Shown: one piece after another, positions 1 to 64,000 of the stretch
Numbering within the stretch: the stretch's first letter is position 1
Layout: each line of letters opens with the position of its first letter
Assembly: GCA_965219695.1 (NCBI GenBank)
Contig: CBDCOJ010000031.1
Span: 414,561 to 478,560 of the forward strand
Direction: 5' to 3'
Source of the DNA: Candidatus Poribacteria bacterium
GTDB lineage: Bacteria > Poribacteria > WGA-4E > WGA-3G
Length of the DNA stretch: 64,000 nt
Program-made: the position numbers and the translations under genes
Notes under the pieces: generated by a model
What the model was told of the DNA's origin: nothing
The model's input: only the letters and a program-made list of their open reading frames with translations
Databases searched by the model: none

Positions 1-150
1 AGACTTTATTGATTTTCTTTGTTAGGACTGATATGCCATAAACATAAGATTTACTTTAGTGGTATCCTAATTCTAACCACTGTAAAGTAAAAAAATTACT
101 TTAAAATAGCCGGTAAAATCACGCTTTCAGGAGAACATTTTCTACCAAAA

Positions 151-1590
151 ATGCTGAAATTTTCATCAGAAAACTGCCTAAAAAATAGGCATATTTTGCT
201 TATCAGTATCGTCAGTATTGGTGGACTCCTACGATTTTGGAATCTTGGACAGTGGAGTTTCTGGATTGATGAAGTGCTCACGGTGCTGGATGCCGAAGCG
301 TTTTCTCTTTCCAATTCCCCGATAAATCCGATTCCTTATATCGCAGCGAAATTCTCTGTTTTTGTAGCTAATAAACTACCATTTGTAGGGCAAGACGGGG
401 GTGAGTGGAGTAGTCGCCTCATTTTTTGTATTGTAGGAATCGTATCAATCCCGATAGTGTTTAGTTTAGGGCAGACTTTATACAATAGTAAAGTTGGGTT
501 ATTAGCCGCCGCATTTGTCGCCTTGTCAAATTGGCATCTGTTTTGGTCGCAAAATGTGCGTTCGTATATCTTCACTTTTCTTTTTGCTGTGTTGACGGCA
601 TGGTTTTTCTATCGCTCCCTTGAAAGCGATTCGACGTTATTAACAATATGGGCGCTTTTTTCTTCTATTTGTCTTATCCTGTCGCACTTGCTCGCTGCGA
701 CAATTGTACCTGCGCTGGCAGTTTATGCAATACTTTGTCTTTTAGAGGAACGTAGCAGAAAGCGATGGATAAACCTGCTACTATTTTTTGTGCCTTTCGC
801 TGTACCTGTATTGATGCTTGCACTTCCACAGATTCGCGGATATGTATCTTCAGGATGGGGGCATAACGAATGGGGACGTAGCCCGCTTTATATTATTCTA
901 ACGCTCGTTCAAGGGGTTAGCGTTCCGATAGCCGTTGCTGCTTTTTTTGCCGTTATTGTAAGACCATTTAACCGTCCTACCCGTTTTTTACTCTGCTTAG
1001 CAGGCGTGCCTTTGGGACTTCTATTGATTGCGTCCCAGTTTCAGAATGTAGCGGGCTATTATCTGTTTTGGACAACTCCTGCCTATTTTATTCTTGCTGC
1101 AGTGGCATGCACCTATATTTGGGAAGCAATCACTGGCGATAAATTCAACTTGTTGAAGGTACTACTACCTTGCCTAATCATTGTTGTGTTGTTATCTCAA
1201 GATTATCTCTACTTTCGATTTGAAAATGGTGGTAGACCGAAATGGAGAGAGGCATTTGGAGTTATCAGAGTTGAGCGTAAACCAACCGATCAATTAGTAC
1301 TATCAGAACCAGAAATGGCACGGTTTTATATGCCAACATCAAAATCAATTGACGTTGACAAATTGGTAAAGGACAAAGTCTCTTTTGAAAGGGAATGGGA
1401 AAATTCGGGTAGTAAACGGATATGGTTTATCGTAGACGTAGCGAGTTTTAACGTCTTTGATGCGGATATGACTGTTCGTAATTGGATTCGCGAACGAGGA
1501 CGTATGATAGAAACGTTACCAGCGTTCTCACGGGCAAAAGATAGGACAATTCATATCTATCTGCTGGAAAAGAATTCTACAAGCAAATAG
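151..1590 (+). CDS. Polytopic membrane glycosyltransferase, GT39/PMT/ArnT-like
   Basis: 479 aa with about 10 or more hydrophobic helices. N-terminal 'RFWNLGQWSFWIDE' is typical of dolichyl-phosphate-mannose / ArnT-type transferases. A soluble C-terminal domain follows. Confidence 0.55.
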   Translation: MLKFSSENCLKNRHILLISIVSIGGLLRFWNLGQWSFWIDEVLTVLDAEAFSLSNSPINPIPYIAAKFSVFVANKLPFVGQDGGEWSSRLIFCIVGIVSIPIVFSLGQTLYNSKVGLLAAAFVALSNWHLFWSQNVRSYIFTFLFAVLTAWFFYRSLESDSTLLTIWALFSSICLILSHLLAATIVPALAVYAILCLLEERSRKRWINLLLFFVPFAVPVLMLALPQIRGYVSSGWGHNEWGRSPLYIILTLVQGVSVPIAVAAFFAVIVRPFNRPTRFLLCLAGVPLGLLLIASQFQNVAGYYLFWTTPAYFILAAVACTYIWEAITGDKFNLLKVLLPCLIIVVLLSQDYLYFRFENGGRPKWREAFGVIRVERKPTDQLVLSEPEMARFYMPTSKSIDVDKLVKDKVSFEREWENSGSKRIWFIVDVASFNVFDADMTVRNWIRERGRMIETLPAFSRAKDRTIHIYLLEKNSTSK

Positions 1591-1599
1591 ATCACAGGG

Positions 1600-3915
1600 T
1601 TATATTCCGAAGGTATGGGTATATTTCATTAATAGTGTCCGTCTCTTCGTTAGTAATTTTCTCGGTATTTCATCTTCAAGGTATGTATTAAGATTTTCAT
1701 TATAAACCAACCATAAGTCGTTTCCCTCACCGAAATTGTATCGAAATCGGATATTTGTTGAGAATTGATCACTAACATTGCTGTATTGCACAAACGCATT
1801 TAGAGAGGCTTGCGTGTTGAACGCTGCCCGCGTCCGAAGCCGAACCACATGTGCATTAAACCCTTGATTGCGATTAGGAAAACGGACAACATTTATTTCA
1901 TATTCGCTACCCATCTCCAAATGTCGGGAGACATTCCATTTTGGCTTAACACCGAAATCAAATCGCCAACCATCGAAAAATCCACCAATGGAACAATCGA
2001 AATCAGTTCGGAATAAATTTCCACTTGGCATTTCATAACCACCTTTAACCTCAAAATTGGTATAACTTCCTGCGGGGACTATCGTTCCTTCAGGAAAGTC
2101 TTCATCTTTTTTGAAGTCTTCATAATCCATTTCCAAATCCATAGATACATTTGCGCCAGACTTCCACTGCAGATCAATAGCATATTCAGCGTTGGCAGAC
2201 TCAACAGACCAATCTTCATTTCGGAACGCTACATCTCCAGCAAACTGTAATGGGTTTACTTGTCTAAGTGAGGTTCGCTTGCCCATTAACCAATCATAGC
2301 GAATACTCCCTTCCAGTTGCGTGAAATCCTTCCGAGATGTGAACCCAATTCCGGGTAAAAAATCATCTCCGCGTCGAGCGGCAGTAAGCCGATAATCAAA
2401 ACCAACGTCGGTGCGTCGAGTCAGGTCTATTAGATACATTGAGGCATCCCAAAAGTTGAATGCTTTTTCTTGAATGATCTCATCTTCAAAAGTTTGTCCC
2501 CATTTAAGAGTTAAATATTCTTGTCCAAGCAATCGAAAAATGCCATCAATCCCATAGGCGAAGTTGTAATTGCCTTTTTCGTCAATACGGTTTGTGTACA
2601 TTAAACCAGCATAGGAGTGTGAATTAAAAACTTGGCGGCGCAGCCGCAGCACCCCAAAGTTTTCAGTCGGAATTTCATCTTTACGTGCCGTTTGCATGTC
2701 AAGAAAACCGAGATCCCAATTTCCAACACGTCCGACTAATCTCGCACCACCAATAATAGGAATTTGTTCATCATCTTGGATGCCAATTCGACGGCTATGA
2801 AAAAGCCGAGTACGTCCGACATAATTAAAAGAGAAAATCCCGGAACGTTCTTGGAAAAATTGCCGCTTCTCTGGAAAGAAAAGCGAAAATCGGCTTAAAT
2901 TAACTTGTTGATCATCTGCTTCCACTTGCGCGAAATCAGGGTTTAGCGTTGTATCCAGGGTTAGGTTACTCGTCCAGTTATATTTAATATCAAGTCCTAT
3001 GTTTCTCTCAAAATCGTTTTTCAGATGATATTCAGTTCCTGCATCCTTCAACGTCGGTGTTTGTTCAAGTCCGCCAACTACGTAAGGTGTAAAGTAAATC
3101 GGTTTTTTACTATGAATTTGTTCTAAAACCACGGGATGTGCTCGAGAAGGTGTATCAATACCGCGTTCAGGAGATAGCGCGGGGAAGACAAGGCGTTCAT
3201 TCTTTCGGGCAATATCTCGATAAGCGATTAACCCCATAACAACTTTACCGTTTTCATCCTGAAAACTTAAACTGGAAAAAGGAATCCGCATCTCAACAAA
3301 CCAACCCTCTTCATTCTGAACAGCAGCGACATCCCAATAAGTGTTCCAATGTTTGTTATTCGATTTTCCGTCCTTATAGATGGCTTTATCGCCTCGAATA
3401 CCAGCTGGGGTTGTCCAAAACTGCAAGGCAGATTTTTTATCGTTGAAGGTATCAAGAATGATTCCAAACCTATCATCTTCGCTTGAACGATCTCGGTAAA
3501 GCGAATTTACACGGATATCGGAGGGGTTGGAATCATAGCATCGCGCCGAACAGTAAAGATAGTCATTATCGTAAGCAATTCTGATTTCAGTTCTTTCGGT
3601 TGGTTCCCCCTGATATGTAGGCTTGTACATAGTGAAGTGCAGTGGCGGGATTTTCTGCCATACAGGTTCATCGCTCAAGCCATCAATTTTAATTGCTTCT
3701 GTTATACGGGTTAGTGATAGAGGTGTTTGGGCGTTAATAGTATTGACAGAAAAGAAAAAGATTAAAACTACGAATGGTATAATTATTTGTGTCAACCGTG
3801 TTATTTTTTTCTTTAAGACATCAAAATTGACACTGCTTGGGGCATCTGCATAATTAATATCGTAACGGTGATAAGGATTGTTCATTGTCTGAATCAGGAC
3901 TCTATTGACGCACAA
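1600..3915 (-). CDS. Secreted CBM9-like / DUF5916-family protein (carbohydrate-binding N-domain plus large beta-rich C-domain)
   Basis: 771 aa. Hydrophobic signal-like segment ('IIIPFVVLIFFFSVNTINAQTP'), then 'IKIDGLSDEPVWQKIPP...YDNDYLYCSARCYDSNP', which is typical of CBM9/DUF5916 proteins. The true start is probably internal to the listed ORF. Confidence 0.5.
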   Translation of the reverse strand: MCVNRVLIQTMNNPYHRYDINYADAPSSVNFDVLKKKITRLTQIIIPFVVLIFFFSVNTINAQTPLSLTRITEAIKIDGLSDEPVWQKIPPLHFTMYKPTYQGEPTERTEIRIAYDNDYLYCSARCYDSNPSDIRVNSLYRDRSSEDDRFGIILDTFNDKKSALQFWTTPAGIRGDKAIYKDGKSNNKHWNTYWDVAAVQNEEGWFVEMRIPFSSLSFQDENGKVVMGLIAYRDIARKNERLVFPALSPERGIDTPSRAHPVVLEQIHSKKPIYFTPYVVGGLEQTPTLKDAGTEYHLKNDFERNIGLDIKYNWTSNLTLDTTLNPDFAQVEADDQQVNLSRFSLFFPEKRQFFQERSGIFSFNYVGRTRLFHSRRIGIQDDEQIPIIGGARLVGRVGNWDLGFLDMQTARKDEIPTENFGVLRLRRQVFNSHSYAGLMYTNRIDEKGNYNFAYGIDGIFRLLGQEYLTLKWGQTFEDEIIQEKAFNFWDASMYLIDLTRRTDVGFDYRLTAARRGDDFLPGIGFTSRKDFTQLEGSIRYDWLMGKRTSLRQVNPLQFAGDVAFRNEDWSVESANAEYAIDLQWKSGANVSMDLEMDYEDFKKDEDFPEGTIVPAGSYTNFEVKGGYEMPSGNLFRTDFDCSIGGFFDGWRFDFGVKPKWNVSRHLEMGSEYEINVVRFPNRNQGFNAHVVRLRTRAAFNTQASLNAFVQYSNVSDQFSTNIRFRYNFGEGNDLWLVYNENLNTYLEDEIPRKLLTKRRTLLMKYTHTFGI

Positions 3916-4055
3916 GATACAAGGGCTTGGAGGGTATTTTTTTACACAAGTATCGTTGTAACAAGACTGACGCGCTTCGCAGATTGACGAAGCGCGTCAA
4001 ATGATTATCGGGTAAGAACGCTCTTCATTGCGAATTCAGTATGAGAAAAAGTGTC

Positions 4056-4796
4056 CTACCAGAAACGAGTGAAATTCATTCTACCGGTAAGACCGGTTTC
4101 CCCTTCTTCTTTCTTTGTTTCATACCCGACATATATGCCAAGTGTATTCGCTGTACCATAGCCGATGTTAATGCGTCCTCCAAAATTTAATTTCAGAGGT
4201 TTATCCAGATTATCGGCAAAAACGAAAACTGATTCAACTTGGGGACCAATAGCAATGGTATCATTCAGTGAATAGGTGAGAAAACTGCGGTTGTAAAGTT
4301 CATTTACACTTTCGTCATCAAATATGGTAGAAAGTGTTCCGATTGTCCAGTGAAAAAAGAAGATGTCGGGTGCGTTCAGAAAAGCAAAGAATTGGGGAAA
4401 TAAAGCATCAGGGCCATCCGCTCCAGTGTAGTCAAACCCAACACCAAGCATAGGCTGCAGCGCAAGTGAGACACTGTCACCCTTGACAACGGGGAGTGTG
4501 ACACCAAGGTCAAATTCACCGAGATGGTCATTTACGTAGATGTTAGAAGCAATTGAGACACCTCCACTTCCGATCGGATGGTTCGCGCCAACCAAGAAAT
4601 AGGTGCCTAAACTATCAACATCAATCTGGAACCATCCTGAAACACCCGGCTTTTCTTCTGCCATTTCAGCTTTAGCTTCTGGTGCCATTTCCCCTTCAGA
4701 CTCATGTGCGTCTGCGAAGACGGTGGATGTACCAACAACGGAAATTATACAAATCATTAGAAAGATAAAGGTTAACTGAAGTGCTTTGATCTTCAT
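4056..4796 (-). CDS. Putative outer-membrane beta-barrel protein
   Basis: 246 aa with an N-terminal signal peptide ('MKIKALQLTFIFLMICIISVVGTSTVFA'). Alternating amphipathic beta-like segments. C-terminus ends 'NFTRFW', an aromatic terminal residue typical of OMPs. Confidence 0.45.
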   Translation of the reverse strand: MKIKALQLTFIFLMICIISVVGTSTVFADAHESEGEMAPEAKAEMAEEKPGVSGWFQIDVDSLGTYFLVGANHPIGSGGVSIASNIYVNDHLGEFDLGVTLPVVKGDSVSLALQPMLGVGFDYTGADGPDALFPQFFAFLNAPDIFFFHWTIGTLSTIFDDESVNELYNRSFLTYSLNDTIAIGPQVESVFVFADNLDKPLKLNFGGRINIGYGTANTLGIYVGYETKKEEGETGLTGRMNFTRFW

Positions 4797-5017
4797 AAAA
4801 GTCTCCTTAGGTTGTGCAAATTAATAAGATGTGCCCGAAGTAAGAGCATTTCACATTGGAATATAACAAGTATACCTTATCATACAGGCTGATTTCAACT
4901 ATTTTGGGACAACAGTAGGGTTGTTCTTTTTGTCATCGGATTTTGTCCGTTCTCATTCACTATAATGTTTTGTTGGGTTTTGCTTGTTCTACCTAATCTA
5001 CTGTTTGTAGATTAAGG

Positions 5018-5722
5018 TTACGTTTCCTCTGTAAGTTTGACTTGTTCCATAAGCCGTTGTAGTTTTTGAGTGTCTTTAATTCCCTTTGACGCTTCTACGC
5101 CAGAGCAGAGGTCAATACCGTGTGGTTTCATGGTTTCAATAGCTTCTTTGACGTTATCAGGTCGAATTCCGCCTGCGAAAAAAACAGGTAGCGGACTCTC
5201 ATCTATTAACTCAGCAGCAACATGCCAATTACACGTCTTTCCTGTTCCACCGTACCGAGGCGGATCAATGCTGGTATCAACAGTATCAAAGAGGAGAAAA
5301 TCTGCACCAGCATCACGGTATGCTTGCATCTGTGCTCGGACTTCAGACATGTCAACATTTTCTGGACTTCCTGCTGGTAGGTAGACAGATTTCCAGAGTT
5401 GACAACTCACCACCTGTTTGAGTTTTTCAACTTGTTGTGGTGTTTCTTGTCCAAGGAGTTGAACCGCGTAAGGTTGAATTTGTTCTACTGCCTCTTGGAT
5501 GTCCGATGTTGTGCGATTGTATAGTAGTAAAACCGTCGGGATAGGACTTGCCTTAGCGATTTCTACTGCTTGGGGGGTGGTCAGCGATCGTTCTGAGGAT
5601 GCAACGTCAACTAATACGCCAGAGTAATTCGCCCCAGCATCAGCAGCAATACATGCATCGTGGATGGAGGTCGTGCCGCAGATTTTGACTTTGCACCGTG
5701 ATTCTCTATGCATGACATGCAA
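5018..5722 (-). CDS. trpF: N-(5'-phosphoribosyl)anthranilate isomerase
   Basis: 'VKICGTTS...DACIAADAGA' N-terminal PRAI motif and '...FAGGIRPDNV...DLCSGVE' C-terminal motif. Length is about 230 aa. It stands alone, not inside a trp operon. Confidence 0.75.
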   Translation of the reverse strand: MHVMHRESRCKVKICGTTSIHDACIAADAGANYSGVLVDVASSERSLTTPQAVEIAKASPIPTVLLLYNRTTSDIQEAVEQIQPYAVQLLGQETPQQVEKLKQVVSCQLWKSVYLPAGSPENVDMSEVRAQMQAYRDAGADFLLFDTVDTSIDPPRYGGTGKTCNWHVAAELIDESPLPVFFAGGIRPDNVKEAIETMKPHGIDLCSGVEASKGIKDTQKLQRLMEQVKLTEET

Positions 5723-5728
5723 TTCCTA

Positions 5729-6130
5729 TTAATCACAAAAAACTGTTTGTCTGTCGGCATCTGAATAACAGATAATCATCGTTACCGGTTGCCAACCGGT
5801 GTTGACTGCGTTATGTTTGACATTGCGTGGAATACGCAACATCATCCCAGGTTTGAGCGGGATAATTTCGTCTCCTAACTTATGATCGCACTCGCCTGAA
5901 AGCACATAGATTAGTTCCTCACAATTCGGATGGTAATGAGTTGGGTTGCCCTCACCAGCATTTATATAAACAACACCGAATGTCATTTCAGCGTTTGGGT
6001 CAATCTGATCATTGCATAGCCATTTGATTGCTCCCCATGGAAATTCAAGGGCACCAGATTCATTACTATTTGTTAGCGTAATTTCCATATTATTCTCCTT
6101 ACTACTATAACTCGTTGTGTTAGTTAACAT
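5729..6130 (-). CDS. Cupin-domain protein
   Basis: 133 aa. 'HYHPNCEELIYVLSGEC...KPGMMLRIPRNVKHNAVNTG' contains the two cupin motifs G(X)5HXH... and ...PXGXXHXXXN. Confidence 0.65.
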   Translation of the reverse strand: MLTNTTSYSSKENNMEITLTNSNESGALEFPWGAIKWLCNDQIDPNAEMTFGVVYINAGEGNPTHYHPNCEELIYVLSGECDHKLGDEIIPLKPGMMLRIPRNVKHNAVNTGWQPVTMIICYSDADRQTVFCD

Positions 6131-6208
6131 CTCGTATCTTTATATTTCACATGTCCGTCTTGTTTATGATGATTCCCTCAACTTTTCTGATACCTGACAG
6201 TGCCAAAG

Positions 6209-6267
6209 GTAGGAGGGAACTCCGATTCCCGACTACAAACAGGTCGCGATTCGGAGATCGCTCCTAC
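6209..6267. repeat. Palindromic intergenic repeat, family A (GTAGGAGGGAACTCCGATTCCCGAC ... GTCGCGATTCGGAGATCGCTCCTAC)
   Basis: Two roughly 25-nt arms that are imperfect reverse complements. The same element recurs at 8834, 15004, 30163, 49446, 51971, 54640 and 57592. Confidence 0.8.
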
Positions 6268-6336
6268 AAATATGAACATCTGTGAAAAACAACAAAACTG
6301 CTGTGTAACTAACACAAGTCGTCACTTTCAATACTA

Positions 6337-7200
6337 TTAAACCGTTTCTAAAGAAAAAGAGGTCAAACTTCCTTCAGCGTAAGCCTGCAAGCCTTCAGTC
6401 GGTTGTTCGTGAAGATAACCGATAGGTGCACAGATTGCCTTAACGTCTTCGATCTGCTGATTAACAGCATAATGCACATGTCCAAAGAGGACATGTGTAA
6501 CAAGCGGTTCTTGCAAACACAACCTACCAAGACCTTCGCTTCCGTAAAAGGCAGGAAAATAGTCCCATGGCAATTCACCACGGTAGCGAATACACTCCCG
6601 AAACGGCACATGATGTGTAACAACAACAATGCGTTGGACCTTGCCCTTCAGGAAAGCTATCTGCTTATCAAGATCAACCTCAAAACGATGTGCAATGTTT
6701 TCGTCTGTATCTGTCCATCTGGCATATCGTTTATCACTCCAGACTGTTCCCATCAACTGTTTTTCTGCATACTGTTCAGCGGAAAAACTGTATTTGTCCG
6801 AAGCAAATGTGTAATCGTACCAACCTATGGTACCGCAGAATCCTATTTTTTCTCTGATATATGGCGCATCAACGAGTGAGTGAAACCCGTGATCTTGGCA
6901 AATTCCTGAAATTACACGACACTTCTGCTCACTTGTCATGTTCGCATCCTTGCTAACCCAAATATCATGATTACCTGGAACAAATATTTTCTGACAAGTC
7001 AAGTTTGCTTTGTCAAATTCACCGAGGACTTCGTAGAATTCTGATAATTTCGGGGTTATATCACCCGCAAGGACAAAAACATCAAGTTCTGCCGCTTTGA
7101 TCGCATCAATGAGAAATGGAACAATTGTTTTGTTGGCTTCAGTTGCTTCCGCATGCAGATCGGAAATTAGTCCAATTTTCATTGATCTTGTGTCCGCCAA
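6337..7200 (-). CDS. Metallophosphoesterase (calcineurin-like)
   Basis: 'GLISDLHAE', 'VLAGDIT', 'GNHDIW', 'VVVTHH' and 'GHVHY' are the canonical metallophosphatase motif series. The likely start is the internal MKIGLISD. Confidence 0.75.
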   Translation of the reverse strand: MADTRSMKIGLISDLHAEATEANKTIVPFLIDAIKAAELDVFVLAGDITPKLSEFYEVLGEFDKANLTCQKIFVPGNHDIWVSKDANMTSEQKCRVISGICQDHGFHSLVDAPYIREKIGFCGTIGWYDYTFASDKYSFSAEQYAEKQLMGTVWSDKRYARWTDTDENIAHRFEVDLDKQIAFLKGKVQRIVVVTHHVPFRECIRYRGELPWDYFPAFYGSEGLGRLCLQEPLVTHVLFGHVHYAVNQQIEDVKAICAPIGYLHEQPTEGLQAYAEGSLTSFSLETV

Positions 7201-7287
7201 CTTACTCCGTATTTCAGAAAAAGTCTGTAAATATTGTGCGTTGACATTTCAAACTTGGCGTAGTATTCAAAAATCAGAAAACAGTAA

Positions 7288-8727
7288 TTACTGAGATTGA
7301 GTTGTCAAACTGCTAAAAACCTCATCAAGAAAGATACGGATAGCGGAATCATCTTCTTGAAAACGTTGTCGTTGTCGTTCAAGAGCACTTAGTGCGGATT
7401 CGTCTCCAATTTTAGCAATTGCGTCCACCAAAGTTAATTGTATCGCGGGATCATCGGTGGTTTCTAAAGCATTAATCAGAAAATCACGTGTCTGTATTCC
7501 ACCGATAGTACCGAGGGCTGAAGCAGCGATATCTTTCGCAGCGGTATCAGCTTCATTGAATGCTGCGATGAGCGCATCAACAGCAGGTGTACCGATCTGG
7601 CTAAGTGCTAAACCCGCTTGGAAACGGATGCCGGGAATTTCATTATTATCTCTAAGTACTTTGACAAGAGGTTCAATCGCGGAGATAGGCTTGAGGATGC
7701 CAAGAATGGAAAGACATGTTCGACGAATTTCCTGTTCCGGTTCAGTGGCAATTTGAATATATTGTTCGGCAAGTTTCACAAGAGAACCTTCGTTTACTTT
7801 CTGGTACAGTGCTTCTGAACGGTGACGAAATTGAATTCCGAATGGCGCTTCAAGTGTTGCCGTTTGTGCAGCGGGATCAACGAGGAGTAATCCGAGAATT
7901 TCAGCGGAGTCACTATGTTTACTATCAAGTGTATCTGCGGGAAGTTGATTCACATCTTCCTGTTGAAACTGCTGAAAGAGTGGATTGAGCTCGCTGAGGG
8001 CGACAAGCCGTTCTAAACTTCGTGCTGCCGCTTTGCGGAGTGCGAGTTCATTGCTATTTTTAAGAATTTCTATCAAGGATTCTACAGCGCGGGCATCACC
8101 TAAATTACCGAGGGCGGAAACAGCTGCTATTTTAACACCGATTAATTCTGTTGTCCTGAAGGTCAAGTCAGCATTCAATTTTGCGAACTCATCCACGGAT
8201 TTCTTGTAATCGTTTAAACTGTAAATTTTGCGCTCATCAACAATTTTTTCAACAACATCACCAACTTGAATAACTGCACTATTTGCAGCGGGGGTTCCGG
8301 GTGTAATTTCCTTAATACGAACAGGACCGCTGCCTTCAACCTCTAAACCAACTTTATCCCCAAGTTTTCGGATTGCAATACGAAGTGGATGCTTACCTTT
8401 GAGATACAGAAGCATGTTATTGTCGTCAGCCATAGCTCTTTTGAGCGCACGTTTGAACTCGCGGGGATTTTGGACAGGGTACTCACCTATTACATAAGAA
8501 ATGAGTTCTCCAGATGAAAGTTCTGCTTTATCAGCGGGACCGTTAGATGTGATAGCACTTATGACAACACCACTCGTTGACCAGCGATTTTCAAGATCAC
8601 TGTCAAGCTGTTGCACTTCCATTTGCAAGCGTTCATCGTAGTAGGAGTTGTCACATCCCAGCGTAAATGCTAAGGTGATAAAAATTAAGATTATTGATAT
8701 TTTTCTAAACATCCACGTTCCTTTCAA
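7288..8727 (-). CDS. Putative lipoprotein with a PDZ domain and HEAT/PBS-lyase-type repeats
   Basis: Signal with Cys ('ITLAFTLGC'). A PDZ-like segment ('IKEITPGTPAANSAVIQVGDVVEKI'). Multiple HEAT-like repeats ('AVSALGNLGDARAVESLIEIL', 'ALSQIGTPAVDALIAAF', 'DAIAKIGDESALSAL'). Confidence 0.55.
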   Translation of the reverse strand: MKGTWMFRKISIILIFITLAFTLGCDNSYYDERLQMEVQQLDSDLENRWSTSGVVISAITSNGPADKAELSSGELISYVIGEYPVQNPREFKRALKRAMADDNNMLLYLKGKHPLRIAIRKLGDKVGLEVEGSGPVRIKEITPGTPAANSAVIQVGDVVEKIVDERKIYSLNDYKKSVDEFAKLNADLTFRTTELIGVKIAAVSALGNLGDARAVESLIEILKNSNELALRKAAARSLERLVALSELNPLFQQFQQEDVNQLPADTLDSKHSDSAEILGLLLVDPAAQTATLEAPFGIQFRHRSEALYQKVNEGSLVKLAEQYIQIATEPEQEIRRTCLSILGILKPISAIEPLVKVLRDNNEIPGIRFQAGLALSQIGTPAVDALIAAFNEADTAAKDIAASALGTIGGIQTRDFLINALETTDDPAIQLTLVDAIAKIGDESALSALERQRQRFQEDDSAIRIFLDEVFSSLTTQSQ

Positions 8728-8833
8728 TCATTCAGAAAACTAATGTGGTTTTGCCCTATACCGCTTGCAAATTGGAACTACAACCTATCTCATAAATAGT
8801 TGGAGGGCTTTGAAAACCCGATTTCAAAATCCT

Positions 8834-8957
8834 GTAGGAGCGATCTCCGAATCGCGACCTGTCGGGAATCCAAATCAAGAAATCAACGGTATGAATGACG
8901 TTTAGTCATTCACCGGGTATGAATGCCTTTTGGCATTCCCCGGAGATCCCTCCTACA
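8834..8957. repeat. Composite palindromic repeat (family A arm plus family B 'AATCAACGGTATGAATG...CATTC' palindromes)
   Basis: GTAGGAGCGATCTCCGAATCGCGAC, then AATCAACGGTATGAATGACGTTTAGTCATTC and GGTATGAATGCCTTTTGGCATTCC, then a terminal ...CCTCCTAC. Confidence 0.75.
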
Positions 8958-9007
8958 AAGAGAATGAACTGATAACGAACCAACAAATCCTATTTATGAG
9001 ATACGCT

Positions 9008-9955
9008 CTAATTACTTAACTCCACGACTACTTCACGACTACTTTTCTCTTTCAATGCGTCTAAGAGGGGTTGAACAGCTTTCTCATCACCGAGTGTGGA
9101 TAACGCTCGAATTGCATCAACTCGAAGGGAAGAACCTTTGTTTTTGGTGATTTTGACCAGTTCAGGAACCGCTTTGCCTCCGATTTTTCCGAGTGCTGCC
9201 ACTGCCAACTGACGCACCTCCGGTTCTTCACGATCCCGTTTCCGCTTTGCAGAACCCGATTCAATAAGAGCGGCAAGGACAGGAATAGCATCTTCATTAC
9301 CTATCTCACCGAGTGCTTTAACAGCATTCAAACGGGTCCCTACCTGATTATGTTTTAGCAATTCAATCAAAATCGGCACCATAGTGGTTGGATCAGATTT
9401 GCCGATATTCGCCATGACCCAGTGGGCATCGTGCCTGTCACGATTGTCTTTGGATTTAATCGCTTTTTGTAATTGCTTAAGGAGTTGTTTGCGATCACCT
9501 TGCTGATAAACGAGCGTGAGTGCTTCCAATGCAGCGTTTTGCACATTCACATCATCGTCTCGGAGCGTATCAAAAACAAGAATTTCAAGGTATTCACCCG
9601 GGTCCTCTTGATACGCTTTAAACATGTGCTGTCCTCTCTGAGCGATTGATGCTTGATTCCAGTCTGGTTGGTTAGTTTCATAAAATTCCTGCGAATCATA
9701 GAAACCGAGCAGATAGTGCGCTTCAGCGTTATCGCCTTCTTGTTCAATAGCGAGCTTAAATTCTCGGACAGCGCGTTCCTCTTTACGCCGTTTGTCGGAT
9801 TTTATCAACTCTTTTCCTTTGGCAAGGTGTTCGTTCTGATTGCCACATCCAACTATAAATAAGGCAAGTAGAAAAATAAGAAATATCTTTTTCATACGCT
9901 GTTTATCCATGTTGTTCATTTGAGATTTATAAATATATAGGGGGACCACTGTCAA
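9008..9955 (-). CDS. HEAT-repeat lipoprotein
   Basis: Lipobox 'ALFIVGC'. HEAT-like repeats ('AVKALGEIGNEDAIPVLAALIESG', 'AVAALGKIGGKAVPELV', 'AIRALSTLGDEKAVQPLLDAL'). Confidence 0.55.
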   Translation of the reverse strand: MTVVPLYIYKSQMNNMDKQRMKKIFLIFLLALFIVGCGNQNEHLAKGKELIKSDKRRKEERAVREFKLAIEQEGDNAEAHYLLGFYDSQEFYETNQPDWNQASIAQRGQHMFKAYQEDPGEYLEILVFDTLRDDDVNVQNAALEALTLVYQQGDRKQLLKQLQKAIKSKDNRDRHDAHWVMANIGKSDPTTMVPILIELLKHNQVGTRLNAVKALGEIGNEDAIPVLAALIESGSAKRKRDREEPEVRQLAVAALGKIGGKAVPELVKITKNKGSSLRVDAIRALSTLGDEKAVQPLLDALKEKSSREVVVELSN

Positions 9956-9965
9956 AAGGTCTATT

Positions 9966-10505
9966 CTAATTCAAGAGACTTTGCTGTTCTGCCCCTGTTT
10001 CATCTGCCTGATTTTCCTCGCTTTCTTCCTCAGCATCCTCAGCATCGTCCGATTCTTCGGTATTGACGGTTTTTTGGAGCGTGACGATCGGTTTTTCTGA
10101 GAACCCCCAATCCTTATATCTTTGTATGACAGGAGTATCTGAAGTTGCGAGTTCAATTTCAAGGGTTTTCAAGCCGTTTTCTATTGCTGCTGCTTCGGCG
10201 GCTTCAATGAGATGGTCAGCAACGCCTAACAACCGAAAGGGGCCGGACACTGCAAGGTCGCTAATTTGACCTACGTCATCATTTAGCGGATGCTGTTTCA
10301 CCGTGATGTGTCCGACAGCATAACCACTGGCATCAGCAACGAGGCGAGTCGTTTGACTATCTGCAGCCAAATCGGCTTTTAGTTCATCAGCTACCTGTTC
10401 TATGGTTTTCTCAGGGAAGCAGTATGTCTGTAAATGGTTAGCATCGTCTTCTTTAGCTGATCGGACATTGAGTGTGCCTCTCAAGTCGAAGTCCTTAGTT
10501 GCCAT
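9966..10505 (-). CDS. GNAT-family N-acetyltransferase with acidic C-terminal tail
   Basis: 'ISDLAVSGPFRLLGVADHLIEAAEAAAIENGLKTLEIE' resembles the GNAT motif A region. The C-terminus is rich in E and D. Confidence 0.45.
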   Translation of the reverse strand: MATKDFDLRGTLNVRSAKEDDANHLQTYCFPEKTIEQVADELKADLAADSQTTRLVADASGYAVGHITVKQHPLNDDVGQISDLAVSGPFRLLGVADHLIEAAEAAAIENGLKTLEIELATSDTPVIQRYKDWGFSEKPIVTLQKTVNTEESDDAEDAEEESEENQADETGAEQQSLLN

Positions 10506-10571
10506 TTTTCTCTCCTTATTTGTTCAGAATGAGTGAGTGTTGCAACGGATATCTGACTATCCTAATTCTTA

Positions 10572-12977
10572 TTAGTTGCTGTTGTGAAGAACAGCGTTTT
10601 GTGGGTTCCCTTCCTCTTCAAACGGTTCTTCCTGACCAATTCGCAGCTGGCGTTCAGCATCAACAACATCACGATTAATTTTACCGATACACCGATTCAA
10701 TTTATCTGTGAGGGCAGTGTGTCCTGCCATAGCACGACGAATTTGACGCAGTTGGTCAATCACAAGTCGGAAGGTTCTGACAAAATCACCCGGATCCAGT
10801 GCAGCATAGTCTGTTAATTTATCGAATTCGCACCCACGACTCCACGCCAACATAGCTGAACACAAACGAAGTTCCAAGATCGGAACAATTTCAGAGACGT
10901 TGAGTTGATTTTCTAACCCTTGGATGTCTAAAATTTCGTCCCAAGCTGTCCCCAGAATTGATAACAATCTTTTATCTTTTATCTTCTTAAAATAACCATC
11001 TTTGCGAGGTTCAGACACTATTGCTACCATGAGACAATTGATTTCATCTTCGGTTAACCGTTCGAAAAATCCCTTAAAGAGAAGTTGTGTTAATTGGAGT
11101 TCGTATCCATAGATATGTGATGCTGTGTTCCCGCGCGGCAGCAATGTCTGTGATTCAATGTACCCAAGCGTCTCAAGGACCTTTAAGCGGGCGGCTATCT
11201 GTTCTTGCTGATAATTTTGAATTGATGTCTGTTTTTGCTTTAAATTTTGAATACGTTGTTCCTGTTTACGGATTGCCTGATATCTATTAGTGCATTGTTT
11301 ACGTTCGTAACATTCGTGGCAAAGGTTTTTAGAGAGGCCAGCATTCAGCGTCTTTATTTTATTGTAAATCGGTGTCAGCTTCTTTTTTTGTTCCTTTTTC
11401 CTGGACTTTCCGCGAAAAGACCGGGATTTAAGGGATGCTAATTCCAACTGCAACCTTTCAATCCCTTTTTGGTTTGACCGCTTAAGTCGGTGATAACTTT
11501 CAATCTGTTTCATACCCTCAATGTTATCGTGGATACAAGTGGGGAGCGGTAGCGAAACACGTTTTTCCTCTAAAAGAGCAATCTGTTTATTAAGATCGTT
11601 CATGCGTCTATAATTTTGGTGATTGCTTAGACTCATCGTGTAGACATCGTAAATCTCGTCGCCAAATTTTTCATACAGATTGAGGATACTGGAATATGAG
11701 AGATTGAACTGGCTTGTGATGGGTTCAATGGTATTAGAAATGGCTTCGCTGACATCATTCTGTGTTGCATATTCTGGGTCAACTTGAGCATAGACATAAC
11801 CGACATCATCAATCCCGCGTCTTCCTGCCCTGCCTGCCATTTGATGATATTCCCGTGCTTTGAGATAACGGAAACTCACACCGTCAAATTTTTCCAAACT
11901 ATCAAACACTACTGTACATGCAGGCATGTTAATTCCAACAGCAAACGTCTCAGTGGTAAATAGGAGTTGAATTAATCCTGAAGTAAACAACCGCTCAACT
12001 ACCTCCTTCAGCGTAGGTAACATACCCGCATGATGATAGGCTATTCCGCAACTGATTAAGTGGCGAAAATCTGTAATTACCTTTTCTTCAACAATATCGA
12101 ATTGATTACAAAGCGCGTCAAATTTTTCTAAAATCTGTTCCTGCTTTTCTGAATCAAGCAACTCATGTTGTCCTGAAGAGGCATAATAGTGGGCGTTACC
12201 TTCACATCTTTTACGACTGAAACAGAAATAGAGACATGGTAGTCGGTTTTCTTTGTATAGGTAAGGTATTAATTCCGTGTTAATTATGCCTTTTGGTTTT
12301 TTAGATTTACCTTTATCCTGATCATTATCCTTACGTTTCTGTCTTTTTGCCATCTGTCGCAGATCGTTAAGGTGTCCCAATTTACCTATTCCAAAACCCG
12401 AAAAATAAAGGTGATGTTCTAAAGGCACAGGACGTTCTAACTCTTCAACCACTGCAATGTCAATTTCTCTAACGCTTTGCATCCACTCCGCAAATGAGTT
12501 GATGTTTGGAATTGTCGCACTCAGGCAGACAAATTTGATATGTTGCGGTGCAAAAATGATACTTTCTTCCCAGACGGTGCCGCGTTCAATGTCGTTGATA
12601 TAGTGGATTTCGTCAAAAATGACATAGGAAACATCTTGTAGTCTTTCTATATCATCAAAGATGATATTTCGGAATATCTCAGTGGTCATCAATAGGACTT
12701 GAGCATAAGGATTTAAGACGACATCGCCGGTTACGATACCAATTTTATCACCGTATTCAGATTGAAAATCTCTATATTTTTGATTACTAAGTGCCTTGAT
12801 CGGTGCGGTGTAGATAACGCGTTTGTTTGTCTGGAGACATTTTTCAACAGCGTATTCAGCAATAACAGTCTTACCTGCCCCAGTAGGTGCTGTTACTATC
12901 ACCGAGTGGTCTTGGTTAATTGCTGTAATTGCCTCTTCCTGAAACCGATCTAACGCAAAGCCTTTATATTCCATCAA
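10572..12977 (-). CDS. Ski2/HelY-like superfamily-2 RNA helicase (DEAD/DEAH core plus DSHCT-like C-terminal domain)
   Basis: 'VIVTAPTGAGKTVIAEY' (motif I), 'IFDEIHYI' (motif II DEIH), 'SATIPN', 'HHAGMLP' and 'QMAGRAGRRGID' (motif VI). The C-terminal region resembles the DOB1/SKI2/HelY C-terminal domain. Confidence 0.75.
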   Translation of the reverse strand: MMEYKGFALDRFQEEAITAINQDHSVIVTAPTGAGKTVIAEYAVEKCLQTNKRVIYTAPIKALSNQKYRDFQSEYGDKIGIVTGDVVLNPYAQVLLMTTEIFRNIIFDDIERLQDVSYVIFDEIHYINDIERGTVWEESIIFAPQHIKFVCLSATIPNINSFAEWMQSVREIDIAVVEELERPVPLEHHLYFSGFGIGKLGHLNDLRQMAKRQKRKDNDQDKGKSKKPKGIINTELIPYLYKENRLPCLYFCFSRKRCEGNAHYYASSGQHELLDSEKQEQILEKFDALCNQFDIVEEKVITDFRHLISCGIAYHHAGMLPTLKEVVERLFTSGLIQLLFTTETFAVGINMPACTVVFDSLEKFDGVSFRYLKAREYHQMAGRAGRRGIDDVGYVYAQVDPEYATQNDVSEAISNTIEPITSQFNLSYSSILNLYEKFGDEIYDVYTMSLSNHQNYRRMNDLNKQIALLEEKRVSLPLPTCIHDNIEGMKQIESYHRLKRSNQKGIERLQLELASLKSRSFRGKSRKKEQKKKLTPIYNKIKTLNAGLSKNLCHECYERKQCTNRYQAIRKQEQRIQNLKQKQTSIQNYQQEQIAARLKVLETLGYIESQTLLPRGNTASHIYGYELQLTQLLFKGFFERLTEDEINCLMVAIVSEPRKDGYFKKIKDKRLLSILGTAWDEILDIQGLENQLNVSEIVPILELRLCSAMLAWSRGCEFDKLTDYAALDPGDFVRTFRLVIDQLRQIRRAMAGHTALTDKLNRCIGKINRDVVDAERQLRIGQEEPFEEEGNPQNAVLHNSN

Positions 12978-13119
12978 TATCCCCTATACTGAAACCATAA
13001 TAAATAGTATAACGAATATCTGCTTTTTTGTCAAGAAAGATTGATTGAGAACAGGGTTATTTAGTTTTAAGAATTATCGGTTAATAGGTTTTACTGAGAG
13101 TTTATATTGTAGGTCCAAC

Positions 13120-13238
13120 TCAACGCTATGAATGCCTTTGGTAGAATGCACTTGGCAGAATACGCCAAATCAAGAAATCAACGGTATGAATGACGTTTAG
13201 TCATTCCCCGGGTATGAATGCCATTTAGGCATTCCCCG
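13120..13238. repeat. Cluster of family-B palindromic repeats (GAATGCC-N-GGCATTC type; AATCAACGGTATGAATGACGTTTAGTCATTC)
   Basis: The sequence is nearly identical to the elements at 8871..8950 and 26090..26135. It lies in a 1.1-kb gene-free divergent intergenic region. Confidence 0.75.
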
Positions 13239-13533
13239 TATGGTATTCTACATGATTCTACATGATTCAGCGGGTTGAGTGGACGAAACCCGACCTGATC
13301 GCACTGTCACACTAAGATTGTCGAGTTTCGCTTCGCTCTACCCGACCTACAATGCGATTATAAAATATTAGCGTTTGTAATAAAATGCGCAAAAAAACTG
13401 AAAACTAAATAATCTTGGATTGAGAAACAGAGGTATTCAATTTTCGGGTTTTTATCTGTTTGAGTCGTAAAGTCACTATTTGTGGCCACTCCGCAGATGC
13501 ATGTTGTGATTCGGAGTTTGCACCTACCTAAAA

Positions 13534-13570
13534 TATACCGTACGGTATACTTTTTTATACCGTGGTATAC
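13534..13570. promoter_or_regulatory. Tandem pair of palindromic sites TATACCGTACGGTATA / TATACCGTGGTATAC (candidate dimeric transcription-factor operator)
   Basis: A perfect 16-bp palindrome at 13534..13549 is repeated as a near copy 22 bp downstream. Both are followed by CTTTT. They sit in the divergent region between the helicase and LamG genes. Confidence 0.35.
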
Positions 13571-14086
13571 TTTTGAAACTGGCTATAAACCCTGTTACTG
13601 TATGGGTTTATAGATATTTTTCTTATTTTCAATTAATTTGATTTTTTCTATTTCTCACCTGATTTGAGGAGCACGGTTTTCCTCTTGCTGCAGATTTCCT
13701 GGACCTGTTGTTTTTGTGGTTTAGGATCGGTTTTGTTTTTCATACCGATATTATACTTGGTTCTGTGGGAGATCGGATACTTTTGTTGCGCGTTGAACAA
13801 TAGATTTCCAATATATTTAGAATAAGTTTGCAGAAAAAGTTGGGGTTGATGTGTGTATCTTTTGAATCTCGGATGCGCATTTATTGTGTTTTTGACATGG
13901 TGGTTGACATGGAGTTTTGGTAAAGGAAGCAATTATTGGAGAATTGAATGGCTCTGGATTGAGAAACGAAACTATTAATTGATAAAATTTTGCTAATTTG
14001 CCATAATACCTTTAAGTTTAGAAATAACCATTACAAAAACATTAACAGTAGAATACACGGGGAAAAGTTCTAAAGGAGTTTTAGAA

Positions 14087-14947
14087 ATGTTTCAAACATT
14101 GACAAATAACAGAATTCACATGTTATCCGTAGTTCTATTATTCTGTCTTGTTTCATTGCTATTTACTTTCTTACCCATCATGTTGGTGGAAGCACAACGA
14201 AATGAAGCAACAGTCGCTGGAAATTGGACGTTTGATGATGGCAGTGCCAAGGATAGTTCACGGAAAGGATTGAATGGTCAGTTTGTGGGAGAGCCGAAAT
14301 CCGTAAATGGTATTGTCGGAAAAGCATTACAGTTTAATGGCAAAAGCGATGCTGTTAATATCCCTGATTCTGTTGATATCAACACTGGTGGTCCATATAC
14401 CAACCGAACGGTCGCAGCATTTTTTAAATGTGCTGACATTAGTAAAAATCAGAAACAAGTTATTTATCAAGAAGGTGGTGGCACACGAGGTTTAGCCATC
14501 TATGTGCACAACGGTAAGGTCTACGTTGGAGGTTGGAATCGAGCAGAGTACAATTGGGATGGTGCTTGGTCATCAGTGAAAATTCGATCGAATCGGTGGC
14601 ATCACGTTGCCTTAGTCATTCGGGATGCTTCTGATAGAGTCGAGAACGATAAGTTTGAAATGTGGTTAGATGGTAAACTCATCGCTAAAGAGAAGGGTGG
14701 GCAACTTCATATGCATGGCAATAATATCTCAATCGGGCATGTCACTCAGAAGACGGTCTACCATGACGGTATTCAAGAAGGCAACAATGTAGACTGGTTT
14801 AGCGGTGTCATTGACGAAGTCATCGTCTACAATTCGGCATTTGACAGGACAGATTTAACAAAAATCGCACAACCCTTAAGTATTGTACCAAAGGGAAAAT
14901 CCACAACCACGTGGGGATACCTGAAATCTAAGCGAACCGAGAATTAG
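14087..14947 (+). CDS. Secreted LamG / concanavalin-A-like lectin domain protein
   Basis: Signal peptide ('MLSVVLLFCLVSLLFTFLPIMLVEA'). 'GKALQFNGKSDAVNIPD...WHHVALV...VDEVIVYNSA' is the Laminin_G_3-type pattern. Confidence 0.6.
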   Translation: MFQTLTNNRIHMLSVVLLFCLVSLLFTFLPIMLVEAQRNEATVAGNWTFDDGSAKDSSRKGLNGQFVGEPKSVNGIVGKALQFNGKSDAVNIPDSVDINTGGPYTNRTVAAFFKCADISKNQKQVIYQEGGGTRGLAIYVHNGKVYVGGWNRAEYNWDGAWSSVKIRSNRWHHVALVIRDASDRVENDKFEMWLDGKLIAKEKGGQLHMHGNNISIGHVTQKTVYHDGIQEGNNVDWFSGVIDEVIVYNSAFDRTDLTKIAQPLSIVPKGKSTTTWGYLKSKRTEN

Positions 14948-15003
14948 TTTGTATTTCTATTTGAGGGTGTGTAAAGTTTTGGTTATTACCCCGGATATAC
15001 TTT

Positions 15004-15055
15004 GTAGGAGGGAACTCCGATTCCCGACAGTTCGCGATTCGGAGATCGCTCCTAC
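15004..15055. repeat. Family A palindromic repeat
   Basis: GTAGGAGGGAACTCCGATTCCCGAC agttc GCGATTCGGAGATCGCTCCTAC. Confidence 0.8.
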
Positions 15056-15223
15056 AAGTTTTATCTGCATATTTCTACAAAAACTTTACATACCCTCTAT
15101 TTGATTTTAATTTGACAACCCGCCTCTGAATATAGTACAATATTTGTTCCATACGAAAAAGATATATTTTGCTTAAGCCGATTCAATTCCGGTGTGAGCA
15201 CCATCCTTAGGCATAAAAACTAA

Positions 15224-15412
15224 ACTCTGGGTCGTGTGGATGCGTTATCGGGTCGCAGGTTCGAATCCTGCCAGCAGGTGAAGTGTGTAATGCGAAGCCT
15301 GCTGTAGCTAAGTGGTAGAGCGATGTATTCCGACTTCTTATCCAGAGTTGTTTGTGCGGGCCGAAGTATTGCGTTATCTACCAAAACTGATCGCAATATA
15401 CACCTTGCCCGC
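15224..15412 (+). ncRNA. Y-RNA-like RNA 1: permuted tRNA-like module plus candidate Ro-binding stem-loop (YrlA-type tRNA mimic)
   Basis: T-arm GCAGG-TTCGAAT-CCTGC (15255..15271). Acceptor 3' strand CAGCAGG (15272..15278), a 19-nt loop, then acceptor 5' strand CCTGCTG (15298..15304) with perfect complementarity. TA, then D-arm GCTAAGTGGTAGAGC (15307..15321). The module is closed by CTCTGG (15225) / CCAGAG (15342). Then GCGGGCCGAAG (15356) ... internal hairpin ATTGCG/CGCAAT ... CCTTGCCCGC (15403..15412). It lies directly upstream of rsr. Confidence 0.55.
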
Positions 15413-15446
15413 TACCATGTGAAAATCGAAGATAATCCAAACGCAG

Positions 15447-15661
15447 CTCCGGGTCGAGAGAGTGTGTTATCTTTAATGATACGGTCGCAGGTTCGAGTCC
15501 TGTTAGTAAGTTTGTGTTGGACATAAACTTGCTGTAGCTCAGATGGTAGAGCATATCAAAACGGACTCCAATCCTTATCCGGAGCCTTCTTTGGCGGGCC
15601 GAAGTATTCCGTTAACTTTATCAATACACGCTAAGATGCACGTAATACACACCTTGCCCGC
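15447..15661 (+). ncRNA. Y-RNA-like RNA 2 (second tandem copy, diverged)
   Basis: The architecture matches RNA 1 with compensatory changes. The closing helix is CTCCGG / CCGGAG. T-arm GCAGG-TTCGAGT-CCTGT. Acceptor TAGTAAG / CTTGCTG pairs with 2 G-U wobbles. D-arm GCTCAGATGGTAGAGC. GGCGGGCCGAAG (15593..15604) ... CCTTGCCCGC (15652..15661). Confidence 0.55.
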
Positions 15662-15683
15662 GCTCCATAAAAGATGCGAAATC

Positions 15684-17327
15684 ATGAGTTATTTACGACA
15701 ATATTCTCCATTACATCCAAACCAGCGGCAGCCGTTGGATGAACAGCAGGTAGAAAACTCTGCTGGCGGATATGTTTATCCTGTTTCCATTTGGACAAAC
15801 TTAGACCGGTTTCTAATTTTAGGAACCGAAGGTGGATCCTATTATGCAAAAGAGCAGGATTTGACAAAGGAAAATGTTGATTCTGTTAAGCAGTGCATTG
15901 CAGAGGATGGTGTTCAGGTTGTTGAACGGATTCGGGAGATTTCTGTTTCTGGGCGTGCACCGAAAAACGATCCCGCTTTATACGCATTGGCACTCGCTTT
16001 CACCCACGGAAATACAGCCACAAAACAGAAGGTGCAAGAGATATTCTGTGACGTGGCGCGTATCGGAACGCACCTATTCAACTTCGTAGCCTTTGTTGAC
16101 GGTATGCGCGGATGGGGTAGAGCATTGCGCCGGTTAATCGGCGAATGGTATCGCACAAAAGACGATAATGCTTTGGCATATCAAGTCCTGAAATATCAGT
16201 CTCGCAACAGATGGCGGCATGCAGACGTGCTTGCGAAGTGCCATTACGGCGAAAACCGAGGTATTTATCGCTGGATGAAAGGACTTGATACCGGAAAACG
16301 AATTGTGCATCGCGGTTTAGAAGAGAAAAAAGTTTCTACCGTTTACGATGCAACCGATGCTTTGCCTGAACTGCTTGCTGGATATGAAGAACTAAAACTC
16401 ACAGAGAAATGTGCAGATGTGATTAAGCTCATTGAAACGCATCAATTTACCCACGAAATGGTGTCAAATCAGTGGAAAGATGATCCCGATGTTTGGGCAG
16501 CGTTATTGGCTAACATGCCTGTGATGGCAACGGTGCGAAATCTCGGTAAGATGACACAGGTTGGTTTGCTGAAACCTTTTGCGCCAGAGGTGCAGACTGT
16601 GTTGAAGAGACTTTCCGATGAGGCGATTCAGCGGTCACTTATCCACCCTATTCAGATTTTGATGGCGTTGACAACATACAGATCAGGCAAGGGAGTCAAA
16701 GGCAGTTTGACATGGGAACCTGTTCCACAGATTGTTGATGGTTTGGACGCTGCATTCTATATGGCGTTTGATAACGTGGAACCGAGCCATAAGAACACCT
16801 TCTTGGCACTTGATGTTTCTGGTTCAATGATGGGTGGTACTGTAGCAGGTTGCGTAGGACTTACGCCGCGTAATGCTTCCGCTGCGATGGCACTGGTAAC
16901 TGCACGCACTGAACCGAATTACCATTTCTTTGGATTTTCAGACGATTTTGTAAGTCTGCCAATTTCAGCAACTGATAAGTTGGCAAGTGTAATTGAAGCT
17001 GTTTCTGGATTGCCGCATGGTCGCACTGATTGTTCGCTTCCTATACTCTACGCAATAAAAGAAAAATTAGTAGTAGATATATTCACAATCTACACAGATA
17101 GTGAAACTTGGTATGGTGATATTCATCCAAAGACCGCATTAGACATGTATCGGCAAGAGATGGGAAGACCCGCAAAATTAGCGGTTGTCGCGATGGTAGC
17201 GAACAAATTTTCGATTGCCGATCCGAAGGATGCTGGTATGCTGGATTTTGTCGGGTTTGATACTGCCACACCCGCATTGCTCAGCGACTTTGCAAAAGAT
17301 GCTGAAATTATCTTCGAAGACGCGTAG
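15684..17327 (+). CDS. rsr: Ro60-related protein (TROVE domain plus C-terminal vWA/MIDAS), Rsr ortholog
   Basis: 'GGYVYPVSIWTNLDRFLILGTEGGSYYAKEQDLTKEN...PALYALALAF' aligns by eye to the Ro60 TROVE N-terminus. The C-terminal 'FLALDVSGSMMGG' is a MIDAS motif. The start is moved to ATG 15684 because the tracked start (15543) lies inside the D-arm of the upstream structured RNA. Confidence 0.85.
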   Translation: MSYLRQYSPLHPNQRQPLDEQQVENSAGGYVYPVSIWTNLDRFLILGTEGGSYYAKEQDLTKENVDSVKQCIAEDGVQVVERIREISVSGRAPKNDPALYALALAFTHGNTATKQKVQEIFCDVARIGTHLFNFVAFVDGMRGWGRALRRLIGEWYRTKDDNALAYQVLKYQSRNRWRHADVLAKCHYGENRGIYRWMKGLDTGKRIVHRGLEEKKVSTVYDATDALPELLAGYEELKLTEKCADVIKLIETHQFTHEMVSNQWKDDPDVWAALLANMPVMATVRNLGKMTQVGLLKPFAPEVQTVLKRLSDEAIQRSLIHPIQILMALTTYRSGKGVKGSLTWEPVPQIVDGLDAAFYMAFDNVEPSHKNTFLALDVSGSMMGGTVAGCVGLTPRNASAAMALVTARTEPNYHFFGFSDDFVSLPISATDKLASVIEAVSGLPHGRTDCSLPILYAIKEKLVVDIFTIYTDSETWYGDIHPKTALDMYRQEMGRPAKLAVVAMVANKFSIADPKDAGMLDFVGFDTATPALLSDFAKDAEIIFEDA

Positions 17328-17383
17328 AAAATCAACAATTACTAATACCAATTCTATGAATTATTTTCTCTTTTGAAAAATAT

Positions 17384-17416
17384 AAGAGGCGCAATGAATT
17401 GCGCGACTACGAACGG
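17384..17416 (-). repeat. Hairpin repeat family C (CGTAGTCGCGCAATTCATTGCGCCTCTTA), reverse orientation
   Basis: This is the reverse complement of the motif at 49589 and 57703. The core is the GCGCAAT-TC-ATTGCGC hairpin. Confidence 0.7.
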
Positions 17417-17583
17417 TCTATTTCTTTAAGAGAAGTTATTTTTGAGAAACGGTATAACATTCTTAGTTTTGTATTGGACATCTACAGAGGTAGATGTCCT
17501 TTTTTATTTATAGGTTTGAAATATCCTTGTTGCAAATTTAATGGCAGGTATGATACGATAACGGTATCAATTCAACGGGAGGT

Positions 17584-18441
17584 GTGAAAATGAACCAAAA
17601 CGATTATAATATCACCGATTCGGAGATTAATTTCTTCAAGACATTCGGTTATTTAAGTTTTCCGCAATTGATGGCAGACAGGATTGAAGCGATTCAGGAC
17701 GCGTTTGAAACCGTCTGGGCAGAACGCGGCGGTGGACATAACGGCAAACCGCACGAAGGAACAGCGCGCTCTTGTATTGTGCCTTTCATTGATCAGAGTG
17801 AAGAGTTGTCATCGCTGCTGGATGACCCGCGGATTCTGGCGATTGCCAAAACCTTGCTCGGAGACGATTTTAACTATATGGGAAGTGATGGGAATTTCTA
17901 TGTCGGTGATACAGGATGGCATTCTGATGGTGGACATAAACTGGAAGACCCAATGCACATAAAGATTGCATTCTACCTTGATCCACTTTCACGTGACACT
18001 GGCGCACTTCGTGTTATTCCGGGTAGCCATCTGTTCGGAGATAACTATGCTGATGGGTTGAGTCAGCAGATTGGAAGAAGTCAGGAAACGTGGGAAATAC
18101 ATGGAAAAGATGTGCCCGCAGTCGTCTTTGAAACAACACCTGGCGATCTTGTGCTTTTTAACCATAATACCAAGCATGCAGCGTTTGGCGGCGGTAAACG
18201 CAGACGTATGTTCACGATGAATCTTTGCCAGCGATATCCAGAGGATAAGTTGGATGCATTGCAAGCATATATCGCGGGTTCAGCAAGGTTCTGGATTGAT
18301 CGGAAATATGGTGAAAAAATGCTAAACTCCGCTACACCGGAACGGCAGATACATCTTGAACAGGTGAGGGCGAACGATGGACATCTCGCGGAGTTATCTC
18401 GTCAAGCACAGGAACGGATGAGTGAACCTTCACGCGGATGA
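17584..18441 (+). CDS. Phytanoyl-CoA dioxygenase (PhyH)-family Fe(II)/2-oxoglutarate oxygenase
   Basis: 285 aa. 'GWHSDGGH' and 'HNTKHAAFGG' give an HxD...H facial-triad pattern typical of the PhyH family. Confidence 0.55.
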   Translation: MKMNQNDYNITDSEINFFKTFGYLSFPQLMADRIEAIQDAFETVWAERGGGHNGKPHEGTARSCIVPFIDQSEELSSLLDDPRILAIAKTLLGDDFNYMGSDGNFYVGDTGWHSDGGHKLEDPMHIKIAFYLDPLSRDTGALRVIPGSHLFGDNYADGLSQQIGRSQETWEIHGKDVPAVVFETTPGDLVLFNHNTKHAAFGGGKRRRMFTMNLCQRYPEDKLDALQAYIAGSARFWIDRKYGEKMLNSATPERQIHLEQVRANDGHLAELSRQAQERMSEPSRG

Positions 18442-19260
18442 TGCTTGTTGCCATGCTTGCCGAACATATTGGATTGCCTCTTCAAATCCTCGCTGTCCTT
18501 GACGACTGGCTTCCTCTATACTGAGCCAACCGTCGTAATTGGCTTGCCGCATGCGTGAGAAAATTTGCGGAATCGGTGAAGCACCAGTACCGACACGCAC
18601 AGGCTCAAACTTTCCTGCTTCGCGCATGTCAAAGACATGCAACACAACAACGCGGTTAATCACTTTGTCCAGCAGTTCCAAGACGTCTTCGTTAAGGACA
18701 AGAGGGTTTGCTGTGTCAAAGCACACTCCGAGTGGTGTGTCCGAAAGTGCGTCCATGATTTCCAAGAAAATTTCTGTGGGTTGTGAAAAGTCCCAATACT
18801 GCCACGGTGCGCCTTTGGTATGATTCTCATAAGCAAGTGTGATGCCTTTCCTTTCTGCTTCGTCAAGCGCATGTCGGAATCCGTCTACAACCCAATCTAC
18901 CCCTGCTTCGCGTTCAATACCGGGATGATTTTGTCCTGCTGTCACCCGAACAAATTTTGCTCCCAACGCTTTTGCTAATGCGATGTCCGATTTTAGGTTA
19001 GTTAATTCTTGTGCACGTTGTATTTTATCCGGATGCGTGAAATCAGAATAGCATGCGAGCATGCAAGCCTCTAATCCACGTTTTGCAAGGATAGCCCGGA
19101 CTATGTGTGCCGTATTTTCATCACGATGTGGGAAAAATTTAATGCTAAAATCTACTGCATCTAAACCTAATTCTGCTCCGAATCGGATCCAATCCGCGAC
19201 AGTGCTTTTTCCTGTAAAAATGTCATCGTAAAGAGAGACGGGGAGACAACTGAGTTTCAT
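18430..19260 (-). CDS. Sugar-phosphate isomerase/epimerase (xylose-isomerase-like TIM barrel)
   Basis: 276 aa. 'LGLDAVDF', 'LAYENH' and 'GVCFDTANP' are motifs typical of AP-endonuclease-2 / xylose-isomerase-like TIM-barrel proteins. Confidence 0.55.
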   Translation of the reverse strand: MKLSCLPVSLYDDIFTGKSTVADWIRFGAELGLDAVDFSIKFFPHRDENTAHIVRAILAKRGLEACMLACYSDFTHPDKIQRAQELTNLKSDIALAKALGAKFVRVTAGQNHPGIEREAGVDWVVDGFRHALDEAERKGITLAYENHTKGAPWQYWDFSQPTEIFLEIMDALSDTPLGVCFDTANPLVLNEDVLELLDKVINRVVVLHVFDMREAGKFEPVRVGTGASPIPQIFSRMRQANYDGWLSIEEASRQGQRGFEEAIQYVRQAWQQASSA

Positions 19261-19286
19261 TGTGTATTTCTTTCTATTTGTAAAGC

Positions 19287-20799
19287 TACTATAGTTTGGA
19301 CAGTTTTAATTTTTTTAGAGACAAAAAGCAGAAAAGAGGTTATCCTTTCAGTATAACATTTACTTTGAAAGGACATCAAAATGGATCCTCTTTCCCGCTT
19401 AGAAACTATGTTATCAGATTATCAACACCTCTTCAAGTATAAAAACTTCAACCATTTTCGCACTTTTGTCACGGGTTTGATAAATACTCCGCATCGTGGA
19501 ACGATGACACAGATATATCAATCTACAAGACCTTCAACAACCTATTGGACATTGCCGAAGTTTCTTGATCGCAGCCACTGGTGTATTGACAAACTTACAT
19601 CGGTTTTGACACGGCAAGTTCAAAGCGTTTTTAGCGAAGGTGTCTATGTTTATGATGTGACCAAGTCTACCCATGAAGGTTCTGATCAATATGGCACACA
19701 TTTTTTCATAAACACCCGATATAACAAGCGCAATAAGAACCAATCCAAGTTCCACCACGGGCACGAGTTCGGTGCGATAGGATGGCTCTGTGAAACGCCA
19801 CAAGGCACAAGTCTTTTTCCGTTAGCTGCACGGGTCGTGTGTCCCGGAAAAAAACGGGATACGAGTCTTGAGGTGCTCAAGCGCATCTGTGCCAATATAC
19901 CACCCGGTCTCATCGTATTTGACAGAGGTTTTAATAGACGCAAAGTATTTACTTTGATCCTTTCACAAGGACATCACTTACTCTGTCGCGCAAAGTCAAA
20001 TGCTGTGTTCTATCAGATACCAACGCGACCGAAAGAACCGAAACGAGGCAGACCACGTCGCTATGGAAATCGTGTGCATCTCCCCTATCTGAAGTATAGA
20101 GATATTGTCGTGAAAAACAAGACACTTTCTGTCGCAGACAAAGTCGTGCGGACAAAGATGTGTTCAGAGAATGTCAGGCTCGTTGTGATACGCACACGCA
20201 AGAAGAAATCTAAACCGTATCACTATTTTTGTTTATTTACCTCTGATTTACAACTCCCCGTAGTCGATGTCATCCGACACTATAAAAATCGGTGGCAGAT
20301 TGAAACGGCATTTCGCGATGTGAAACAGAACTTCGGCTTTGATACATATCAAATCCGAAAGCGTAAAAGTTTGAACCGGTTCGCACAACTGAGTTTTGTT
20401 GCAGCAAGTCTCACACAACTTATTTTCACAAATATAGTATCGGATACAGAAAAAGAGGATATGTCTGTTAGCGTAGCAGACGTGTTGAGCACACTGAATA
20501 TGCAGTGGTATAAAGCAAAATATCTGACACGCGGATTGATGGTCGCTTATATGCGACGCTGTTTCCAACAACACTATTTTTCTGCGAGTAACGATCCGAA
20601 ACAAAACTTAGCAAAAAATCTAAAAATAGATGAAGACACCACATGAAACTGAATAGATTACACATTTTTGACGATCCTGTCAAAAATAATCGCAAAATAC
20701 AGTGATTCCAACAAAATTCAGAGAAGCAGGAATGCTTACAAAACAGACTGAACACTTGTTCGGAAGTCCTCAAAGGATAAAATTGTCCAAACTACAGTA
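19287..20799 (+). mobile_element. Insertion sequence (IS4/IS701-like) with terminal inverted repeats
   Basis: A single DDE-transposase ORF is flanked by inverted repeats TACTATAGTTTGGACA (19287..19302) and TGTCCAAACTACAGTA (20784..20799). The element is about 1.5 kb. Confidence 0.55.
19381..20646 (+). CDS. DDE transposase (IS4/IS701-like)
   Basis: 421 aa. The N-terminal '...FRTFVTGLI...' region and overall length fit the IS701/IS4 transposase architecture. The family assignment is from memory and was not searched. Confidence 0.6.
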   Translation: MDPLSRLETMLSDYQHLFKYKNFNHFRTFVTGLINTPHRGTMTQIYQSTRPSTTYWTLPKFLDRSHWCIDKLTSVLTRQVQSVFSEGVYVYDVTKSTHEGSDQYGTHFFINTRYNKRNKNQSKFHHGHEFGAIGWLCETPQGTSLFPLAARVVCPGKKRDTSLEVLKRICANIPPGLIVFDRGFNRRKVFTLILSQGHHLLCRAKSNAVFYQIPTRPKEPKRGRPRRYGNRVHLPYLKYRDIVVKNKTLSVADKVVRTKMCSENVRLVVIRTRKKKSKPYHYFCLFTSDLQLPVVDVIRHYKNRWQIETAFRDVKQNFGFDTYQIRKRKSLNRFAQLSFVAASLTQLIFTNIVSDTEKEDMSVSVADVLSTLNMQWYKAKYLTRGLMVAYMRRCFQQHYFSASNDPKQNLAKNLKIDEDTT

Positions 20800-21014
20800 T
20801 AATTATTCAATAAATGTCAAAAAAGTCAAGAAAAATTTTACATGCCTCTTGCTATTTTATTTGACACCCATCCTATTATTTGCTAAACTATAAAGCAAGT
20901 CCAGTATAGAAAGTAGGCGTGATAACACTAACAGTCAGTCCTACAAGCGTTTTGTGTTAACCTTGCGGCAACTTAACGAAACGCGTCAGCGAAAAGGCAG
21001 GTTCGCTCAATCTT

Positions 21015-22985
21015 TTGAAACAGACAAAACAGACTCTTATTATTCCAGTTGCAGTCCTGCTGAGCCTCTTTATCTTAGCCGAAGTCAACTATCCATTTCT
21101 CAGACCTCAATCTCAATTAGCGATTTTCGCAATGTTGGGATTAATAGTCGTATTCTTGAGGTATCCACTTCATTCCCGTTTTGCTGAAAACCGATTTTGC
21201 CAAATACTTGATTTCGTACTTGTAGGCAGTGTAATAATCTGTTTCGGTTATATCGCAATCCAAACAGAACCTATTTTTGAAAGGCTTTGGTTGAATAGCG
21301 TATTTCTCGGTGAACGCGCCTCCGCAGAACATATATTGGATTACTTCATCGGTGGATTCGGTCTCATTTTAATTCTTGAAGCTGCCCGCCGCTCAATTGG
21401 GATAACATTGCCACTTCTCGCTATTGCTTTCCTCCTCTATGCAAGTTTCGGTCAGTTCATGCCCGGTTGGTTATTTCAACATCGCGGGTATTCCTTACAA
21501 CGGATTATTAGTAAAACGTATTTACATGGCGGTGTATTCGGTATCGCGCTTCGGGTAATGTTTATTTATGTGTTTCTGTTTGTCTTGTTTGGCACTTTTC
21601 TTGAAAGGACGGGGGCTACAGCCTATATTTTAAAGTTAACCAGACGTATTTTTGGCAAAAGCGTCGGTAGCCCGGCAAAAGTGGCAGTGATTGGAAGTGG
21701 TCTGATGGGTTCACTTTCAGGATCAGCAGTTGCAAACACAGCGACAACCGGAACGTTCACGATCCCGTTGATGCGGAGTGTAGGTTTTCAACCAACTATT
21801 GCAGGTGGGATCGAAGCTGCAGCAAGTTCAGGTGGAGCATTAGTACCGCCAATCATGGGTGCTGCAGCTTACATGATGTTAGAAATTGTGGAGCCATCTG
21901 TTACCTATCTTGAAATAATTAAAGCAGCCTTGCTTCCTGCTATTCTCTACTATACCGCGCTGTTACTCATCGTACATTTTTATGCGAAACGCATTAGCAA
22001 TACAACATTGAATCAATCTGCACAAGATACAGCCGCAGATCAAGACACTGGCCAAGATGACTCACCTATAGAGAAACTTTCAAAGATGCAGGGTGTTGTT
22101 TTTTTCGCCGCGTTTATTATCTTGATACTGTTTCTATTGATGGGTTCTACGCCGTTTCGCGCTGTTAGTTGGAGTCTTCTCACAATATTAATTGTAAGTC
22201 TATTTCACTCAAAAACTCGTGTAGGTATTACTGGAATTTTGAAATCCATGGAAAACGCTGCACATAGCGGTGTATCACTGATAGCTGCCGCTGCGTGTGT
22301 TGGAATCATCTTAGGGGTAGTTGACCTGACAGGTGTAGGATCCGAAATGGCGTCAGCCTTGTTGTCACTGGCGGAAACCAATTTAATATTTGCGCTTTTT
22401 TTGCTGATGATCTCCACAATTATACTGGGGATGGGACTTCCGTCCTCAGTTTGTTATCTGCTGGTAGCGATTATGGTAGGACCAGTGCTTGTAGACTTGG
22501 GCGTGGTTTTACTTGCAGCACACTTTTTTATTTTCTATTTTGGAATGATGTCAATGGTCACACCTCCTGTGGCTTTAGCTGCCTATACCGCCGCGGCAAT
22601 TGCCAGGGCCAGCATAATGCAAACAGCATTCGCTGCTTTTCGTTTTGCACTCGTAGGCTTTGCGTTACCTTATGCCTTTGTGCTACGCCCCGAACTTCTA
22701 TGGCTCAACATAGATGGTGGTAGTCCAGAATTATGGGCATTTATAATTAATTTGTCATTAACATTAGTTGGGACAGTGATTCTTGCAGCAAGTATAGCAG
22801 GATACGCCTTCAAGGACATATCTCTATCGGAGCGCGGCATTATGTTTATTACGGCAGCGATTCTGTTTTTTGCACCTACAGAAATGGGTTTCATTTGGAT
22901 CCATGTTATAGCAATAGTTGCGGGGACTCTTATCTTTTACTATAATTGGCGTAAAGGAACGTTAAACCATGAAAACTACACTTAA
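21015..22985 (+). CDS. TRAP transporter fused permease (4TM/12TM DctQM-type fusion)
   Basis: 656 aa and polytopic. Glycine-rich DctM-like segments ('VIGSGLMGSLSGSAVANTATTG', 'AAAYMMLE'). Confidence 0.7.
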   Translation: MKQTKQTLIIPVAVLLSLFILAEVNYPFLRPQSQLAIFAMLGLIVVFLRYPLHSRFAENRFCQILDFVLVGSVIICFGYIAIQTEPIFERLWLNSVFLGERASAEHILDYFIGGFGLILILEAARRSIGITLPLLAIAFLLYASFGQFMPGWLFQHRGYSLQRIISKTYLHGGVFGIALRVMFIYVFLFVLFGTFLERTGATAYILKLTRRIFGKSVGSPAKVAVIGSGLMGSLSGSAVANTATTGTFTIPLMRSVGFQPTIAGGIEAAASSGGALVPPIMGAAAYMMLEIVEPSVTYLEIIKAALLPAILYYTALLLIVHFYAKRISNTTLNQSAQDTAADQDTGQDDSPIEKLSKMQGVVFFAAFIILILFLLMGSTPFRAVSWSLLTILIVSLFHSKTRVGITGILKSMENAAHSGVSLIAAAACVGIILGVVDLTGVGSEMASALLSLAETNLIFALFLLMISTIILGMGLPSSVCYLLVAIMVGPVLVDLGVVLLAAHFFIFYFGMMSMVTPPVALAAYTAAAIARASIMQTAFAAFRFALVGFALPYAFVLRPELLWLNIDGGSPELWAFIINLSLTLVGTVILAASIAGYAFKDISLSERGIMFITAAILFFAPTEMGFIWIHVIAIVAGTLIFYYNWRKGTLNHENYT

Positions 22986-23163
22986 GTGGGTTCTTTATAG
23001 TTTGCTGGTGCTGCTATTTATTCTCCACAACGATTTTTGGTTATGGGGGACACCTCAACTTGTTTTAGGACTACCAGTTGGATTGTTATATCACATTGTG
23101 TTTTGCTTTGCCGCATCTCTACTTATGTTTTTTATAGTCAAATTCGTATGGAGGGAAAAATGA
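22969..23163 (+). CDS. Small two-helix membrane protein (DUF3311/YhdT-like) preceding the SSS symporter
   Basis: 64 aa with two hydrophobic helices. Its stop overlaps the start of the downstream symporter, an arrangement common for small partner proteins of SSS transporters. Confidence 0.4.
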   Translation: MKTTLKWVLYSLLVLLFILHNDFWLWGTPQLVLGLPVGLLYHIVFCFAASLLMFFIVKFVWREK

Positions 23164-24619
23164 TCCTTACGGTCATTATTATTTATTTGGCTTTAGTGCT
23201 GAGCATAGGTATTCTAAGCCATAAGTTTTTCCAAAAAACGGGCGAAGACTATTTTGTGGCAAGTCGTAACATTAATTGGTTTGTGCTATTGATGACGCTT
23301 TTTGGCACAAACATGACAGCGTTTTCTATCCTCGGCGCATCTGGAGAGGCTTACCACAGAGGTATCGGTGTTTTTGCATTAATGGCATCCTCTTCTGCTA
23401 TCATCGTACCATGTGTGTTCTTCTTTATCGGAACCCGTCTGTGGCAGATCGGAAAAAAGTTTGGATACATGACACAGGTACAATACTTTCGCGATCGTTG
23501 GGAATCAAATAGTTTGGGTATACTTATTTTCTAGTCCTTGTGCTACTCCTCATTCCTTATCTACTTATTGGGGTAATGGGAGGCGGTGGAACATTGGCGA
23601 CAATTACAGAGGACATGATTCCACAGTGGTTAGGTGGATTACTGGTGTGCGCTGTTGTATTATGTTATGTTACCTATAGCGGAATGCGTGGCACAGCATG
23701 GGTCAATACATTTCAAACGCTTGTTTTTATGACACTTGGAGGTATTGCCTTTGTAGTTATTATAAATCGTATGGGAGGATTTTCCAACGCGCTTTCTAAA
23801 GTCGATACAAATTTGCTGATGCAGGCTAATCACATTGAGCCGTTAGAACTTTTCACATATACATGTATACCACTTTCTGTTGGCATGTTTCCGCATATTT
23901 TCTCACATTGCCTGACAGCGAAAGATGTTAGCACCTTTCGTTATCCAATAATTTTCTATCCGATCTGTATCGCAATTGTTTGGATTCCAAGCGTGTTACT
24001 TGGGATATTGGGTAACGTGGGTTTTCCGAGTTTAGAAGGACCGCAAGTTAACAATGTGCTGATTCAGATGATTCGTGAATACGCCCCAGGCATTTTGTCA
24101 GGCTTTTTAGCAGCAGGTGTGTTTGCAGCAATCATGTCTTCATTAGATTCACAATCGCTCTCTCTTGGCAGCATGTTTACACACGACATCGTTCGTCCTT
24201 ACCTTAGAAAACATGGACAAGAACAGATGTCCGAAAAACAACAGGTATGGTATGGACGATTATTTGTAGTCTGTGTCCTATGCATTACCTATATCATTTC
24301 TCTTATTGCTACACCGAGTATTTTTAAGCTCGCAATTTGGTCTTTTACAGGTTTTTCTGGACTATTTCCGATAGTAGTTGCTGCACTTTTTTGGAAACGT
24401 AGTACAAAGCATGGTGTATACGCATCTATCATTAGTGTCATACTACTATGGTTATATTTCTTTCTCAACAATTGGAAAACACCCGGATATACTGTTGGTG
24501 GAACAGGAATTATGCCTGTAGCAGTAATTATCCTTATATCTTCATTAACCTTGATATTTGTTTCTTTACTTACAAAACCGCCATCAACAGAAACTGTTGA
24601 AAGGTTTTTCATCAATTGA
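23160..24619 (+). CDS. Sodium:solute symporter (SSS family), interrupted by a frameshift near 23513..23534 (two ORF pieces 23160..23534 and 23540..24619)
   Basis: The N-terminal piece 'MILTVIIIYLALVLSIG...YFVASRNINWFVLLMTLFGTNMTAFSILGASGEAY' is the classic SSS start. The downstream piece continues the polytopic permease in another frame. It is either a pseudogene or a sequencing error. Confidence 0.55.
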
Positions 24620-24675
24620 CAACTTAGGGGAGATTTGCAAGTTAACATTTATTGAACTTAGCGGAAAGTTAAAAG

Positions 24676-25965
24676 ATGAAAGTTGCTTATATTACAGCAG
24701 GCGCTGCAGGTATGTATTGTGGCACCTGCATCCATGATAATACTGTAGCAACGGTGCTACAGAAACAGGGACATAACGTTTCATTGATTCCGACTTATAC
24801 GCCTACTCGAACAGATGAAGTGAACGTCAGTTTGAATCGCGTCTTTTTTGGGGGAATTAACGTATATCTTCAACAGAAACTATCTTTCTTTCGGCATACA
24901 CCATGGGTTTTTGATAAACTTCTTGATAATTCATCATTATTGAACGGATTGTCGCGATTCAGTGCTTCTACAGATGCACGAGATTTGGGTATGTTGACGG
25001 TGTCTATGCTCAGTGCTGAACAAGGGTATCAAAGCAAAGAGTTGGAAAAATTGGTCAAATGGCTACAAGAAGATGATCAACCGGACATCGTTTATTTGAC
25101 GAACTCCATGTTTGTAGGTTTTACGAGAGAAATTAAAAATGCCTTAGATATACCGGTTATATGTGGACTTCAAGGTGAAGATATCTTTCTTCGTGATTTG
25201 ATTGATCCTTACAAAACTAAGGCATTAAGCTTGCTTGCAGAACGCGCTGCGGATGCTGATGGGTTTGTCGCACCCTGCAACTACTATGCACAATTTATGG
25301 CAGAGGAGTATCTAAAAGTACCTGTTGATAAGATTGATGTCGTGCCACTCGGTTTGAATCTGGATGGACACGGAAATTTGGTGGAGAAAGCAGGACCTCC
25401 TCCCCTTAAAATTGGCTATTTAGCACGCATTTGTCCTGAAAAAGGGTTACATCTCTTAGTCAGCGCATTCTATACACTGACAAAAGAGTTAGGTGCGGAT
25501 AACATAGAACTGCATGTCGCGGGGTATCTTGGCCAAAAAGATGAACCCTATTTTCAGGAGTTAGTTAATCAAATTCATGCTTGGGGATTGCAAGATAGTT
25601 TTGTGCATTACGGAGAAGTGACGCGTTCACAAAAGATAGATTTTTTGAATCGCCTACATGTTTTCTCTGTTCCGACAGTTTACCGTGAATCAAAAGGTCT
25701 ATCTATCTTGGAAGCACTCGCGAATGGAGTGCCAGTTGTTCAACCTCAGCATGGAGCATTTCCTGAGATGGTTAAAGCGACCGAAGGAGGGCTCTTGGTA
25801 GAACCTGAATCTTCAGAGGCACTCGCTGAAGGCATATTTCAACTATTCCGAGACCCATCAAAACGGAAGCAATTAGGAATAGTAGGCAAGTCTAATGTGC
25901 ATCAGAATTTCAGTGACATTATTACTGCACAGCAGCTTATGAAAGTGTTTGAAAAATATCTTTAG
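24676..25965 (+). CDS. Glycosyltransferase family 4 (GT-B, 'group 1')
   Basis: 429 aa. The C-terminal half, with 'E..G..ILEALA.G.PVV', is the GT4 EX7E-type region. Confidence 0.65.
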   Translation: MKVAYITAGAAGMYCGTCIHDNTVATVLQKQGHNVSLIPTYTPTRTDEVNVSLNRVFFGGINVYLQQKLSFFRHTPWVFDKLLDNSSLLNGLSRFSASTDARDLGMLTVSMLSAEQGYQSKELEKLVKWLQEDDQPDIVYLTNSMFVGFTREIKNALDIPVICGLQGEDIFLRDLIDPYKTKALSLLAERAADADGFVAPCNYYAQFMAEEYLKVPVDKIDVVPLGLNLDGHGNLVEKAGPPPLKIGYLARICPEKGLHLLVSAFYTLTKELGADNIELHVAGYLGQKDEPYFQELVNQIHAWGLQDSFVHYGEVTRSQKIDFLNRLHVFSVPTVYRESKGLSILEALANGVPVVQPQHGAFPEMVKATEGGLLVEPESSEALAEGIFQLFRDPSKRKQLGIVGKSNVHQNFSDIITAQQLMKVFEKYL

Positions 25966-26039
25966 CGTTTCCTATACGTCAAGCGTTTTCCTGTTTTCAT
26001 ACTTATAGTGAATTTAAAAATTAAGCTTACACTTCTTCT

Positions 26040-26150
26040 GTGAATCAACGCTGAATGCGCTTGGCGAAATGCGCGTGGTAGAATGCGCCAAATCAAAAAA
26101 TCAACGGTATGAATGACGTTTAGTCATTCCCCGGAGTTCCCTCCTACAAA
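26040..26150. repeat. Family B palindromic repeat cluster with a terminal family-A-like end (..CCCTCCTAC)
   Basis: AATCAACGGTATGAATGACGTTTAGTCATTCCCCGGAGTTCCCTCCTAC. It is near-identical to the copies at 8871 and 13170. Confidence 0.75.
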
Positions 26151-26216
26151 ATCCTAAATACTGAAGTATTTGAATGACATTAAGAATTTAAGTAGATAAA
26201 AGAAAAGGAGATAATA

Positions 26217-26693
26217 ATGGTAAAAACGTGGATAATTTTCGTTGTAATGACCGTAGCATCCTGGGGACTCTACGGAGTTTTTCTTCATAAAGGTCAATTG
26301 TCTATGGCTGATGCTGTGCATGGACGTTATAAAGCATTTCTCTTTGTCGGTCTTGCATATCTTTTGGTAGCCGTGATCGGTTCTGTCGTAATGCTCATGG
26401 TAAATGGCGCTGAATGGTCTTTTACAGGGAAAGGCGTATCATGGTCTTTCCTTGCAGGCGTTGTCGGTGCTATCGGTGCATTTGGCGTGTTGCTGGCATT
26501 CGGTGCAAAAGGCAGACCAGCGGTAGTTATGTCCATCGTTTTCGCGGGAGCACCAATAGTGAATGCTATAGTTGCGACGCTGTCACATCCACCTGAAGGT
26601 GGTTGGGGTGCTATCCGCTGGCAATTTGTACTTGGGATTTTGCTTGCAGCGGCAGGTGGATGCTTAGTAACATTTTTTAAACCTGGCTCTTAG
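26217..26693 (+). CDS. Small polytopic membrane protein (hypothetical)
   Basis: 158 aa with 4 to 5 hydrophobic helices. It is preceded by an AAGGAG RBS. Confidence 0.4.
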   Translation: MVKTWIIFVVMTVASWGLYGVFLHKGQLSMADAVHGRYKAFLFVGLAYLLVAVIGSVVMLMVNGAEWSFTGKGVSWSFLAGVVGAIGAFGVLLAFGAKGRPAVVMSIVFAGAPIVNAIVATLSHPPEGGWGAIRWQFVLGILLAAAGGCLVTFFKPGS

Positions 26694-26908
26694 CGCGAAA
26701 ATAAAATATCTCGCTGAACCAGATCATTTCACGCCAATTATCTGGTTAAGAAGTGTTGTCCAGACGATGTTTGCAGGATTGATAGGAATACCTAAAATCC
26801 TGCAATTTTTTAACTTTTTTCAGTATCGCATCTTGCAGAAAATACAGCAAATACTATCCTTTTCGGACAATAATGTCTCTAATATGTAGGAAAAGGAGAA
26901 ATTGTTTG

Positions 26909-27493
26909 ATGAGCACAGAAGAATTGAAAGATGACGAAGATGCGGAACTAATAATTGCAGTGCTTGCTGGCAATCTAAAAGCATTTGATGAATTGGTTTT
27001 TCGGTATCAACGAGCAATGCTAACGGTGGCTCAACAAATTGTCCGAGACCCTACCGAGGCAGAAGATATTGTCCAAGATGCTTTTCTGCTTGCTTTTGAG
27101 GCACTTCCGCAACTGGATAATTTAAACAGGTTTGGTTCATGGCTCTATTCAATTACACGTAACCGCGCGCTGCGCTTCGTAAAACGAGCAAGCAAATTTC
27201 AACTGCATGAAGATGAAGATGCTGAATTGCAAGTAGAGGCAGATCCTGCTTCTTCTGATCCTGCACAAATTTTAGTTCAAGAATCCACTCACGAGGCAGT
27301 CAGAGATACAATTAACTCCTTACCCGACGAATTTCAGGAGGTTATCACACTCTATTATTGGGCAGATATGCCGCAGAAACGTATTGCAGAATTTTTATCG
27401 ATTCCGTTAACCACAGTTAAATGGCGACTCCACAAAGCAAAGGAATTGTTAAAATCACTTTTAGAAAAACGAGGATATGGAGATATATTGTAG
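26909..27493 (+). CDS. ECF-subfamily RNA polymerase sigma-70 factor
   Basis: A region-2-like 'AFDELVFRYQRAMLTVAQQIVRDPTEAEDIVQDAFLLAF' and a region-4-like 'LPDEFQEVITLYYWADMPQKRIAEFLSIPLTTVKWRLHKAKELL'. The start is moved to ATG 26909, which has an AAGGAGA RBS. Confidence 0.8.
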   Translation: MSTEELKDDEDAELIIAVLAGNLKAFDELVFRYQRAMLTVAQQIVRDPTEAEDIVQDAFLLAFEALPQLDNLNRFGSWLYSITRNRALRFVKRASKFQLHEDEDAELQVEADPASSDPAQILVQESTHEAVRDTINSLPDEFQEVITLYYWADMPQKRIAEFLSIPLTTVKWRLHKAKELLKSLLEKRGYGDIL

Positions 27494-27569
27494 GTTTGAA
27501 TTGTTCAGTGATTTGAAGTTGATCAGGACAAATAGACAAATTTAGCGTTTACATTCAGAGGTATCTCAA

Positions 27570-28970
27570 ATGCAACAAGAACGACAACAAGAAATTCGCG
27601 GACTTTTTCAGATATTAGAGCAGACAGCAGAAATCGCAGATGATTCAATATTGACACAAACACATAAGGGTGGAGAAAATCGGTGCGTCTCCCAATTTAA
27701 TAAGGTCTTGTATCGGCTAAGTGAGATCAATGCCGTACCAGAGGGGCTTTTTGATCCATTACCAGAGGATGCCTCTTTTAGTGAAATAAGTATTGCCTGT
27801 AATCACCTCGCGGCTTACCTCAGCGAGGGATTAGGAATATCAGCTGATCTAAAAAGCATGATGACCAATATTCTTGGAAAATCATTTATTGAAAACATTG
27901 GTGAAGAATTCAAGGAAGGGAAGATAGGCGTTTTAATACGTAAATCTATGCCAGACTTCTTGACACAAACTACCTTAGACGACATTGAAGAATCGTTCAA
28001 CGTAAATCCTGATGGTAAACTGACTCTTGATACAGACTTAGGGACAATTGACGTTCGGACAGGAGAGAGCGAAGTCGTCAACGTTATCGTCCGTCGTTCT
28101 GCCCAGTTGAAAGCAGATAGAAATGCCACTGAAATCCTCAAAGACTTTCAGGTAAACTTTAACGAACAGGGACAGGAACTTCAGATCAACGGAAAGTTCA
28201 ATGAGGAGAAACAGGACTGGAAAAAAATAGGCGATCGTATGGACATTCATTTTGAAATTACGATTCCAAAAACTCATTCCGACGTTTTTTTGAAAACTGC
28301 AAGTGGGGATATATTTGTTACTAATACAAACGGAATAGTCCAAAGTAGGACAGGTAAGGGTAAACTTCAGTTTGAGAATGTTACAGGTGCTGTTTTTGGA
28401 TATACCGGTTTTGGGAATGTCAGATTGACAAAATGTAAAAGTGATGTTCGGGTCGAATCATCTGGAAGCAATATTGAGATAGTTGAGAACATCGGTAGAG
28501 TTGATGCGATCACATCTGGTGGGAATGTGCGATGTACTGATGTAATTGGTGCAATTTCTGCTGAAACATCAGGTGGGACTCTTAAGCTAATCCGATGCAA
28601 AGGTGGGGCAAATGTTGAAACATCAGGTGGAAGTATAAGTTTGGATAACGATGGACCTGTTACAGCCAAAACTGCTGGTGGCTCTATCGTTGCAAATATG
28701 TTGGGACAACCCCAAGATGATTGGATTTTAGAGTCATCCGGTGGCGACATCACTGTCTCTCTGATCTCCGAGATTTTAGCAAAACTTGATGCAAGAAGTA
28801 TTGGTGGCAACATTAAAACTGAACTTCCGGTCAATAGAATTAGTCAAGAAACGCCAAAAGAATGGCAATTGCAAGGGATTATTAATGGAGACGGACCTCT
28901 CTTAACACTCCGTAGTGTCGGCGGCAATATAAATTTGAAATGTAGCAATGTGGACGACGATACGCAATAA
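27570..28970 (+). CDS. DUF4097-type putative adhesin-repeat (beta-helix-like) protein, possible sigma-factor partner
   Basis: The C-terminal half consists of repeated 'SGGxIxV / GGNIK / TSGGSI' segments, characteristic of DUF4097 (YvlB/LiaG-like). It sits immediately downstream of the ECF sigma. No TM helix is obvious. Confidence 0.45.
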   Translation: MQQERQQEIRGLFQILEQTAEIADDSILTQTHKGGENRCVSQFNKVLYRLSEINAVPEGLFDPLPEDASFSEISIACNHLAAYLSEGLGISADLKSMMTNILGKSFIENIGEEFKEGKIGVLIRKSMPDFLTQTTLDDIEESFNVNPDGKLTLDTDLGTIDVRTGESEVVNVIVRRSAQLKADRNATEILKDFQVNFNEQGQELQINGKFNEEKQDWKKIGDRMDIHFEITIPKTHSDVFLKTASGDIFVTNTNGIVQSRTGKGKLQFENVTGAVFGYTGFGNVRLTKCKSDVRVESSGSNIEIVENIGRVDAITSGGNVRCTDVIGAISAETSGGTLKLIRCKGGANVETSGGSISLDNDGPVTAKTAGGSIVANMLGQPQDDWILESSGGDITVSLISEILAKLDARSIGGNIKTELPVNRISQETPKEWQLQGIINGDGPLLTLRSVGGNINLKCSNVDDDTQ

Positions 28971-29273
28971 GATAAAGAATCAGATATAGAAATAACGAGT
29001 TGTGCTAAAAAACTAATTGTAAAATATTGTTTCACAATTACATGGCGTTTTTTAATTTTTTATCATTAGTTGATTCTTTCTTCAGTCCCACTGAATGCCA
29101 TAAAGGCATCCATAGCGTTGATTTGGTAGTGACTGATGTGTATAACATGAGTTCAGTATGCGAGAAAATAACAAAAACAATTAGTTAACTGGCACAAGTC
29201 GTAATGTAAAGTTAATTGTAGAATCCACTATAGAATATATAGATAAAAGAGAAGTTCTAAGGAGAATAGAAAG

Positions 29274-30110
29274 ATGGAGCAGAAATTCACAATCGAACAT
29301 CCCGGCGAAGTAATAGATCACCCCTTTCCGCCGACCCGTCCTGATATCAAGATAGTTGAAAGTTCAGATCGGATTTATGAAGTAGATTGTCAAGAACTAC
29401 AATGGTGGTTCGCTATCCCCAAGATGGGTGAACGTTATATGTGGGCAGAATACGATGGCGAGACACAGAAGTTAGATGCTGTAACAGAGATGATTCCCAC
29501 CGCTCCCGCTATTATTCGAGATATTGATTGCGTTGAAATCCAATTCAATGAATGGCTCGCGAAGGACTGGCCGCCCTCTCCAGATTTAATGTACGTTGCC
29601 ATTGATGAAACTCACACAAGATGGATTTCAGTCGTAAATACAATTGATGACAGGCGCATTTTCAATACAATCGGCGACGAATGGTTTGAAGCCCAATGGG
29701 GACCAGATGCCAAACGCCGCATCGTTGACGATGGACGCTATGAACTTCAACCTGATGGCTCCTACAAACTTACGGACGGACAAGGGTTTGGTGCAGGCAC
29801 GTATGATGTGACGATTGGTGAGAACACCTTCCACTGTCTCCGTGTTTTAGATGCTGATATTACCAAAGAACACGGTGATGAACTCGCGGAAGTTTATATT
29901 GAAGAAGAAACCGGGCGCACGGTCTTCTTTAGACGTTATGACGGTCGATATTTACGTGGTGATCTGCTTAAAAAGTTTCCTAACAATCGTCGTATTGTGA
30001 TAAATGACATCACCTATATACATAGCAACTGCACTGGTTGGTTTCATGATACATTCACATTGGCATCTTTTGGTCAAACTGCTAACGCCACAGATGAAAC
30101 CGAAAAGTAA
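29274..30110 (+). CDS. Hypothetical protein
   Basis: 278 aa ORF with an AGGAGAA RBS. I recognise no motifs. Confidence 0.4.
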   Translation: MEQKFTIEHPGEVIDHPFPPTRPDIKIVESSDRIYEVDCQELQWWFAIPKMGERYMWAEYDGETQKLDAVTEMIPTAPAIIRDIDCVEIQFNEWLAKDWPPSPDLMYVAIDETHTRWISVVNTIDDRRIFNTIGDEWFEAQWGPDAKRRIVDDGRYELQPDGSYKLTDGQGFGAGTYDVTIGENTFHCLRVLDADITKEHGDELAEVYIEEETGRTVFFRRYDGRYLRGDLLKKFPNNRRIVINDITYIHSNCTGWFHDTFTLASFGQTANATDETEK

Positions 30111-30162
30111 GATTCAATAAGCATTTACTATTGGTCTGTCTACTCCAAAATTGCGGGTATAG

Positions 30163-42600: not shown

Positions 42601-45600
42601 GTAAAAACAAACTGACACTTGCGTCAAATATACTTAATCGCATTCAAAGGCAGCCTTATGTTTATACAAGCAGACAAGCGTGGATACCTAAGAGTTTTGA
42701 AGACGCACAAGTTGGTGCACTTATTCAGTTGAAAATTATCATGGAAGAAGAGGATAAAATAGACGAGTTTGTTGCGCAATTTGAGAAAAATGCTGACGAG
42801 AATCCGAAAGATGTCCAGACTCTTGAACAATTAGCACAGCTTTATGTCTTGACTGGAAAACGTGACAGATCCGAACAAATTACTGAAAGGTTAATCGCTG
42901 TATCCCCAAACAATCCTGCGTATCAAGGAATGCAGCTGAATCTACTCCAAACACAGCAAAAACTTAATTATGATACGTTAATGAAACAACTTGAACAGAT
43001 GACGTGGTTGACACCAGAAGATCGGCAATGGTATATGGCAGACTTTGCCAGAAGGTTTAGCTACCAAGAACAGAGAGAAGATGCTGAAAAACTTTTAGAC
43101 GATCTTGAAAAAATAAAAGTAATTAACCCGAATGTCTTTACCATGTTAGTTAGTACTTTTGTACAGTTGGGGAGAACAGACACGGCAGAGAAATTTATTG
43201 AGCAATTTTCGGCTACAACGCCCCAATTATCTCAACAACATGTCCGCATCTATCAAACACTTGCTACTACTTATCTCCGCAATGGAAAAGATGACAAAGC
43301 AGCAACAATCTATTGGCAATATTTAGAACGTACGAAACCAAGCGTTACGAATCCACGCCGGACTATGGCACTTAGCACGTCCACTGCTTACTCCTACGGC
43401 GGATACTCCCAGATTCAAGCAAATTTTCCTGCACCCACAACCTATTATACACAAGACCGGTTGCAGTCTCTACAGCAAATTTTTAATCAGTTTTGGATAA
43501 ACGATCAACATCAAGCACTGTATAATGTTTTACAAACACAGATAGATGCCGCTGAAGGAAGAGACCGAATCTATCCTGCTTTAGCGATGTGCTACTGTTA
43601 CTGGTGGGAAAACAAACGCGAAACTGCTTTACAAATACTTTCTGGGCTGCAGCAGGAATTTGATGATGACCTCACACTTAAACTCAATACTGTTCTGGTT
43701 TCAATACAGGCAGGTGAACATAAAGCAGCATTAGAACTTCTTCAGAATCTTGCGGATGCAGACCCAAGGAACCGTCGCCAATATTTTGACCTGACTTTAC
43801 AGGTCGCAGTCCATGTAGGTGATACGCTCATTGTCCGCGATTTGATCACAAAAGTGCTGAACTCTCCGATTAGTGTGCGCGAACTTTTCAATTTTTCACA
43901 AAAACTGCAGCAGAACGGTCTCACGCAATACGCTATAGCTGTCGCCAAGAAAACAGCGACCTTAGCGATGCGTGAACGTGACGCGAACTTCCTCGTGCAA
44001 TTAAGCCAACACTTGGCTCAACTCGGTAGAGGACAAGATGCAGCGCGCATAGCAGCACGCGCTATACAATTCGCAAACCAACAAGACCGCTTTGGACGCA
44101 CGTTACAATCATATTATCTTCAACAAGCATCGCGTCTCGCCAGTCGTTCCACGTCTGTGTCTGGCGGAAACCGTGCAGAAAAGTTAATTGAAGCAGCGGA
44201 AAAAAATCCAAATTCATTTCAAGCTCAGCTGAGATTAGCGTCATACTACGAAGGTAGAAACCAGATACATAAGGCTTCAGCGGCTTATGATGCAGCACTT
44301 GCATTACGCCCCAAAGACAATTCTACCCGCATGCGATATGCACAAATGCTACAACGCAATAGACAAGCAAAAAACGCTGTAAAACAATACAGCATTCTCA
44401 TGAAAGATAAAAAGAATTTCCAAACTATATTTTACAACTACTGGGAAATTGTCCGTACATTTACTGATGCCAGAGAAATAGATAAATTGGTCGCAATCGC
44501 AAAAGAGGCAATTGGGGAAGGCAACCAATATTCTATGGGAAACGAATTCGCAATGAGAGCGGCTCAAGAATGTGTTAGAAACAAATATCCAAAGGCTGCC
44601 GCTGAAATCTATGAAAAAATAATGGAATCTGGTAGAAGGAATGTTTATAGCCAATTAGCAGATGCTTATACAGCAGCGGGTCAACGCGAGAAGGCAATCC
44701 AACTCTTACGCGAGAAACTAAAATCAGAAAAAGCAGAATCAAAGGTTAACATCTTGTTAAAGTTTGCAAAATTTGATGAAACACAAGATGAAATTAAAAC
44801 TTTTGTAACCGAGTACGACGAAGCAATCACTGATGAAAAAGTTGATCCGGCAACACTTTATCTTGCCGCTGTTACGAAGATTGTGACAAATGATTTAGAA
44901 GGCTCTGATCCAATTGTCAATAGACTCCTTGAACAGATTCCATCACAGTCAAGGCTTCAATGGCTAAGTTCATTAGCGAATACATACAGAGAAAAATTAG
45001 ACCTTAATCGCGAAATCCGAATACTTGAAGCTGCAACCCAGAAAGTTGACCCGCAGAATTCTTGGCAACTTTCAGATGTTTATATGAAACTTGGAACGGC
45101 ATATTCTAAAAAGGATGAAAAAGAGAAGGCACAGAATGCTATCAGGAAAATGGGAACACTCCGACTTATGCGGCGTGGTGCACCACAATATTATGAGAAA
45201 GAGAACGTGGCACAAACATATATTAAACACGAATTGTGGGACGAAGCAGAAATCCTGTTAACCGAAGTAATCAACGATCTTTCAGCACAACAGTATTACA
45301 AAGAACGCGCACAAGAACAACTTGTAACAATCCAGCAGAGACGGGATGGTGTTACAGACAACCAACAATCTAACAGAAGGACAGGACGAGTTAATATTGG
45401 GGTGCAACGATCAATGGCACAACAACTCATGCGCCGTAATCAAATCCCTGAAGCCATAAAAGTTTATGAACAAATAGCGAAAGCGATGCCGGAAGACCTT
45501 GAATCCCGCTCTCAACTCGCTAATCTCTATTCACGCCAAAATCAGCATGTAAAGGCTTTAGAAATTTGGAAGGCATTGCTTGAAGCCGATCCTGAAAACA

Positions 45601-48600
45601 CCAAATTCCAAGATGGGATCATAGAGGCATATCAGAACACAGGAAAATCTGAGGAGGCAATAACACTCGCACTGAAATATATTCAGGACGAACCTGGAAA
45701 CGGTCTTCATCACGCTCGTCTCGCGCATCTTTACTACAGCAAGGGTCAACGTAAAGAAGCAATTGCATCCTACAAAAAAGCAATTGAACTCTCACCAGGA
45801 AATGCCGATATTTATGAGAAATTGGCGGTTCTCTATTTGCGTAGTAATCAGCTGGATGATGCAGAGAAAGCATTCAAAGAAGCACTTCAGTATGCTGCGC
45901 AGACACACCAACATCAGAATATCCAACGACAATTGATAGAAATCTATCGTCGTCAAGGTAAACTTGAAGAATACTTAAAAGAAGTGGAAAATCAAGGGGC
46001 ACTTTCCTTTGATATGCTGAAGGAACTTGCACGCAACTATCAGAATCAGGGTAAATTAGATGAAGCCGCTAAGACATATACAAAAGCACTTCAGGTTGCC
46101 CCTCATGAATATGAGGAGCGTAATATTGAACGCCAAATTATAACTATTTATCGAAAGCAAGGTAAATTAGAAGAAAAGTTAAAAGAAGCGGAAAAGAATG
46201 ACACGCTTACTTTTACTATGCAAGTGGAACTTGCTCGGCAATATCGTTCTAAAGGAGAATCGGATAAAGCGATTATTGCCTACAAGAATGCTATCAACAT
46301 GTCATCCAGAGACTATGGAGTAAATAACGTCTATAGCGAATTAATGCAGGAGTACGTCCGACGTGGTGAAGATGATTTAGCAATTGAACTTCACGATTCT
46401 ATATCTCAGCCAAATTCACTCACTACCTCTATCAGACATAACCAATCTGGTTTCGTTGTCACCTTCGGTGGAGATGAAGCACGTAAAATCTTGATTGATG
46501 CCTACAAAAACAAAGGGAAATTGGACCAGCTGCAAGCAATTTTTGATTCTAAACTCGAAAAGGAACCTACAAACCCGATACTTCTTGAGGTAGTAGCCGA
46601 GATTTATCGAAATGCAAAAAACCATGAGAAAAGTGCTGAGGCATACCAAGCACTTTGCAAAGCGGATCCGAGCAATGTTCGCAGTTTTTATTATGCTGCC
46701 GCCGCTCTGAATAAAACTGGAAATTCAGAACTCGCTGAAAAGCTATTAAAACAAGGTGCCACTGCCCTTGAATCCAGCAACCGTCCTAACGAAATGTGGT
46801 ATCTCTGTGCTCTCGGTTCTATCTGTTATGATGCTAAAATGTATACACCTGCGATCAAACTCTTTAAAGGCGCTATTGCTGCCAACACGATGCACAGACA
46901 CGGTGGGCATAGATGGGAAGAGGAGATATTATATGACCTCATCGGAAAAAGTGCACTTGCTACAAAACAGTATGAAGAAGCCATTGATGCATATCAGCAG
47001 TTGAAAAAAATCGCACGTGATAACAGAAAAAAACAAGCTGCCGAAAAAGCGATTGCACAAGCATATATAGATGGAAACCTTCATGCCAAAAAGATTCCTG
47101 AACAGATTAAGAATGTTGAAGACAATCCTAATGATGTAGATGCCCGTCTCGCGCTCGCAGAAACTTATGAATCAAGCGATAAGGTTGAAGAAGCTATTGT
47201 GCAATACCAAAAGATTAGCGAACTTCAACCTGACAAAGCGCAATGGCACAAAAAAATCGGAGATCTCTATCAAAAGCCACGCGAGGCAAAGGATGGTGTT
47301 CAGAAGAATAAAGCGGTGGAGTTAGATGGGAATTATAGTTTTGTTGAAGTCGGTAAAAGCGACACACTAAACACCATAAATCAACATCTTACTGTGTCTG
47401 CCTGGATTAAACCGACTGAATTTCGAAACAGATATACGCCTATAATTTTTAAAGGTGACAGACGAAGTCCAAACATCAGTAATCGGAGTTTCACATTGTG
47501 GCTTCGGGATGATGGGGTTATTCAATTTGCTTCATCGCCTAAGGGACTCGGCGAACGCAAAATTTTTTCCCCACGCGGATCAATTATGCTCAATACATGG
47601 TATCACTTAGCTGGCGTCATTGATACCCAAAGAAATTACATAAAACTTTACATTGACGGTATTGAAGTTGGTCAACAAGATTATAGTGGTGTACCAAATA
47701 TTTATGAAAGTATACTTCCTTTCCGAATTGGTGGTTCACACGAGGAAGAAGTGACCACCCACGCAACCTTTGTTGGACAAATTGACAACGTAAGTGTTTG
47801 GAATATCGCACTGACACCAGAGCAAATTCGTTCTAATATGAAAAAGAAACTGACAGGTAACGAACCTGGCTTAGTAGGACACTGGAATTTTGACAGAAAG
47901 TCGGAAGTATCTATTCCAGATGCATCACCAAATAAGAACGATGGAAAATTAATCGGCAATGCTAAACTAATCGAGTATAATTTTCCTGTTTTTGCCGATG
48001 CCAGCGCGGAACAATTGAAAAAAGCAGCAGCAGCTTACGAAAAAGCTATCTCGTTTGAACCTGACTCGTATGAACTCTATAACTTGGTCGCAAAAATTCA
48101 TACGAAACAAGATGATCCATCCAAAGCCGAAGCCGTATACCGTCAAGCGTTGCAAGCATCTCTCAGACCAACAGAACATGATTCTGCTGTCAAAGCCATC
48201 TTGGAACTTTACGAAGGTAAAGAACATGCTGATAAGCGACTTACTATTCTTGAAGAACTTGGATCAAAATCAGGAAATAGTCCATTTCTACATAAAATGT
48301 TAGGCGATACCTATGTTGAATCGGGTGATACGGATAAGGCAGCATCTGCATATAGAAAATGGTTGGAAATACTTAAAAATGAGCCTAATCAGGGAAAATA
48401 CGCACAAGAATATTTCCAACTTGCTGAGCGGCTTCTTAATCAGAATATCATGCCAGATATTGCGTTGGAACTTGCCAAACAAGCAGCTGGAACCCGATCA
48501 GATTCAACCTACTTTTCTACCTTAGGGCATGCTTATCTGGTTAATGAACAGTATGGCAAAGCATTAGAAAATTTTCAGTCCAGTCTTCAACTTATGAATC

Positions 48601-49331
48601 GTAACGGAAAAGTTAGCGGAGATAGAATAGAACATTTACTAACGCGTATCTCTCAAGTAGGTAAGAATGTAAAAGACAAAGCACTGTACATTGAGATGAT
48701 AGGTAATTTGGTCGATGCAATACCTGACCATCCAGACAACCCGTTAAACGCTAATCTATCATTAGCCGAATTCTGCCATCAACTTGGAATGACAGAAATG
48801 GCAAAAACCTATATTCTGAAAACTGGCTTTTTCCCTGAAACTGCATGGTTGACACTTGGTCCATTTGACAATACGAAGGGAGTCGGCTACAATACCGCTT
48901 ATATTCAGGAAGAAAAAACTCAGATTGATACTGAAGCAAAATACGATGGGGTTACTGGACAAGTTAGTTGGAAACAAGGCACTGATGAAACCTATAACGG
49001 GTTCTTCGATTTTGGTGACGAAGAAAAAATGTACACCGCGTATGCGTGGATAATTTTCACCTCTCCTGAAGAACGAAAAGCACAAATCCGATTCGATAGT
49101 GACGACCAAGGGAAAGTGTGGTTGAACGGCAATAAAGTGTATGCACACAGAAGAACTCGTGGTGCTGTAGTTGACCGCAGAACTATCCCAGTGACACTTA
49201 CTGCTGGACGAAACACTATCCTCGTTAAAGTCTGTAATGAATCACTTCCTTGGGGATTTTATCTGCGGATTACTGATACTGAAGGTAAACCCTTTGATGA
49301 TTTAAAAATCACCGACCAAACACAAAACTAA
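39630..49331 (+). CDS. Giant secreted TPR-repeat protein (paralog P2), colinear with P1 plus an inserted LamG domain
   Basis: Alignable with P1 along its whole length; for example 'KKDDPYRRCLSLREIGKIHEDTG' is identical in both. A LamG domain (about 47290..47960; '...LTVSAWIKPTEFRNRY...WYHLAGVID...FVGQIDNVSVWNIAL') is inserted between the 'IGDLYQK' and 'AAYEKAI' positions that are adjacent in P1. It has the same C-terminal domain. Confidence 0.8.
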   Translation: MFGREKYAIALCVLSLLFSTLLLSPIILAQDGINDAQIIERYKLMLNQKPKEGSTFDRLYQFYLEGDGLESMVTDYQAEAQAKPNDPNIQLILGHIYKRLGKDKDALTAYQRAVELAPDNYYTYFALGQLHVTLRQHEDAIRELTKSVTLSEQSQAVSPEELTAIYKALGQAYFSRDKLDDAIQAWEKISELDPQNVFARIELADLFREKELYPQAIEQHQAIIETKKDDPYRRCLSLREIGKIHEDTGEYDKAREHYDKALDLTAPGNWLRKDLQHRIIAIYSTDANWKDLITYYQGKLETDPNDVELLGLLAAAYIEDQQFDEGTDTYRKGLELAPTDTSLRLSLIAALRNAEKFEAAATEYEALSEQQPDDFGIYRELGKLYLQLEDEDKAKTIYQKMIDRDPQNASTHLTLAEIYTGHEWIEEAVAAYQKAISLAPQNLDYIEYFGEFYFRQANREKAIETWNQMVADGKNTPENYDRLARLLEAKKFPTEAIDASKKAVELMPDAYRFREALAKRLMNDKQYDDALLEYTEAIKLAPNEFFAEQMDDQRIELYRKQGTLVEKVEDAEAQFEKPGLSDTDKFTQLKRLAKMYLKLSNTTYALEILLKAKALQPNDIDVNRETANLYTKQGRRDEAIVIYKHLTEIDSTNAREYHANIAKAYLKGMDFEAAIDAAKQVIAHSPRNPEGHQLLAEIAKQSTKYEEAIDSYKQAIRLRPEAIDIRIELAALYNRSGNSRQAIAQYWRCWELSDNISDKLSFIKPLSEAYYDLGRRGELEEKLKQMAKSNTSGVGAVLGLAQVYRLEGDLSSARFQLARALDRQRENAELLSELVDISSDLGDMQEALTYQQRLVKANPDPVHQQKLGELLFDAGREQEAIQAWSKVLHAKNQTLEAEVKLAKLLIRYGLLEEALFALDNAAEKISGKDAHLALYQIGAKLVEINEAERAIPHFQRILAMPEPATDSTTTVTSNNTTTNVPTSYYGPPGLSKNKLTLASNILNRIQRQPYVYTSRQAWIPKSFEDAQVGALIQLKIIMEEEDKIDEFVAQFEKNADENPKDVQTLEQLAQLYVLTGKRDRSEQITERLIAVSPNNPAYQGMQLNLLQTQQKLNYDTLMKQLEQMTWLTPEDRQWYMADFARRFSYQEQREDAEKLLDDLEKIKVINPNVFTMLVSTFVQLGRTDTAEKFIEQFSATTPQLSQQHVRIYQTLATTYLRNGKDDKAATIYWQYLERTKPSVTNPRRTMALSTSTAYSYGGYSQIQANFPAPTTYYTQDRLQSLQQIFNQFWINDQHQALYNVLQTQIDAAEGRDRIYPALAMCYCYWWENKRETALQILSGLQQEFDDDLTLKLNTVLVSIQAGEHKAALELLQNLADADPRNRRQYFDLTLQVAVHVGDTLIVRDLITKVLNSPISVRELFNFSQKLQQNGLTQYAIAVAKKTATLAMRERDANFLVQLSQHLAQLGRGQDAARIAARAIQFANQQDRFGRTLQSYYLQQASRLASRSTSVSGGNRAEKLIEAAEKNPNSFQAQLRLASYYEGRNQIHKASAAYDAALALRPKDNSTRMRYAQMLQRNRQAKNAVKQYSILMKDKKNFQTIFYNYWEIVRTFTDAREIDKLVAIAKEAIGEGNQYSMGNEFAMRAAQECVRNKYPKAAAEIYEKIMESGRRNVYSQLADAYTAAGQREKAIQLLREKLKSEKAESKVNILLKFAKFDETQDEIKTFVTEYDEAITDEKVDPATLYLAAVTKIVTNDLEGSDPIVNRLLEQIPSQSRLQWLSSLANTYREKLDLNREIRILEAATQKVDPQNSWQLSDVYMKLGTAYSKKDEKEKAQNAIRKMGTLRLMRRGAPQYYEKENVAQTYIKHELWDEAEILLTEVINDLSAQQYYKERAQEQLVTIQQRRDGVTDNQQSNRRTGRVNIGVQRSMAQQLMRRNQIPEAIKVYEQIAKAMPEDLESRSQLANLYSRQNQHVKALEIWKALLEADPENTKFQDGIIEAYQNTGKSEEAITLALKYIQDEPGNGLHHARLAHLYYSKGQRKEAIASYKKAIELSPGNADIYEKLAVLYLRSNQLDDAEKAFKEALQYAAQTHQHQNIQRQLIEIYRRQGKLEEYLKEVENQGALSFDMLKELARNYQNQGKLDEAAKTYTKALQVAPHEYEERNIERQIITIYRKQGKLEEKLKEAEKNDTLTFTMQVELARQYRSKGESDKAIIAYKNAINMSSRDYGVNNVYSELMQEYVRRGEDDLAIELHDSISQPNSLTTSIRHNQSGFVVTFGGDEARKILIDAYKNKGKLDQLQAIFDSKLEKEPTNPILLEVVAEIYRNAKNHEKSAEAYQALCKADPSNVRSFYYAAAALNKTGNSELAEKLLKQGATALESSNRPNEMWYLCALGSICYDAKMYTPAIKLFKGAIAANTMHRHGGHRWEEEILYDLIGKSALATKQYEEAIDAYQQLKKIARDNRKKQAAEKAIAQAYIDGNLHAKKIPEQIKNVEDNPNDVDARLALAETYESSDKVEEAIVQYQKISELQPDKAQWHKKIGDLYQKPREAKDGVQKNKAVELDGNYSFVEVGKSDTLNTINQHLTVSAWIKPTEFRNRYTPIIFKGDRRSPNISNRSFTLWLRDDGVIQFASSPKGLGERKIFSPRGSIMLNTWYHLAGVIDTQRNYIKLYIDGIEVGQQDYSGVPNIYESILPFRIGGSHEEEVTTHATFVGQIDNVSVWNIALTPEQIRSNMKKKLTGNEPGLVGHWNFDRKSEVSIPDASPNKNDGKLIGNAKLIEYNFPVFADASAEQLKKAAAAYEKAISFEPDSYELYNLVAKIHTKQDDPSKAEAVYRQALQASLRPTEHDSAVKAILELYEGKEHADKRLTILEELGSKSGNSPFLHKMLGDTYVESGDTDKAASAYRKWLEILKNEPNQGKYAQEYFQLAERLLNQNIMPDIALELAKQAAGTRSDSTYFSTLGHAYLVNEQYGKALENFQSSLQLMNRNGKVSGDRIEHLLTRISQVGKNVKDKALYIEMIGNLVDAIPDHPDNPLNANLSLAEFCHQLGMTEMAKTYILKTGFFPETAWLTLGPFDNTKGVGYNTAYIQEEKTQIDTEAKYDGVTGQVSWKQGTDETYNGFFDFGDEEKMYTAYAWIIFTSPEERKAQIRFDSDDQGKVWLNGNKVYAHRRTRGAVVDRRTIPVTLTAGRNTILVKVCNESLPWGFYLRITDTEGKPFDDLKITDQTQN

Positions 49332-49445
49332 CTACGACAGACTCCTCTGCTTATTTGCAGATTTCCATCGGTTATAGCACAATTCATTGAACGTACTTTA
49401 GCGATTTAGTGGAATATCTATTCTAAAATTATAGGTATCAGCAAT

Positions 49446-49552
49446 AGTCGGGAATCGGAGTTCCCTCGGACAAAGACGGACCATCTTCTGTAGGCGGTGA
49501 ATGCCTAAATGGCATTCATACCGTTGATTTCGATCTCCGAATCGCGACCTAT
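49446..49552. repeat. Family A/B composite palindromic repeat
   Basis: GTCGGGAATCGGAGTTCCCTC...GGTGAATGCCTAAATGGCATTCATACCGTTGATT...GATCTCCGAATCGCGAC. Confidence 0.75.
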
Positions 49553-49588
49553 ACCCGCAATTTTAGAGTAGACAGAACAGTAGAGGTG

Positions 49589-49626
49589 CGTTTGTAGTCG
49601 CGCAATTCATTGCGCCTCTTACATTT
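49589..49626 (+). repeat. Hairpin repeat family C (GTAGTCGCGCAATTCATTGCGCCTCTTACATTTG)
   Basis: A 7-bp stem GCGCAAT/ATTGCGC with a 2-nt loop, followed by CTCTTACATTT. Copies occur at 17384 (reverse complement) and 57703, with a variant at 52097. Confidence 0.7.
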
Positions 49627-49721
49627 GCGTATGTCACACAGAATGTGTCTACTACTTTTATTCGTTACGTAAATCCTGTTTATTTACCAAATGCTGCTTA
49701 CTTGATTACGGAGGTAATTTT

Positions 49722-51856
49722 ATGTACACGCAACGGAATTTCTTCATAATTGTATGTATCCTACTACTATTCGCCTTTAACTTCAGTTATTCCATCGAAT
49801 TATCAGCACAAGATACCGAGACCGAATTTAATGAATCTATTGAGGATACTGCACTGGATTTAGATGGCAACTTTAGTTATGTTGAAACCGTTGACAGCGA
49901 TGTGTTGAATACACTTAGCGAACAGGTTATGTATCTGTATGGATAAAAGCGACTGATTTCCCCAACAGATATGCTCCTATCGTCTACAAAGGTGACCCAC
50001 GCACCCCTGATATTAGTAATCGAAGTTATGCCATGTTTTTACGGGATGACGGCGCTATTCAATTCGCGTCATCACCAAGGGGATTGGAAGAACAATATAT
50101 CTTTTCACCATCTGAGGCAATTACACTTAACAAATGGCATCACGTCGCAGGTGTCGTTGATACACAAAGAGATTTTATCAAAGTCTTCATCGACGGTTTT
50201 GAAGTTGGTAGGACAAATTTTAGAGGACAGCAGCGTTTTTATGAAAGTTTACTTCCATTACGAATTGGGAATTCACATGAAGATGACAGAGAAACTCACT
50301 CCTCCTTTGTCGGTCAAATTGATGAGGTCAGTATCTGGAACATTGCTTTGACTGAAAATCAGATCCGAACTTGTATGAAAAAGCAGTTGGTCGGAGATGA
50401 AAAAGGCTTAGTGGGTTATTGGAAATTTGATGAACAAACAGATGGTATCGTCTCTGATATCTCATCAAATCAGAACGATGCTTTCTTAATCGGTGGCGTA
50501 AAACTTACCAGATACATTCGTCCTTTCTCAGCCTTTGTCGGCCCAGGACAACTGCAGGAAGCTGCTACCGCTTATGAAAAGGCTCTCACTCGTGATACGA
50601 ATTCTTATGAAGTATACCGTTCACTGGCAGAAATATACATCAGAACAGGACGTCTATCCGATGCCGAAAAGATCTATCTTCGTGCTTTAGAGGCTGATCT
50701 CACTCAATCCGAACATGATGATGCGATTCAAGTCCTCCATAAGTTTTCCGTTGTGAACGGCACAAAAGAGGAGTTTATCAATCTACTTGAAAAACTGAGA
50801 CCGAAAATGGAAGGAAGTGCTATTCTACATCAACTGTTAGGGGATGCTTATAAAAACGCTGGTGAGGAAGAGAAAGCTAAAATCGCCTATTCCCAATGGC
50901 TAAAGATCATAAAAAAAGAAGTTGACAGGAAAAATGATGCATCGACATATTACGATCTTGCTGTAGAACTTCTTGAGAAAAACATGTTTCCTGAAATGGC
51001 TTTGGAATTCGCGTTTAAAGCAACAGAAACACCATCAAGTCCAGATTACATCATTACACTTGTACAAGCATTTCTCGTGAATGAACAGTATGAAAACGCA
51101 TATCAAATCATTGAGAGCATTTTTGATATGATGTTTTTACCTTATGTTGAGCGTGATCTGTTATCGCAGGTTGTCAAAACCGGAAAAAATGTAAAAGACA
51201 AAGAAGGTTATGTTGAAATGTTGAATCAACTGATTGACTCTATGTCTGATAATCTTCGCTCACAGCTAAGTACTACACTTGCATTGGCACAATTTTATAG
51301 AGAAAGTGGCCAAGATGAGAAAGCAAATGCGCTTATCCGAAAAACAGGCTTTATTACCGAAGATGCTTGGATGATTCTTGGTCCATTTGATAACGTCGGA
51401 GGGATTGGATTTAATACAGCGTACATCCCAGAAAACCTACCTAAGATTGACCTCACCGCAAAATACGATGGGATAAATGGAAAGGTGAGTTGGCAAAAAA
51501 GCACAGATGATAATCTATATGGCCATATACAACTTGGCGAAAAAGGCGTAGATTGGCAGGCAGCGTATGCGTTTGCAACTGTCCACTCACCAGATGAACG
51601 GCAAGTAGAATTCCGATTTGACTCCGACGACCAAGGGAAAATCTGGTTAAACGGTATTGAGGTTTTTTCACATACGAAAACCTTTACTGCTGAAATTGAC
51701 AATTACATTATTCCTGTAACCCTCCAACCGGGTAACAACAGTATTCTTGTAAAAGTTTGTGAAGAAACAGGTGGTTGGGGATTTTATCTGCGGATTACTG
51801 ATACTGAAGGCAAACCGTTTGATGATTTAAAAATCACTGACCAAACACAAAACTAA
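49722..51856 (+). CDS. Secreted LamG plus helical module plus conserved C-terminal domain protein (paralog P3); apparent 1-nt frameshift near 49925
   Basis: Signal peptide ('FFIIVCILLLFAFNFSYS'). The LamG start ('ALDLDGNFSYVETVDSDVLNTLSEQ') continues in the +2 frame ('YVSVWIKATDFPNRYAPIVYKGDPRTPDISNRSYAMFLRDDGAIQF'), which joins the 50033..51856 ORF. The listed ORF 49971..50351 is a wrong-frame artifact. Confidence 0.6.
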
Positions 51857-51970
51857 CTACGACAGACTCCTCTACTTATTTGCAGATTTCCAACGGTTAT
51901 AGCACAATTCATTGAACGTACTTTAGCGATTTAGTGAAATATCTATTCTAAAATTATAGGTATTAGTAAT

Positions 51971-52038
51971 AGTCGGGAATCGGAGTTCCCGACTACAAAG
52001 ACGGACCATCTTCTGTAGGAGCGATCTCCGAATCGCAA
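51971..52038. repeat. Family A palindromic repeat
   Basis: GTCGGGAATCGGAGTTCCCGAC tacaaagacggaccatcttct GTAGGAGCGATCTCCGAATCGC. Confidence 0.75.
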
Positions 52039-52216
52039 CAGACAATGATATGCTGACAAAGCACTACGCACTTTGCAGTTTCAAGCGTTCGAAAGTTTGT
52101 AGTAGCACAATTCATTGTGCGTTCTTAGCAATTTTGGTTCAATTCGTTGGGCACTCTAAATTTGCTTGTTCGTCTTGTTTATTTCAATAGTTTTTATTTT
52201 ATTCGGAGGTATTTTA

Positions 52217-54386
52217 ATGTCCATGCAACGAAACTTCCCTATATTTGTATGCGTCCTATTGGTATTCATGTTTAACTTCAGTTATTCTACCTATATCTTC
52301 GCACAAGATTCCGTGAATGAAAAGAAGACTGCCCAGAGTAATAAGGTTAATTCTACCGGATATGATGAGAGAATTGTAGATACTGCGCTTGATCTTGACG
52401 GAAAATCAAGTTACGTAGAAATCGGAGACAGTGAAACTTTAAACAATATTACGGAACAGTTGACGGTGTCAGTGTGGATAAGACCAACAAGTAATCCAAA
52501 TAGATACACAGCGATTTTATCAAAGACCGACGCATGGGTTGACCGTATCACGCATCGAAGTTTCATAATGAATTATAAGGAAGGTGGTTCAATTCAATTT
52601 GCAGCGTCTCCTGTCGGTGAAGGTGAAGCGTCTCTTTATTCCCCAAATGGTATCATCAAACACAACATCTGGACACATATAGCAGGCGTTATTGATGCAG
52701 AAAAGAATTACATGAAACTTTTTGTTAATGGAATTGAAGTCAGCAATAGAGATTTTAAATGGAAAGAAAGTATCTATAGAAGTCAGCTCCCGCTGCGTAT
52801 TGGGTGGTCACATGAGAATAGGACCGCTCAATCTTCATTTGTCGGGCAAATTGACGATGTGCGTATCTGGAACATTGCACGCACTAATGCAGATATCCGA
52901 TCTGATATGATTACTCCACTTAACGGGGATGAACCCGGCTTAGTTGGATATTGGAAATTTAATAAAGTAACAGACGGTATTATCTCGGATATGTCCCCAA
53001 ATCGTAACGATGGTCGATTGGCAGGCAATTCAGAACTGACAGAATACATCCGTCCAATTACTGCCTTGACCAGTAAGGAACAACTGGCAAAAGCAGCAAT
53101 TGCTTATGAAGAGGCACTCTCTCAAGGAACAAACTATTATGAAACGTTCCGTTATCTTGCCGAAATTTATATCAAAACAGAACGTATTTTAGATGCAGAA
53201 AAGGTCTATTTACGCGCATTAAAGGTAGACCTCACGCAAAGCGAACAAAACGATGCAATAAGAGACCTCTGGAGACTTTACACCGAGAGAGATGCAGTAG
53301 ATGAATTCCTTACAATACTTGAAGAACTGAAACCAAGAATGCAAGGAAGTTCTGTTCTGCATGAACTATTAGGTGATGCTTACAAAAACGCTGGTCAGAA
53401 AGAAAAAGCTGAAATTGCCTATACACAGTGGCTTAACATCCGAATGAAGGAAGTAAAAATGCAAGCTCGTGCGTCTGAATATCGCATCCTTGCGGAAGAA
53501 CTACTTAAGAAGAATCTTTTTCCTGATACTGCGTTGGAATTGGCGGAAATTGCATTGGAAAGAATATCTGGCTCAAGATATATGATTACCTGTGCCCATG
53601 CCTTACTCGTAAATGAGTTCTACGATGAGGCTTTTCACCAAATTAGCAGTTTTCTCAATGCTGGGTATTATGAATATACTGAACGTAGCATGTTTGAACG
53701 AATTGTTCAGGCAGGAAAAAATGTCAAAGACAAAGACGGATATATTGTGATGTTAAATCAACTTATTGATAATTTGACCTTTGATCTACCTGCACAATTA
53801 AATACTATCATGGCTTTAGCCCAATTCTATACAGTCAATAACCAGCATGAAAAAGCAGAAGCACTTATCCAAAAAAACAGGATTTATCACCGAAGACGCA
53901 TGGACGATTCTTGGTCCGTTTGACAACGTTGATAGAATCGGCTTTAATACTAAATACATTCCGGAAAACTTGCCGCAGATTGATGCCACCGCAAAATACG
54001 ATGGGAAAAATGGACAAGTGAGTTGGGAAAAATGTCAGGATAATTTTATTGACGGTTATATCCGTATCCAACCCACCGTTAATTGGAGTGTTGCATATTC
54101 ATTCGCAACTGTCCATTCTCCAGATGAACGGGAAGCCGAATTCCGTTTTGATTCCGATGACCAAGGTAAAGTCTGGTTAAACGGTATAGAGATGCATGCA
54201 CACACAAGAACCTATGCTACAGATATTGATAGAGATATTATTCCTGTGACTCTCTCTCCAGGAAAAAATAGTATCCTCATCAAGGTGTGTGAAGAGACCA
54301 GAGGTTCGGGATTTTATCTGCGGATTACCGACACAGATGGAAAACCCTTTGATGATTTAGTATTTTCTATCTCAGAGAGAAATTAA
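52217..54386 (+). CDS. Secreted LamG plus helical module plus conserved C-terminal domain protein (paralog P4); frameshift at A7 run 53869..53875
   Basis: The start is moved to ATG 52217, which has a GGAGGT RBS and is homologous to the P3 start. LamG ('LTVSVWIRPTSNPNRY...FVGQIDDVRIWNIA'). After 'HEKAEALIQK' the homologous sequence 'KTGFITEDAWTILGPFDN...' continues in the frame of ORF 53847..54386. Confidence 0.6.
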
Positions 54387-54480
54387 AATTGAATGTGGTT
54401 CAACTAAGCAAATTGTGTGAATCAACGCCTAAAATAGTTCAGAGCCATTCAATTGTCGAGTTTTCCCTATTAATTGTATT

Positions 54481-54686
54481 GTAGAAGCGAACTCCGGGGA
54501 ATGCCATACGCGCATTCATACCCGCCAAATGCCATACGCGCATTTGGCGTTGATTTGGACAGATGCCAACAGGCATGTGGCGTTGATTTGGGTGAATGAC
54601 TAAACGTCATTCATACCGTTGATTTCTTGATTTGGATTCCCGACCATCATTGTGTTTTGTCGCGATTCGGAGATCGCTCCTACAAG
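54481..54686. repeat. Dense cluster of family B (GAATGCC..GGCATTC / AATCAACGGTATGAATG) and family A palindromic repeats
   Basis: The cluster lies between P4 and the next gene. Confidence 0.7.
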
Positions 54687-54908
54687 AAGGAAAGTGTAGC
54701 ATGTGCGATTACTGGAGAATTGAATAACTCTGTAAAATAGATAAAAAGAACTTGACATATAATGTAATAATATAGTACACTATTAACAAACTCGTAGAAA
54801 ACTCAGCATTTAATCATTTTCCCAATAACGTTATGCCTATGGTCGCGCTCTTGTTAAGGAAATACCCTGTTTAGAGCAGCGCACTATGGTCATCGGGAGG
54901 TATACTTC

Positions 54909-56396
54909 ATGCAGGAAAAATTGATTCTTGAAAAGATTCGTCATGTCCGCCGTCGCTTGAACGTACAAGGATATTTTCAAACACTCGCGACGTTTCTATT
55001 ATTTGGACTTTTGGTGTGTGTCCCAGTAATTATCGTTGATAGCCTCATTACCTCTTTTAATATTCCACCACTTGTATTTCTCGGGATTGCAGGCGGCATT
55101 GCAGTCATCGCTCTGATTGTCCGTCTTATTCGGCCAGTTAATCTACAGGAAGCAGCCCGCGCAATTGATATAGACGCATCACTTAAAGACCGCGTCGTCA
55201 GCGGTCTGGAGCAGATTCAACGCAAAACCGATGAAACGTTGACCACTCTTCAAATCCAAGATACCTCTAAAAGGTTACAAGCAATTCCTATCAAACAGGT
55301 TGCTCGATATACTGTCCCGCGTGAAACTAAATACCTTGCTATTGTTGTCGCTTTTCTCATTACTTTCTCGTTTGTTGAGTTTTTTGCCCCACCTGCCACC
55401 TCAACAGAGATTGACTTCTCGCCAGAAATCGCTGCGGAGGCAGATACGCTGTTAAAAAAGATTGAAGAGGCAAAGAAAGAAGCTGAACTGAGTGAAGATC
55501 AGGAACTTAAAGAAATCTTGAAAGAAATTGAGGAAAGAACACTTAAGTTGAAAAAACCGCAGATTGCTCCAAAGGATGCTCTCGCCAGAATGACCGAATT
55601 GAGTGCGCTCTTGAAAACGAAAATAGACCCGCACAAAATGGCACAACAAGAAGAGTTGATGAAGGGACTCGGACAACAGTTCATTGGTAATCCGATCCTC
55701 GGCGAATTTGGGCAACAGTTGAAACGCGGTGATTACAAAGAAGCAGCTGACAAACTGGACAAAGTGGCAGAAGATGTTCCGAAGTTTGACCAAGAAAAAC
55801 GTCAAAACTTGTCCGATGAACTCAAACGTGCTGGTAAAAGCCTGAAGAATACTGACCTCGACGGTCTTGGAGGCGAATTATCTGGCACAGGGGAATCACT
55901 TGACGGAAACGATGCCGAAGGTGCTCAAAAAGGCCTGCGCGCTTCAGGGAAAAAAATCCGTGATTTTGATCTTCTCAAGAGTCGCAACCAACGGTTGGCA
56001 AAGTTATTGTCCGAATGTGAGGCATGCAAAGCAGGTATCGCAGGTGCTTGCAACAGCAAAGGTATTAACCCTGCTACAGGGCTGACAAAATTGTTATCTA
56101 ACAAACCGGGTCAGGGTATAGGTAATAAAACTTCTGAGACCCAACAAGGTGATCTTACTTCCCTCGATTCTACCCTTAATCTTGAACAGCTCACGGGTGT
56201 CCAAGGCGAAGGTAGTTCTACTGTTCAAACCTCCAAGGCATCGGCGGAAGGTCAAGAATCTGCCCTCAGTTACAAAGATGCTTATATGAAGTATCAGAAA
56301 CTTTCTGAAGATGCACTCACTGAAGAACAGATCCCTCTTGGTTATAAGTTCTATGTGAAACGTTACTTTGAATCGATTAAACCGACTGATGAGTAA
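54909..56396 (+). CDS. Hypothetical membrane-anchored coiled-coil protein
   Basis: 495 aa. Two N-terminal TM helices, a third helix near aa 140, then a long charged coiled-coil-like region. It lies upstream of the MoxR cluster on the same strand. Confidence 0.4.
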   Translation: MQEKLILEKIRHVRRRLNVQGYFQTLATFLLFGLLVCVPVIIVDSLITSFNIPPLVFLGIAGGIAVIALIVRLIRPVNLQEAARAIDIDASLKDRVVSGLEQIQRKTDETLTTLQIQDTSKRLQAIPIKQVARYTVPRETKYLAIVVAFLITFSFVEFFAPPATSTEIDFSPEIAAEADTLLKKIEEAKKEAELSEDQELKEILKEIEERTLKLKKPQIAPKDALARMTELSALLKTKIDPHKMAQQEELMKGLGQQFIGNPILGEFGQQLKRGDYKEAADKLDKVAEDVPKFDQEKRQNLSDELKRAGKSLKNTDLDGLGGELSGTGESLDGNDAEGAQKGLRASGKKIRDFDLLKSRNQRLAKLLSECEACKAGIAGACNSKGINPATGLTKLLSNKPGQGIGNKTSETQQGDLTSLDSTLNLEQLTGVQGEGSSTVQTSKASAEGQESALSYKDAYMKYQKLSEDALTEEQIPLGYKFYVKRYFESIKPTDE

Positions 56397-56485
56397 GTAA
56401 ACCGAGTTGTCATGTAAATCACCGCAGAGATGATGTGTCTTTGCGGTGATTTAATGTCTAAGCAATACTACCATTAGAGGGAAAC

Positions 56486-57469
56486 ATGTCCGAACAAGTT
56501 GAACAAAAACACGATGAATTCCGCGAAACCTTTCTAAAAATACAACAAGAGGTCTCCAAACGAATCGTTGGCCAAAAAGAGATCATTGAAGGCGTTCTTA
56601 TTTGCTTAATGACAGGTGGACATGCGCTATTAGAAGGAGTTCCTGGCTTAGGCAAAACGCTTCTTATACGAACACTGCATGAAGTGCTTGACCTTGAATT
56701 CTCTCGGATTCAATTCACACCCGACCTTATGCCTGCTGACATCGTAGGCACTACCGTCGTTGCTGAAGATGAAGACGGACGCAAATTCTTTGAATTTCAA
56801 CCTGGTCCTGTCTTTGCAAATCTTGTTCTCGCAGACGAAATCAACCGTGCAACCCCCAAAACACAATCTGCCTTGCTTGAAGCGATGCAGGAAAAATCCG
56901 TAACAGTTGCGGGACAGCACCGCTCCCTGGATTTACCTTTCTTCGTGATGGCAACTCAAAACCCGTTAGAAATGGAAGGGACATATCCTTTACCAGAGGC
57001 ACAACTTGACCGCTTTTTCTTCAAACTCAAAGTTGAATTTCCAAGCCTTGATGAACTTGACATCGTTATGGAGCGCACTACGAAACGCGAAATGCCTACT
57101 GTTGAAAAGGTTTGCGATGGTAAGTCGATTAACGAATTAGAACAGATTGTCCGTGACATTCTCGTCGCTGAAGACGTTCGCAAATACGCCTTACGAATTG
57201 TTATGGGAACACACCCAGAAGTAGAAGATGCGCCGGAAAAGACAAAACAATATGTCCGATACGGTTCAAGTCCTCGTGGTGCTCAGGCTTTGATTCTCGC
57301 AAGTAAGGTACGTGCAATCCTTGATGGTAGATATAATGTTGCCCGTGAAGACATTCAAGCAGTTGCGCTGCCAAGTCTGCGTCATCGTCTAATTCTTAGT
57401 TTTGAAGGCGAAGCTGAAGGCATTGATCCGGACAGCATCATCCAACATCTGTTAGAAGTTATTGATTGA
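56486..57469 (+). CDS. MoxR-family AAA+ ATPase
   Basis: 'GHALLEGVPGLGKTLL' (Walker A), 'VLADEINRATPKTQSALLEAMQE' (Walker B / sensor). 327 aa, typical MoxR length. Confidence 0.85.
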   Translation: MSEQVEQKHDEFRETFLKIQQEVSKRIVGQKEIIEGVLICLMTGGHALLEGVPGLGKTLLIRTLHEVLDLEFSRIQFTPDLMPADIVGTTVVAEDEDGRKFFEFQPGPVFANLVLADEINRATPKTQSALLEAMQEKSVTVAGQHRSLDLPFFVMATQNPLEMEGTYPLPEAQLDRFFFKLKVEFPSLDELDIVMERTTKREMPTVEKVCDGKSINELEQIVRDILVAEDVRKYALRIVMGTHPEVEDAPEKTKQYVRYGSSPRGAQALILASKVRAILDGRYNVAREDIQAVALPSLRHRLILSFEGEAEGIDPDSIIQHLLEVID

Positions 57470-57591
57470 TTCCTTCCTACAGGAGTGAATTAACACTGAA
57501 TGCGCGTAAGGCATTCAGTGAGTTGTAAATACCATTTCTAAAAAATAACTTCTCTTATAGTGGATTCTACAATTAACTGGACATCTGAACG

Positions 57592-57654
57592 GTAGGAGGG
57601 AACTCCGATTCCCGACTATTAGTAGTTGCGTCGCGATTCGGAGATCGCTCCTAC
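57592..57654. repeat. Family A palindromic repeat
   Basis: GTAGGAGGGAACTCCGATTCCCGAC ... GTCGCGATTCGGAGATCGCTCCTAC. Confidence 0.8.
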
Positions 57655-57702
57655 AGAATTTATGTAAACTTATTTACATAATTTACTATAAGAAATAGCC
57701 TG

Positions 57703-57739
57703 CTCGTAGTCGCGCAATTTATTGCGCCTCTTACATTTC
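57703..57739 (+). repeat. Hairpin repeat family C
   Basis: CTCGTAGTCGCGCAATTTATTGCGCCTCTTACATTTC. Confidence 0.7.
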
Positions 57740-57792
57740 ATTTCAAAGAAAAAATCATAGAATTGATATAACTCTCACCGCGCGAGGTTCCT

Positions 57793-58680
57793 ATGAACGA
57801 AACTGAATCTGCATTTGACAGCGACTTTCTCAAAAAACTTGAATACCTTTATATCGTTTCAAAGAAGATCTTTGCTGGAAGAATTAAAGCTGAACGCCGC
57901 AGCACGCGGCGCGGTGTTAGTGTTGAATTTGCCGATTACCGGAACTATACCGCTGGTGACGATTTTCGTTATATTGATTGGAACGCATTCGCAAGATTAG
58001 ATGAACTCCTGCTCAAACTCTACGAAGAACGCGAAGACCTGCACATCTACTTCCTCGTTGATGTCAGCCAATCCATGACTTATGGCGAATTACCAAAACT
58101 GATTTATGCCAAACGTGTTGCTGCGGCGCTTGCCTACATCGGACTATCCAACCTTGACCGCATCGGGATTACTGCTTTTAATACCACCGACATGAATCGG
58201 TTACCTACTGAACGTGGAAAAGGAAAGATTTTTACTGTGCTCAATTTCCTGGATCAGATTGATGGGACTGGAGAAACCGATCTGGAAAGCGCCTTTCACA
58301 ATTTTGTTCACCTGACCAAACGTCGTGGATTAGTCGTCCTGATTTCTGACCTCTTTGATCCCAAAGGGTTTACTGCTGGTCTGAATATGCTGAAATTCCA
58401 AAAGCATGATCTATTCGTGATTCACATAATTGACGAAAAGGAAGCGGAACCCAACCTGCTGGGGGATTACCATCTCGTTGACGTTGAAACCGATCAACTC
58501 CGACCTGTAACAATTAACGAAAATCATATTAAACGCTATCAGGCTCTTTTCAAAAAATATTGTGATGACCTTGACCGATACTGTACACAACGAGAGATCA
58601 GCATTGTGCGGACAATGACAAAAGCACCTTTTGAAGAACTCATCCTACGTATTTTCCGAATGGGTGGTTTTGTATCTTAA
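57793..58680 (+). CDS. DUF58 domain protein (MoxR-associated, vWA-like)
   Basis: 'RRGVSVEFADYRNYTAGDDFRYIDWNAFARLDEL' is the DUF58 signature. Confidence 0.75.
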   Translation: MNETESAFDSDFLKKLEYLYIVSKKIFAGRIKAERRSTRRGVSVEFADYRNYTAGDDFRYIDWNAFARLDELLLKLYEEREDLHIYFLVDVSQSMTYGELPKLIYAKRVAAALAYIGLSNLDRIGITAFNTTDMNRLPTERGKGKIFTVLNFLDQIDGTGETDLESAFHNFVHLTKRRGLVVLISDLFDPKGFTAGLNMLKFQKHDLFVIHIIDEKEAEPNLLGDYHLVDVETDQLRPVTINENHIKRYQALFKKYCDDLDRYCTQREISIVRTMTKAPFEELILRIFRMGGFVS

Positions 58681-58718
58681 CGGATCAATTTTAGCAAACA
58701 TTGTCCATCTGAAATTGA

Positions 58719-60788
58719 TTGATGAATTTTTTATCCCCCATCTCATTATTCCTATTTGGCCTTGCCATTCCCATAATCGCTTTGTATATCCTAAAACTGA
58801 GGCGGAGACGCGAACCTGTCTCCACATTGATGTTTTGGGAACAACTTTTCAAAGAAAGACAAACAACCTCTCTATTCCAAAGACTAAAACATCTTTTATC
58901 CTTACTGCTTCAATTGCTATTTCTTGCACTTTTAGTGTTTGCTATTGCCCGACCGCAGTTTGCCTTTATCACGAAATCCGCTCGACAACTCATCTTAATT
59001 ATAGATCATTCAGCAAGCATGAATGCTGTTCTTAATCTTGATCCTGATAATCCTTCTTCCGAATCCCGCTTGGATTCTGCGAAACAGCAAGCGCTTGAGA
59101 TGGTAAAAGGACTACGGTTTATGGATGAAATGTCAGTTATCAGCTGCAATACACGTCCAGTAATCCATACCCCATTTACAAACCACCAAAAAACGCTTAG
59201 AGAAGCAATTGAATCAATTAAACCAACCGATGTAAAGACAGACCTAAAGTCCGCGATAGATTTAGCGTTTGATGTGGCACAAACAAAACCGAACCCAGAA
59301 ATTGTTATCCTCAGCGACTTTCAGTCAGTTTCTGAGGAAACGCTTGCCAAATTCCAAGAATCTATCCAACAAAACACTACAGCCGAAGAAAAACAGGATA
59401 AAAAAGAAAATATCAAACTCCATCTCATCAGGGTTGGTGAAGACAGCAATAACGTTGGCATCACCCAATTCCGAGTCCGAAAGAGTATCGTTAATGCCTT
59501 TGATTACGAAACACTACTGACTGTCGTTAACGCTTCTAATGCAGAAAAGAAGTGCAGTATAGAACTCTATTTTAATGAGAGTCTATTTGATGTCCGTCCT
59601 TACACACTTGCACCTGGAGAGAAAAAGTCCGAAATTTTCAGTAATTTTACTTTTGAGGGCGGAGAATTAAAAGCAGTGTTAGACGTTACAGACGCGCTTC
59701 CTACTGATAATGTTGCTTATGCAACGCTACCAAAACGAGAACTCATCTCTGTTTTATTGGTGACAAACGAGAATCCATTTCTGCAAAAAGTCCTTTCGGT
59801 TGATGAAAAGCTAAACCTAAGTATTATGACTCCAGCAGAATACGAGTCTGGTGCTAAAGACGCTGAGGTTGTTGTTTTTGACCGGTTTAGCCCAACGACG
59901 CTTGGAGATGGGAATTATATGTTCATCTATCCTCCCAAAGTCAATGAGGGTGAAACCAACCCCATTGCAACATGGAACATCGGAGAAGCACTTGAAACGC
60001 CCATTATCACGGATTGGGAACGAACACATCCGATCTTACGCCACGTTCATTTAGAAAATGTGTTAATCGGTGAGGCATACGAGGTCACTCCACCCTCTAC
60101 AGCACAAATTCTCGCGCGTTCATTTGAATCTCCTGTGCTGTTCGTTGATGTAACACCGAAGCGAAAAATTGTTTTTGCTGCGATTAACATCCTTGAATCT
60201 GACCTACCATTGCGCATTGCATTTCCCGTCATTATCGCTAATACTATCCAATGGTTTCAACAAAGTGAAGGTATACAGGAATATCACCTGCACACAGGTG
60301 AAGTCCTCCGCTATAAGGTAGATTCCCAAACTAATTCCGACGCCCAAATTAATCAAGAAGATACCCCTTCTGAAAACTCACAAAAAACCCTAAGAGTTAA
60401 CGGTCCAGGAGAAAAATCGTGGGACGTTCCCATTGAGAATGATGAGATACTTTTTGATCAAACCTTACATGCCGGTTTTTACGAGTTAACTTTCTCAGAT
60501 AAACCCGCAGCTGACAATGAAGATAGAACTACTAACAATAACGAAAATGAATCTACAAACAACAACGAAGAAGCCGATGACCAGAAACAGGTATGGGCAG
60601 TCAACTTGGCAAGTGAGACAGAATCGAATATCGGTATTGCTGAAGGAATTGAAGACTTATTAGCAGAATCAGATGTTTTAGGCAGCGGTTCATTTTTTCG
60701 TTATCCGCCTTGGATATATTTGGTATTCCTTGCTGTAATTCTAAGTGTTGTAGAGTGGTTTCTGTATCAGCGTAGAAGAATTGATTAA
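58719..60788 (+). CDS. BatA-like vWA protein with N-terminal double-TM domain and C-terminal TM
   Basis: 'ISLFLFGLAIPIIALYILKLRRRREP' is a BatA-type N-terminus. vWA MIDAS 'LILIIDHSASMNA'. There is a C-terminal hydrophobic helix. Confidence 0.65.
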   Translation: MMNFLSPISLFLFGLAIPIIALYILKLRRRREPVSTLMFWEQLFKERQTTSLFQRLKHLLSLLLQLLFLALLVFAIARPQFAFITKSARQLILIIDHSASMNAVLNLDPDNPSSESRLDSAKQQALEMVKGLRFMDEMSVISCNTRPVIHTPFTNHQKTLREAIESIKPTDVKTDLKSAIDLAFDVAQTKPNPEIVILSDFQSVSEETLAKFQESIQQNTTAEEKQDKKENIKLHLIRVGEDSNNVGITQFRVRKSIVNAFDYETLLTVVNASNAEKKCSIELYFNESLFDVRPYTLAPGEKKSEIFSNFTFEGGELKAVLDVTDALPTDNVAYATLPKRELISVLLVTNENPFLQKVLSVDEKLNLSIMTPAEYESGAKDAEVVVFDRFSPTTLGDGNYMFIYPPKVNEGETNPIATWNIGEALETPIITDWERTHPILRHVHLENVLIGEAYEVTPPSTAQILARSFESPVLFVDVTPKRKIVFAAINILESDLPLRIAFPVIIANTIQWFQQSEGIQEYHLHTGEVLRYKVDSQTNSDAQINQEDTPSENSQKTLRVNGPGEKSWDVPIENDEILFDQTLHAGFYELTFSDKPAADNEDRTTNNNENESTNNNEEADDQKQVWAVNLASETESNIGIAEGIEDLLAESDVLGSGSFFRYPPWIYLVFLAVILSVVEWFLYQRRRID

Positions 60789-60819
60789 ACGAAATTTGAC
60801 CTTAACCGCCATGCAAAGT

Positions 60820-60894
60820 GCTACTATATGCAAATAGACTTGACATATAGTGCTACTATATGCAAATAGACTTGACATATAGTAGCACTATATG
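60820..60894. repeat. Tandem 32-bp direct repeat, each unit containing the palindrome CATATAGT-N3-ACTATATG and a TTGACA hexamer
   Basis: GCTACTATATGCAAATAGACTTGACATATAGT occurs twice, followed by a partial third copy, directly upstream of the DUF4143 ATPase gene. Confidence 0.7.
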
Positions 60895-60907
60895 TTACTC
60901 TAATTGT

Positions 60908-62071
60908 ATGGTAAAAAGACAATTTTGGCTTAATCGTATTGAAACTGCTTGGGAACGCCGTTCTGTCGTATGGTTATCTGGTGTACGTCGAGTCGGAAAA
61001 ACGTGTTTGTGCCAGACACTTCCGAACATTGAATATTTTGACTGTGAACTCCCTCGTGTCAGGCGTCTGATGGAAGACCCGCAAGGGTTTCTTGATAGTA
61101 TTAAAAATGGACGAATTGTCCTTGATGAAATCCATAGATTACCGAATCCGTCAGAATTGCTAAAAATCGCCGCTGATCATTATCCACAGATTCATATTAT
61201 CGCAACCGGTTCATCAACACTGGGGGCAAGTGCAAAATTTCGGGATACGCTTGCCGGGCGTAAAACGGAATTGTGGCTAACCCCAATTATAAAAGCCGAT
61301 CTTGCTGATTTTAATCAAACAGACCTTCAACATCGTTTACTGCACGGTGGATTGCCTCCATTTTTTCTTGAGTTGGAATTTCCTGAGTATGAGTTCCAAG
61401 AATGGATAGATGCCTATTGGGCAAAAGATATTCAAGAACTTTTTCGGCTTGAACGCCGATACTCGTTTCAGAAATTTGTAGAACTCCTGATGGCACAGAG
61501 CGGTGGTGTTTTTGAAGCTACCCGCTTTGCAGCAGCCTGCGAGGTCAGTCGAGGTACAATCTCTAATTTTCTTTTTATATTAGAAGCGACTTTTGTTGTG
61601 AATATCTTACGACCCTTTAGCTCCCGCCGCTCAACTGAAATTGTTGCTGCTCCGAAAGTCTATGGATTTGACACCGGCTTTGTCTGTTATCACCGAGGAT
61701 GGTCACAATTGCGGCAAGACGATTTAGGTGTCTTATGGGAACACTTTGTGCTAAATGAGATTATGGCGCGCACACAATCGCGCGATATCCAATACTGGCG
61801 CGACAAAAGAGGGCATGAAGTCGATTTTGTGATTACACGTAAACGTGACATACCAGTTGCCATTGAGTGTAAATGGACTGCTGCGGGATTTTCACCGCGT
61901 CAATTGCTTGCATTTCGTAGACAATATCCTGATGGGAAGAATTTTGTTGTCGCACACGATGTGGATAACCCTTTTACGAGAGAGTACAACGGTATCGTGG
62001 TAAAGTTCGTGAATTTGGATATGTTGATTACCGAAATATTTGACAAGAAGGACGGTAATAGAGAAGGATAA
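60908..62071 (+). CDS. AAA+ superfamily ATPase with DUF4143-type C-terminal domain
   Basis: 'WLSGVRRVGKT' P-loop, 'IVLDEIH' Walker B, and the conserved DUF4143-like C-terminal half. The start is moved to ATG 60908. Confidence 0.6.
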   Translation: MVKRQFWLNRIETAWERRSVVWLSGVRRVGKTCLCQTLPNIEYFDCELPRVRRLMEDPQGFLDSIKNGRIVLDEIHRLPNPSELLKIAADHYPQIHIIATGSSTLGASAKFRDTLAGRKTELWLTPIIKADLADFNQTDLQHRLLHGGLPPFFLELEFPEYEFQEWIDAYWAKDIQELFRLERRYSFQKFVELLMAQSGGVFEATRFAAACEVSRGTISNFLFILEATFVVNILRPFSSRRSTEIVAAPKVYGFDTGFVCYHRGWSQLRQDDLGVLWEHFVLNEIMARTQSRDIQYWRDKRGHEVDFVITRKRDIPVAIECKWTAAGFSPRQLLAFRRQYPDGKNFVVAHDVDNPFTREYNGIVVKFVNLDMLITEIFDKKDGNREG

Positions 62072-62158
62072 CATAAAGGTCAAAATGGTTAGTATCAAAA
62101 CAATAGTTTTATTTTTCAGATCTGAGGTCCACCACACCGTTCTCTGAAAGTAGAGCGA

Positions 62159-63073
62159 ATGGAGAATATGTCAGACGCAACAGAGACATCCCACTTAAAC
62201 ATAAATAATACATCTAATCTTCAACCAATGGGTGTTGGTGACATTCTCGATACGACTTTTAGTTTGTATAGGAAGCACTTCTTGCTGTTTTTGGGAATTG
62301 CAAGCATATACTTCTTCGCAATTCTAATTGAATATTCGTTGAAAGGGTTTATATCAGGCACTATCCAAAAAGCACTGATACCAACCCTCACTGCGATGCC
62401 ATTCGCAATAGTAAGCATAGGCGGGGTAATCTTGGCAAGTGCCACTGTTTACTTAGGTGAAAACATTACAAGCAGTGCCGCACTTAAACAAGTGTTAAAA
62501 AGGTTTATCCCAGTGTTAGGCAGTCATCTAATATGGAGACTGTTTTTTGTTCTTACATTTCTGAGTATAGGTTTTTCAATTATCCTAACGATACGTCAAG
62601 GGGCATCCGGTATACTTTTAGGATTAATTGGTTTTCCAATAGCATTCTATTTTCTTATATGTTGGGTGTTTCACTTACCAATTGTGCTACTTGAAGTGCC
62701 ACGTGTCGTATACGCACTCAAACGGAGTACAGAACTGGTTCGTAGTACGTGGTGGCAAGTCGTTGGAATTCTAATTCTGATCCTTCTGACGAGTTACGCA
62801 ATTGCAGTCATATTTAAGGTATCACTTGGATTCATGTTCGTTTTCGCAAAATTCGCTGGCAATACCGATTTAAGAAGTGTTATAGAATGGGCAATAATGG
62901 AAAATCTCCTTGATACCAGTAACTTCTATTTTTACACAATTATGATATGCGCTGATCTAATTCTTACTACTCTTGTTTTTCCGATATGGACAATTGGACT
63001 CACGCTTCTATATTTTGATCGCCGGACACGTAAAGAGAGCTCTGATGTTGAACTCACTGCAGACAATACCTAA
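62159..63073 (+). CDS. Polytopic membrane protein (hypothetical)
   Basis: 304 aa with 6 to 7 hydrophobic helices. Confidence 0.4.
   Translation: MENMSDATETSHLNINNTSNLQPMGVGDILDTTFSLYRKHFLLFLGIASIYFFAILIEYSLKGFISGTIQKALIPTLTAMPFAIVSIGGVILASATVYLGENITSSAALKQVLKRFIPVLGSHLIWRLFFVLTFLSIGFSIILTIRQGASGILLGLIGFPIAFYFLICWVFHLPIVLLEVPRVVYALKRSTELVRSTWWQVVGILILILLTSYAIAVIFKVSLGFMFVFAKFAGNTDLRSVIEWAIMENLLDTSNFYFYTIMICADLILTTLVFPIWTIGLTLLYFDRRTRKESSDVELTADNT

Positions 63074-64000: not shown

Follow-up and report, generated by a model that had tools for sequence, protein, structure and literature searches.

A probable Y RNA-Rsr locus in Candidatus Poribacteria: two YrlA-like tRNA mimics and two bulged hairpins upstream of rsr

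In this genome of Candidatus Poribacteria, which are sponge-associated bacteria, the gene rsr for the Ro60 orthologue is directly preceded by two repeat units, raising the question of which RNAs, and how many, are encoded there. The units were analyzed within the window, that is, the whole 64,000-nucleotide (64-kb) stretch of DNA under study. They form an array at 15224-15661 on the + strand, are 69% identical to each other overall, and stop 22 nt short of the rsr start codon (ATG 15684) on the same strand. Each is composed of a tRNA-like module inside an outer helix, followed after 7-8 nt by a bulged hairpin (Table 1). The region is very probably a Candidatus Poribacteria Y RNA-Rsr locus with the order YrlA (subtype a), hairpin, YrlA (subtype b), hairpin, rsr.

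Table 1. Positions of the elements of the array and of rsr in the window.
Feature	Position	Strand	Details or evidence
Sigma-70-type promoter-like site, putative function	15112..15141	+	TTGACA-18-TACAAT, 11/12 matches
YrlA-like tRNA-mimic Y RNA, subtype a (unit 1)	15224..15348	+	Rfam RF02553, model R1, covariation
Unit 1 outer bulged helix	15224-15235 / 15338-15348	+	includes ACUCUGG 15224-15230 / CCAGAGU 15342-15348
Unit 1 "anticodon-stem" P2	15238-15244 / 15324-15330	+	
Unit 1 T-arm	15255-15271	+	GCAGG-UUCGAAU-CCUGC
Unit 1 7-bp acceptor hairpin	15272-15304	+	3' strand CAGCAGG 15272-15278; 5' strand CCUGCUG 15298-15304
Unit 1 D-arm	15307-15321	+	GCUAAGUGGUAGAGC, preceded by UA
Probable hairpin Y RNA 1 (YrlB-like)	15356..15412	+	GCGGGCCGAAG...CCUUGCCCGC; model R2, covariation
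Hairpin 1 helices			lower GCGGGC/GCCCGC; bulged C, G.U, A-U; upper GUAUUGCG/CGCAAUAU
YrlA-like tRNA-mimic Y RNA, subtype b (unit 2)	15446..15585	+	Rfam RF02553, model R1
Unit 2 outer helix	15446-15457 / 15575-15585	+	includes GCUCCGG 15446-15452 / CCGGAGC 15579-15585
Unit 2 P2	15460-15466 / 15562-15568	+	
Unit 2 V hairpin	15468-15481	+	
Unit 2 T-arm	15487-15503	+	
Unit 2 extended acceptor hairpin	15504-15534	+	UAGUAAG 15504-15510 / CUUGCUG 15528-15534
Unit 2 D-arm	15537-15552	+	GCUCAGAUGGUAGAGC
Probable hairpin Y RNA 2 (YrlB-like)	15594..15661	+	GCGGGCCGAAG...CCUUGCCCGC; model R2, covariation
rsr, Ro60 orthologue, 547 aa	15684..17327	+	TROVE ring + vWA; Pfam, PDB, homologues
Intrinsic-terminator-like hairpin + T run	17476..17509	+	first + strand site past the promoter-like site

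The product of rsr contains the Pfam domains PF05731 (TROVE, 1e-32) and PF25045 (vWA_Ro60, 3e-60), aligns over residues 3-539 with solved chains of Ro60 (PDB 9nen/1yvp) and D. radiodurans Rsr (2nvo) at E values of 1e-117 to 1e-122, and is 79-91% identical to Candidatus Poribacteria proteins, in agreement with the Ro60/TROVE+vWA gene call made in an earlier note on this DNA. Mechanical prediction yields two open reading frames across the array, one of 67 aa (15323-15526) and one of 594 aa (15543-17327), the ATG of which is located within the D loop of unit 2. Homologues of Rsr are mostly 537-548 aa in length and their alignment begins at residue 1 of the product from ATG 15684. The earlier remark that the 67-aa frame is spurious and that the rsr start had been placed in a D-arm is right. 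A public protein identical to the Rsr of the window is recorded at 594 aa, the length of the frame from 15543, and is flagged here as an annotation error, matching a frame that starts inside a Y RNA.

Both tRNA-like modules display the order T-arm, closed 7-bp acceptor hairpin and D-arm, enclosed by P2 and the outer helix, and the sequence features originally quoted for them were all found, to within 1-2 nt. This rotated order is the defining, published architecture of YrlA (Chen et al. 2014, PMC4201824; Wang et al. 2018, bioRxiv 10.1101/312249), for which a structure from S. Typhimurium is available (PDB 6cu1). The permutation of tRNA parts proposed at the outset is real, according to the Rfam alignment, covariation and rotation in ARAGORN, but is not a new twist, since it already defines YrlA. 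With the Rfam YrlA model (RF02553), unit 1 scored 33.2 bits (E 2.3e-5), the match spanning the whole model with the outer stem included, and unit 2 scored 27.9 bits (E 7.6e-4). Both values are below the gathering score of 69 bits; at gathering thresholds Rfam returned no matches in the window, and YrlA is visible by E-value only. YrlA-like elements from an Anaerolineae locus also fell below 69 (36.8 and 26.2 bits), and the threshold therefore appears strict for distant phyla. The Rfam Y_RNA family (RF00019), which the earlier note had named alongside YrlA, and other families gave no match at E up to 10 within 15100-15750.

Comparison with other genomes carries most of the argument. At least one YrlA-like module was found on the same strand in 29/29 Candidatus Poribacteria rsr loci, and at least one hairpin in 28/29, giving comparative sets of 41 modules and 46 hairpins. 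Of the cells in the module alignment, 96.5% are paired, a share that drops to 47% or less once the partner is slid; compensatory double changes occur at 13 pairs, including all seven acceptor pairs, and none of 500 shuffles was as good. RNAalifold independently recovered the same cloverleaf parts. In the hairpins, 97.8% are paired and six pairs display double changes, the covariation exceeding that of both shuffled and slid controls. The helices thus covary across 29 Poribacteria genomes, as the earlier note would lead one to expect at homologous rsr loci. Regarding single sequences, the fold z-score was -5.15 for the YrlA of unit 2, modest for unit 1 and hairpin 1 (-2.2 and -2.8), and short of significance for hairpin 2 (-0.9); with z-scores this modest, support comes from comparison and not from thermodynamics. 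The minimum-energy fold of the whole 442-nt array pairs the strands of hairpin 1 with those of hairpin 2 around the second YrlA. This fold was rejected as a conserved structure: it is out of reach of genomes with a single unit, and the pairs within each hairpin covary.

Covariance models built from the Poribacteria homologues, R1 for the YrlA module and R2 for the hairpin, scored 116.5 and 105 bits on units 1 and 2, and 70.1 and 67.1 bits on hairpins 1 and 2, respectively. Their matches in the window are confined to the four array elements, all on the rsr strand. A dispersed repeat or mobile element is ruled out, as copies occur only beside rsr and the gene order LamG - Y RNAs - rsr - PhyH - AP-endonuclease-family is conserved. 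The window carries two YrlA+hairpin pairs and other Poribacteria from one to four; YrlA subtypes a and b diverged anciently and are usually present together.

The textbook T- and D-arms, together with weak Rfam matches to tRNA (19.1 bits, gathering score 29) and tmRNA (8.3 bits, gathering score 47), might suggest that the units represent tRNA genes that have decayed or been permuted, or parts of a two-piece, permuted tmRNA, lying beside rsr by chance. Such an origin is extremely improbable: an outer helix takes the place of the missing anticodon arm, compensatory changes keep all helices across 29 species, unlike decay, the copies are restricted to the same strand beside rsr, and ARAGORN detected no tRNA or tmRNA in native order in the 64-kb window. 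The same scan rules out an ordinary or intron-containing tRNA, an outcome that would have spoken against the initial reading. After rotation and addition of an artificial anticodon loop, unit 1 was called a tRNA; rotated unit 2 was called one only without its 8-nt UAUCAAAA spacer, and nothing was called with the spacer kept. The Poribacteria modules share their rotated order, in which the 5' acceptor strand and D-arm come after the T-arm and 3' acceptor strand, with two-piece tmRNAs and with the circularly permuted tRNA genes of Cyanidioschyzon merolae. Processing of those genes yields functional tRNA or tmRNA whose CCA end is open, whereas the modules have no anticodon arm and their acceptor is a capped hairpin.

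The reading of the locus as YrlA-class tRNA mimics beside Ro60, with rotated tRNA parts, is thus supported by the Rfam YrlA matches, the identity of Rsr and covariation, and the bacterial precedent invoked in the earlier note holds. The criterion used by Chen et al. (2014) is a position no more than about 4 kb from rsr, on its strand, and both modules and 29/29 loci are so located relative to the Ro60 orthologue. As in YrlA, a candidate 5' Ro-site strand is followed by an "anticodon" stem, the YUAY that begins the V region, the T-arm, a closed acceptor stem-loop, the D-arm and the 3' strands; the sequences of the T and D arms hardly vary, and the G15:C48 Levitt pair is present. UUAUC after P2, C before the T stem and G after A14 in the D loop occur in nearly all copies. 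Binding by Rsr and modification by TruB and DusA further characterize the YrlA class. Unlike YrlA, both strands of the putative Ro helix are recognizable in the Poribacteria modules, every copy has an acceptor of the full 7 bp, two subtypes exist, and the 5' motif is GGGUCG(A/U)N as opposed to the strict GNCGAAN0-1G defined by Chen et al. (2014). The modules of the window read GUCGUGUG and GUCGAGAG at this position, where the strict motif is absent; orthologous copies reading GUCGAAG (L002, L026) or GUCGAAUG (L007, L008) conform to it.

The outer helix had been described as closing the module. It is indeed present and covarying, but is probably more than a clamp, as its counterpart in the YrlA model is the outer stem, which binds Rsr. 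GGGUCG and CUUAUCC do not vary in 41/41 modules and the neighboring stems covary; because the helix carries this bulged-C core, it is itself a candidate Ro site. Model R2 likewise recognizes the outer helix in canonical YrlAs of Anaerolineae and of L034 but gave no match to the outer helices of Poribacteria YrlAs, whose Ro site, if any, is therefore divergent.

Regarding the hairpins, both contain GCCGAAG, a perfect GNCGAAN0-1G motif, and hairpin 2 has the same bulged-C helix as hairpin 1. Their 5' strand, GGGCCGAAG, is similar to GGUCCGA, which X. laevis Ro60 contacts (quoted by Chen et al. 2014), so the likeness to the start of metazoan Y RNAs stands for this motif but does not extend to the unmatched Rfam Y_RNA model: only the bulged-C helix core is similar, and RNA polymerase III context is absent. 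A Ro helix with both strands, a bulged C, G.U and A-U is likewise shared with D. radiodurans Yrn1 and Yrn2; unlike in Yrn1, the tRNA-like domain is of YrlA type. The earlier note had taken the hairpin as the Ro-binding helix of its unit. The covarying hairpin and its perfect motif uphold a Ro-type helix but, since the outer helix is itself a candidate Ro site, the hairpin is probably not the Ro-binding helix of the same RNA but a second, YrlB-like Y RNA, by analogy with Mycobacterium smegmatis, and the array would comprise four RNA modules rather than two genes. M. smegmatis YrlA and YrlB are both encoded upstream of rsr and arise as distinct RNAs from a shared precursor (Chen et al. 2014). 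The tRNA-like YrlA with a 7-bp acceptor followed by a hairpin RNA, 5' of rsr, is common to both loci; unlike in M. smegmatis, the pair is duplicated in the window, and the likeness is one of layout, from which processing and binding are extrapolated here. YrlB is defined operationally by Rsr binding and has no detectable sequence orthologues outside Salmonella (Chen et al. 2014).

Alternatively, each unit of about 190-215 nt may be one bipartite Y RNA with a clamped module and the hairpin as its sole Ro site, giving two RNAs. A U-rich linker of 8-10 nt separates YrlA from hairpin in 43/43 copies that have a hairpin, in both subtypes and all species, with no promoter-like or terminator-like site in this interval (scan of 14900-17600). 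Moreover, the strict GNCGAA is missing from the YrlA modules of the window and perfect in the hairpins, and the failure of R2 on the outer helices points the same way. However, those helices align to the Rsr-binding stem, and their core GGGU[C]G / UUAUCC is kept as in other YrlAs, e.g., GCGGGUCGAAAG...UUUAUCCGC in L028. The modules also occur apart, with a YrlA only in L025 and hairpins without YrlA in L037 and, distally, in L005, L007 and L008; YrlA and hairpin subtypes re-assort between genomes; and the M. smegmatis RNAs are separate. Two bipartite RNAs are accordingly a less probable arrangement, though one to be taken seriously. Somewhat more doubtful still is a reading of each unit as one bivalent Y RNA, with two Ro-type bulged helices 8-10 nt apart in the rsr leader. 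If so, one transcript could load two or more Rsr rings, or the hairpin could serve Rsr and leave the divergent YrlA stem free for another partner, with feedback on rsr expression.

The promoter-like site is the top site in a scan of 14900-17600, in which neither an internal + strand promoter between the two units nor a + strand terminator-like site between 15141 and 17476 was found. A site with at least 10/12 matches is located 7-100 nt 5' of the first Y RNA element in 24/29 Poribacteria loci (25/30 with the window). The last hairpin lies 15-26 nt before the ATG in 22/28 hairpin-carrying sequences (window and loci), with a GGUGA-like Shine-Dalgarno sequence about 10 nt past its end. A single conserved promoter-like site, the lack of an internal terminator-like site and this spacing would suit a region (15142-15683) acting only in cis, as a structured rsr 5' leader that releases no stable small RNAs; Rsr binding to the hairpin near the ribosome-binding site might, for example, autoregulate translation. 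Nevertheless, six loci carry insertions of 62-215 nt between hairpin and rsr, extra pairs are present 1-4 kb from rsr in L015 and L006, YrlA-like copies lie downstream of rsr in the related loci L034 and L028, and every characterized relative is a trans-acting Rsr-bound RNA, so a purely cis-acting leader is improbable. Release of RNAs would not preclude a role in cis.

For the favored Y RNA-Rsr locus, the following process can be envisaged. The near-consensus promoter-like site would drive a single transcript containing YrlA subtype a, hairpin, YrlA subtype b, hairpin and the rsr mRNA. Subsequently, the small RNAs may be cut from this precursor at the U-rich linkers. Such cutting has been demonstrated for M. 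smegmatis YrlA/YrlB and D. radiodurans Yrn1/Yrn2, the Deinococcus Y RNAs also being made polycistronically. Each RNA would bind the Rsr ring through a core of a base pair, bulged C, G.U and A-U; the YrlA modules have GGGU[C]GA / UUAUCC here, the hairpins GGGC[C]GAAG / CUUGCCC. The bulged C lies at 15233 and 15455 in the YrlA modules and at 15362 and 15600 in the hairpins. In line with proposals for YrlA, and for Yrn1 with PNPase, the L-shaped tRNA-like domain could be the end that acts as effector or tether, or one that resists nucleases. We infer transcription, processing, Rsr binding and function of the array RNAs from these relatives.

The array is well supported as a new example of an already described RNA family and not as a novel RNA type. 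With it, the range of YrlA-type tRNA-mimic Y RNAs grows to include Candidatus Poribacteria, whose YrlA-like RNAs the Rfam gathering score misses; a literature search found no paper linking Poribacteria to Ro60 or Y RNAs. The 41 modules and 46 hairpins constitute a deep comparative set with clear covariation in both. Furthermore, the invariably 7-bp acceptor and the constant YrlA-to-hairpin spacing offer two leads as to what the tRNA-like module does. In M. smegmatis, a 7-bp acceptor makes YrlA a substrate of RNase P as well as of the CCA-adding enzyme (Chen et al. 2014); by analogy, RNase P might open the subtype a acceptor and a CCA tail might be added, resulting in a split tRNA-like RNP.

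Two repeat units, each composed of a YrlA-like module and a hairpin, lie within 15224-15661 on the plus strand, 5' of rsr, the gene of the Ro60 orthologue Rsr, confirming the observation in the earlier note of two units with rotated tRNA parts. In both, the outer helix encloses from 5' to 3' the P2 stem, a V region that opens with UUAUC, a canonical T-arm, an acceptor hairpin with a loop-closed stem of 7 bp, UA, a canonical D-arm, and the 3' strands of P2 and of the outer helix. The modules fall into subtype a (short V, ~123 nt) and subtype b (V hairpin and 14-bp acceptor hairpin, ~140 nt). In the subtype-a acceptor loop (window 15279-15297 and homologues), RUGUAAUGYRAAA is kept while all seven stem pairs below it covary; this loop might be a determinant of protein contact or processing. 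In the window the hairpin follows its module after 7-8 nt; over 43/43 YrlA-hairpin pairs including those of other loci, the linker is U-rich and 8-10 nt long (consensus YYNUCUUUGU). The hairpin of unit 2 ends 22 nt before the ATG at 15684.

Features of the rsr locus and its surroundings (window coordinates; R1 and R2, covariance models of the YrlA-like modules and of the hairpins)
Feature	Position	Strand	Detail
Ski2-like DEAD/DSHCT RNA helicase	10572-12977	-	2.2 kb upstream, divergent
MITE/REP-like element, palindromic	14960-15110		core GTAGGAGGGAACTCCGATTCCCGAC at 15004-15028
Promoter-like site	15112-15141		TTGACA-18-TACAAT, 11/12 matches
Unit 1 module, R1 match	15224-15348	+	116.5 bits; outer helix ACUCUGG/CCAGAGU; T-arm GCAGG-UUCGAAU-CCUGC
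RF02553 YrlA match	15225-15350		33.2 bits, E 2.3e-5, full model covered
R2 match, unit 1	15354-15412		70.1 bits
Unit 1 hairpin	15356-15412	+	GCGGGCCGAAG...CCUUGCCCGC
Unit 2 module, R1 match	15446-15585	+	105 bits; outer helix GCUCCGG/CCGGAGC; T-arm GCAGG-UUCGAGU-CCUGU
RF02553 YrlA match	15479-15558		27.9 bits, E 7.6e-4
R2 match, unit 2	15592-15661		67.1 bits
Unit 2 hairpin	15594-15661	+	GCGGGCCGAAG...CCUUGCCCGC
rsr	15684-17327	+	547 aa
DDE transposase	19381-20646	+	2 kb 3' of rsr

At gathering thresholds, no Rfam family matched anywhere in the window; in E-value mode, RF02553 (YrlA) was the only credible family in 15100-15750. Its two matches, together with a protein carrying TROVE and Ro60-vWA domains, support the interpretation as a tRNA-mimic YrlA-class Y RNA/Ro60 locus, with corrections regarding the permutation, the outer helix and the hairpin. 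Since the YrlA consensus structure itself places T-arm, acceptor hairpin and D-arm in that order, with two stems around them, the rotated order is the family's own architecture. The permutation is therefore present but is not a novel twist; the structure of the YrlA tRNA-like domain has been solved and already contains it (Wang et al. 2018, bioRxiv 10.1101/312249), so that the most striking feature of the earlier reading was previously described. YrlAs are defined as RNAs encoded beside rsr that bear a 5' motif, GNCGAAN0-1G, together with a domain built from V, T, acceptor-stem (AS) and D stem-loops, located near rsr in >250 species; in M. smegmatis, YrlB, a second RNA of hairpin type, lies with YrlA 5' of rsr in one precursor, and the 7-bp acceptor stem makes YrlA a substrate for RNase P and for the addition of CCA (Chen et al. 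2014, PMC4201824). The present locus belongs to these known YrlA/YrlB-type systems with Rsr, here in the phylum Poribacteria, with two subtypes and duplicated YrlA-hairpin pairs, and would not surprise a specialist. The useful products are a covariation-rich alignment and a corrected rsr start, and two leads are the acceptor stem held at 7 bp and the constant YrlA-hairpin spacing.

In native order, ARAGORN found neither tRNA nor tmRNA in the window, a result that speaks against the ordinary-tRNA explanation raised earlier. After in-silico rotation (acceptor 5' strand, D-arm, P2, an artificial 7-nt loop, P2, V, T-arm, acceptor 3' strand), unit 1 was called as a tRNA; unit 2 was called only when the 8-nt UAUCAAAA spacer after the D-arm was also deleted, and nothing was found with the spacer retained. 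A natural experiment appears to agree with this test of tRNA likeness: in L027, an rsr locus from another genome, a single outer helix encloses two tandem copies of the T-arm/acceptor hairpin/D-arm block (3717-3914), and the Rfam tRNA model gives 45.7 bits at the internal junction from D-arm to T-arm. The duplication may be genuine or may stem from the assembly. Separately, a 140-nt element 5' of rsr in Candidatus Fredericiella danica (locus L029, 3545-3684) matches the full-length Rfam tRNA model at 51.7 bits. It folds into an open 7-bp acceptor stem, D-arm, V hairpin and T-arm, with a ~70-nt insert containing GCGGGCCGAUAG and YUAY replacing the anticodon arm; ARAGORN called no tRNA in it, and two hairpin-type Y-like RNAs lie 3' of it. 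The element resembles a YrlA relative whose parts stand in tRNA order, without permutation.

Rsr shares 79-91% identity with proteins from Candidatus Poribacteria MAGs, and a scan of GTDB species genomes yielded 29 rsr loci from Poribacteria plus four outgroups. The same elements were present 5' of rsr on the same strand in 29/29 Poribacteria loci, and 41 tRNA-like modules (alignment A1) and 46 hairpins (A2) were aligned. With the cloverleaf-like structure imposed, 96.5% of A1 cells formed standard pairs; sliding the 3' partner by 1-3 columns lowered this to 34-47%, and 0/500 shuffles reached the observed values in four of five measures. Both-side changes occurred in 13/37 A1 pairs, including three of seven in P2, one T-stem and one D-stem pair, and all seven acceptor pairs, whose covariation had been proposed earlier. 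The covariation claimed for the closing helix likewise held, its U-A/C-G switch comprising 25 UA and 14 CG with zero mismatches. RNAalifold, given no structure, recovered the same helices plus a covarying terminal pair (columns 1/149), and the helix therefore starts exactly at 15224 and 15446. Among the A2 hairpins, 97.8% of cells were paired, with compensatory changes in 6/16 pairs. A dispersed repeat was rejected, as R1 and R2, made from A1 and A2 respectively, matched the 64-kb window in four places only, all beside rsr.

Additional copies were observed at other loci: four YrlA-hairpin pairs across 4 kb 5' of rsr in L015 (1-3979; proximal YrlA degenerate, 23.5 bits), and a second pair 2.4 kb 5' of rsr in L006 (1433-1638). 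In L034/L035 (2253-6182), Rsr is 53% identical to that of the window and is encoded among many small ORFs without Pfam match, rsr being flanked by three YrlA-like and three hairpin RNAs (hairpin-hairpin-YrlA-rsr, with more downstream); in L037, Rsr is 70% identical, near a primase/D5_N gene, with a hairpin only (2920-2977). These settings may be phage or mobile-element contexts.

The outer helix had been taken simply to close the module, with Ro binding assigned to the hairpin downstream of it. In unit 1, the outer helix is aligned with the YrlA model's outer stem, where the Rsr site has been proposed in other YrlAs. In 41/41 modules, 5' GGGUCG and 3' CUUAUCC are invariant while neighbouring stems covary, forming a core of G-C, G-C, G.U, U-A, bulged C, G.U and A-U; the hairpins share C-G, bulged C, G.U and A-U. 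The Anaerolineae YrlA of L028 reads GCGGGUCGAAAG...UUUAUCCGC, and R2 also matches its outer helix and those of the L034 YrlAs. Given this alignment, the invariant core and the R2 matches, both helices are candidate Ro sites, and the hairpin remains a candidate but not the sole one. Its GCCGAAG is a perfect GNCGAAN0-1G, more canonical than the module sites, which in the window (GUCGUGUG and GUCGAGAG) are divergent.

As to the products, four processed RNAs are modestly favoured. Besides the M. smegmatis precedent of YrlA and YrlB (Chen et al. 2014), L025 has YrlA alone, no YrlA accompanies the distal hairpins of L005, L007 and L008 or the hairpin of L037, and YrlA and hairpin subtypes pair differently among genomes, the order being a then b in the window and b then a in L002, L003 and L026. 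The uniform linker, 8-10 nt in all 43 pairs, would suit two bipartite RNAs, one per unit, a reading we consider less likely.

The true rsr start is likely 15684. The alignment with homologues, mostly 537-548 aa, begins at residue 1 of the product of this ATG. This product resembles Ro60/Rsr proteins of solved structure (E 1e-117 to 1e-122). The mechanical ORFs, rightly suspected as spurious, are one of 67 aa (15323-15526) and an rsr ORF of 594 aa from 15543, inside the D loop of the unit-2 module; the latter start would add 47 residues overlapping this module and its hairpin (15543-15683). A public protein (P0001), identical to Rsr of the window, is recorded at the same 594 aa.

Promoter-like sites with at least 10/12 matches, 7-100 nt 5' of the first element, occurred in 24/29 Poribacteria loci (25/30 with the window). 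In both L009 and L010, only 7-8 nt separate the end of the -10 hexamer from the YrlA helix, consistent with transcription starting at the helix. Since the first plus-strand terminator-like site is that at 17476-17509, 3' of rsr, the rsr transcript probably has the array as its 5' portion. In 22/28 hairpin-bearing sequences (window and loci), the distance from the end of the proximal hairpin to the ATG is 15-26 nt, a spacing that would allow a cis-regulatory side role; in six loci, this interval carries insertions of 62-215 nt. The conserved gene order is LamG - Y RNAs - rsr - PhyH - AP-endonuclease-family gene, with neither RtcB nor PNPase genes among the rsr neighbours. The helicase gene also lies upstream in L026, L014 and L006. 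The MITE/REP-like element stands just 5' of the promoter-like site of the Y RNAs; the window contains six copies of its core, where 0 are expected (others at 6209, 30206, 49447(-), 51972(-) and 57592). In L020 and L026 the same element is inserted 3' of the last hairpin, ahead of rsr, and L009 and L017 carry it too.

Follow-up and report, generated by a model that had tools for sequence, protein, structure and literature searches.

How did one of two adjacent giant paralogues come to carry a complete LamG domain that the other lacks? The window analysed here, a 64,000-nt stretch of DNA from a Candidatus Poribacteria genome (a sponge-associated bacterium), holds four paralogues, P1 to P4, all on the + strand, as are all of the features described below. 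P1 (30654..39515, with the ATG at 30687 as its likely true start) encodes a giant secreted TPR protein of 2953 aa that ends in a helical tail followed by a C-terminal beta-sandwich; it is without LamG, and its Pfam matches are to TPR only. P2 (39627..49331, likely start ATG at 39630) encodes a giant secreted TPR protein of 3234 aa in which, according to the ORF list, alignment and Pfam, a LamG domain precedes the helical tail and the C-terminal beta-sandwich. The tail of P2 (48012..49331) consists of a TPR-like helical module (48012-48815) followed by the beta-sandwich (48816-49328). Pairwise alignment gives 57% identity between P1 and P2 across 2907 aligned residues. In both proteins many Pfam TPR families score above their cut-offs, and phmmer matched designed consensus TPR proteins in the PDB.

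P3 (49722..51856) and P4 (~52217..54386) each comprise a signal peptide, a LamG cassette (49851-50548 and 52385-53080, respectively), a helical tail and a beta-sandwich. Both reading frames are broken in the window, that of P3 by a 1-nt deletion near 49929 and that of P4 by an extra A in an A7 run at 53871-53877, and the orthologues of both are intact in the related loci L001 and L002. A tblastn scan of the 64-kb window recovers LamG in exactly three copies and the tail in four.

The LamG block of P2 and the empty site in P1

Alignment, Pfam and an AlphaFold model delimit the P2-only block at 47286..48011, corresponding to aa 2554-2795, or 242 aa made up of a 9-aa linker and a 233-aa LamG cassette. 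Facing it, P1 has 4-5 linker residues, and the net difference is 237 aa. The first-pass annotation had described a LamG insertion of about 220 aa in P2, missing from P1 and ending at 47960; the insertion is real and the peptides quoted for it are present, but the net size is larger and that end falls ~50 nt short. Within P2, 'WHKKIGDLYQ' lies at nt 47244-47273, 'AVELDGNYSF' at 47313, 'GHWNFD' at 47877 and 'LKKAAAAYE' at 48015. The Laminin_G_3 core (PF13385) is matched by Pfam at 47325-47828 (aa 2567-2734) with 96 bits (E=3e-27) in P2, as compared to 91 bits in P4 and 67 bits in P3, against a Pfam cut-off of 27.6 bits; the same profile search gives no match in P1. P3 and P4 carry a 232-233-aa cassette like that of P2, ahead of the same helix, which bears out the earlier description of a common LamG N-terminal to a common helical segment. 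The P2 cassette is 56.5% identical to that of P3 and 51% to that of P4, at equal length, and is homologous to both; P3 and P4 are 51.5% identical to one another.

In P1 the empty LamG site is the loop 'RSRETHGTE' (38184..38210), located between TPR helix A 'WHKTIGDLYQ' (nt 38154-38183) and helix B 'RLAKVTAAYEKAIK'. Alignment, linker comparison and the tblastn window scan found no degenerate LamG remnant in P1, in keeping with the clean difference proposed at first. The P1 reading frame is unbroken at the LamG-less site, and 'SRETHGTE' is akin to the pre-LamG linker 'RRETGEVIEGT' of LamG-bearing relatives and unlike LamG itself. The 'E|RL' junction of P1 is common to P0020, P0125, the P0031 group, P0067 and P0076, while P2 has 'QL' at its junction, which is typical of LamG bearers.

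Age of the difference and the state of the site across Poribacteria

In three other Candidatus Poribacteria assemblies, a P1 orthologue without the block and a P2 orthologue with the block are present at 87-95% protein identity to the window copies. The P1 orthologues of L002 and L003 (93.5% and 87% identity) are without LamG, and the P2 orthologues of the same two loci (94.7% and 88.5% identity) contain it. LamG-bearing P2 orthologues are seen in L001, L002, L003, P0001 and P0002, which come from independent assemblies, L003 being a complete chromosome; in L003, P3 and P4 are both absent. Judged by these orthologues, the LamG difference between P1 and P2 is old and inherited.

The array has also been subject to more recent exchange. 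The last ~120 nt of P2 and ~165 nt downstream (49212..49494) are 92% identical to the P3 counterpart at 51737-52019, which we read as a recent gene-conversion tract. This 283-nt tract at the 3' ends of P2 and P3 is found only in the window genome and is absent in L001 and L002; there, the identity of P2 to P3 over the tract region is 74-80%, and the downstream sequence is unalignable. On the evidence of this tract, recombination is active in the tandem array today. Programmed cassette switching (pilE/pilS-like, vlsE-like or by a DGR) was rejected, as the LamG copies of the window are only 60-79% identical in nucleotides and all reside in full-length genes. No high-identity flanking repeats were found around the window LamG copies.

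P1 to P4 belong to a family of secreted proteins that is Candidatus Poribacteria-wide. Its members have a signal peptide of ~30 aa ending in AQ[D/N/E], followed by a TPR array of 0 to ~2500 aa, a TPR-like helical module and, usually, the C-terminal beta-sandwich, which is missing from one large subgroup. LamG is optional at one particular TPR repeat, and its presence or absence at the exact P1/P2 site varies family-wide; when present, the cassette is invariably 232-236 aa long and bounded by the same two motifs. LamG is the majority state, with ~14 LamG-less members found. Linker scars have been kept after deletion in P0044, P0087, P0089, P0129 and P0133, such as 'GEVVEGPALA|LLEQ' in P0044 and 'RETGTVSEKLSLE|QL' in P0087/P0089, and these sequences clearly point to LamG losses elsewhere in the family. 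More distant TPR and beta-sandwich relatives are without LamG. A homologue search with the P1 tail returned only 9 proteins, as generic TPR word matches swamped the results. In several of the database relatives, long-read errors have left the sequence visibly fragmented; P0130-type genes are present on contigs of 5.8-6.1 Mb.

Origin of the LamG in P2

All trees were built by neighbour-joining with a simple distance correction and bootstrap support. In the helical-module tree (263 columns), the P2 lineage groups with P0020 (100%), P0125 (98%) and the P0031 group (100%), all of which are without LamG, and then with P1; the tail of the giant P0130 is sister to the P3/P4 clade (97%). The tail tree (434 columns) returns the same P1/P2 clade at 100%. 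In the LamG tree (198 columns), the P2 lineage instead joins P0130 at 97%, with the P4-like P0030 joining at 83%. For P0130 and P0030 the LamG and tail placements agree, and P2 is the sole discordant one. Calculated separately for LamG and for the C-terminal modules, as the first-pass annotation had envisaged, these sequence trees show strong incongruence for P2, whose LamG falls with P0130 and whose tail falls with a LamG-less clade at 98-100%. A first LamG tree built without P0130 had left the deep nodes unresolved and did not place the origin of the P2 LamG. Identities follow the same division: P2 and P0130 are 76% identical in LamG, 40% in the helical module and 54% in the beta domain. Over the 198-aa core, the P2 LamG is 76% identical to P0130 but only 60% to P3 and 51% to P4, and the present P3 and P4 were rejected as its donors for this reason.

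Informative sites, sliding identities and the trees place a candidate recombinant patch in P2 at 47238..48131 (aa ~2538 to 2800-2835), which would comprise helix A, linker, LamG, linker and helix B. Informative sites at aa 2469-2536 are backbone-like in 16 of 18 cases, and those at aa 2539-2557 are donor-like in 7 of 7. Sites at aa 2796-2835 are mixed and those beyond are backbone-like, leaving the C-terminal breakpoint fuzzy. Both flanks of the patch are backbone-like by sliding identities, informative sites and comparison of the giants, and an extra 68-aa TPR unit is common to P2 and P0287, not P0130. From these data we infer that a patch of P0130/P4-like origin is set in a P0125/P0020-like backbone. 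In whole-length comparison no single backbone emerges over the N-terminal 2000 aa of the giants, where the sequences are roughly equidistant or mosaic, and the P2 'backbone' is therefore defined only from ~aa 2100 to the end. A mosaic test in which P0020 stood for the backbone and P0004 or P0006 for the donor, run as a permutation test of the maximum chi-square type, picked out aa 2473-2819 as a significant P0004-like segment (chi-square 45.6, p ≤ 0.005). In the N flank (aa 2473-2552), however, the LamG-less P0125 is 72-75% identical to P2, and once it is added the P0004-like signal there is largely explained by the divergence of P0020; a flank-only tree left that signal unresolved at 25%. P0004 was dropped as a donor in favour of the P0130-type clade.

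These observations make it probable that the P2 lineage gained its LamG when a paralogue of the P0130/P3/P4 type contributed a recombination patch, and that P1 inherited the LamG-less state. P1 would have descended from a LamG-less lineage, and the backbone of P2 would belong to the same LamG-less clade. Homologous recombination or gene conversion would then have transferred a patch of ~0.8-0.9 kb to the P2 lineage from a paralogue of the P0130/P3/P4-type clade, perhaps one located in the same genome. Crossovers would have occurred within the two best-conserved flanking motifs, and this may be why the indel looks so 'precise'. The direction, in turn, would be gain and not replacement of an existing LamG. 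At the outset two origins had been offered, loss from P1 or gain by P2 from a P3/P4-like copy, and the second is favoured in a broad sense because the LamG and tail trees are incongruent, although the P3 and P4 of today are not the donors. Movement of LamG between paralogues is likewise favoured, but the picture of shuffling within a tandem family needs to be adjusted, as the event is old and the LamG site varies Poribacteria-wide.

Tree incongruence alone cannot separate addition from replacement, and the ancestor of P1 and P2 may already have had LamG, with P1, the P0031 group, P0125/P0287 and P0020 each having lost it or taken a LamG-less allele by conversion, and with the LamG of P2 overwritten by a P0130-like copy. 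The majority state of the family, the scarred deletions documented in other branches (P0044, P0087/P0089) and the resemblance of the P1 loop to a kept pre-LamG linker would all fit such a history. It would, however, need four losses as opposed to one gain on a well supported backbone. In addition, the four successive LamG-less outgroups share a single 'E|RL' junction, and all members of the LamG-less clade have this one junction type with a ~10-aa loop, which argues for a single origin. The gene at the P2 position in L006, a more distant genome, lies beside the MoxR operon and is without LamG, as are the distant TPR and beta-sandwich relatives. We consider repeated loss rather unlikely on these grounds.

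A far more recent event, in which the P2 LamG came straight from the neighbouring P3 or P4, or P1 lost its copy by unequal crossing-over, could be suggested by the 92% tract common to the 3' ends of P2 and P3 and by a P2 LamG that is slightly nearer to P3 (56.5%) than P3 is to P4 (51.5%). This is very improbable given the identities of the 198-aa core described above, and third-codon-position identity between the P2 and P3 LamG is 0.50, equal to background. Furthermore, the P1 and P2 states are already fixed in genomes with 87-95% identical orthologues, and L003 has a LamG-bearing P2 and neither P3 nor P4. An artefact would make the P2 LamG a mis-assembly chimera of paralogues, or the grouping of P2 with P0130 a product of convergent constraint. 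The sources are metagenome-assembled genomes, the frameshifts of P3 and P4 in the window could be assembly errors, and the fragmentation of several database relatives by long-read errors points the same way. The P2 architecture is nevertheless repeated in the window, L001, L002, L003, P0001 and P0002, in independent assemblies, its reading frame is continuous over both junctions, and convergence would not give 76% identity over 198 residues with 97% bootstrap; we regard an artefact as extremely improbable.

Beyond the gain proposed for P2, the TPR turn might serve as a natural 'plug-in' socket throughout Poribacteria, with LamG repeatedly lost, re-inserted and exchanged among at least five paralogue lineages by recombination at the two conserved helices that flank it. 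Cases in point would be the P2 lineage, the mismatch between P4 and P0030 and possibly the P0004 group. We hold this extension to be doubtful; if true, it would allow combinatorial re-tuning of ligand specificity in the giant secreted scaffolds of a symbiont.

Predicted structure and relation to known systems

The AlphaFold model of P2 aa 2480-3234 (pLDDT 84) runs in the order helix 59-70, strand 73-88, beta-sandwich, strand 301-311, helix 315-331, 14 helices and beta domain, with paired helices flanking LamG on both sides. Foldseek matches the P2 LamG to the PAPP-A LamG domain, pentraxins and a Bacteroides carbohydrate-binding protein, with E ~1e-9 for the PAPP-A LamG domain, PTX3, CRP and 4dqa and TM-scores of 0.7-0.78 for the pentraxins, normalised to the target. 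By these matches the predicted LamG is a jelly-roll beta-sandwich resembling solved LamG and pentraxin domains. The block is positioned in the turn joining helix A and helix B of one TPR repeat. In the model, LamG would exit the turn after helix A ('WHKKxGDLYQK') via a long beta strand, and a second long strand would bring it back into helix B ('QLxxAAAAYEKAI'). Since it leaves and re-enters in this manner, LamG appears to be a nested domain for which the TPR superhelix need not break.

Nested domains are inserts placed in loops of a host domain. The P2 beta-sandwich is similar in that it sits in an inter-helix turn with its first and last strands adjacent in the secondary structure of the model, and the host TPR repeat would therefore stay continuous. 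What sets it apart is that its host is one TPR hairpin within a very long solenoid and that the insert is polymorphic among paralogues.

For the C-terminal domain, a sequence search gave no match in the PDB, and a fold search was used instead. Galactose-binding-domain-like, GH2 N-terminal and PA14 sugar-binding modules were considered by fold similarity and family profile, and the beta-sandwich looks like a putative sugar-binding module. The function, inferred in its entirety, would most likely be that of a periplasmic or surface scaffold in which LamG supplies a second module for binding glycans or proteins.

The P2 LamG would be a well-resolved natural case in which homologous recombination has carried a whole domain from one bacterial paralogue to another with the frame intact. 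As a swap it would be tidy, unsurprising domain shuffling that leaves general principles unchanged. A further outcome is the definition of an uncharacterised family of giant secreted proteins, spread across Poribacteria, with TPR, LamG and a putative sugar-binding module. Its genes often lie beside a MoxR-DUF58-VWA operon, and in sponge symbionts its products are candidates for a part in host-matrix or envelope interactions.

TPR proteins have been described in sponge-symbiont Poribacteria, the same phylum as that of P1 to P4, by Kamke et al. 2014 (PMC3909097), who report that TPR is the commonest repeat domain in poribacterial genomes and that it often occurs together with signal peptides or transmembrane helices, and who postulate roles in host interaction. 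A term search of that paper gave no mention of laminin or concanavalin-type domains, and we found in it no description of the LamG-bearing family, the ~3000-aa giants, the C-terminal beta-sandwich or the modular LamG site. Mammalian IFIT1/IFIT1B (PMC4887208) resemble the present case as tandem TPR paralogues in whose history recombination or gene conversion is reported to figure. The IFIT case is eukaryotic and cytosolic, whereas in P2 a complete LamG would travel with the converted patch. We know of no whole-domain gain or loss in IFIT1/IFIT1B conversion. Finally, the downstream neighbours of the giant genes encode a MoxR AAA_3 ATPase, a DUF58 protein, and a protein with a BatA N-terminal domain and VWA. 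Linkage of the giant TPR gene to this MoxR operon is kept in L001, L003 and L006 and absent in L002. This arrangement resembles the Bat (Bacteroides aerotolerance)-type MoxR-DUF58-VWA operons, with which TPR proteins are also associated, but BatB, BatC and BatE are far smaller than the giant TPR-LamG proteins.

The LamG difference between P1 and P2

P1 to P4 are four paralogous + strand genes in head-to-tail order: P1 at 30654-39515 (2953 aa), P2 at 39627-49331 (3234 aa), P3 at 49722-51856 and P4 at ~52217-54386, the last two each carrying one frameshift and amounting to ~711 and ~722 aa after correction. P1 and P2 are 57% identical across 2907 aligned residues and are set apart by large indels. 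At one of these, P2 carries an extra 68-aa TPR pair. At the other, P2 aa 2554-2795 (nt 47286-48011) stand opposite 4-5 linker residues in P1. At the core of this block lies a Laminin_G_3 domain (PF13385; Pfam score 96 bits, E=3e-27), which Pfam also finds in P3 (67 bits) and P4 (91 bits) and does not match in P1, and a tblastn scan of the 64 kb returns exactly three LamG copies and four tails, each tail being a TPR-like helical module followed by a C-terminal beta-sandwich. The first-pass annotation had described a LamG block at 47290-47960 that is present in P2, P3 and P4 and absent from P1. The observation is correct, and the peptides it quoted sit at the expected places; its size of about 220 aa gives way to a net difference of 237 aa, and the real block ends ~50 nt further on. 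We looked for a degenerate LamG remnant in P1 and found none, and the P1 reading frame is continuous. The P1 loop SRETHGTE resembles the pre-LamG linker of LamG-bearing relatives (RRETGEVIEGT).

The 68-aa double-TPR units of P2 stand in tandem at 45861-46064 (aa 2079-2146) and 46065-46268 (aa 2147-2214), with 50% amino acid and 64% nucleotide identity to each other. P1 and the LamG-bearing giant P0130 have one unit at this place, and the LamG-less giant P0287 has the extra unit in common with P2, plus at least one more.

The array in related genomes

The three related loci compared are from Poribacteria MAGs, one of which (L003) is a complete 5.08 Mb chromosome. The P1 orthologues in loci L002 and L003 (93.5% and 87% identical to P1) lack LamG and show the same junction, and the P2 orthologues (94.7% and 88.5%) carry it. 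P3 and P4 have intact frames in L001 and L002 and are absent from L003, which does have P1 and P2. Close relatives therefore differ in whether they possess the short LamG paralogues. An unrelated 205-aa ORF (L003 12094-13387) lies there between P2 and the 495-aa ORF. In the more distant Poribacteria genome L006 (5.06 Mb), a P0031-type giant that lacks LamG occupies P2's position beside a 493-aa ORF and the MoxR operon, and a P0007-type giant with LamG precedes it. In this syntenic array (L006 1-13538) the LamG-bearing giant has 3132 aa and a P0007/P0012-type tail, the LamG-less gene is broken into six ORFs, probably through long-read errors, and the two kinds of gene come in the opposite order to that in the window.

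Downstream of P1-P4 lies a 495-aa ORF that has no Pfam match and shows predicted membrane and coiled-coil features, together with genes for a MoxR AAA_3 ATPase, a DUF58 protein and a BatA-N plus VWA protein. This neighbourhood (54909-60788) is kept after the giant TPR genes in L001, L003 and L006 and is absent in L002; the recurrent linkage to a MoxR-DUF58-VWA operon is suggestive as a functional hint. The frameshifts in P3 (at 49929, where the C of GTTACTGTG is missing relative to L001 and L002, not in a homopolymer) and P4 (at 53871-53877, A7 against A6 in L001) may reflect either real pseudogenes or assembly errors.

Recombination is still under way in the array. A 283-nt tract (49212-49494), made up of the final ~120 nt of P2 and ~165 nt downstream, is 92% identical to the corresponding part of P3 (51737-52019), against a background identity of ~65%, and gives both proteins the identical C-terminus GFYLRITDTEGKPFDDLKITDQTQN. 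The same segments in L001 and L002 are 74-80% identical, with downstream DNA that cannot be aligned, so the tract is a recent gene conversion that belongs to the window's lineage alone. Intergenic DNA contains repeated copies of a 36-nt hairpin element, GGTGAATGNCTAAANGNCATTCATACCGTTGATTTC, at 8879-8914 (- strand), 49496-49531 and 54591-54626 (three copies with up to 3 mismatches, where chance predicts 0), with degenerate copies at 54496-54590. One copy breaks the homology downstream of P2 and P3. The element has the look of a family of REP-like or miniature repeats.

Gain or loss of the LamG cassette

The protein family of P1-P4 is an undescribed one of Poribacteria, and the handful of homologues with a name are labelled Candidatus Poribacteria. 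Searches with the P2 LamG plus tail, and of cluster representatives with the tail alone, revealed four architectures: signal peptide, LamG and tail (~710 aa; P3, P4); TPR array, LamG and tail (P2-like, including giants of 3100-3180 aa such as P0130); ~600 aa of TPR followed by LamG and the helical module, with no beta domain (~1085 aa); and TPR array plus tail without LamG (P1, P0020, P0031-35, P0125/P0287, P0044, P0067, P0071, P0076, P0087, P0089, P0090, P0120, P0127, P0129, P0133). Distant TPR plus beta-sandwich relatives also lack LamG. Many of the short entries in the database are pieces of giants that long-read errors have broken up, as is seen in L004 (a 2.2x long-read contig), where a P0004-type giant is split into ~ten ORFs. 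P0004 and P0006 (L004, L005) represent another giant TPR-LamG paralogue, which lies at a separate locus and has AAA_15/AAA_21 ATPase genes and a TPP enzyme after it.

All LamG bearers have a cassette of 232-236 aa, always bordered by the same two motifs. The LamG-less proteins show two kinds of junction. In one, linker stubs remain on both sides (GEVVEGPALA joined to LLEQ in P0044; RETGTVSEKLSLE joined to QL in P0087/P0089), and these are outright deletion scars. In the other, which includes P1, a loop of ~10 aa is followed by RLxKAxAAYEKAI.

Trees of LamG and of the C-terminal modules, which the first-pass annotation had proposed to build separately, are incongruent. In the helical-module tree (263 columns, 200 bootstraps) the P2 lineage falls inside LamG-less proteins, joined by P0020 (100%), P0125 (98%), the P0031 group (100%) and then P1, and the helical plus beta tail recovers the same P1/P2 clade (100%). 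In the LamG tree (198 columns) P2 is sister to P0130 (97%) and then to the P4-like P0030 (83%); the P0130 tail is itself sister (97%) to the clade with P3, P4 and P0030. Identity between P2 and P0130 is 76% for LamG but only 40% for the helical module and 54% for the beta domain. When informative sites in P2 were scored with P0125 as backbone and P0130 as donor comparator, 16 of 18 were backbone-like at aa 2469-2536 and all seven were donor-like at aa 2539-2557, while aa 2796-2835 were mixed and sites beyond 2835 backbone-like. With both flanks of backbone type, this is the signature of an internal patch of ~0.8-0.9 kb (double crossover or gene conversion), whose ends fall within the two best conserved motifs. 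P2 is taken as the recipient because it alone is discordant, the LamG and tail placements of P0130 and P0030 being in agreement.

With four successive LamG-less outgroups and one junction type, a single gain is more parsimonious than four losses, although the patch may have replaced a resident LamG in P2 rather than added one. We favour an ancient gain, in which the P2 lineage received LamG on a recombination patch donated by a paralogue from the P0130/P3/P4-type clade, with P1 LamG-less by descent. Of the proposal that P2 gained LamG from a P3/P4-like copy, the trees and informative sites support recombination with a paralogue, and the donor would be placed more broadly in that clade. Mosaicism is also seen elsewhere: P0067 resembles P0031 upstream of the LamG site and P0076/P0004 in the tail, P4 and P0030 share 76% identity in the helical module but only 62% in LamG, and the giants, over their first 2000 aa, stand at roughly equal distances from one another, with local switches.

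Placement of LamG in the protein

P1-P4 begin with a signal-peptide-like segment of ~31 aa ending in AQD (starts at 30687, 39630, 49722 and 52217; Cys at position 12 in all four); family-wide it is ~30 aa, ending in AQ and D, N or E. The common N-terminus points to the short P3/P4-type proteins as former giants from which the entire TPR array was lost, in keeping with the position of the giant P0130 as sister to the short-protein clade. An AlphaFold model of P2 aa 2480-3234 (pLDDT 84) runs through TPR helices, the last being helix A (QWHKKIGDLYQK), a long strand, the beta-sandwich, a long strand, helix B (AEQLKKAAAAYEKAISF), fourteen further helices and the C-terminal beta domain. This order nests LamG in the turn of one TPR repeat; the two long strands would presumably pair with each other and the TPR stack would stay continuous.

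These proteins are probably giant TPR scaffolds that are secreted and bear one or two lectin-like beta-sandwich modules, and gaining LamG would bring such a scaffold an extra binding module. For Poribacteria, a role in host interaction has been proposed for TPR proteins that carry signal peptides (PMC3909097). On the favoured reading, the P1/P2 difference is a neat example of domain shuffling through a known mechanism.

Follow-up and report, generated by a model that had tools for sequence, protein, structure and literature searches.

Probable one-way transfer of a gene 3′ end and its flank between tandem TPR paralogues in a Candidatus Poribacteria genome

Ectopic gene conversion between bacterial paralogues is known from tufA/tufB in Salmonella and from pilS to pilE and opa in Neisseria, and C-terminal displacement in polymorphic toxin loci is known from the 'orphan' modules of Rhs and CdiA. 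The locus described here lies in a 64-kb window (the whole stretch of DNA that was analyzed) from Candidatus Poribacteria. It resembles the first group in that a patch of a few hundred bases appears to have passed one way between diverged paralogues, and in that the tree of the patch disagrees with the tree of the gene bodies. Unlike in those examples, homology is found at the left junction only, the right junction being illegitimate; a mobile element, in which the right junction lies, is partly included in the patch together with non-coding flank; and the acceptor gene, P3, is frameshifted, with no evidence of programmed or high-frequency variation. The likeness to Rhs/CdiA displacement is that a new 3′ end is joined at a conserved motif and the old 3′ sequence persists downstream (the P3 flank in the window and a P2 tail in the related locus L004). 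Unlike in Rhs and CdiA, the coding exchange takes in only the terminal 5–27 codons of a structural domain, and no immunity gene travels along. In place of a variable toxin domain with a cognate immunity gene, the locus has a variable tail of 5–20 residues, and the next downstream genes are paralogues of the same family.

GTAG-tagged REPs are palindromic units of 20–40 bp in which one end bears an unpaired GTAG tag, and they occur extragenically at high copy number (Di Nocera et al. 2013; PMC3733652); the abstract of the survey does not mention Poribacteria. The window contains a 25-nt unit with these properties, which starts with GTAG and occurs in 13 copies in 64 kb versus 0 expected, all between ORFs. 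Like REPs and REPINs, the units are densely intergenic and often form inverted pairs; base pairing is kept in both of their stem variants, GGGAAC/GTTCCC and GCGATC/GATCGC. Two more GTAG or hairpin families are present in the window.

The tandem TPR paralogues P1 to P4 lie on the + strand of the window:

30654..39515, + strand: P1, first paralogue, a 2953-aa TPR protein (ORF list, Pfam)
39627..49331, + strand: P2, putative donor, 3234 aa (ORF list; Pfam)
49722..51856, + strand: P3, putative acceptor, a short paralogue with signal peptide, LamG, TPR and C-terminal domain; frameshifted
52217..54386, + strand: P4, next paralogue; the window copy is frameshifted by an A7 run at 53865–53871

P2 contains many TPR repeats and one Laminin_G_3 domain (Pfam), followed by a conserved C-terminal domain with the end WGFYLRITD..., and its orthologues carry the names of Candidatus Poribacteria TPR proteins. 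Pfam returned only TPR, Laminin_G_3 and a weak RhaB_D2 match, and no toxin family was detected. P3 is broken by a 1-nt deletion at 49929/49930, located by three-frame translation, which leaves two ORFs (49722..49946 and 50033..51856); in alignment with the intact 710-aa orthologue of L006, GGTTACTGT has become GGTTATGT. The break is identical in a second haplotype, L001, and the intact P3 orthologues (P0040, P0044, P0037 and P0045) are 93% identical. In L001, P4 has A6 instead of A7 and is an intact 722-aa gene. The bodies of P2 and P3 share ~63% identity. P1 has the C-terminal domain in common with the array and lacks the tract described below, to which the tail and flank of P4 are also unrelated.

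At the 3′ ends of P2 and P3, the two genes share a tract of high identity. A gap-free self-repeat search of the window paired 49212–49494 with 51737–52019 at 92%, and base-by-base alignment set 49250..49494 against 51775..52019 over 245 nt at ~95% identity, with 12 mismatches (three coding and nine in the flank, four of the latter clustered at 49466–49469). Beyond a 35-nt insertion found only at P2, 18 further bases are common, to 49548/52040, with one mismatch; 13 mismatches and the 35-nt indel thus distinguish the copies in total. They form a 266-nt near-repeat 2.5 kb apart:

49250..49548, + strand: donor copy of the tract, with the 27 final P2 codons, then 78 nt of P2-native flank, then the left part of an inverted-repeat element; interrupted by the 35-nt hairpin insertion
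51775..52040, + strand: acceptor copy of the tract, 266 nt at the P3 end, with P2-type tail, P2-native flank and truncated inverted-repeat element

Of the coding sequence, the genes share their final 27 codons, counting the stop (WGFYLRITDTEGKPFDDLKITDQTQN, then stop), and the common flank comprises 163 contiguous nt plus the 18 nt. In 60-nt bins, P2–P3 identity is 0.50–0.75 over the preceding 1.8 kb, 0.90–0.98 from ~49253 to ~49493 and 0.35 thereafter; within the window, the tails are 0.96 and the flanks 0.94 identical. Given the body identity of 0.63, at least 233 matches in 245 positions have a binomial P of 9e-33, and the flank alone, set against the best flank identity in relatives (0.47), gives P = 9e-39. 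An earlier note on this DNA had reported a near-identical segment here in genes otherwise much more divergent. The segment is present, far beyond chance and as a step in identity rather than uniform divergence, and the genes do diverge elsewhere (0.39 per nucleotide and 0.60 at four-fold sites). The extent given in the note needs revision: not about 70 but 27 codons are near-identical, 49200–49249 being as diverged as the gene body (of the 18 nt that precede 49250, 8 are mismatched), and the flank measures 163 + 18 nt instead of about 130 nt. What had been written as an A/- indel after CAGATTTCC is a T/A substitution at 49368. The flank had also been taken as unique sequence, whereas its distal 105–125 nt are the left part of a multi-copy inverted-repeat element.

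Comparison with related Poribacteria loci bears on the direction of transfer. The tract is absent wherever these loci are complete enough to tell. It is lacking in 7/7 loci with both genes, in which P2–P3 identity is 0.60–0.77 in the tail and 0.33–0.50 in the flank. The body of P3 in the window is 0.88–0.89 identical to P3 orthologues versus 0.63 to the window P2, and its tail is 0.96 identical to the latter; the tract groups paralogues of one genome, whereas the bodies group by orthology. The tail with its CTACGAC...GCAGATTTCC...GCACAATTCATTG flank stands behind P2 in L003 and L055, and in L004 it is displaced ~200 nt downstream of P2. In L004, L006 and L009, P3 is immediately followed by its native flank CTACGCACTTTGCAG, which the window has kept at 52064. 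The P2 tail and flank of the window match the P2 orthologues in L003 and L055, as a non-reciprocal transfer implies, and diagnostic sites revealed no P3-type sequence at the window P2. Because the tail and the 78-nt flank follow P2 in relatives and the ancestral flank of P3 persists downstream, the comparison identifies P2 as the apparent donor and P3 as the acceptor. None of the relatives found is close enough to display the haplotype from before the event.

The non-coding part of the tract combines sequence native to P2 with part of a MITE-like element, of which there are further copies:

49332..49409, + strand: P2-native 3′ flank, 78 nt, with a decayed GTAG hairpin (ATAGCACAATTCATTGAACG); copied at 51857..51934
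49410..49583, + strand: complete MITE-like element in the P2 flank, ~140 nt without and ~170 nt with the nested insert, with two internal GTAG-tagged hairpins between 22-nt terminal inverted repeats
49496..49530, + strand: nested 35-nt hairpin insertion of the GAATGCCTAAATGGCATTCATACCGTTGATTT family, in the P2 copy only (alignment gap)
51935..52040, + strand: truncated MITE-like element after P3, with the left inverted repeat and both hairpins and without the right inverted repeat (alignment; BLAST 92% over 99 nt)
51991..51994, + strand: clustered differences in the P3 copy, GACT here versus TCGG at 49466–49469
30135..30259, − strand: further MITE-like copy, upstream of P1; identity 90% over 123 nt, with 2 mismatches in the left inverted repeat

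The 78-nt flank lies outside the element and is 96% identical in the P3 copy. Its hairpin is intact in L003, where it is followed by T6 (folding z-score −2.61 versus −0.34 in the window), and the P2 and P3 copies of the window share the same derived changes that destroy it. An 18-mer of this flank, too short a pattern for such a scan, had 44 matches in metagenomes, none with extended similarity. The terminal inverted repeats of the element (49417–49438 and 49551–49572) have 22-nt arms that are 82% complementary, and such arms occur in the window and in L010. In the latter (MAG JAPPCZ010000039, another Poribacteria genome), a further copy occupies 858–1023 between unrelated genes; a 26-mer from the tract, searched against a genome collection of species representatives that evidently does not include the source genome, matched this one other genome only, in the mobile element at the unrelated locus. 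As in bacterial MITEs, the ~140-nt carrier is short and non-coding, has terminal inverted repeats and is found in several copies at unrelated loci and in another genome. A possible difference from REP and MITE systems is that the window contains no autonomous element whose inverted repeats match, and no RAYT (Y1/HUH transposase) gene among its ORFs of at least 150 aa; no target-site duplication was evident in alignments of the three full copies. The sole transposase in the window (19381–20646, in an insertion sequence at 19287–20799) has inverted repeats unrelated to those of the element.

The nested insertion belongs to a hairpin family with 8 copies in the window versus 0 expected by chance. 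At the clustered differences, GACT gives the P3-copy hairpin a perfect 11-bp stem, with a DNA folding energy of −10.0 kcal/mol (z −4.09) versus −3.8 kcal/mol in the P2 copy. Other copies of the family read TTCCCTCC at this site, nearer the P2 state, and the 4-nt cluster in the P3 copy fits a single templated quasi-palindrome correction. Rfam returned no match over the whole window at gathering thresholds, and a promoter and terminator scan of 49000–55000 found nothing in the tract above shuffle expectation.

The two ends of the acceptor tract differ in kind, and the sequence displaced by it can be located:

51775..51789, + strand: left junction zone, within TGGGGATTTTATCT, common to the paralogues; P2 coordinates 49250–49264
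52041..52063, + strand: filler at the right junction, ~23 nt
52064..52125, + strand: ancestral P3 flank (CTACGCACTTTGCAGTTTCAAGCGTTCGAAAGTTTGTAGTAGCACAATTCATTGTGCG), ~205 nt downstream of the P3 stop

Diagnostic sites in the window P3 are of P3 type at 17/17 positions up to 51774 and of P2 type at 13/13 from 51790 onward, the P2-type coding sites spanning 51790–51848. The left junction falls inside a 15-nt motif present in all paralogues, in the conserved WGFYLRITD-coding motif. Two of the three coding differences in the tract (49286 and 49292) are polymorphic among orthologues, hence non-diagnostic; as some P3 orthologues have matching states, the true junction could be further to the right, or the left part of the tract a mosaic. 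The right junction, within the ~170-nt inverted-repeat element of GTAG-tagged hairpins, is non-homologous; of the homology at both tract ends that is typical of gene conversion, only that of the left end, in the 15-nt identical motif, is found. The filler had only chance-level matches in the window and 12 related loci. A remnant of the old P3 coding tail was considered as its source and rejected, as the alignment score was reached by about 14–18% of shuffles (about 300/2000). The ancestral P3 flank, which starts two bases past the P3 stop in L004, L006 and L009, has been displaced in the window as one block. Because the right junction carries filler and no detectable homology, the history is possibly more complex than a textbook two-ended gene conversion.

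Divergence between the tract copies is about 0.034–0.06, compared to a four-fold-site divergence of 0.17–0.20 to the nearest relatives. The L001 haplotype (a 438-kb contig, 99.945% identical, with 12 differences elsewhere) has no difference in 49200–52100. Judged by these distances, the event would be later than the split from the nearest sequenced relatives, yet not very recent, because the copies differ at nine single positions, in one apparently templated cluster of 4 nt and by a nested insertion. The 35-nt insertion most likely came after the transfer, as it is found only in the P2 copy. Of the recent homogenization by gene conversion or recombination proposed in the earlier note, the short patch between tandem paralogues is borne out by its absence in all seven loci and the clean diagnostic switch; the change is one-way from P2 to P3, not symmetric. 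It is recent only in a relative sense, since the copies differ by ~3.4–5%, roughly a third of the silent-site distance to the nearest relatives, and both haplotypes, 0.055% apart, carry the tract unchanged. For the latter reason there is no sign, at population scale, of an actively rearranging array as the note had it; on an evolutionary scale, there is evidence that tail swaps recur. Separately, ten SNPs between the window and L001 cluster at 41018–42593 in P2. A P1-to-P2 conversion in progress is not supported as their explanation because the match to P1 is inconsistent (five in one haplotype, three in the other and two in neither).

We consider it likely that a single non-reciprocal recombination event (ectopic gene conversion) put a P2 patch on the 3′ end of P3. 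Such an event is of a known kind, ordinary recombination between tandem gene copies. The copied patch would begin with the final ~27 codons of P2, continue through the native 78-nt flank of that gene and take in the first ~105–125 nt of a previously inserted inverted-repeat element. Strand exchange or template switching started in the 15-nt TGGGGATTTTATCT of the conserved motif, as the switch of the diagnostic sites shows, and copying would have run from P2 into the flank. It would have ended non-homologously at or just past the second GTAG-tagged hairpin, where the junction and its ~23 nt of filler are seen; the hairpin may have stalled synthesis or caused a break. The old P3 tail was replaced and the old P3 flank moved to its present place ~205 nt downstream. 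In the order of events that we propose, the split from the nearest sequenced relatives and insertion of the element into the P2 flank would precede the transfer, to be followed by the 35-nt hairpin in the P2 copy, the 4-nt palindrome correction in the P3 copy and the divergence of the two haplotypes. As far as can be shown, the mobile element did not cause the event but travelled along as a passenger and provided the junction site. The patch is probably without functional effect because P3 carries the 1-nt frameshift deletion in the window lineage, and no phenotype is expected from an acceptor that is a pseudogene.

Homologous recombination at the same left junction would also serve a two-step history, in which unequal crossing-over of P3 with P2 at the conserved motif gave a P3/P2 chimera, a full copy of the P2–P3 spacer and a second P3, and a ~2.3-kb deletion then ran from mid-element to the end of the second P3. 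Such a history accounts for the non-homologous right junction with filler, and the gain and loss of units and the tail swaps in relatives suggest that unequal exchange does occur in the array. Against this, two events are required, the deletion must stop precisely where the old P3 flank begins, the intermediate array with an extra unit is seen in no related locus, and the filler has no significant similarity to the P3 tail; we therefore regard this history as unlikely. An assembly artefact, with an apparent duplication produced by collapse or by a chimeric join at a repeat, would be conceivable in a region where short repeats abound and where the short-read contigs of relatives end in them. 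It would need two switches within 266 nt. The copies moreover differ from each other (13 mismatches and a 35-nt indel), each stands in its own correct context on both sides, and the second record, the L001 contig, has both unchanged; an artefact is thus highly improbable.

Two further readings explain the similarity without any transfer between the genes, and each seems to us very improbable. One supposes independent insertion of one mobile element behind both genes, the coding similarity being ordinary conservation. The flank from 49410/51935 does belong to a multi-copy inverted-repeat family, with members upstream of P1 and in another genome, and the P2–P3 coding tail is fairly conserved even in relatives (0.60–0.77). 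Yet the 78 nt between stop and element are not part of the element and are native to P2 in L003, L004 and L055, and they are duplicated nonetheless at 96%; in addition, the P3 copy of the element lacks the right inverted repeat, the coding sites at 51790–51848 are of P2 type and the old P3 flank was displaced as one block. The other invokes selection on a functional non-coding element that would keep the tract similar, for instance a terminator, an sRNA or a site that regulates the following gene. REP-type hairpins behind genes can, as is generally known, act on transcript 3′ ends (PMC3733652), and the native hairpin in L003 is followed by a T-run. The hairpin has, however, decayed in both window copies (z −0.34), the tract has no Rfam match and no terminator-like site, P3 is a pseudogene in the window, and no relative has the element behind P3, just as it is missing behind P2 in L002, L006, L009, L056 and L057. 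The preferred reading remains the single transfer from P2 to P3.

The hazard for assembly of which the earlier note had warned is real for short reads: five related contigs stop 62–246 nt past a P2 or P3 stop codon, breaks that we tentatively attribute to genome-wide small repeats. Because the short-read assemblies of relatives end in repeat-packed intergenic DNA, gene models of the array are reliable only from long reads.

Other discordances between body and tail were found in the TPR/LamG family, in which tail-and-flank swaps recur. Four independent cases point to a broader reading: the window P3; P4 of L004 compared with P3 of L055 and P2 of L002, L056 and L057; an insertion truncating P2 in L004, L006, L007, L008 and L009; and the displaced old P2 tail in L004. 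On this reading, which we offer tentatively and think rather doubtful, the 3′ tail and flank of the Poribacteria TPR/LamG family would be an exchangeable module, repeatedly swapped or replaced between paralogues, with homologous entry at the conserved WGFYLRITD...DDL coding motif and an exit or breakpoint at hairpin repeats, be they GTAG REP-like units or small inverted-repeat elements.

The P2/P3 event itself reveals no new mechanism. It provides, for an uncultured phylum associated with sponges, a clean and datable instance of what appears to be recombination in one direction between tandem paralogues, with donor, acceptor and both junctions resolved, one of the junctions in a mobile hairpin element. 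The recurrent discordance of tail and flank among relatives is the only aspect that is perhaps worth a wider survey. If the exchangeable module were true, small palindromic repeats would actively shape gene ends, and perhaps terminators and the expression of neighboring genes, in a symbiont genome.

P2 and P3 belong to a run of four same-strand paralogues (P1-P4) with a common C-terminal domain, whose closest matches in the database carry Candidatus Poribacteria TPR protein annotations:

P1, 30654..39515, plus strand: 2953 aa, TPR repeats
P2, 39627..49331, plus strand: 3234 aa, TPR repeats and Laminin_G_3
P3 and P4, plus strand: short members with signal peptide, LamG, TPR and the C-terminal domain of P1/P2

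A repeat search in the window paired 49212-49494 with 51737-52019 at 92% identity. In 60-nt bins, P2-P3 identity was 0.50-0.75 over 1.8 kb, 0.90-0.98 from ~49253 to ~49493 and 0.35 thereafter. Base-level alignment set the tract at 49250..49494 = 51775..52019 (245 nt, 12 mismatches), followed by 35 nt inserted in P2 alone (49496-49530) and 18 further shared bases ending at 49548/52040. A chance match was excluded with P2-P3 body identity as the null (P = 9e-33), and the flank match was tested against the best flank identity among relatives (P = 9e-39). The high-identity 3' end and flank described in an earlier note are real, with corrected boundaries: 27 codons including the stop are shared instead of about 70, the shared flank measures 163+18 nt instead of about 130 nt, and a supposed flank indel is a T/A substitution.

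Related loci with orthologues were obtained by protein search and exact-protein look-ups. Because P2-P3 tail and flank identities were low in all seven, the tract is specific to the window lineage.

P2-versus-P3 identity within each genome (gene body; final 78 nt; flank over its first 165 nt)
Window: 0.63; 0.96; 0.94
L002: 0.59; 0.60; 0.33
L004: 0.65; 0.76; 0.46
L006: 0.63; 0.72; 0.40
L009: 0.64; 0.77; 0.47
L055: 0.64; 0.63; 0.43
L056: 0.62; 0.69; 0.50
L057: 0.61; 0.64; 0.39

A site was taken as diagnostic if every P2 sequence has one base and every close P3 orthologue another. At such sites, window P3 was P3-type in 17/17 up to 51774 and P2-type in 13/13 from 51790, which puts the left junction at 51775-51789, within TGGGGATTTTATCT, a stretch of the WGFYLRITD-coding motif kept in all paralogues. 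The tail and flank CTACGACAGAC...GCAGATTTCC...GCACAATTCATTG...TTTAGCGATTTAG lie directly 3' of the P2 stop in L003 and the more distant L055, and in L004 the P2-type tail and flank persist ~200 nt downstream of an insertion. P3 orthologues in L004, L006 and L009 end in ...KIVDLNEN and a stop, then CCTACGCACTTTGCAGTTTCAAGCG...GTAGTAGCACAATTCATTGTGCG; the ancestral P3 flank is kept in the window from 52064, ~205 nt past the P3 stop. P2 was therefore the donor and P3 the acceptor. No source for the ~23 nt between 52040 and the old P3 flank was identified in the window and 12 related loci.

The first 78 nt of the flank (49332-49409) are P2-native, and contain a hairpin that L003 retains intact, with T6 after it, and that has decayed by identical changes in both window copies. 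From 49410 runs a small MITE-like element (~140 nt without its nested insert) with 22-nt terminal arms that are 82% complementary and two 25-nt GTAG-tagged hairpins in its interior. Full copies were found at three sites:

49410-49583: P2 flank
30135-30259, minus strand: upstream of P1
L010 (JAPPCZ010000039), another Poribacteria MAG: unrelated intergenic site

The copy after P3 ends at ...GAATCGCAAC (52040), without the right arm. This truncation, the ~23 nt without a source and the old P3 flank beyond them show the right junction to be non-homologous and to lie at a hairpin inside the mobile element.

Three hairpin families were mapped:

25-nt GTAG unit: 6209-6267, 8834-8858, 15004-15055, 30163-30230, 49447-49471, 51972-52039, 54659-54683, 57592-57654
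GAATGNC family: 8880-8911, 13175-13206, 26098-26129, 29093-29124, 49499-49530, 54594-54625, 63161-63205
Third GTAG family (GTAGTCGCGCAATTCATTGCGC, variant GTAGTAGCACAATTCATTGTGC): 17389-17410 (minus strand), 49594-49615, 52099-52120, 57706-57727; L003 2282-2310

The 25-nt unit (GTAGGAG-stem-CTCCGA-stem-CGAC) has 13 copies in the window versus 0 expected, all between ORFs and many paired in inverted orientation, and pairing is kept in both stem variants (GGGAAC/GTTCCC and GCGATC/GATCGC). These look like REP/REPIN elements; no RAYT gene was found in the window. The GAATGNC family (GAATGNC-loop-GNCATTCATACCGTTGATTT; 8 copies versus 0 expected) inserts into other repeats, being nested in the P2-flank element, with a related unit inside the L010 copy; a tandem run of this family (54496-54626) lies in the ~360-nt P4 flank, sequence that is missing after L006 P4. 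Members of the third family lie just 3' of genes, and the one in L003, followed by T6, looks like an intrinsic terminator. An insertion sequence at 19287-20799 (22-nt terminal inverted repeats, 91% complementary; DDE transposase 19381..20646) has ends unrelated to those of the P2/P3-flank element.

The tract is probably best explained by one-way ectopic conversion or template switching from P2 to P3, which would have entered via the conserved WGFYLRITD-coding motif and ended by illegitimate resolution at the hairpin of the element. A two-step history, with unequal crossing-over and then a 2.3-kb deletion, is possible but less parsimonious. Separate insertions of the element behind P2 and behind P3 are contradicted by duplication of the P2-native 78 nt and by truncation of the P3-side copy, and selection on a non-coding element by that element's absence in relatives, the decayed hairpin and the lack of any Rfam or terminator signal.

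An assembly artefact is likewise contradicted, as the copies carry their own specific differences, both lie in the correct context on either side, and a second record agrees. This record (L001; ctg521844l, a 438-kb metagenome contig of ENA assembly ERZ24894577) encodes the exact P3 protein, and the contig name looks like long-read assembler output. It is distinct from the window, with 12 differing positions across 21.8 kb (99.945% identity) and none inside 49200-52100; the two are near-identical haplotypes or assemblies in agreement on the tract. Ten of the 12 differences are concentrated in a 1.6-kb part of the TPR region of P2 (41018-42593). P1-to-P2 conversion was not obvious there, the alleles matching P1 inconsistently, and the cluster may be a patch imported from another strain. 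At 53865-53871 the window has A7 versus A6 in L001; the extra A splits window P4 into ORFs 52166..53923 and 53847..54386, while L001 P4 is intact (722 aa). Either a sequencing error in the homopolymer or genuine length variation could account for it.

Four clustered mismatches (49466-69 versus 51991-94) make the P3-copy hairpin a perfect 11-bp stem (-10.0 versus -3.8 kcal/mol for the P2 copy), and other copies of the element family resemble the P2 state here. With this cluster counted as one templated quasi-palindrome correction, 9 point differences remain in ~262 nt (~3.4%), plus the nested 35-nt insertion; with every base counted, the non-coding part diverges by 6%. Four-fold-site divergence is 0.17-0.20 between the window and L003, L004, L006 and L009, and 0.60 between P2 and P3 bodies. 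Tract divergence below 0.17-0.20 indicates an event younger than the split from these four loci, and the differences between the copies make it far older than the 0.055% window-L001 difference. A 1-nt deletion in P3 at 49929/49930 (GGTTACTGT to GGTTATGT), outside homopolymers, separates a signal-peptide ORF (49722..49946) from a 607-aa ORF. It is present in both haplotypes, and the gene is uninterrupted (710 aa) in four orthologues; P3 thus probably became a pseudogene recently, and the copied patch is probably neutral.

Elsewhere in the window, the ORF at 15543-17327 encodes a Ro60/TROVE-family protein (TROVE and Ro60 vWA domains; bacterial Rsr-like), and GTAG hairpins lie in the adjoining intergenic DNA; no Rfam family, Y RNAs included, scored at its gathering threshold anywhere in the window. 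A sodium:solute symporter (23037-24619) is divided between two adjoining ORFs, 23037..23534 and 23540..24619, which lie in different frames and match the N- and C-terminal portions of one Pfam model, suggesting a possible frameshift or pseudogene. Genes for a MoxR-type AAA ATPase, a DUF58/VWA protein and a BatA/VWA protein follow the array in that order (54909-60788); as this order beside the array is also kept in L006, the TPR/LamG genes may be part of an envelope module of the Bat-like type.

Gene ends have also changed in relatives. The L004 P4 body is 0.93 identical to window P4, and past GATGATTT its tail and flank are 0.80 identical to L055 P3 and 0.43-0.47 to its own body orthologues (L004 15120-15250 versus L055 8115-8240 and L002 3075-3150). 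This tail type also follows P2 in L002, L056 and L057. L004 P4 represents a second case of tail-and-flank swapping among these genes, independent of that in window P3. In L004, L006, L007, L008 and L009 an insertion has shortened the P2 tail to ...KITDP with a new stop; in several relatives it lies right after ...ATCAC(T/C)GACC (L004 9633-9808, L006 3370-3395, L009 9775-9800), and the L004 insertion has 18-nt inverted ends (CATAACTGTAAACTTGAG / CTTAAGTTTACAGTTATG). Short-read contigs of L003, L005, L007, L008 and L009 end 62-246 nt past the P2 or P3 stop in repeat-rich intergenic DNA, whose repeats are the likely cause of these breaks.

The gene conversion proposed in the earlier note was essentially right, and missed the mobile-element content, direction and age. 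Its view of an actively rearranging array found no evidence within the sampled population (two haplotypes); the body/tail discordances show gene ends remodelled repeatedly over evolutionary time. The P2-to-P3 event is of a known kind, ectopic gene conversion with REP/MITE-like repeats as its context.
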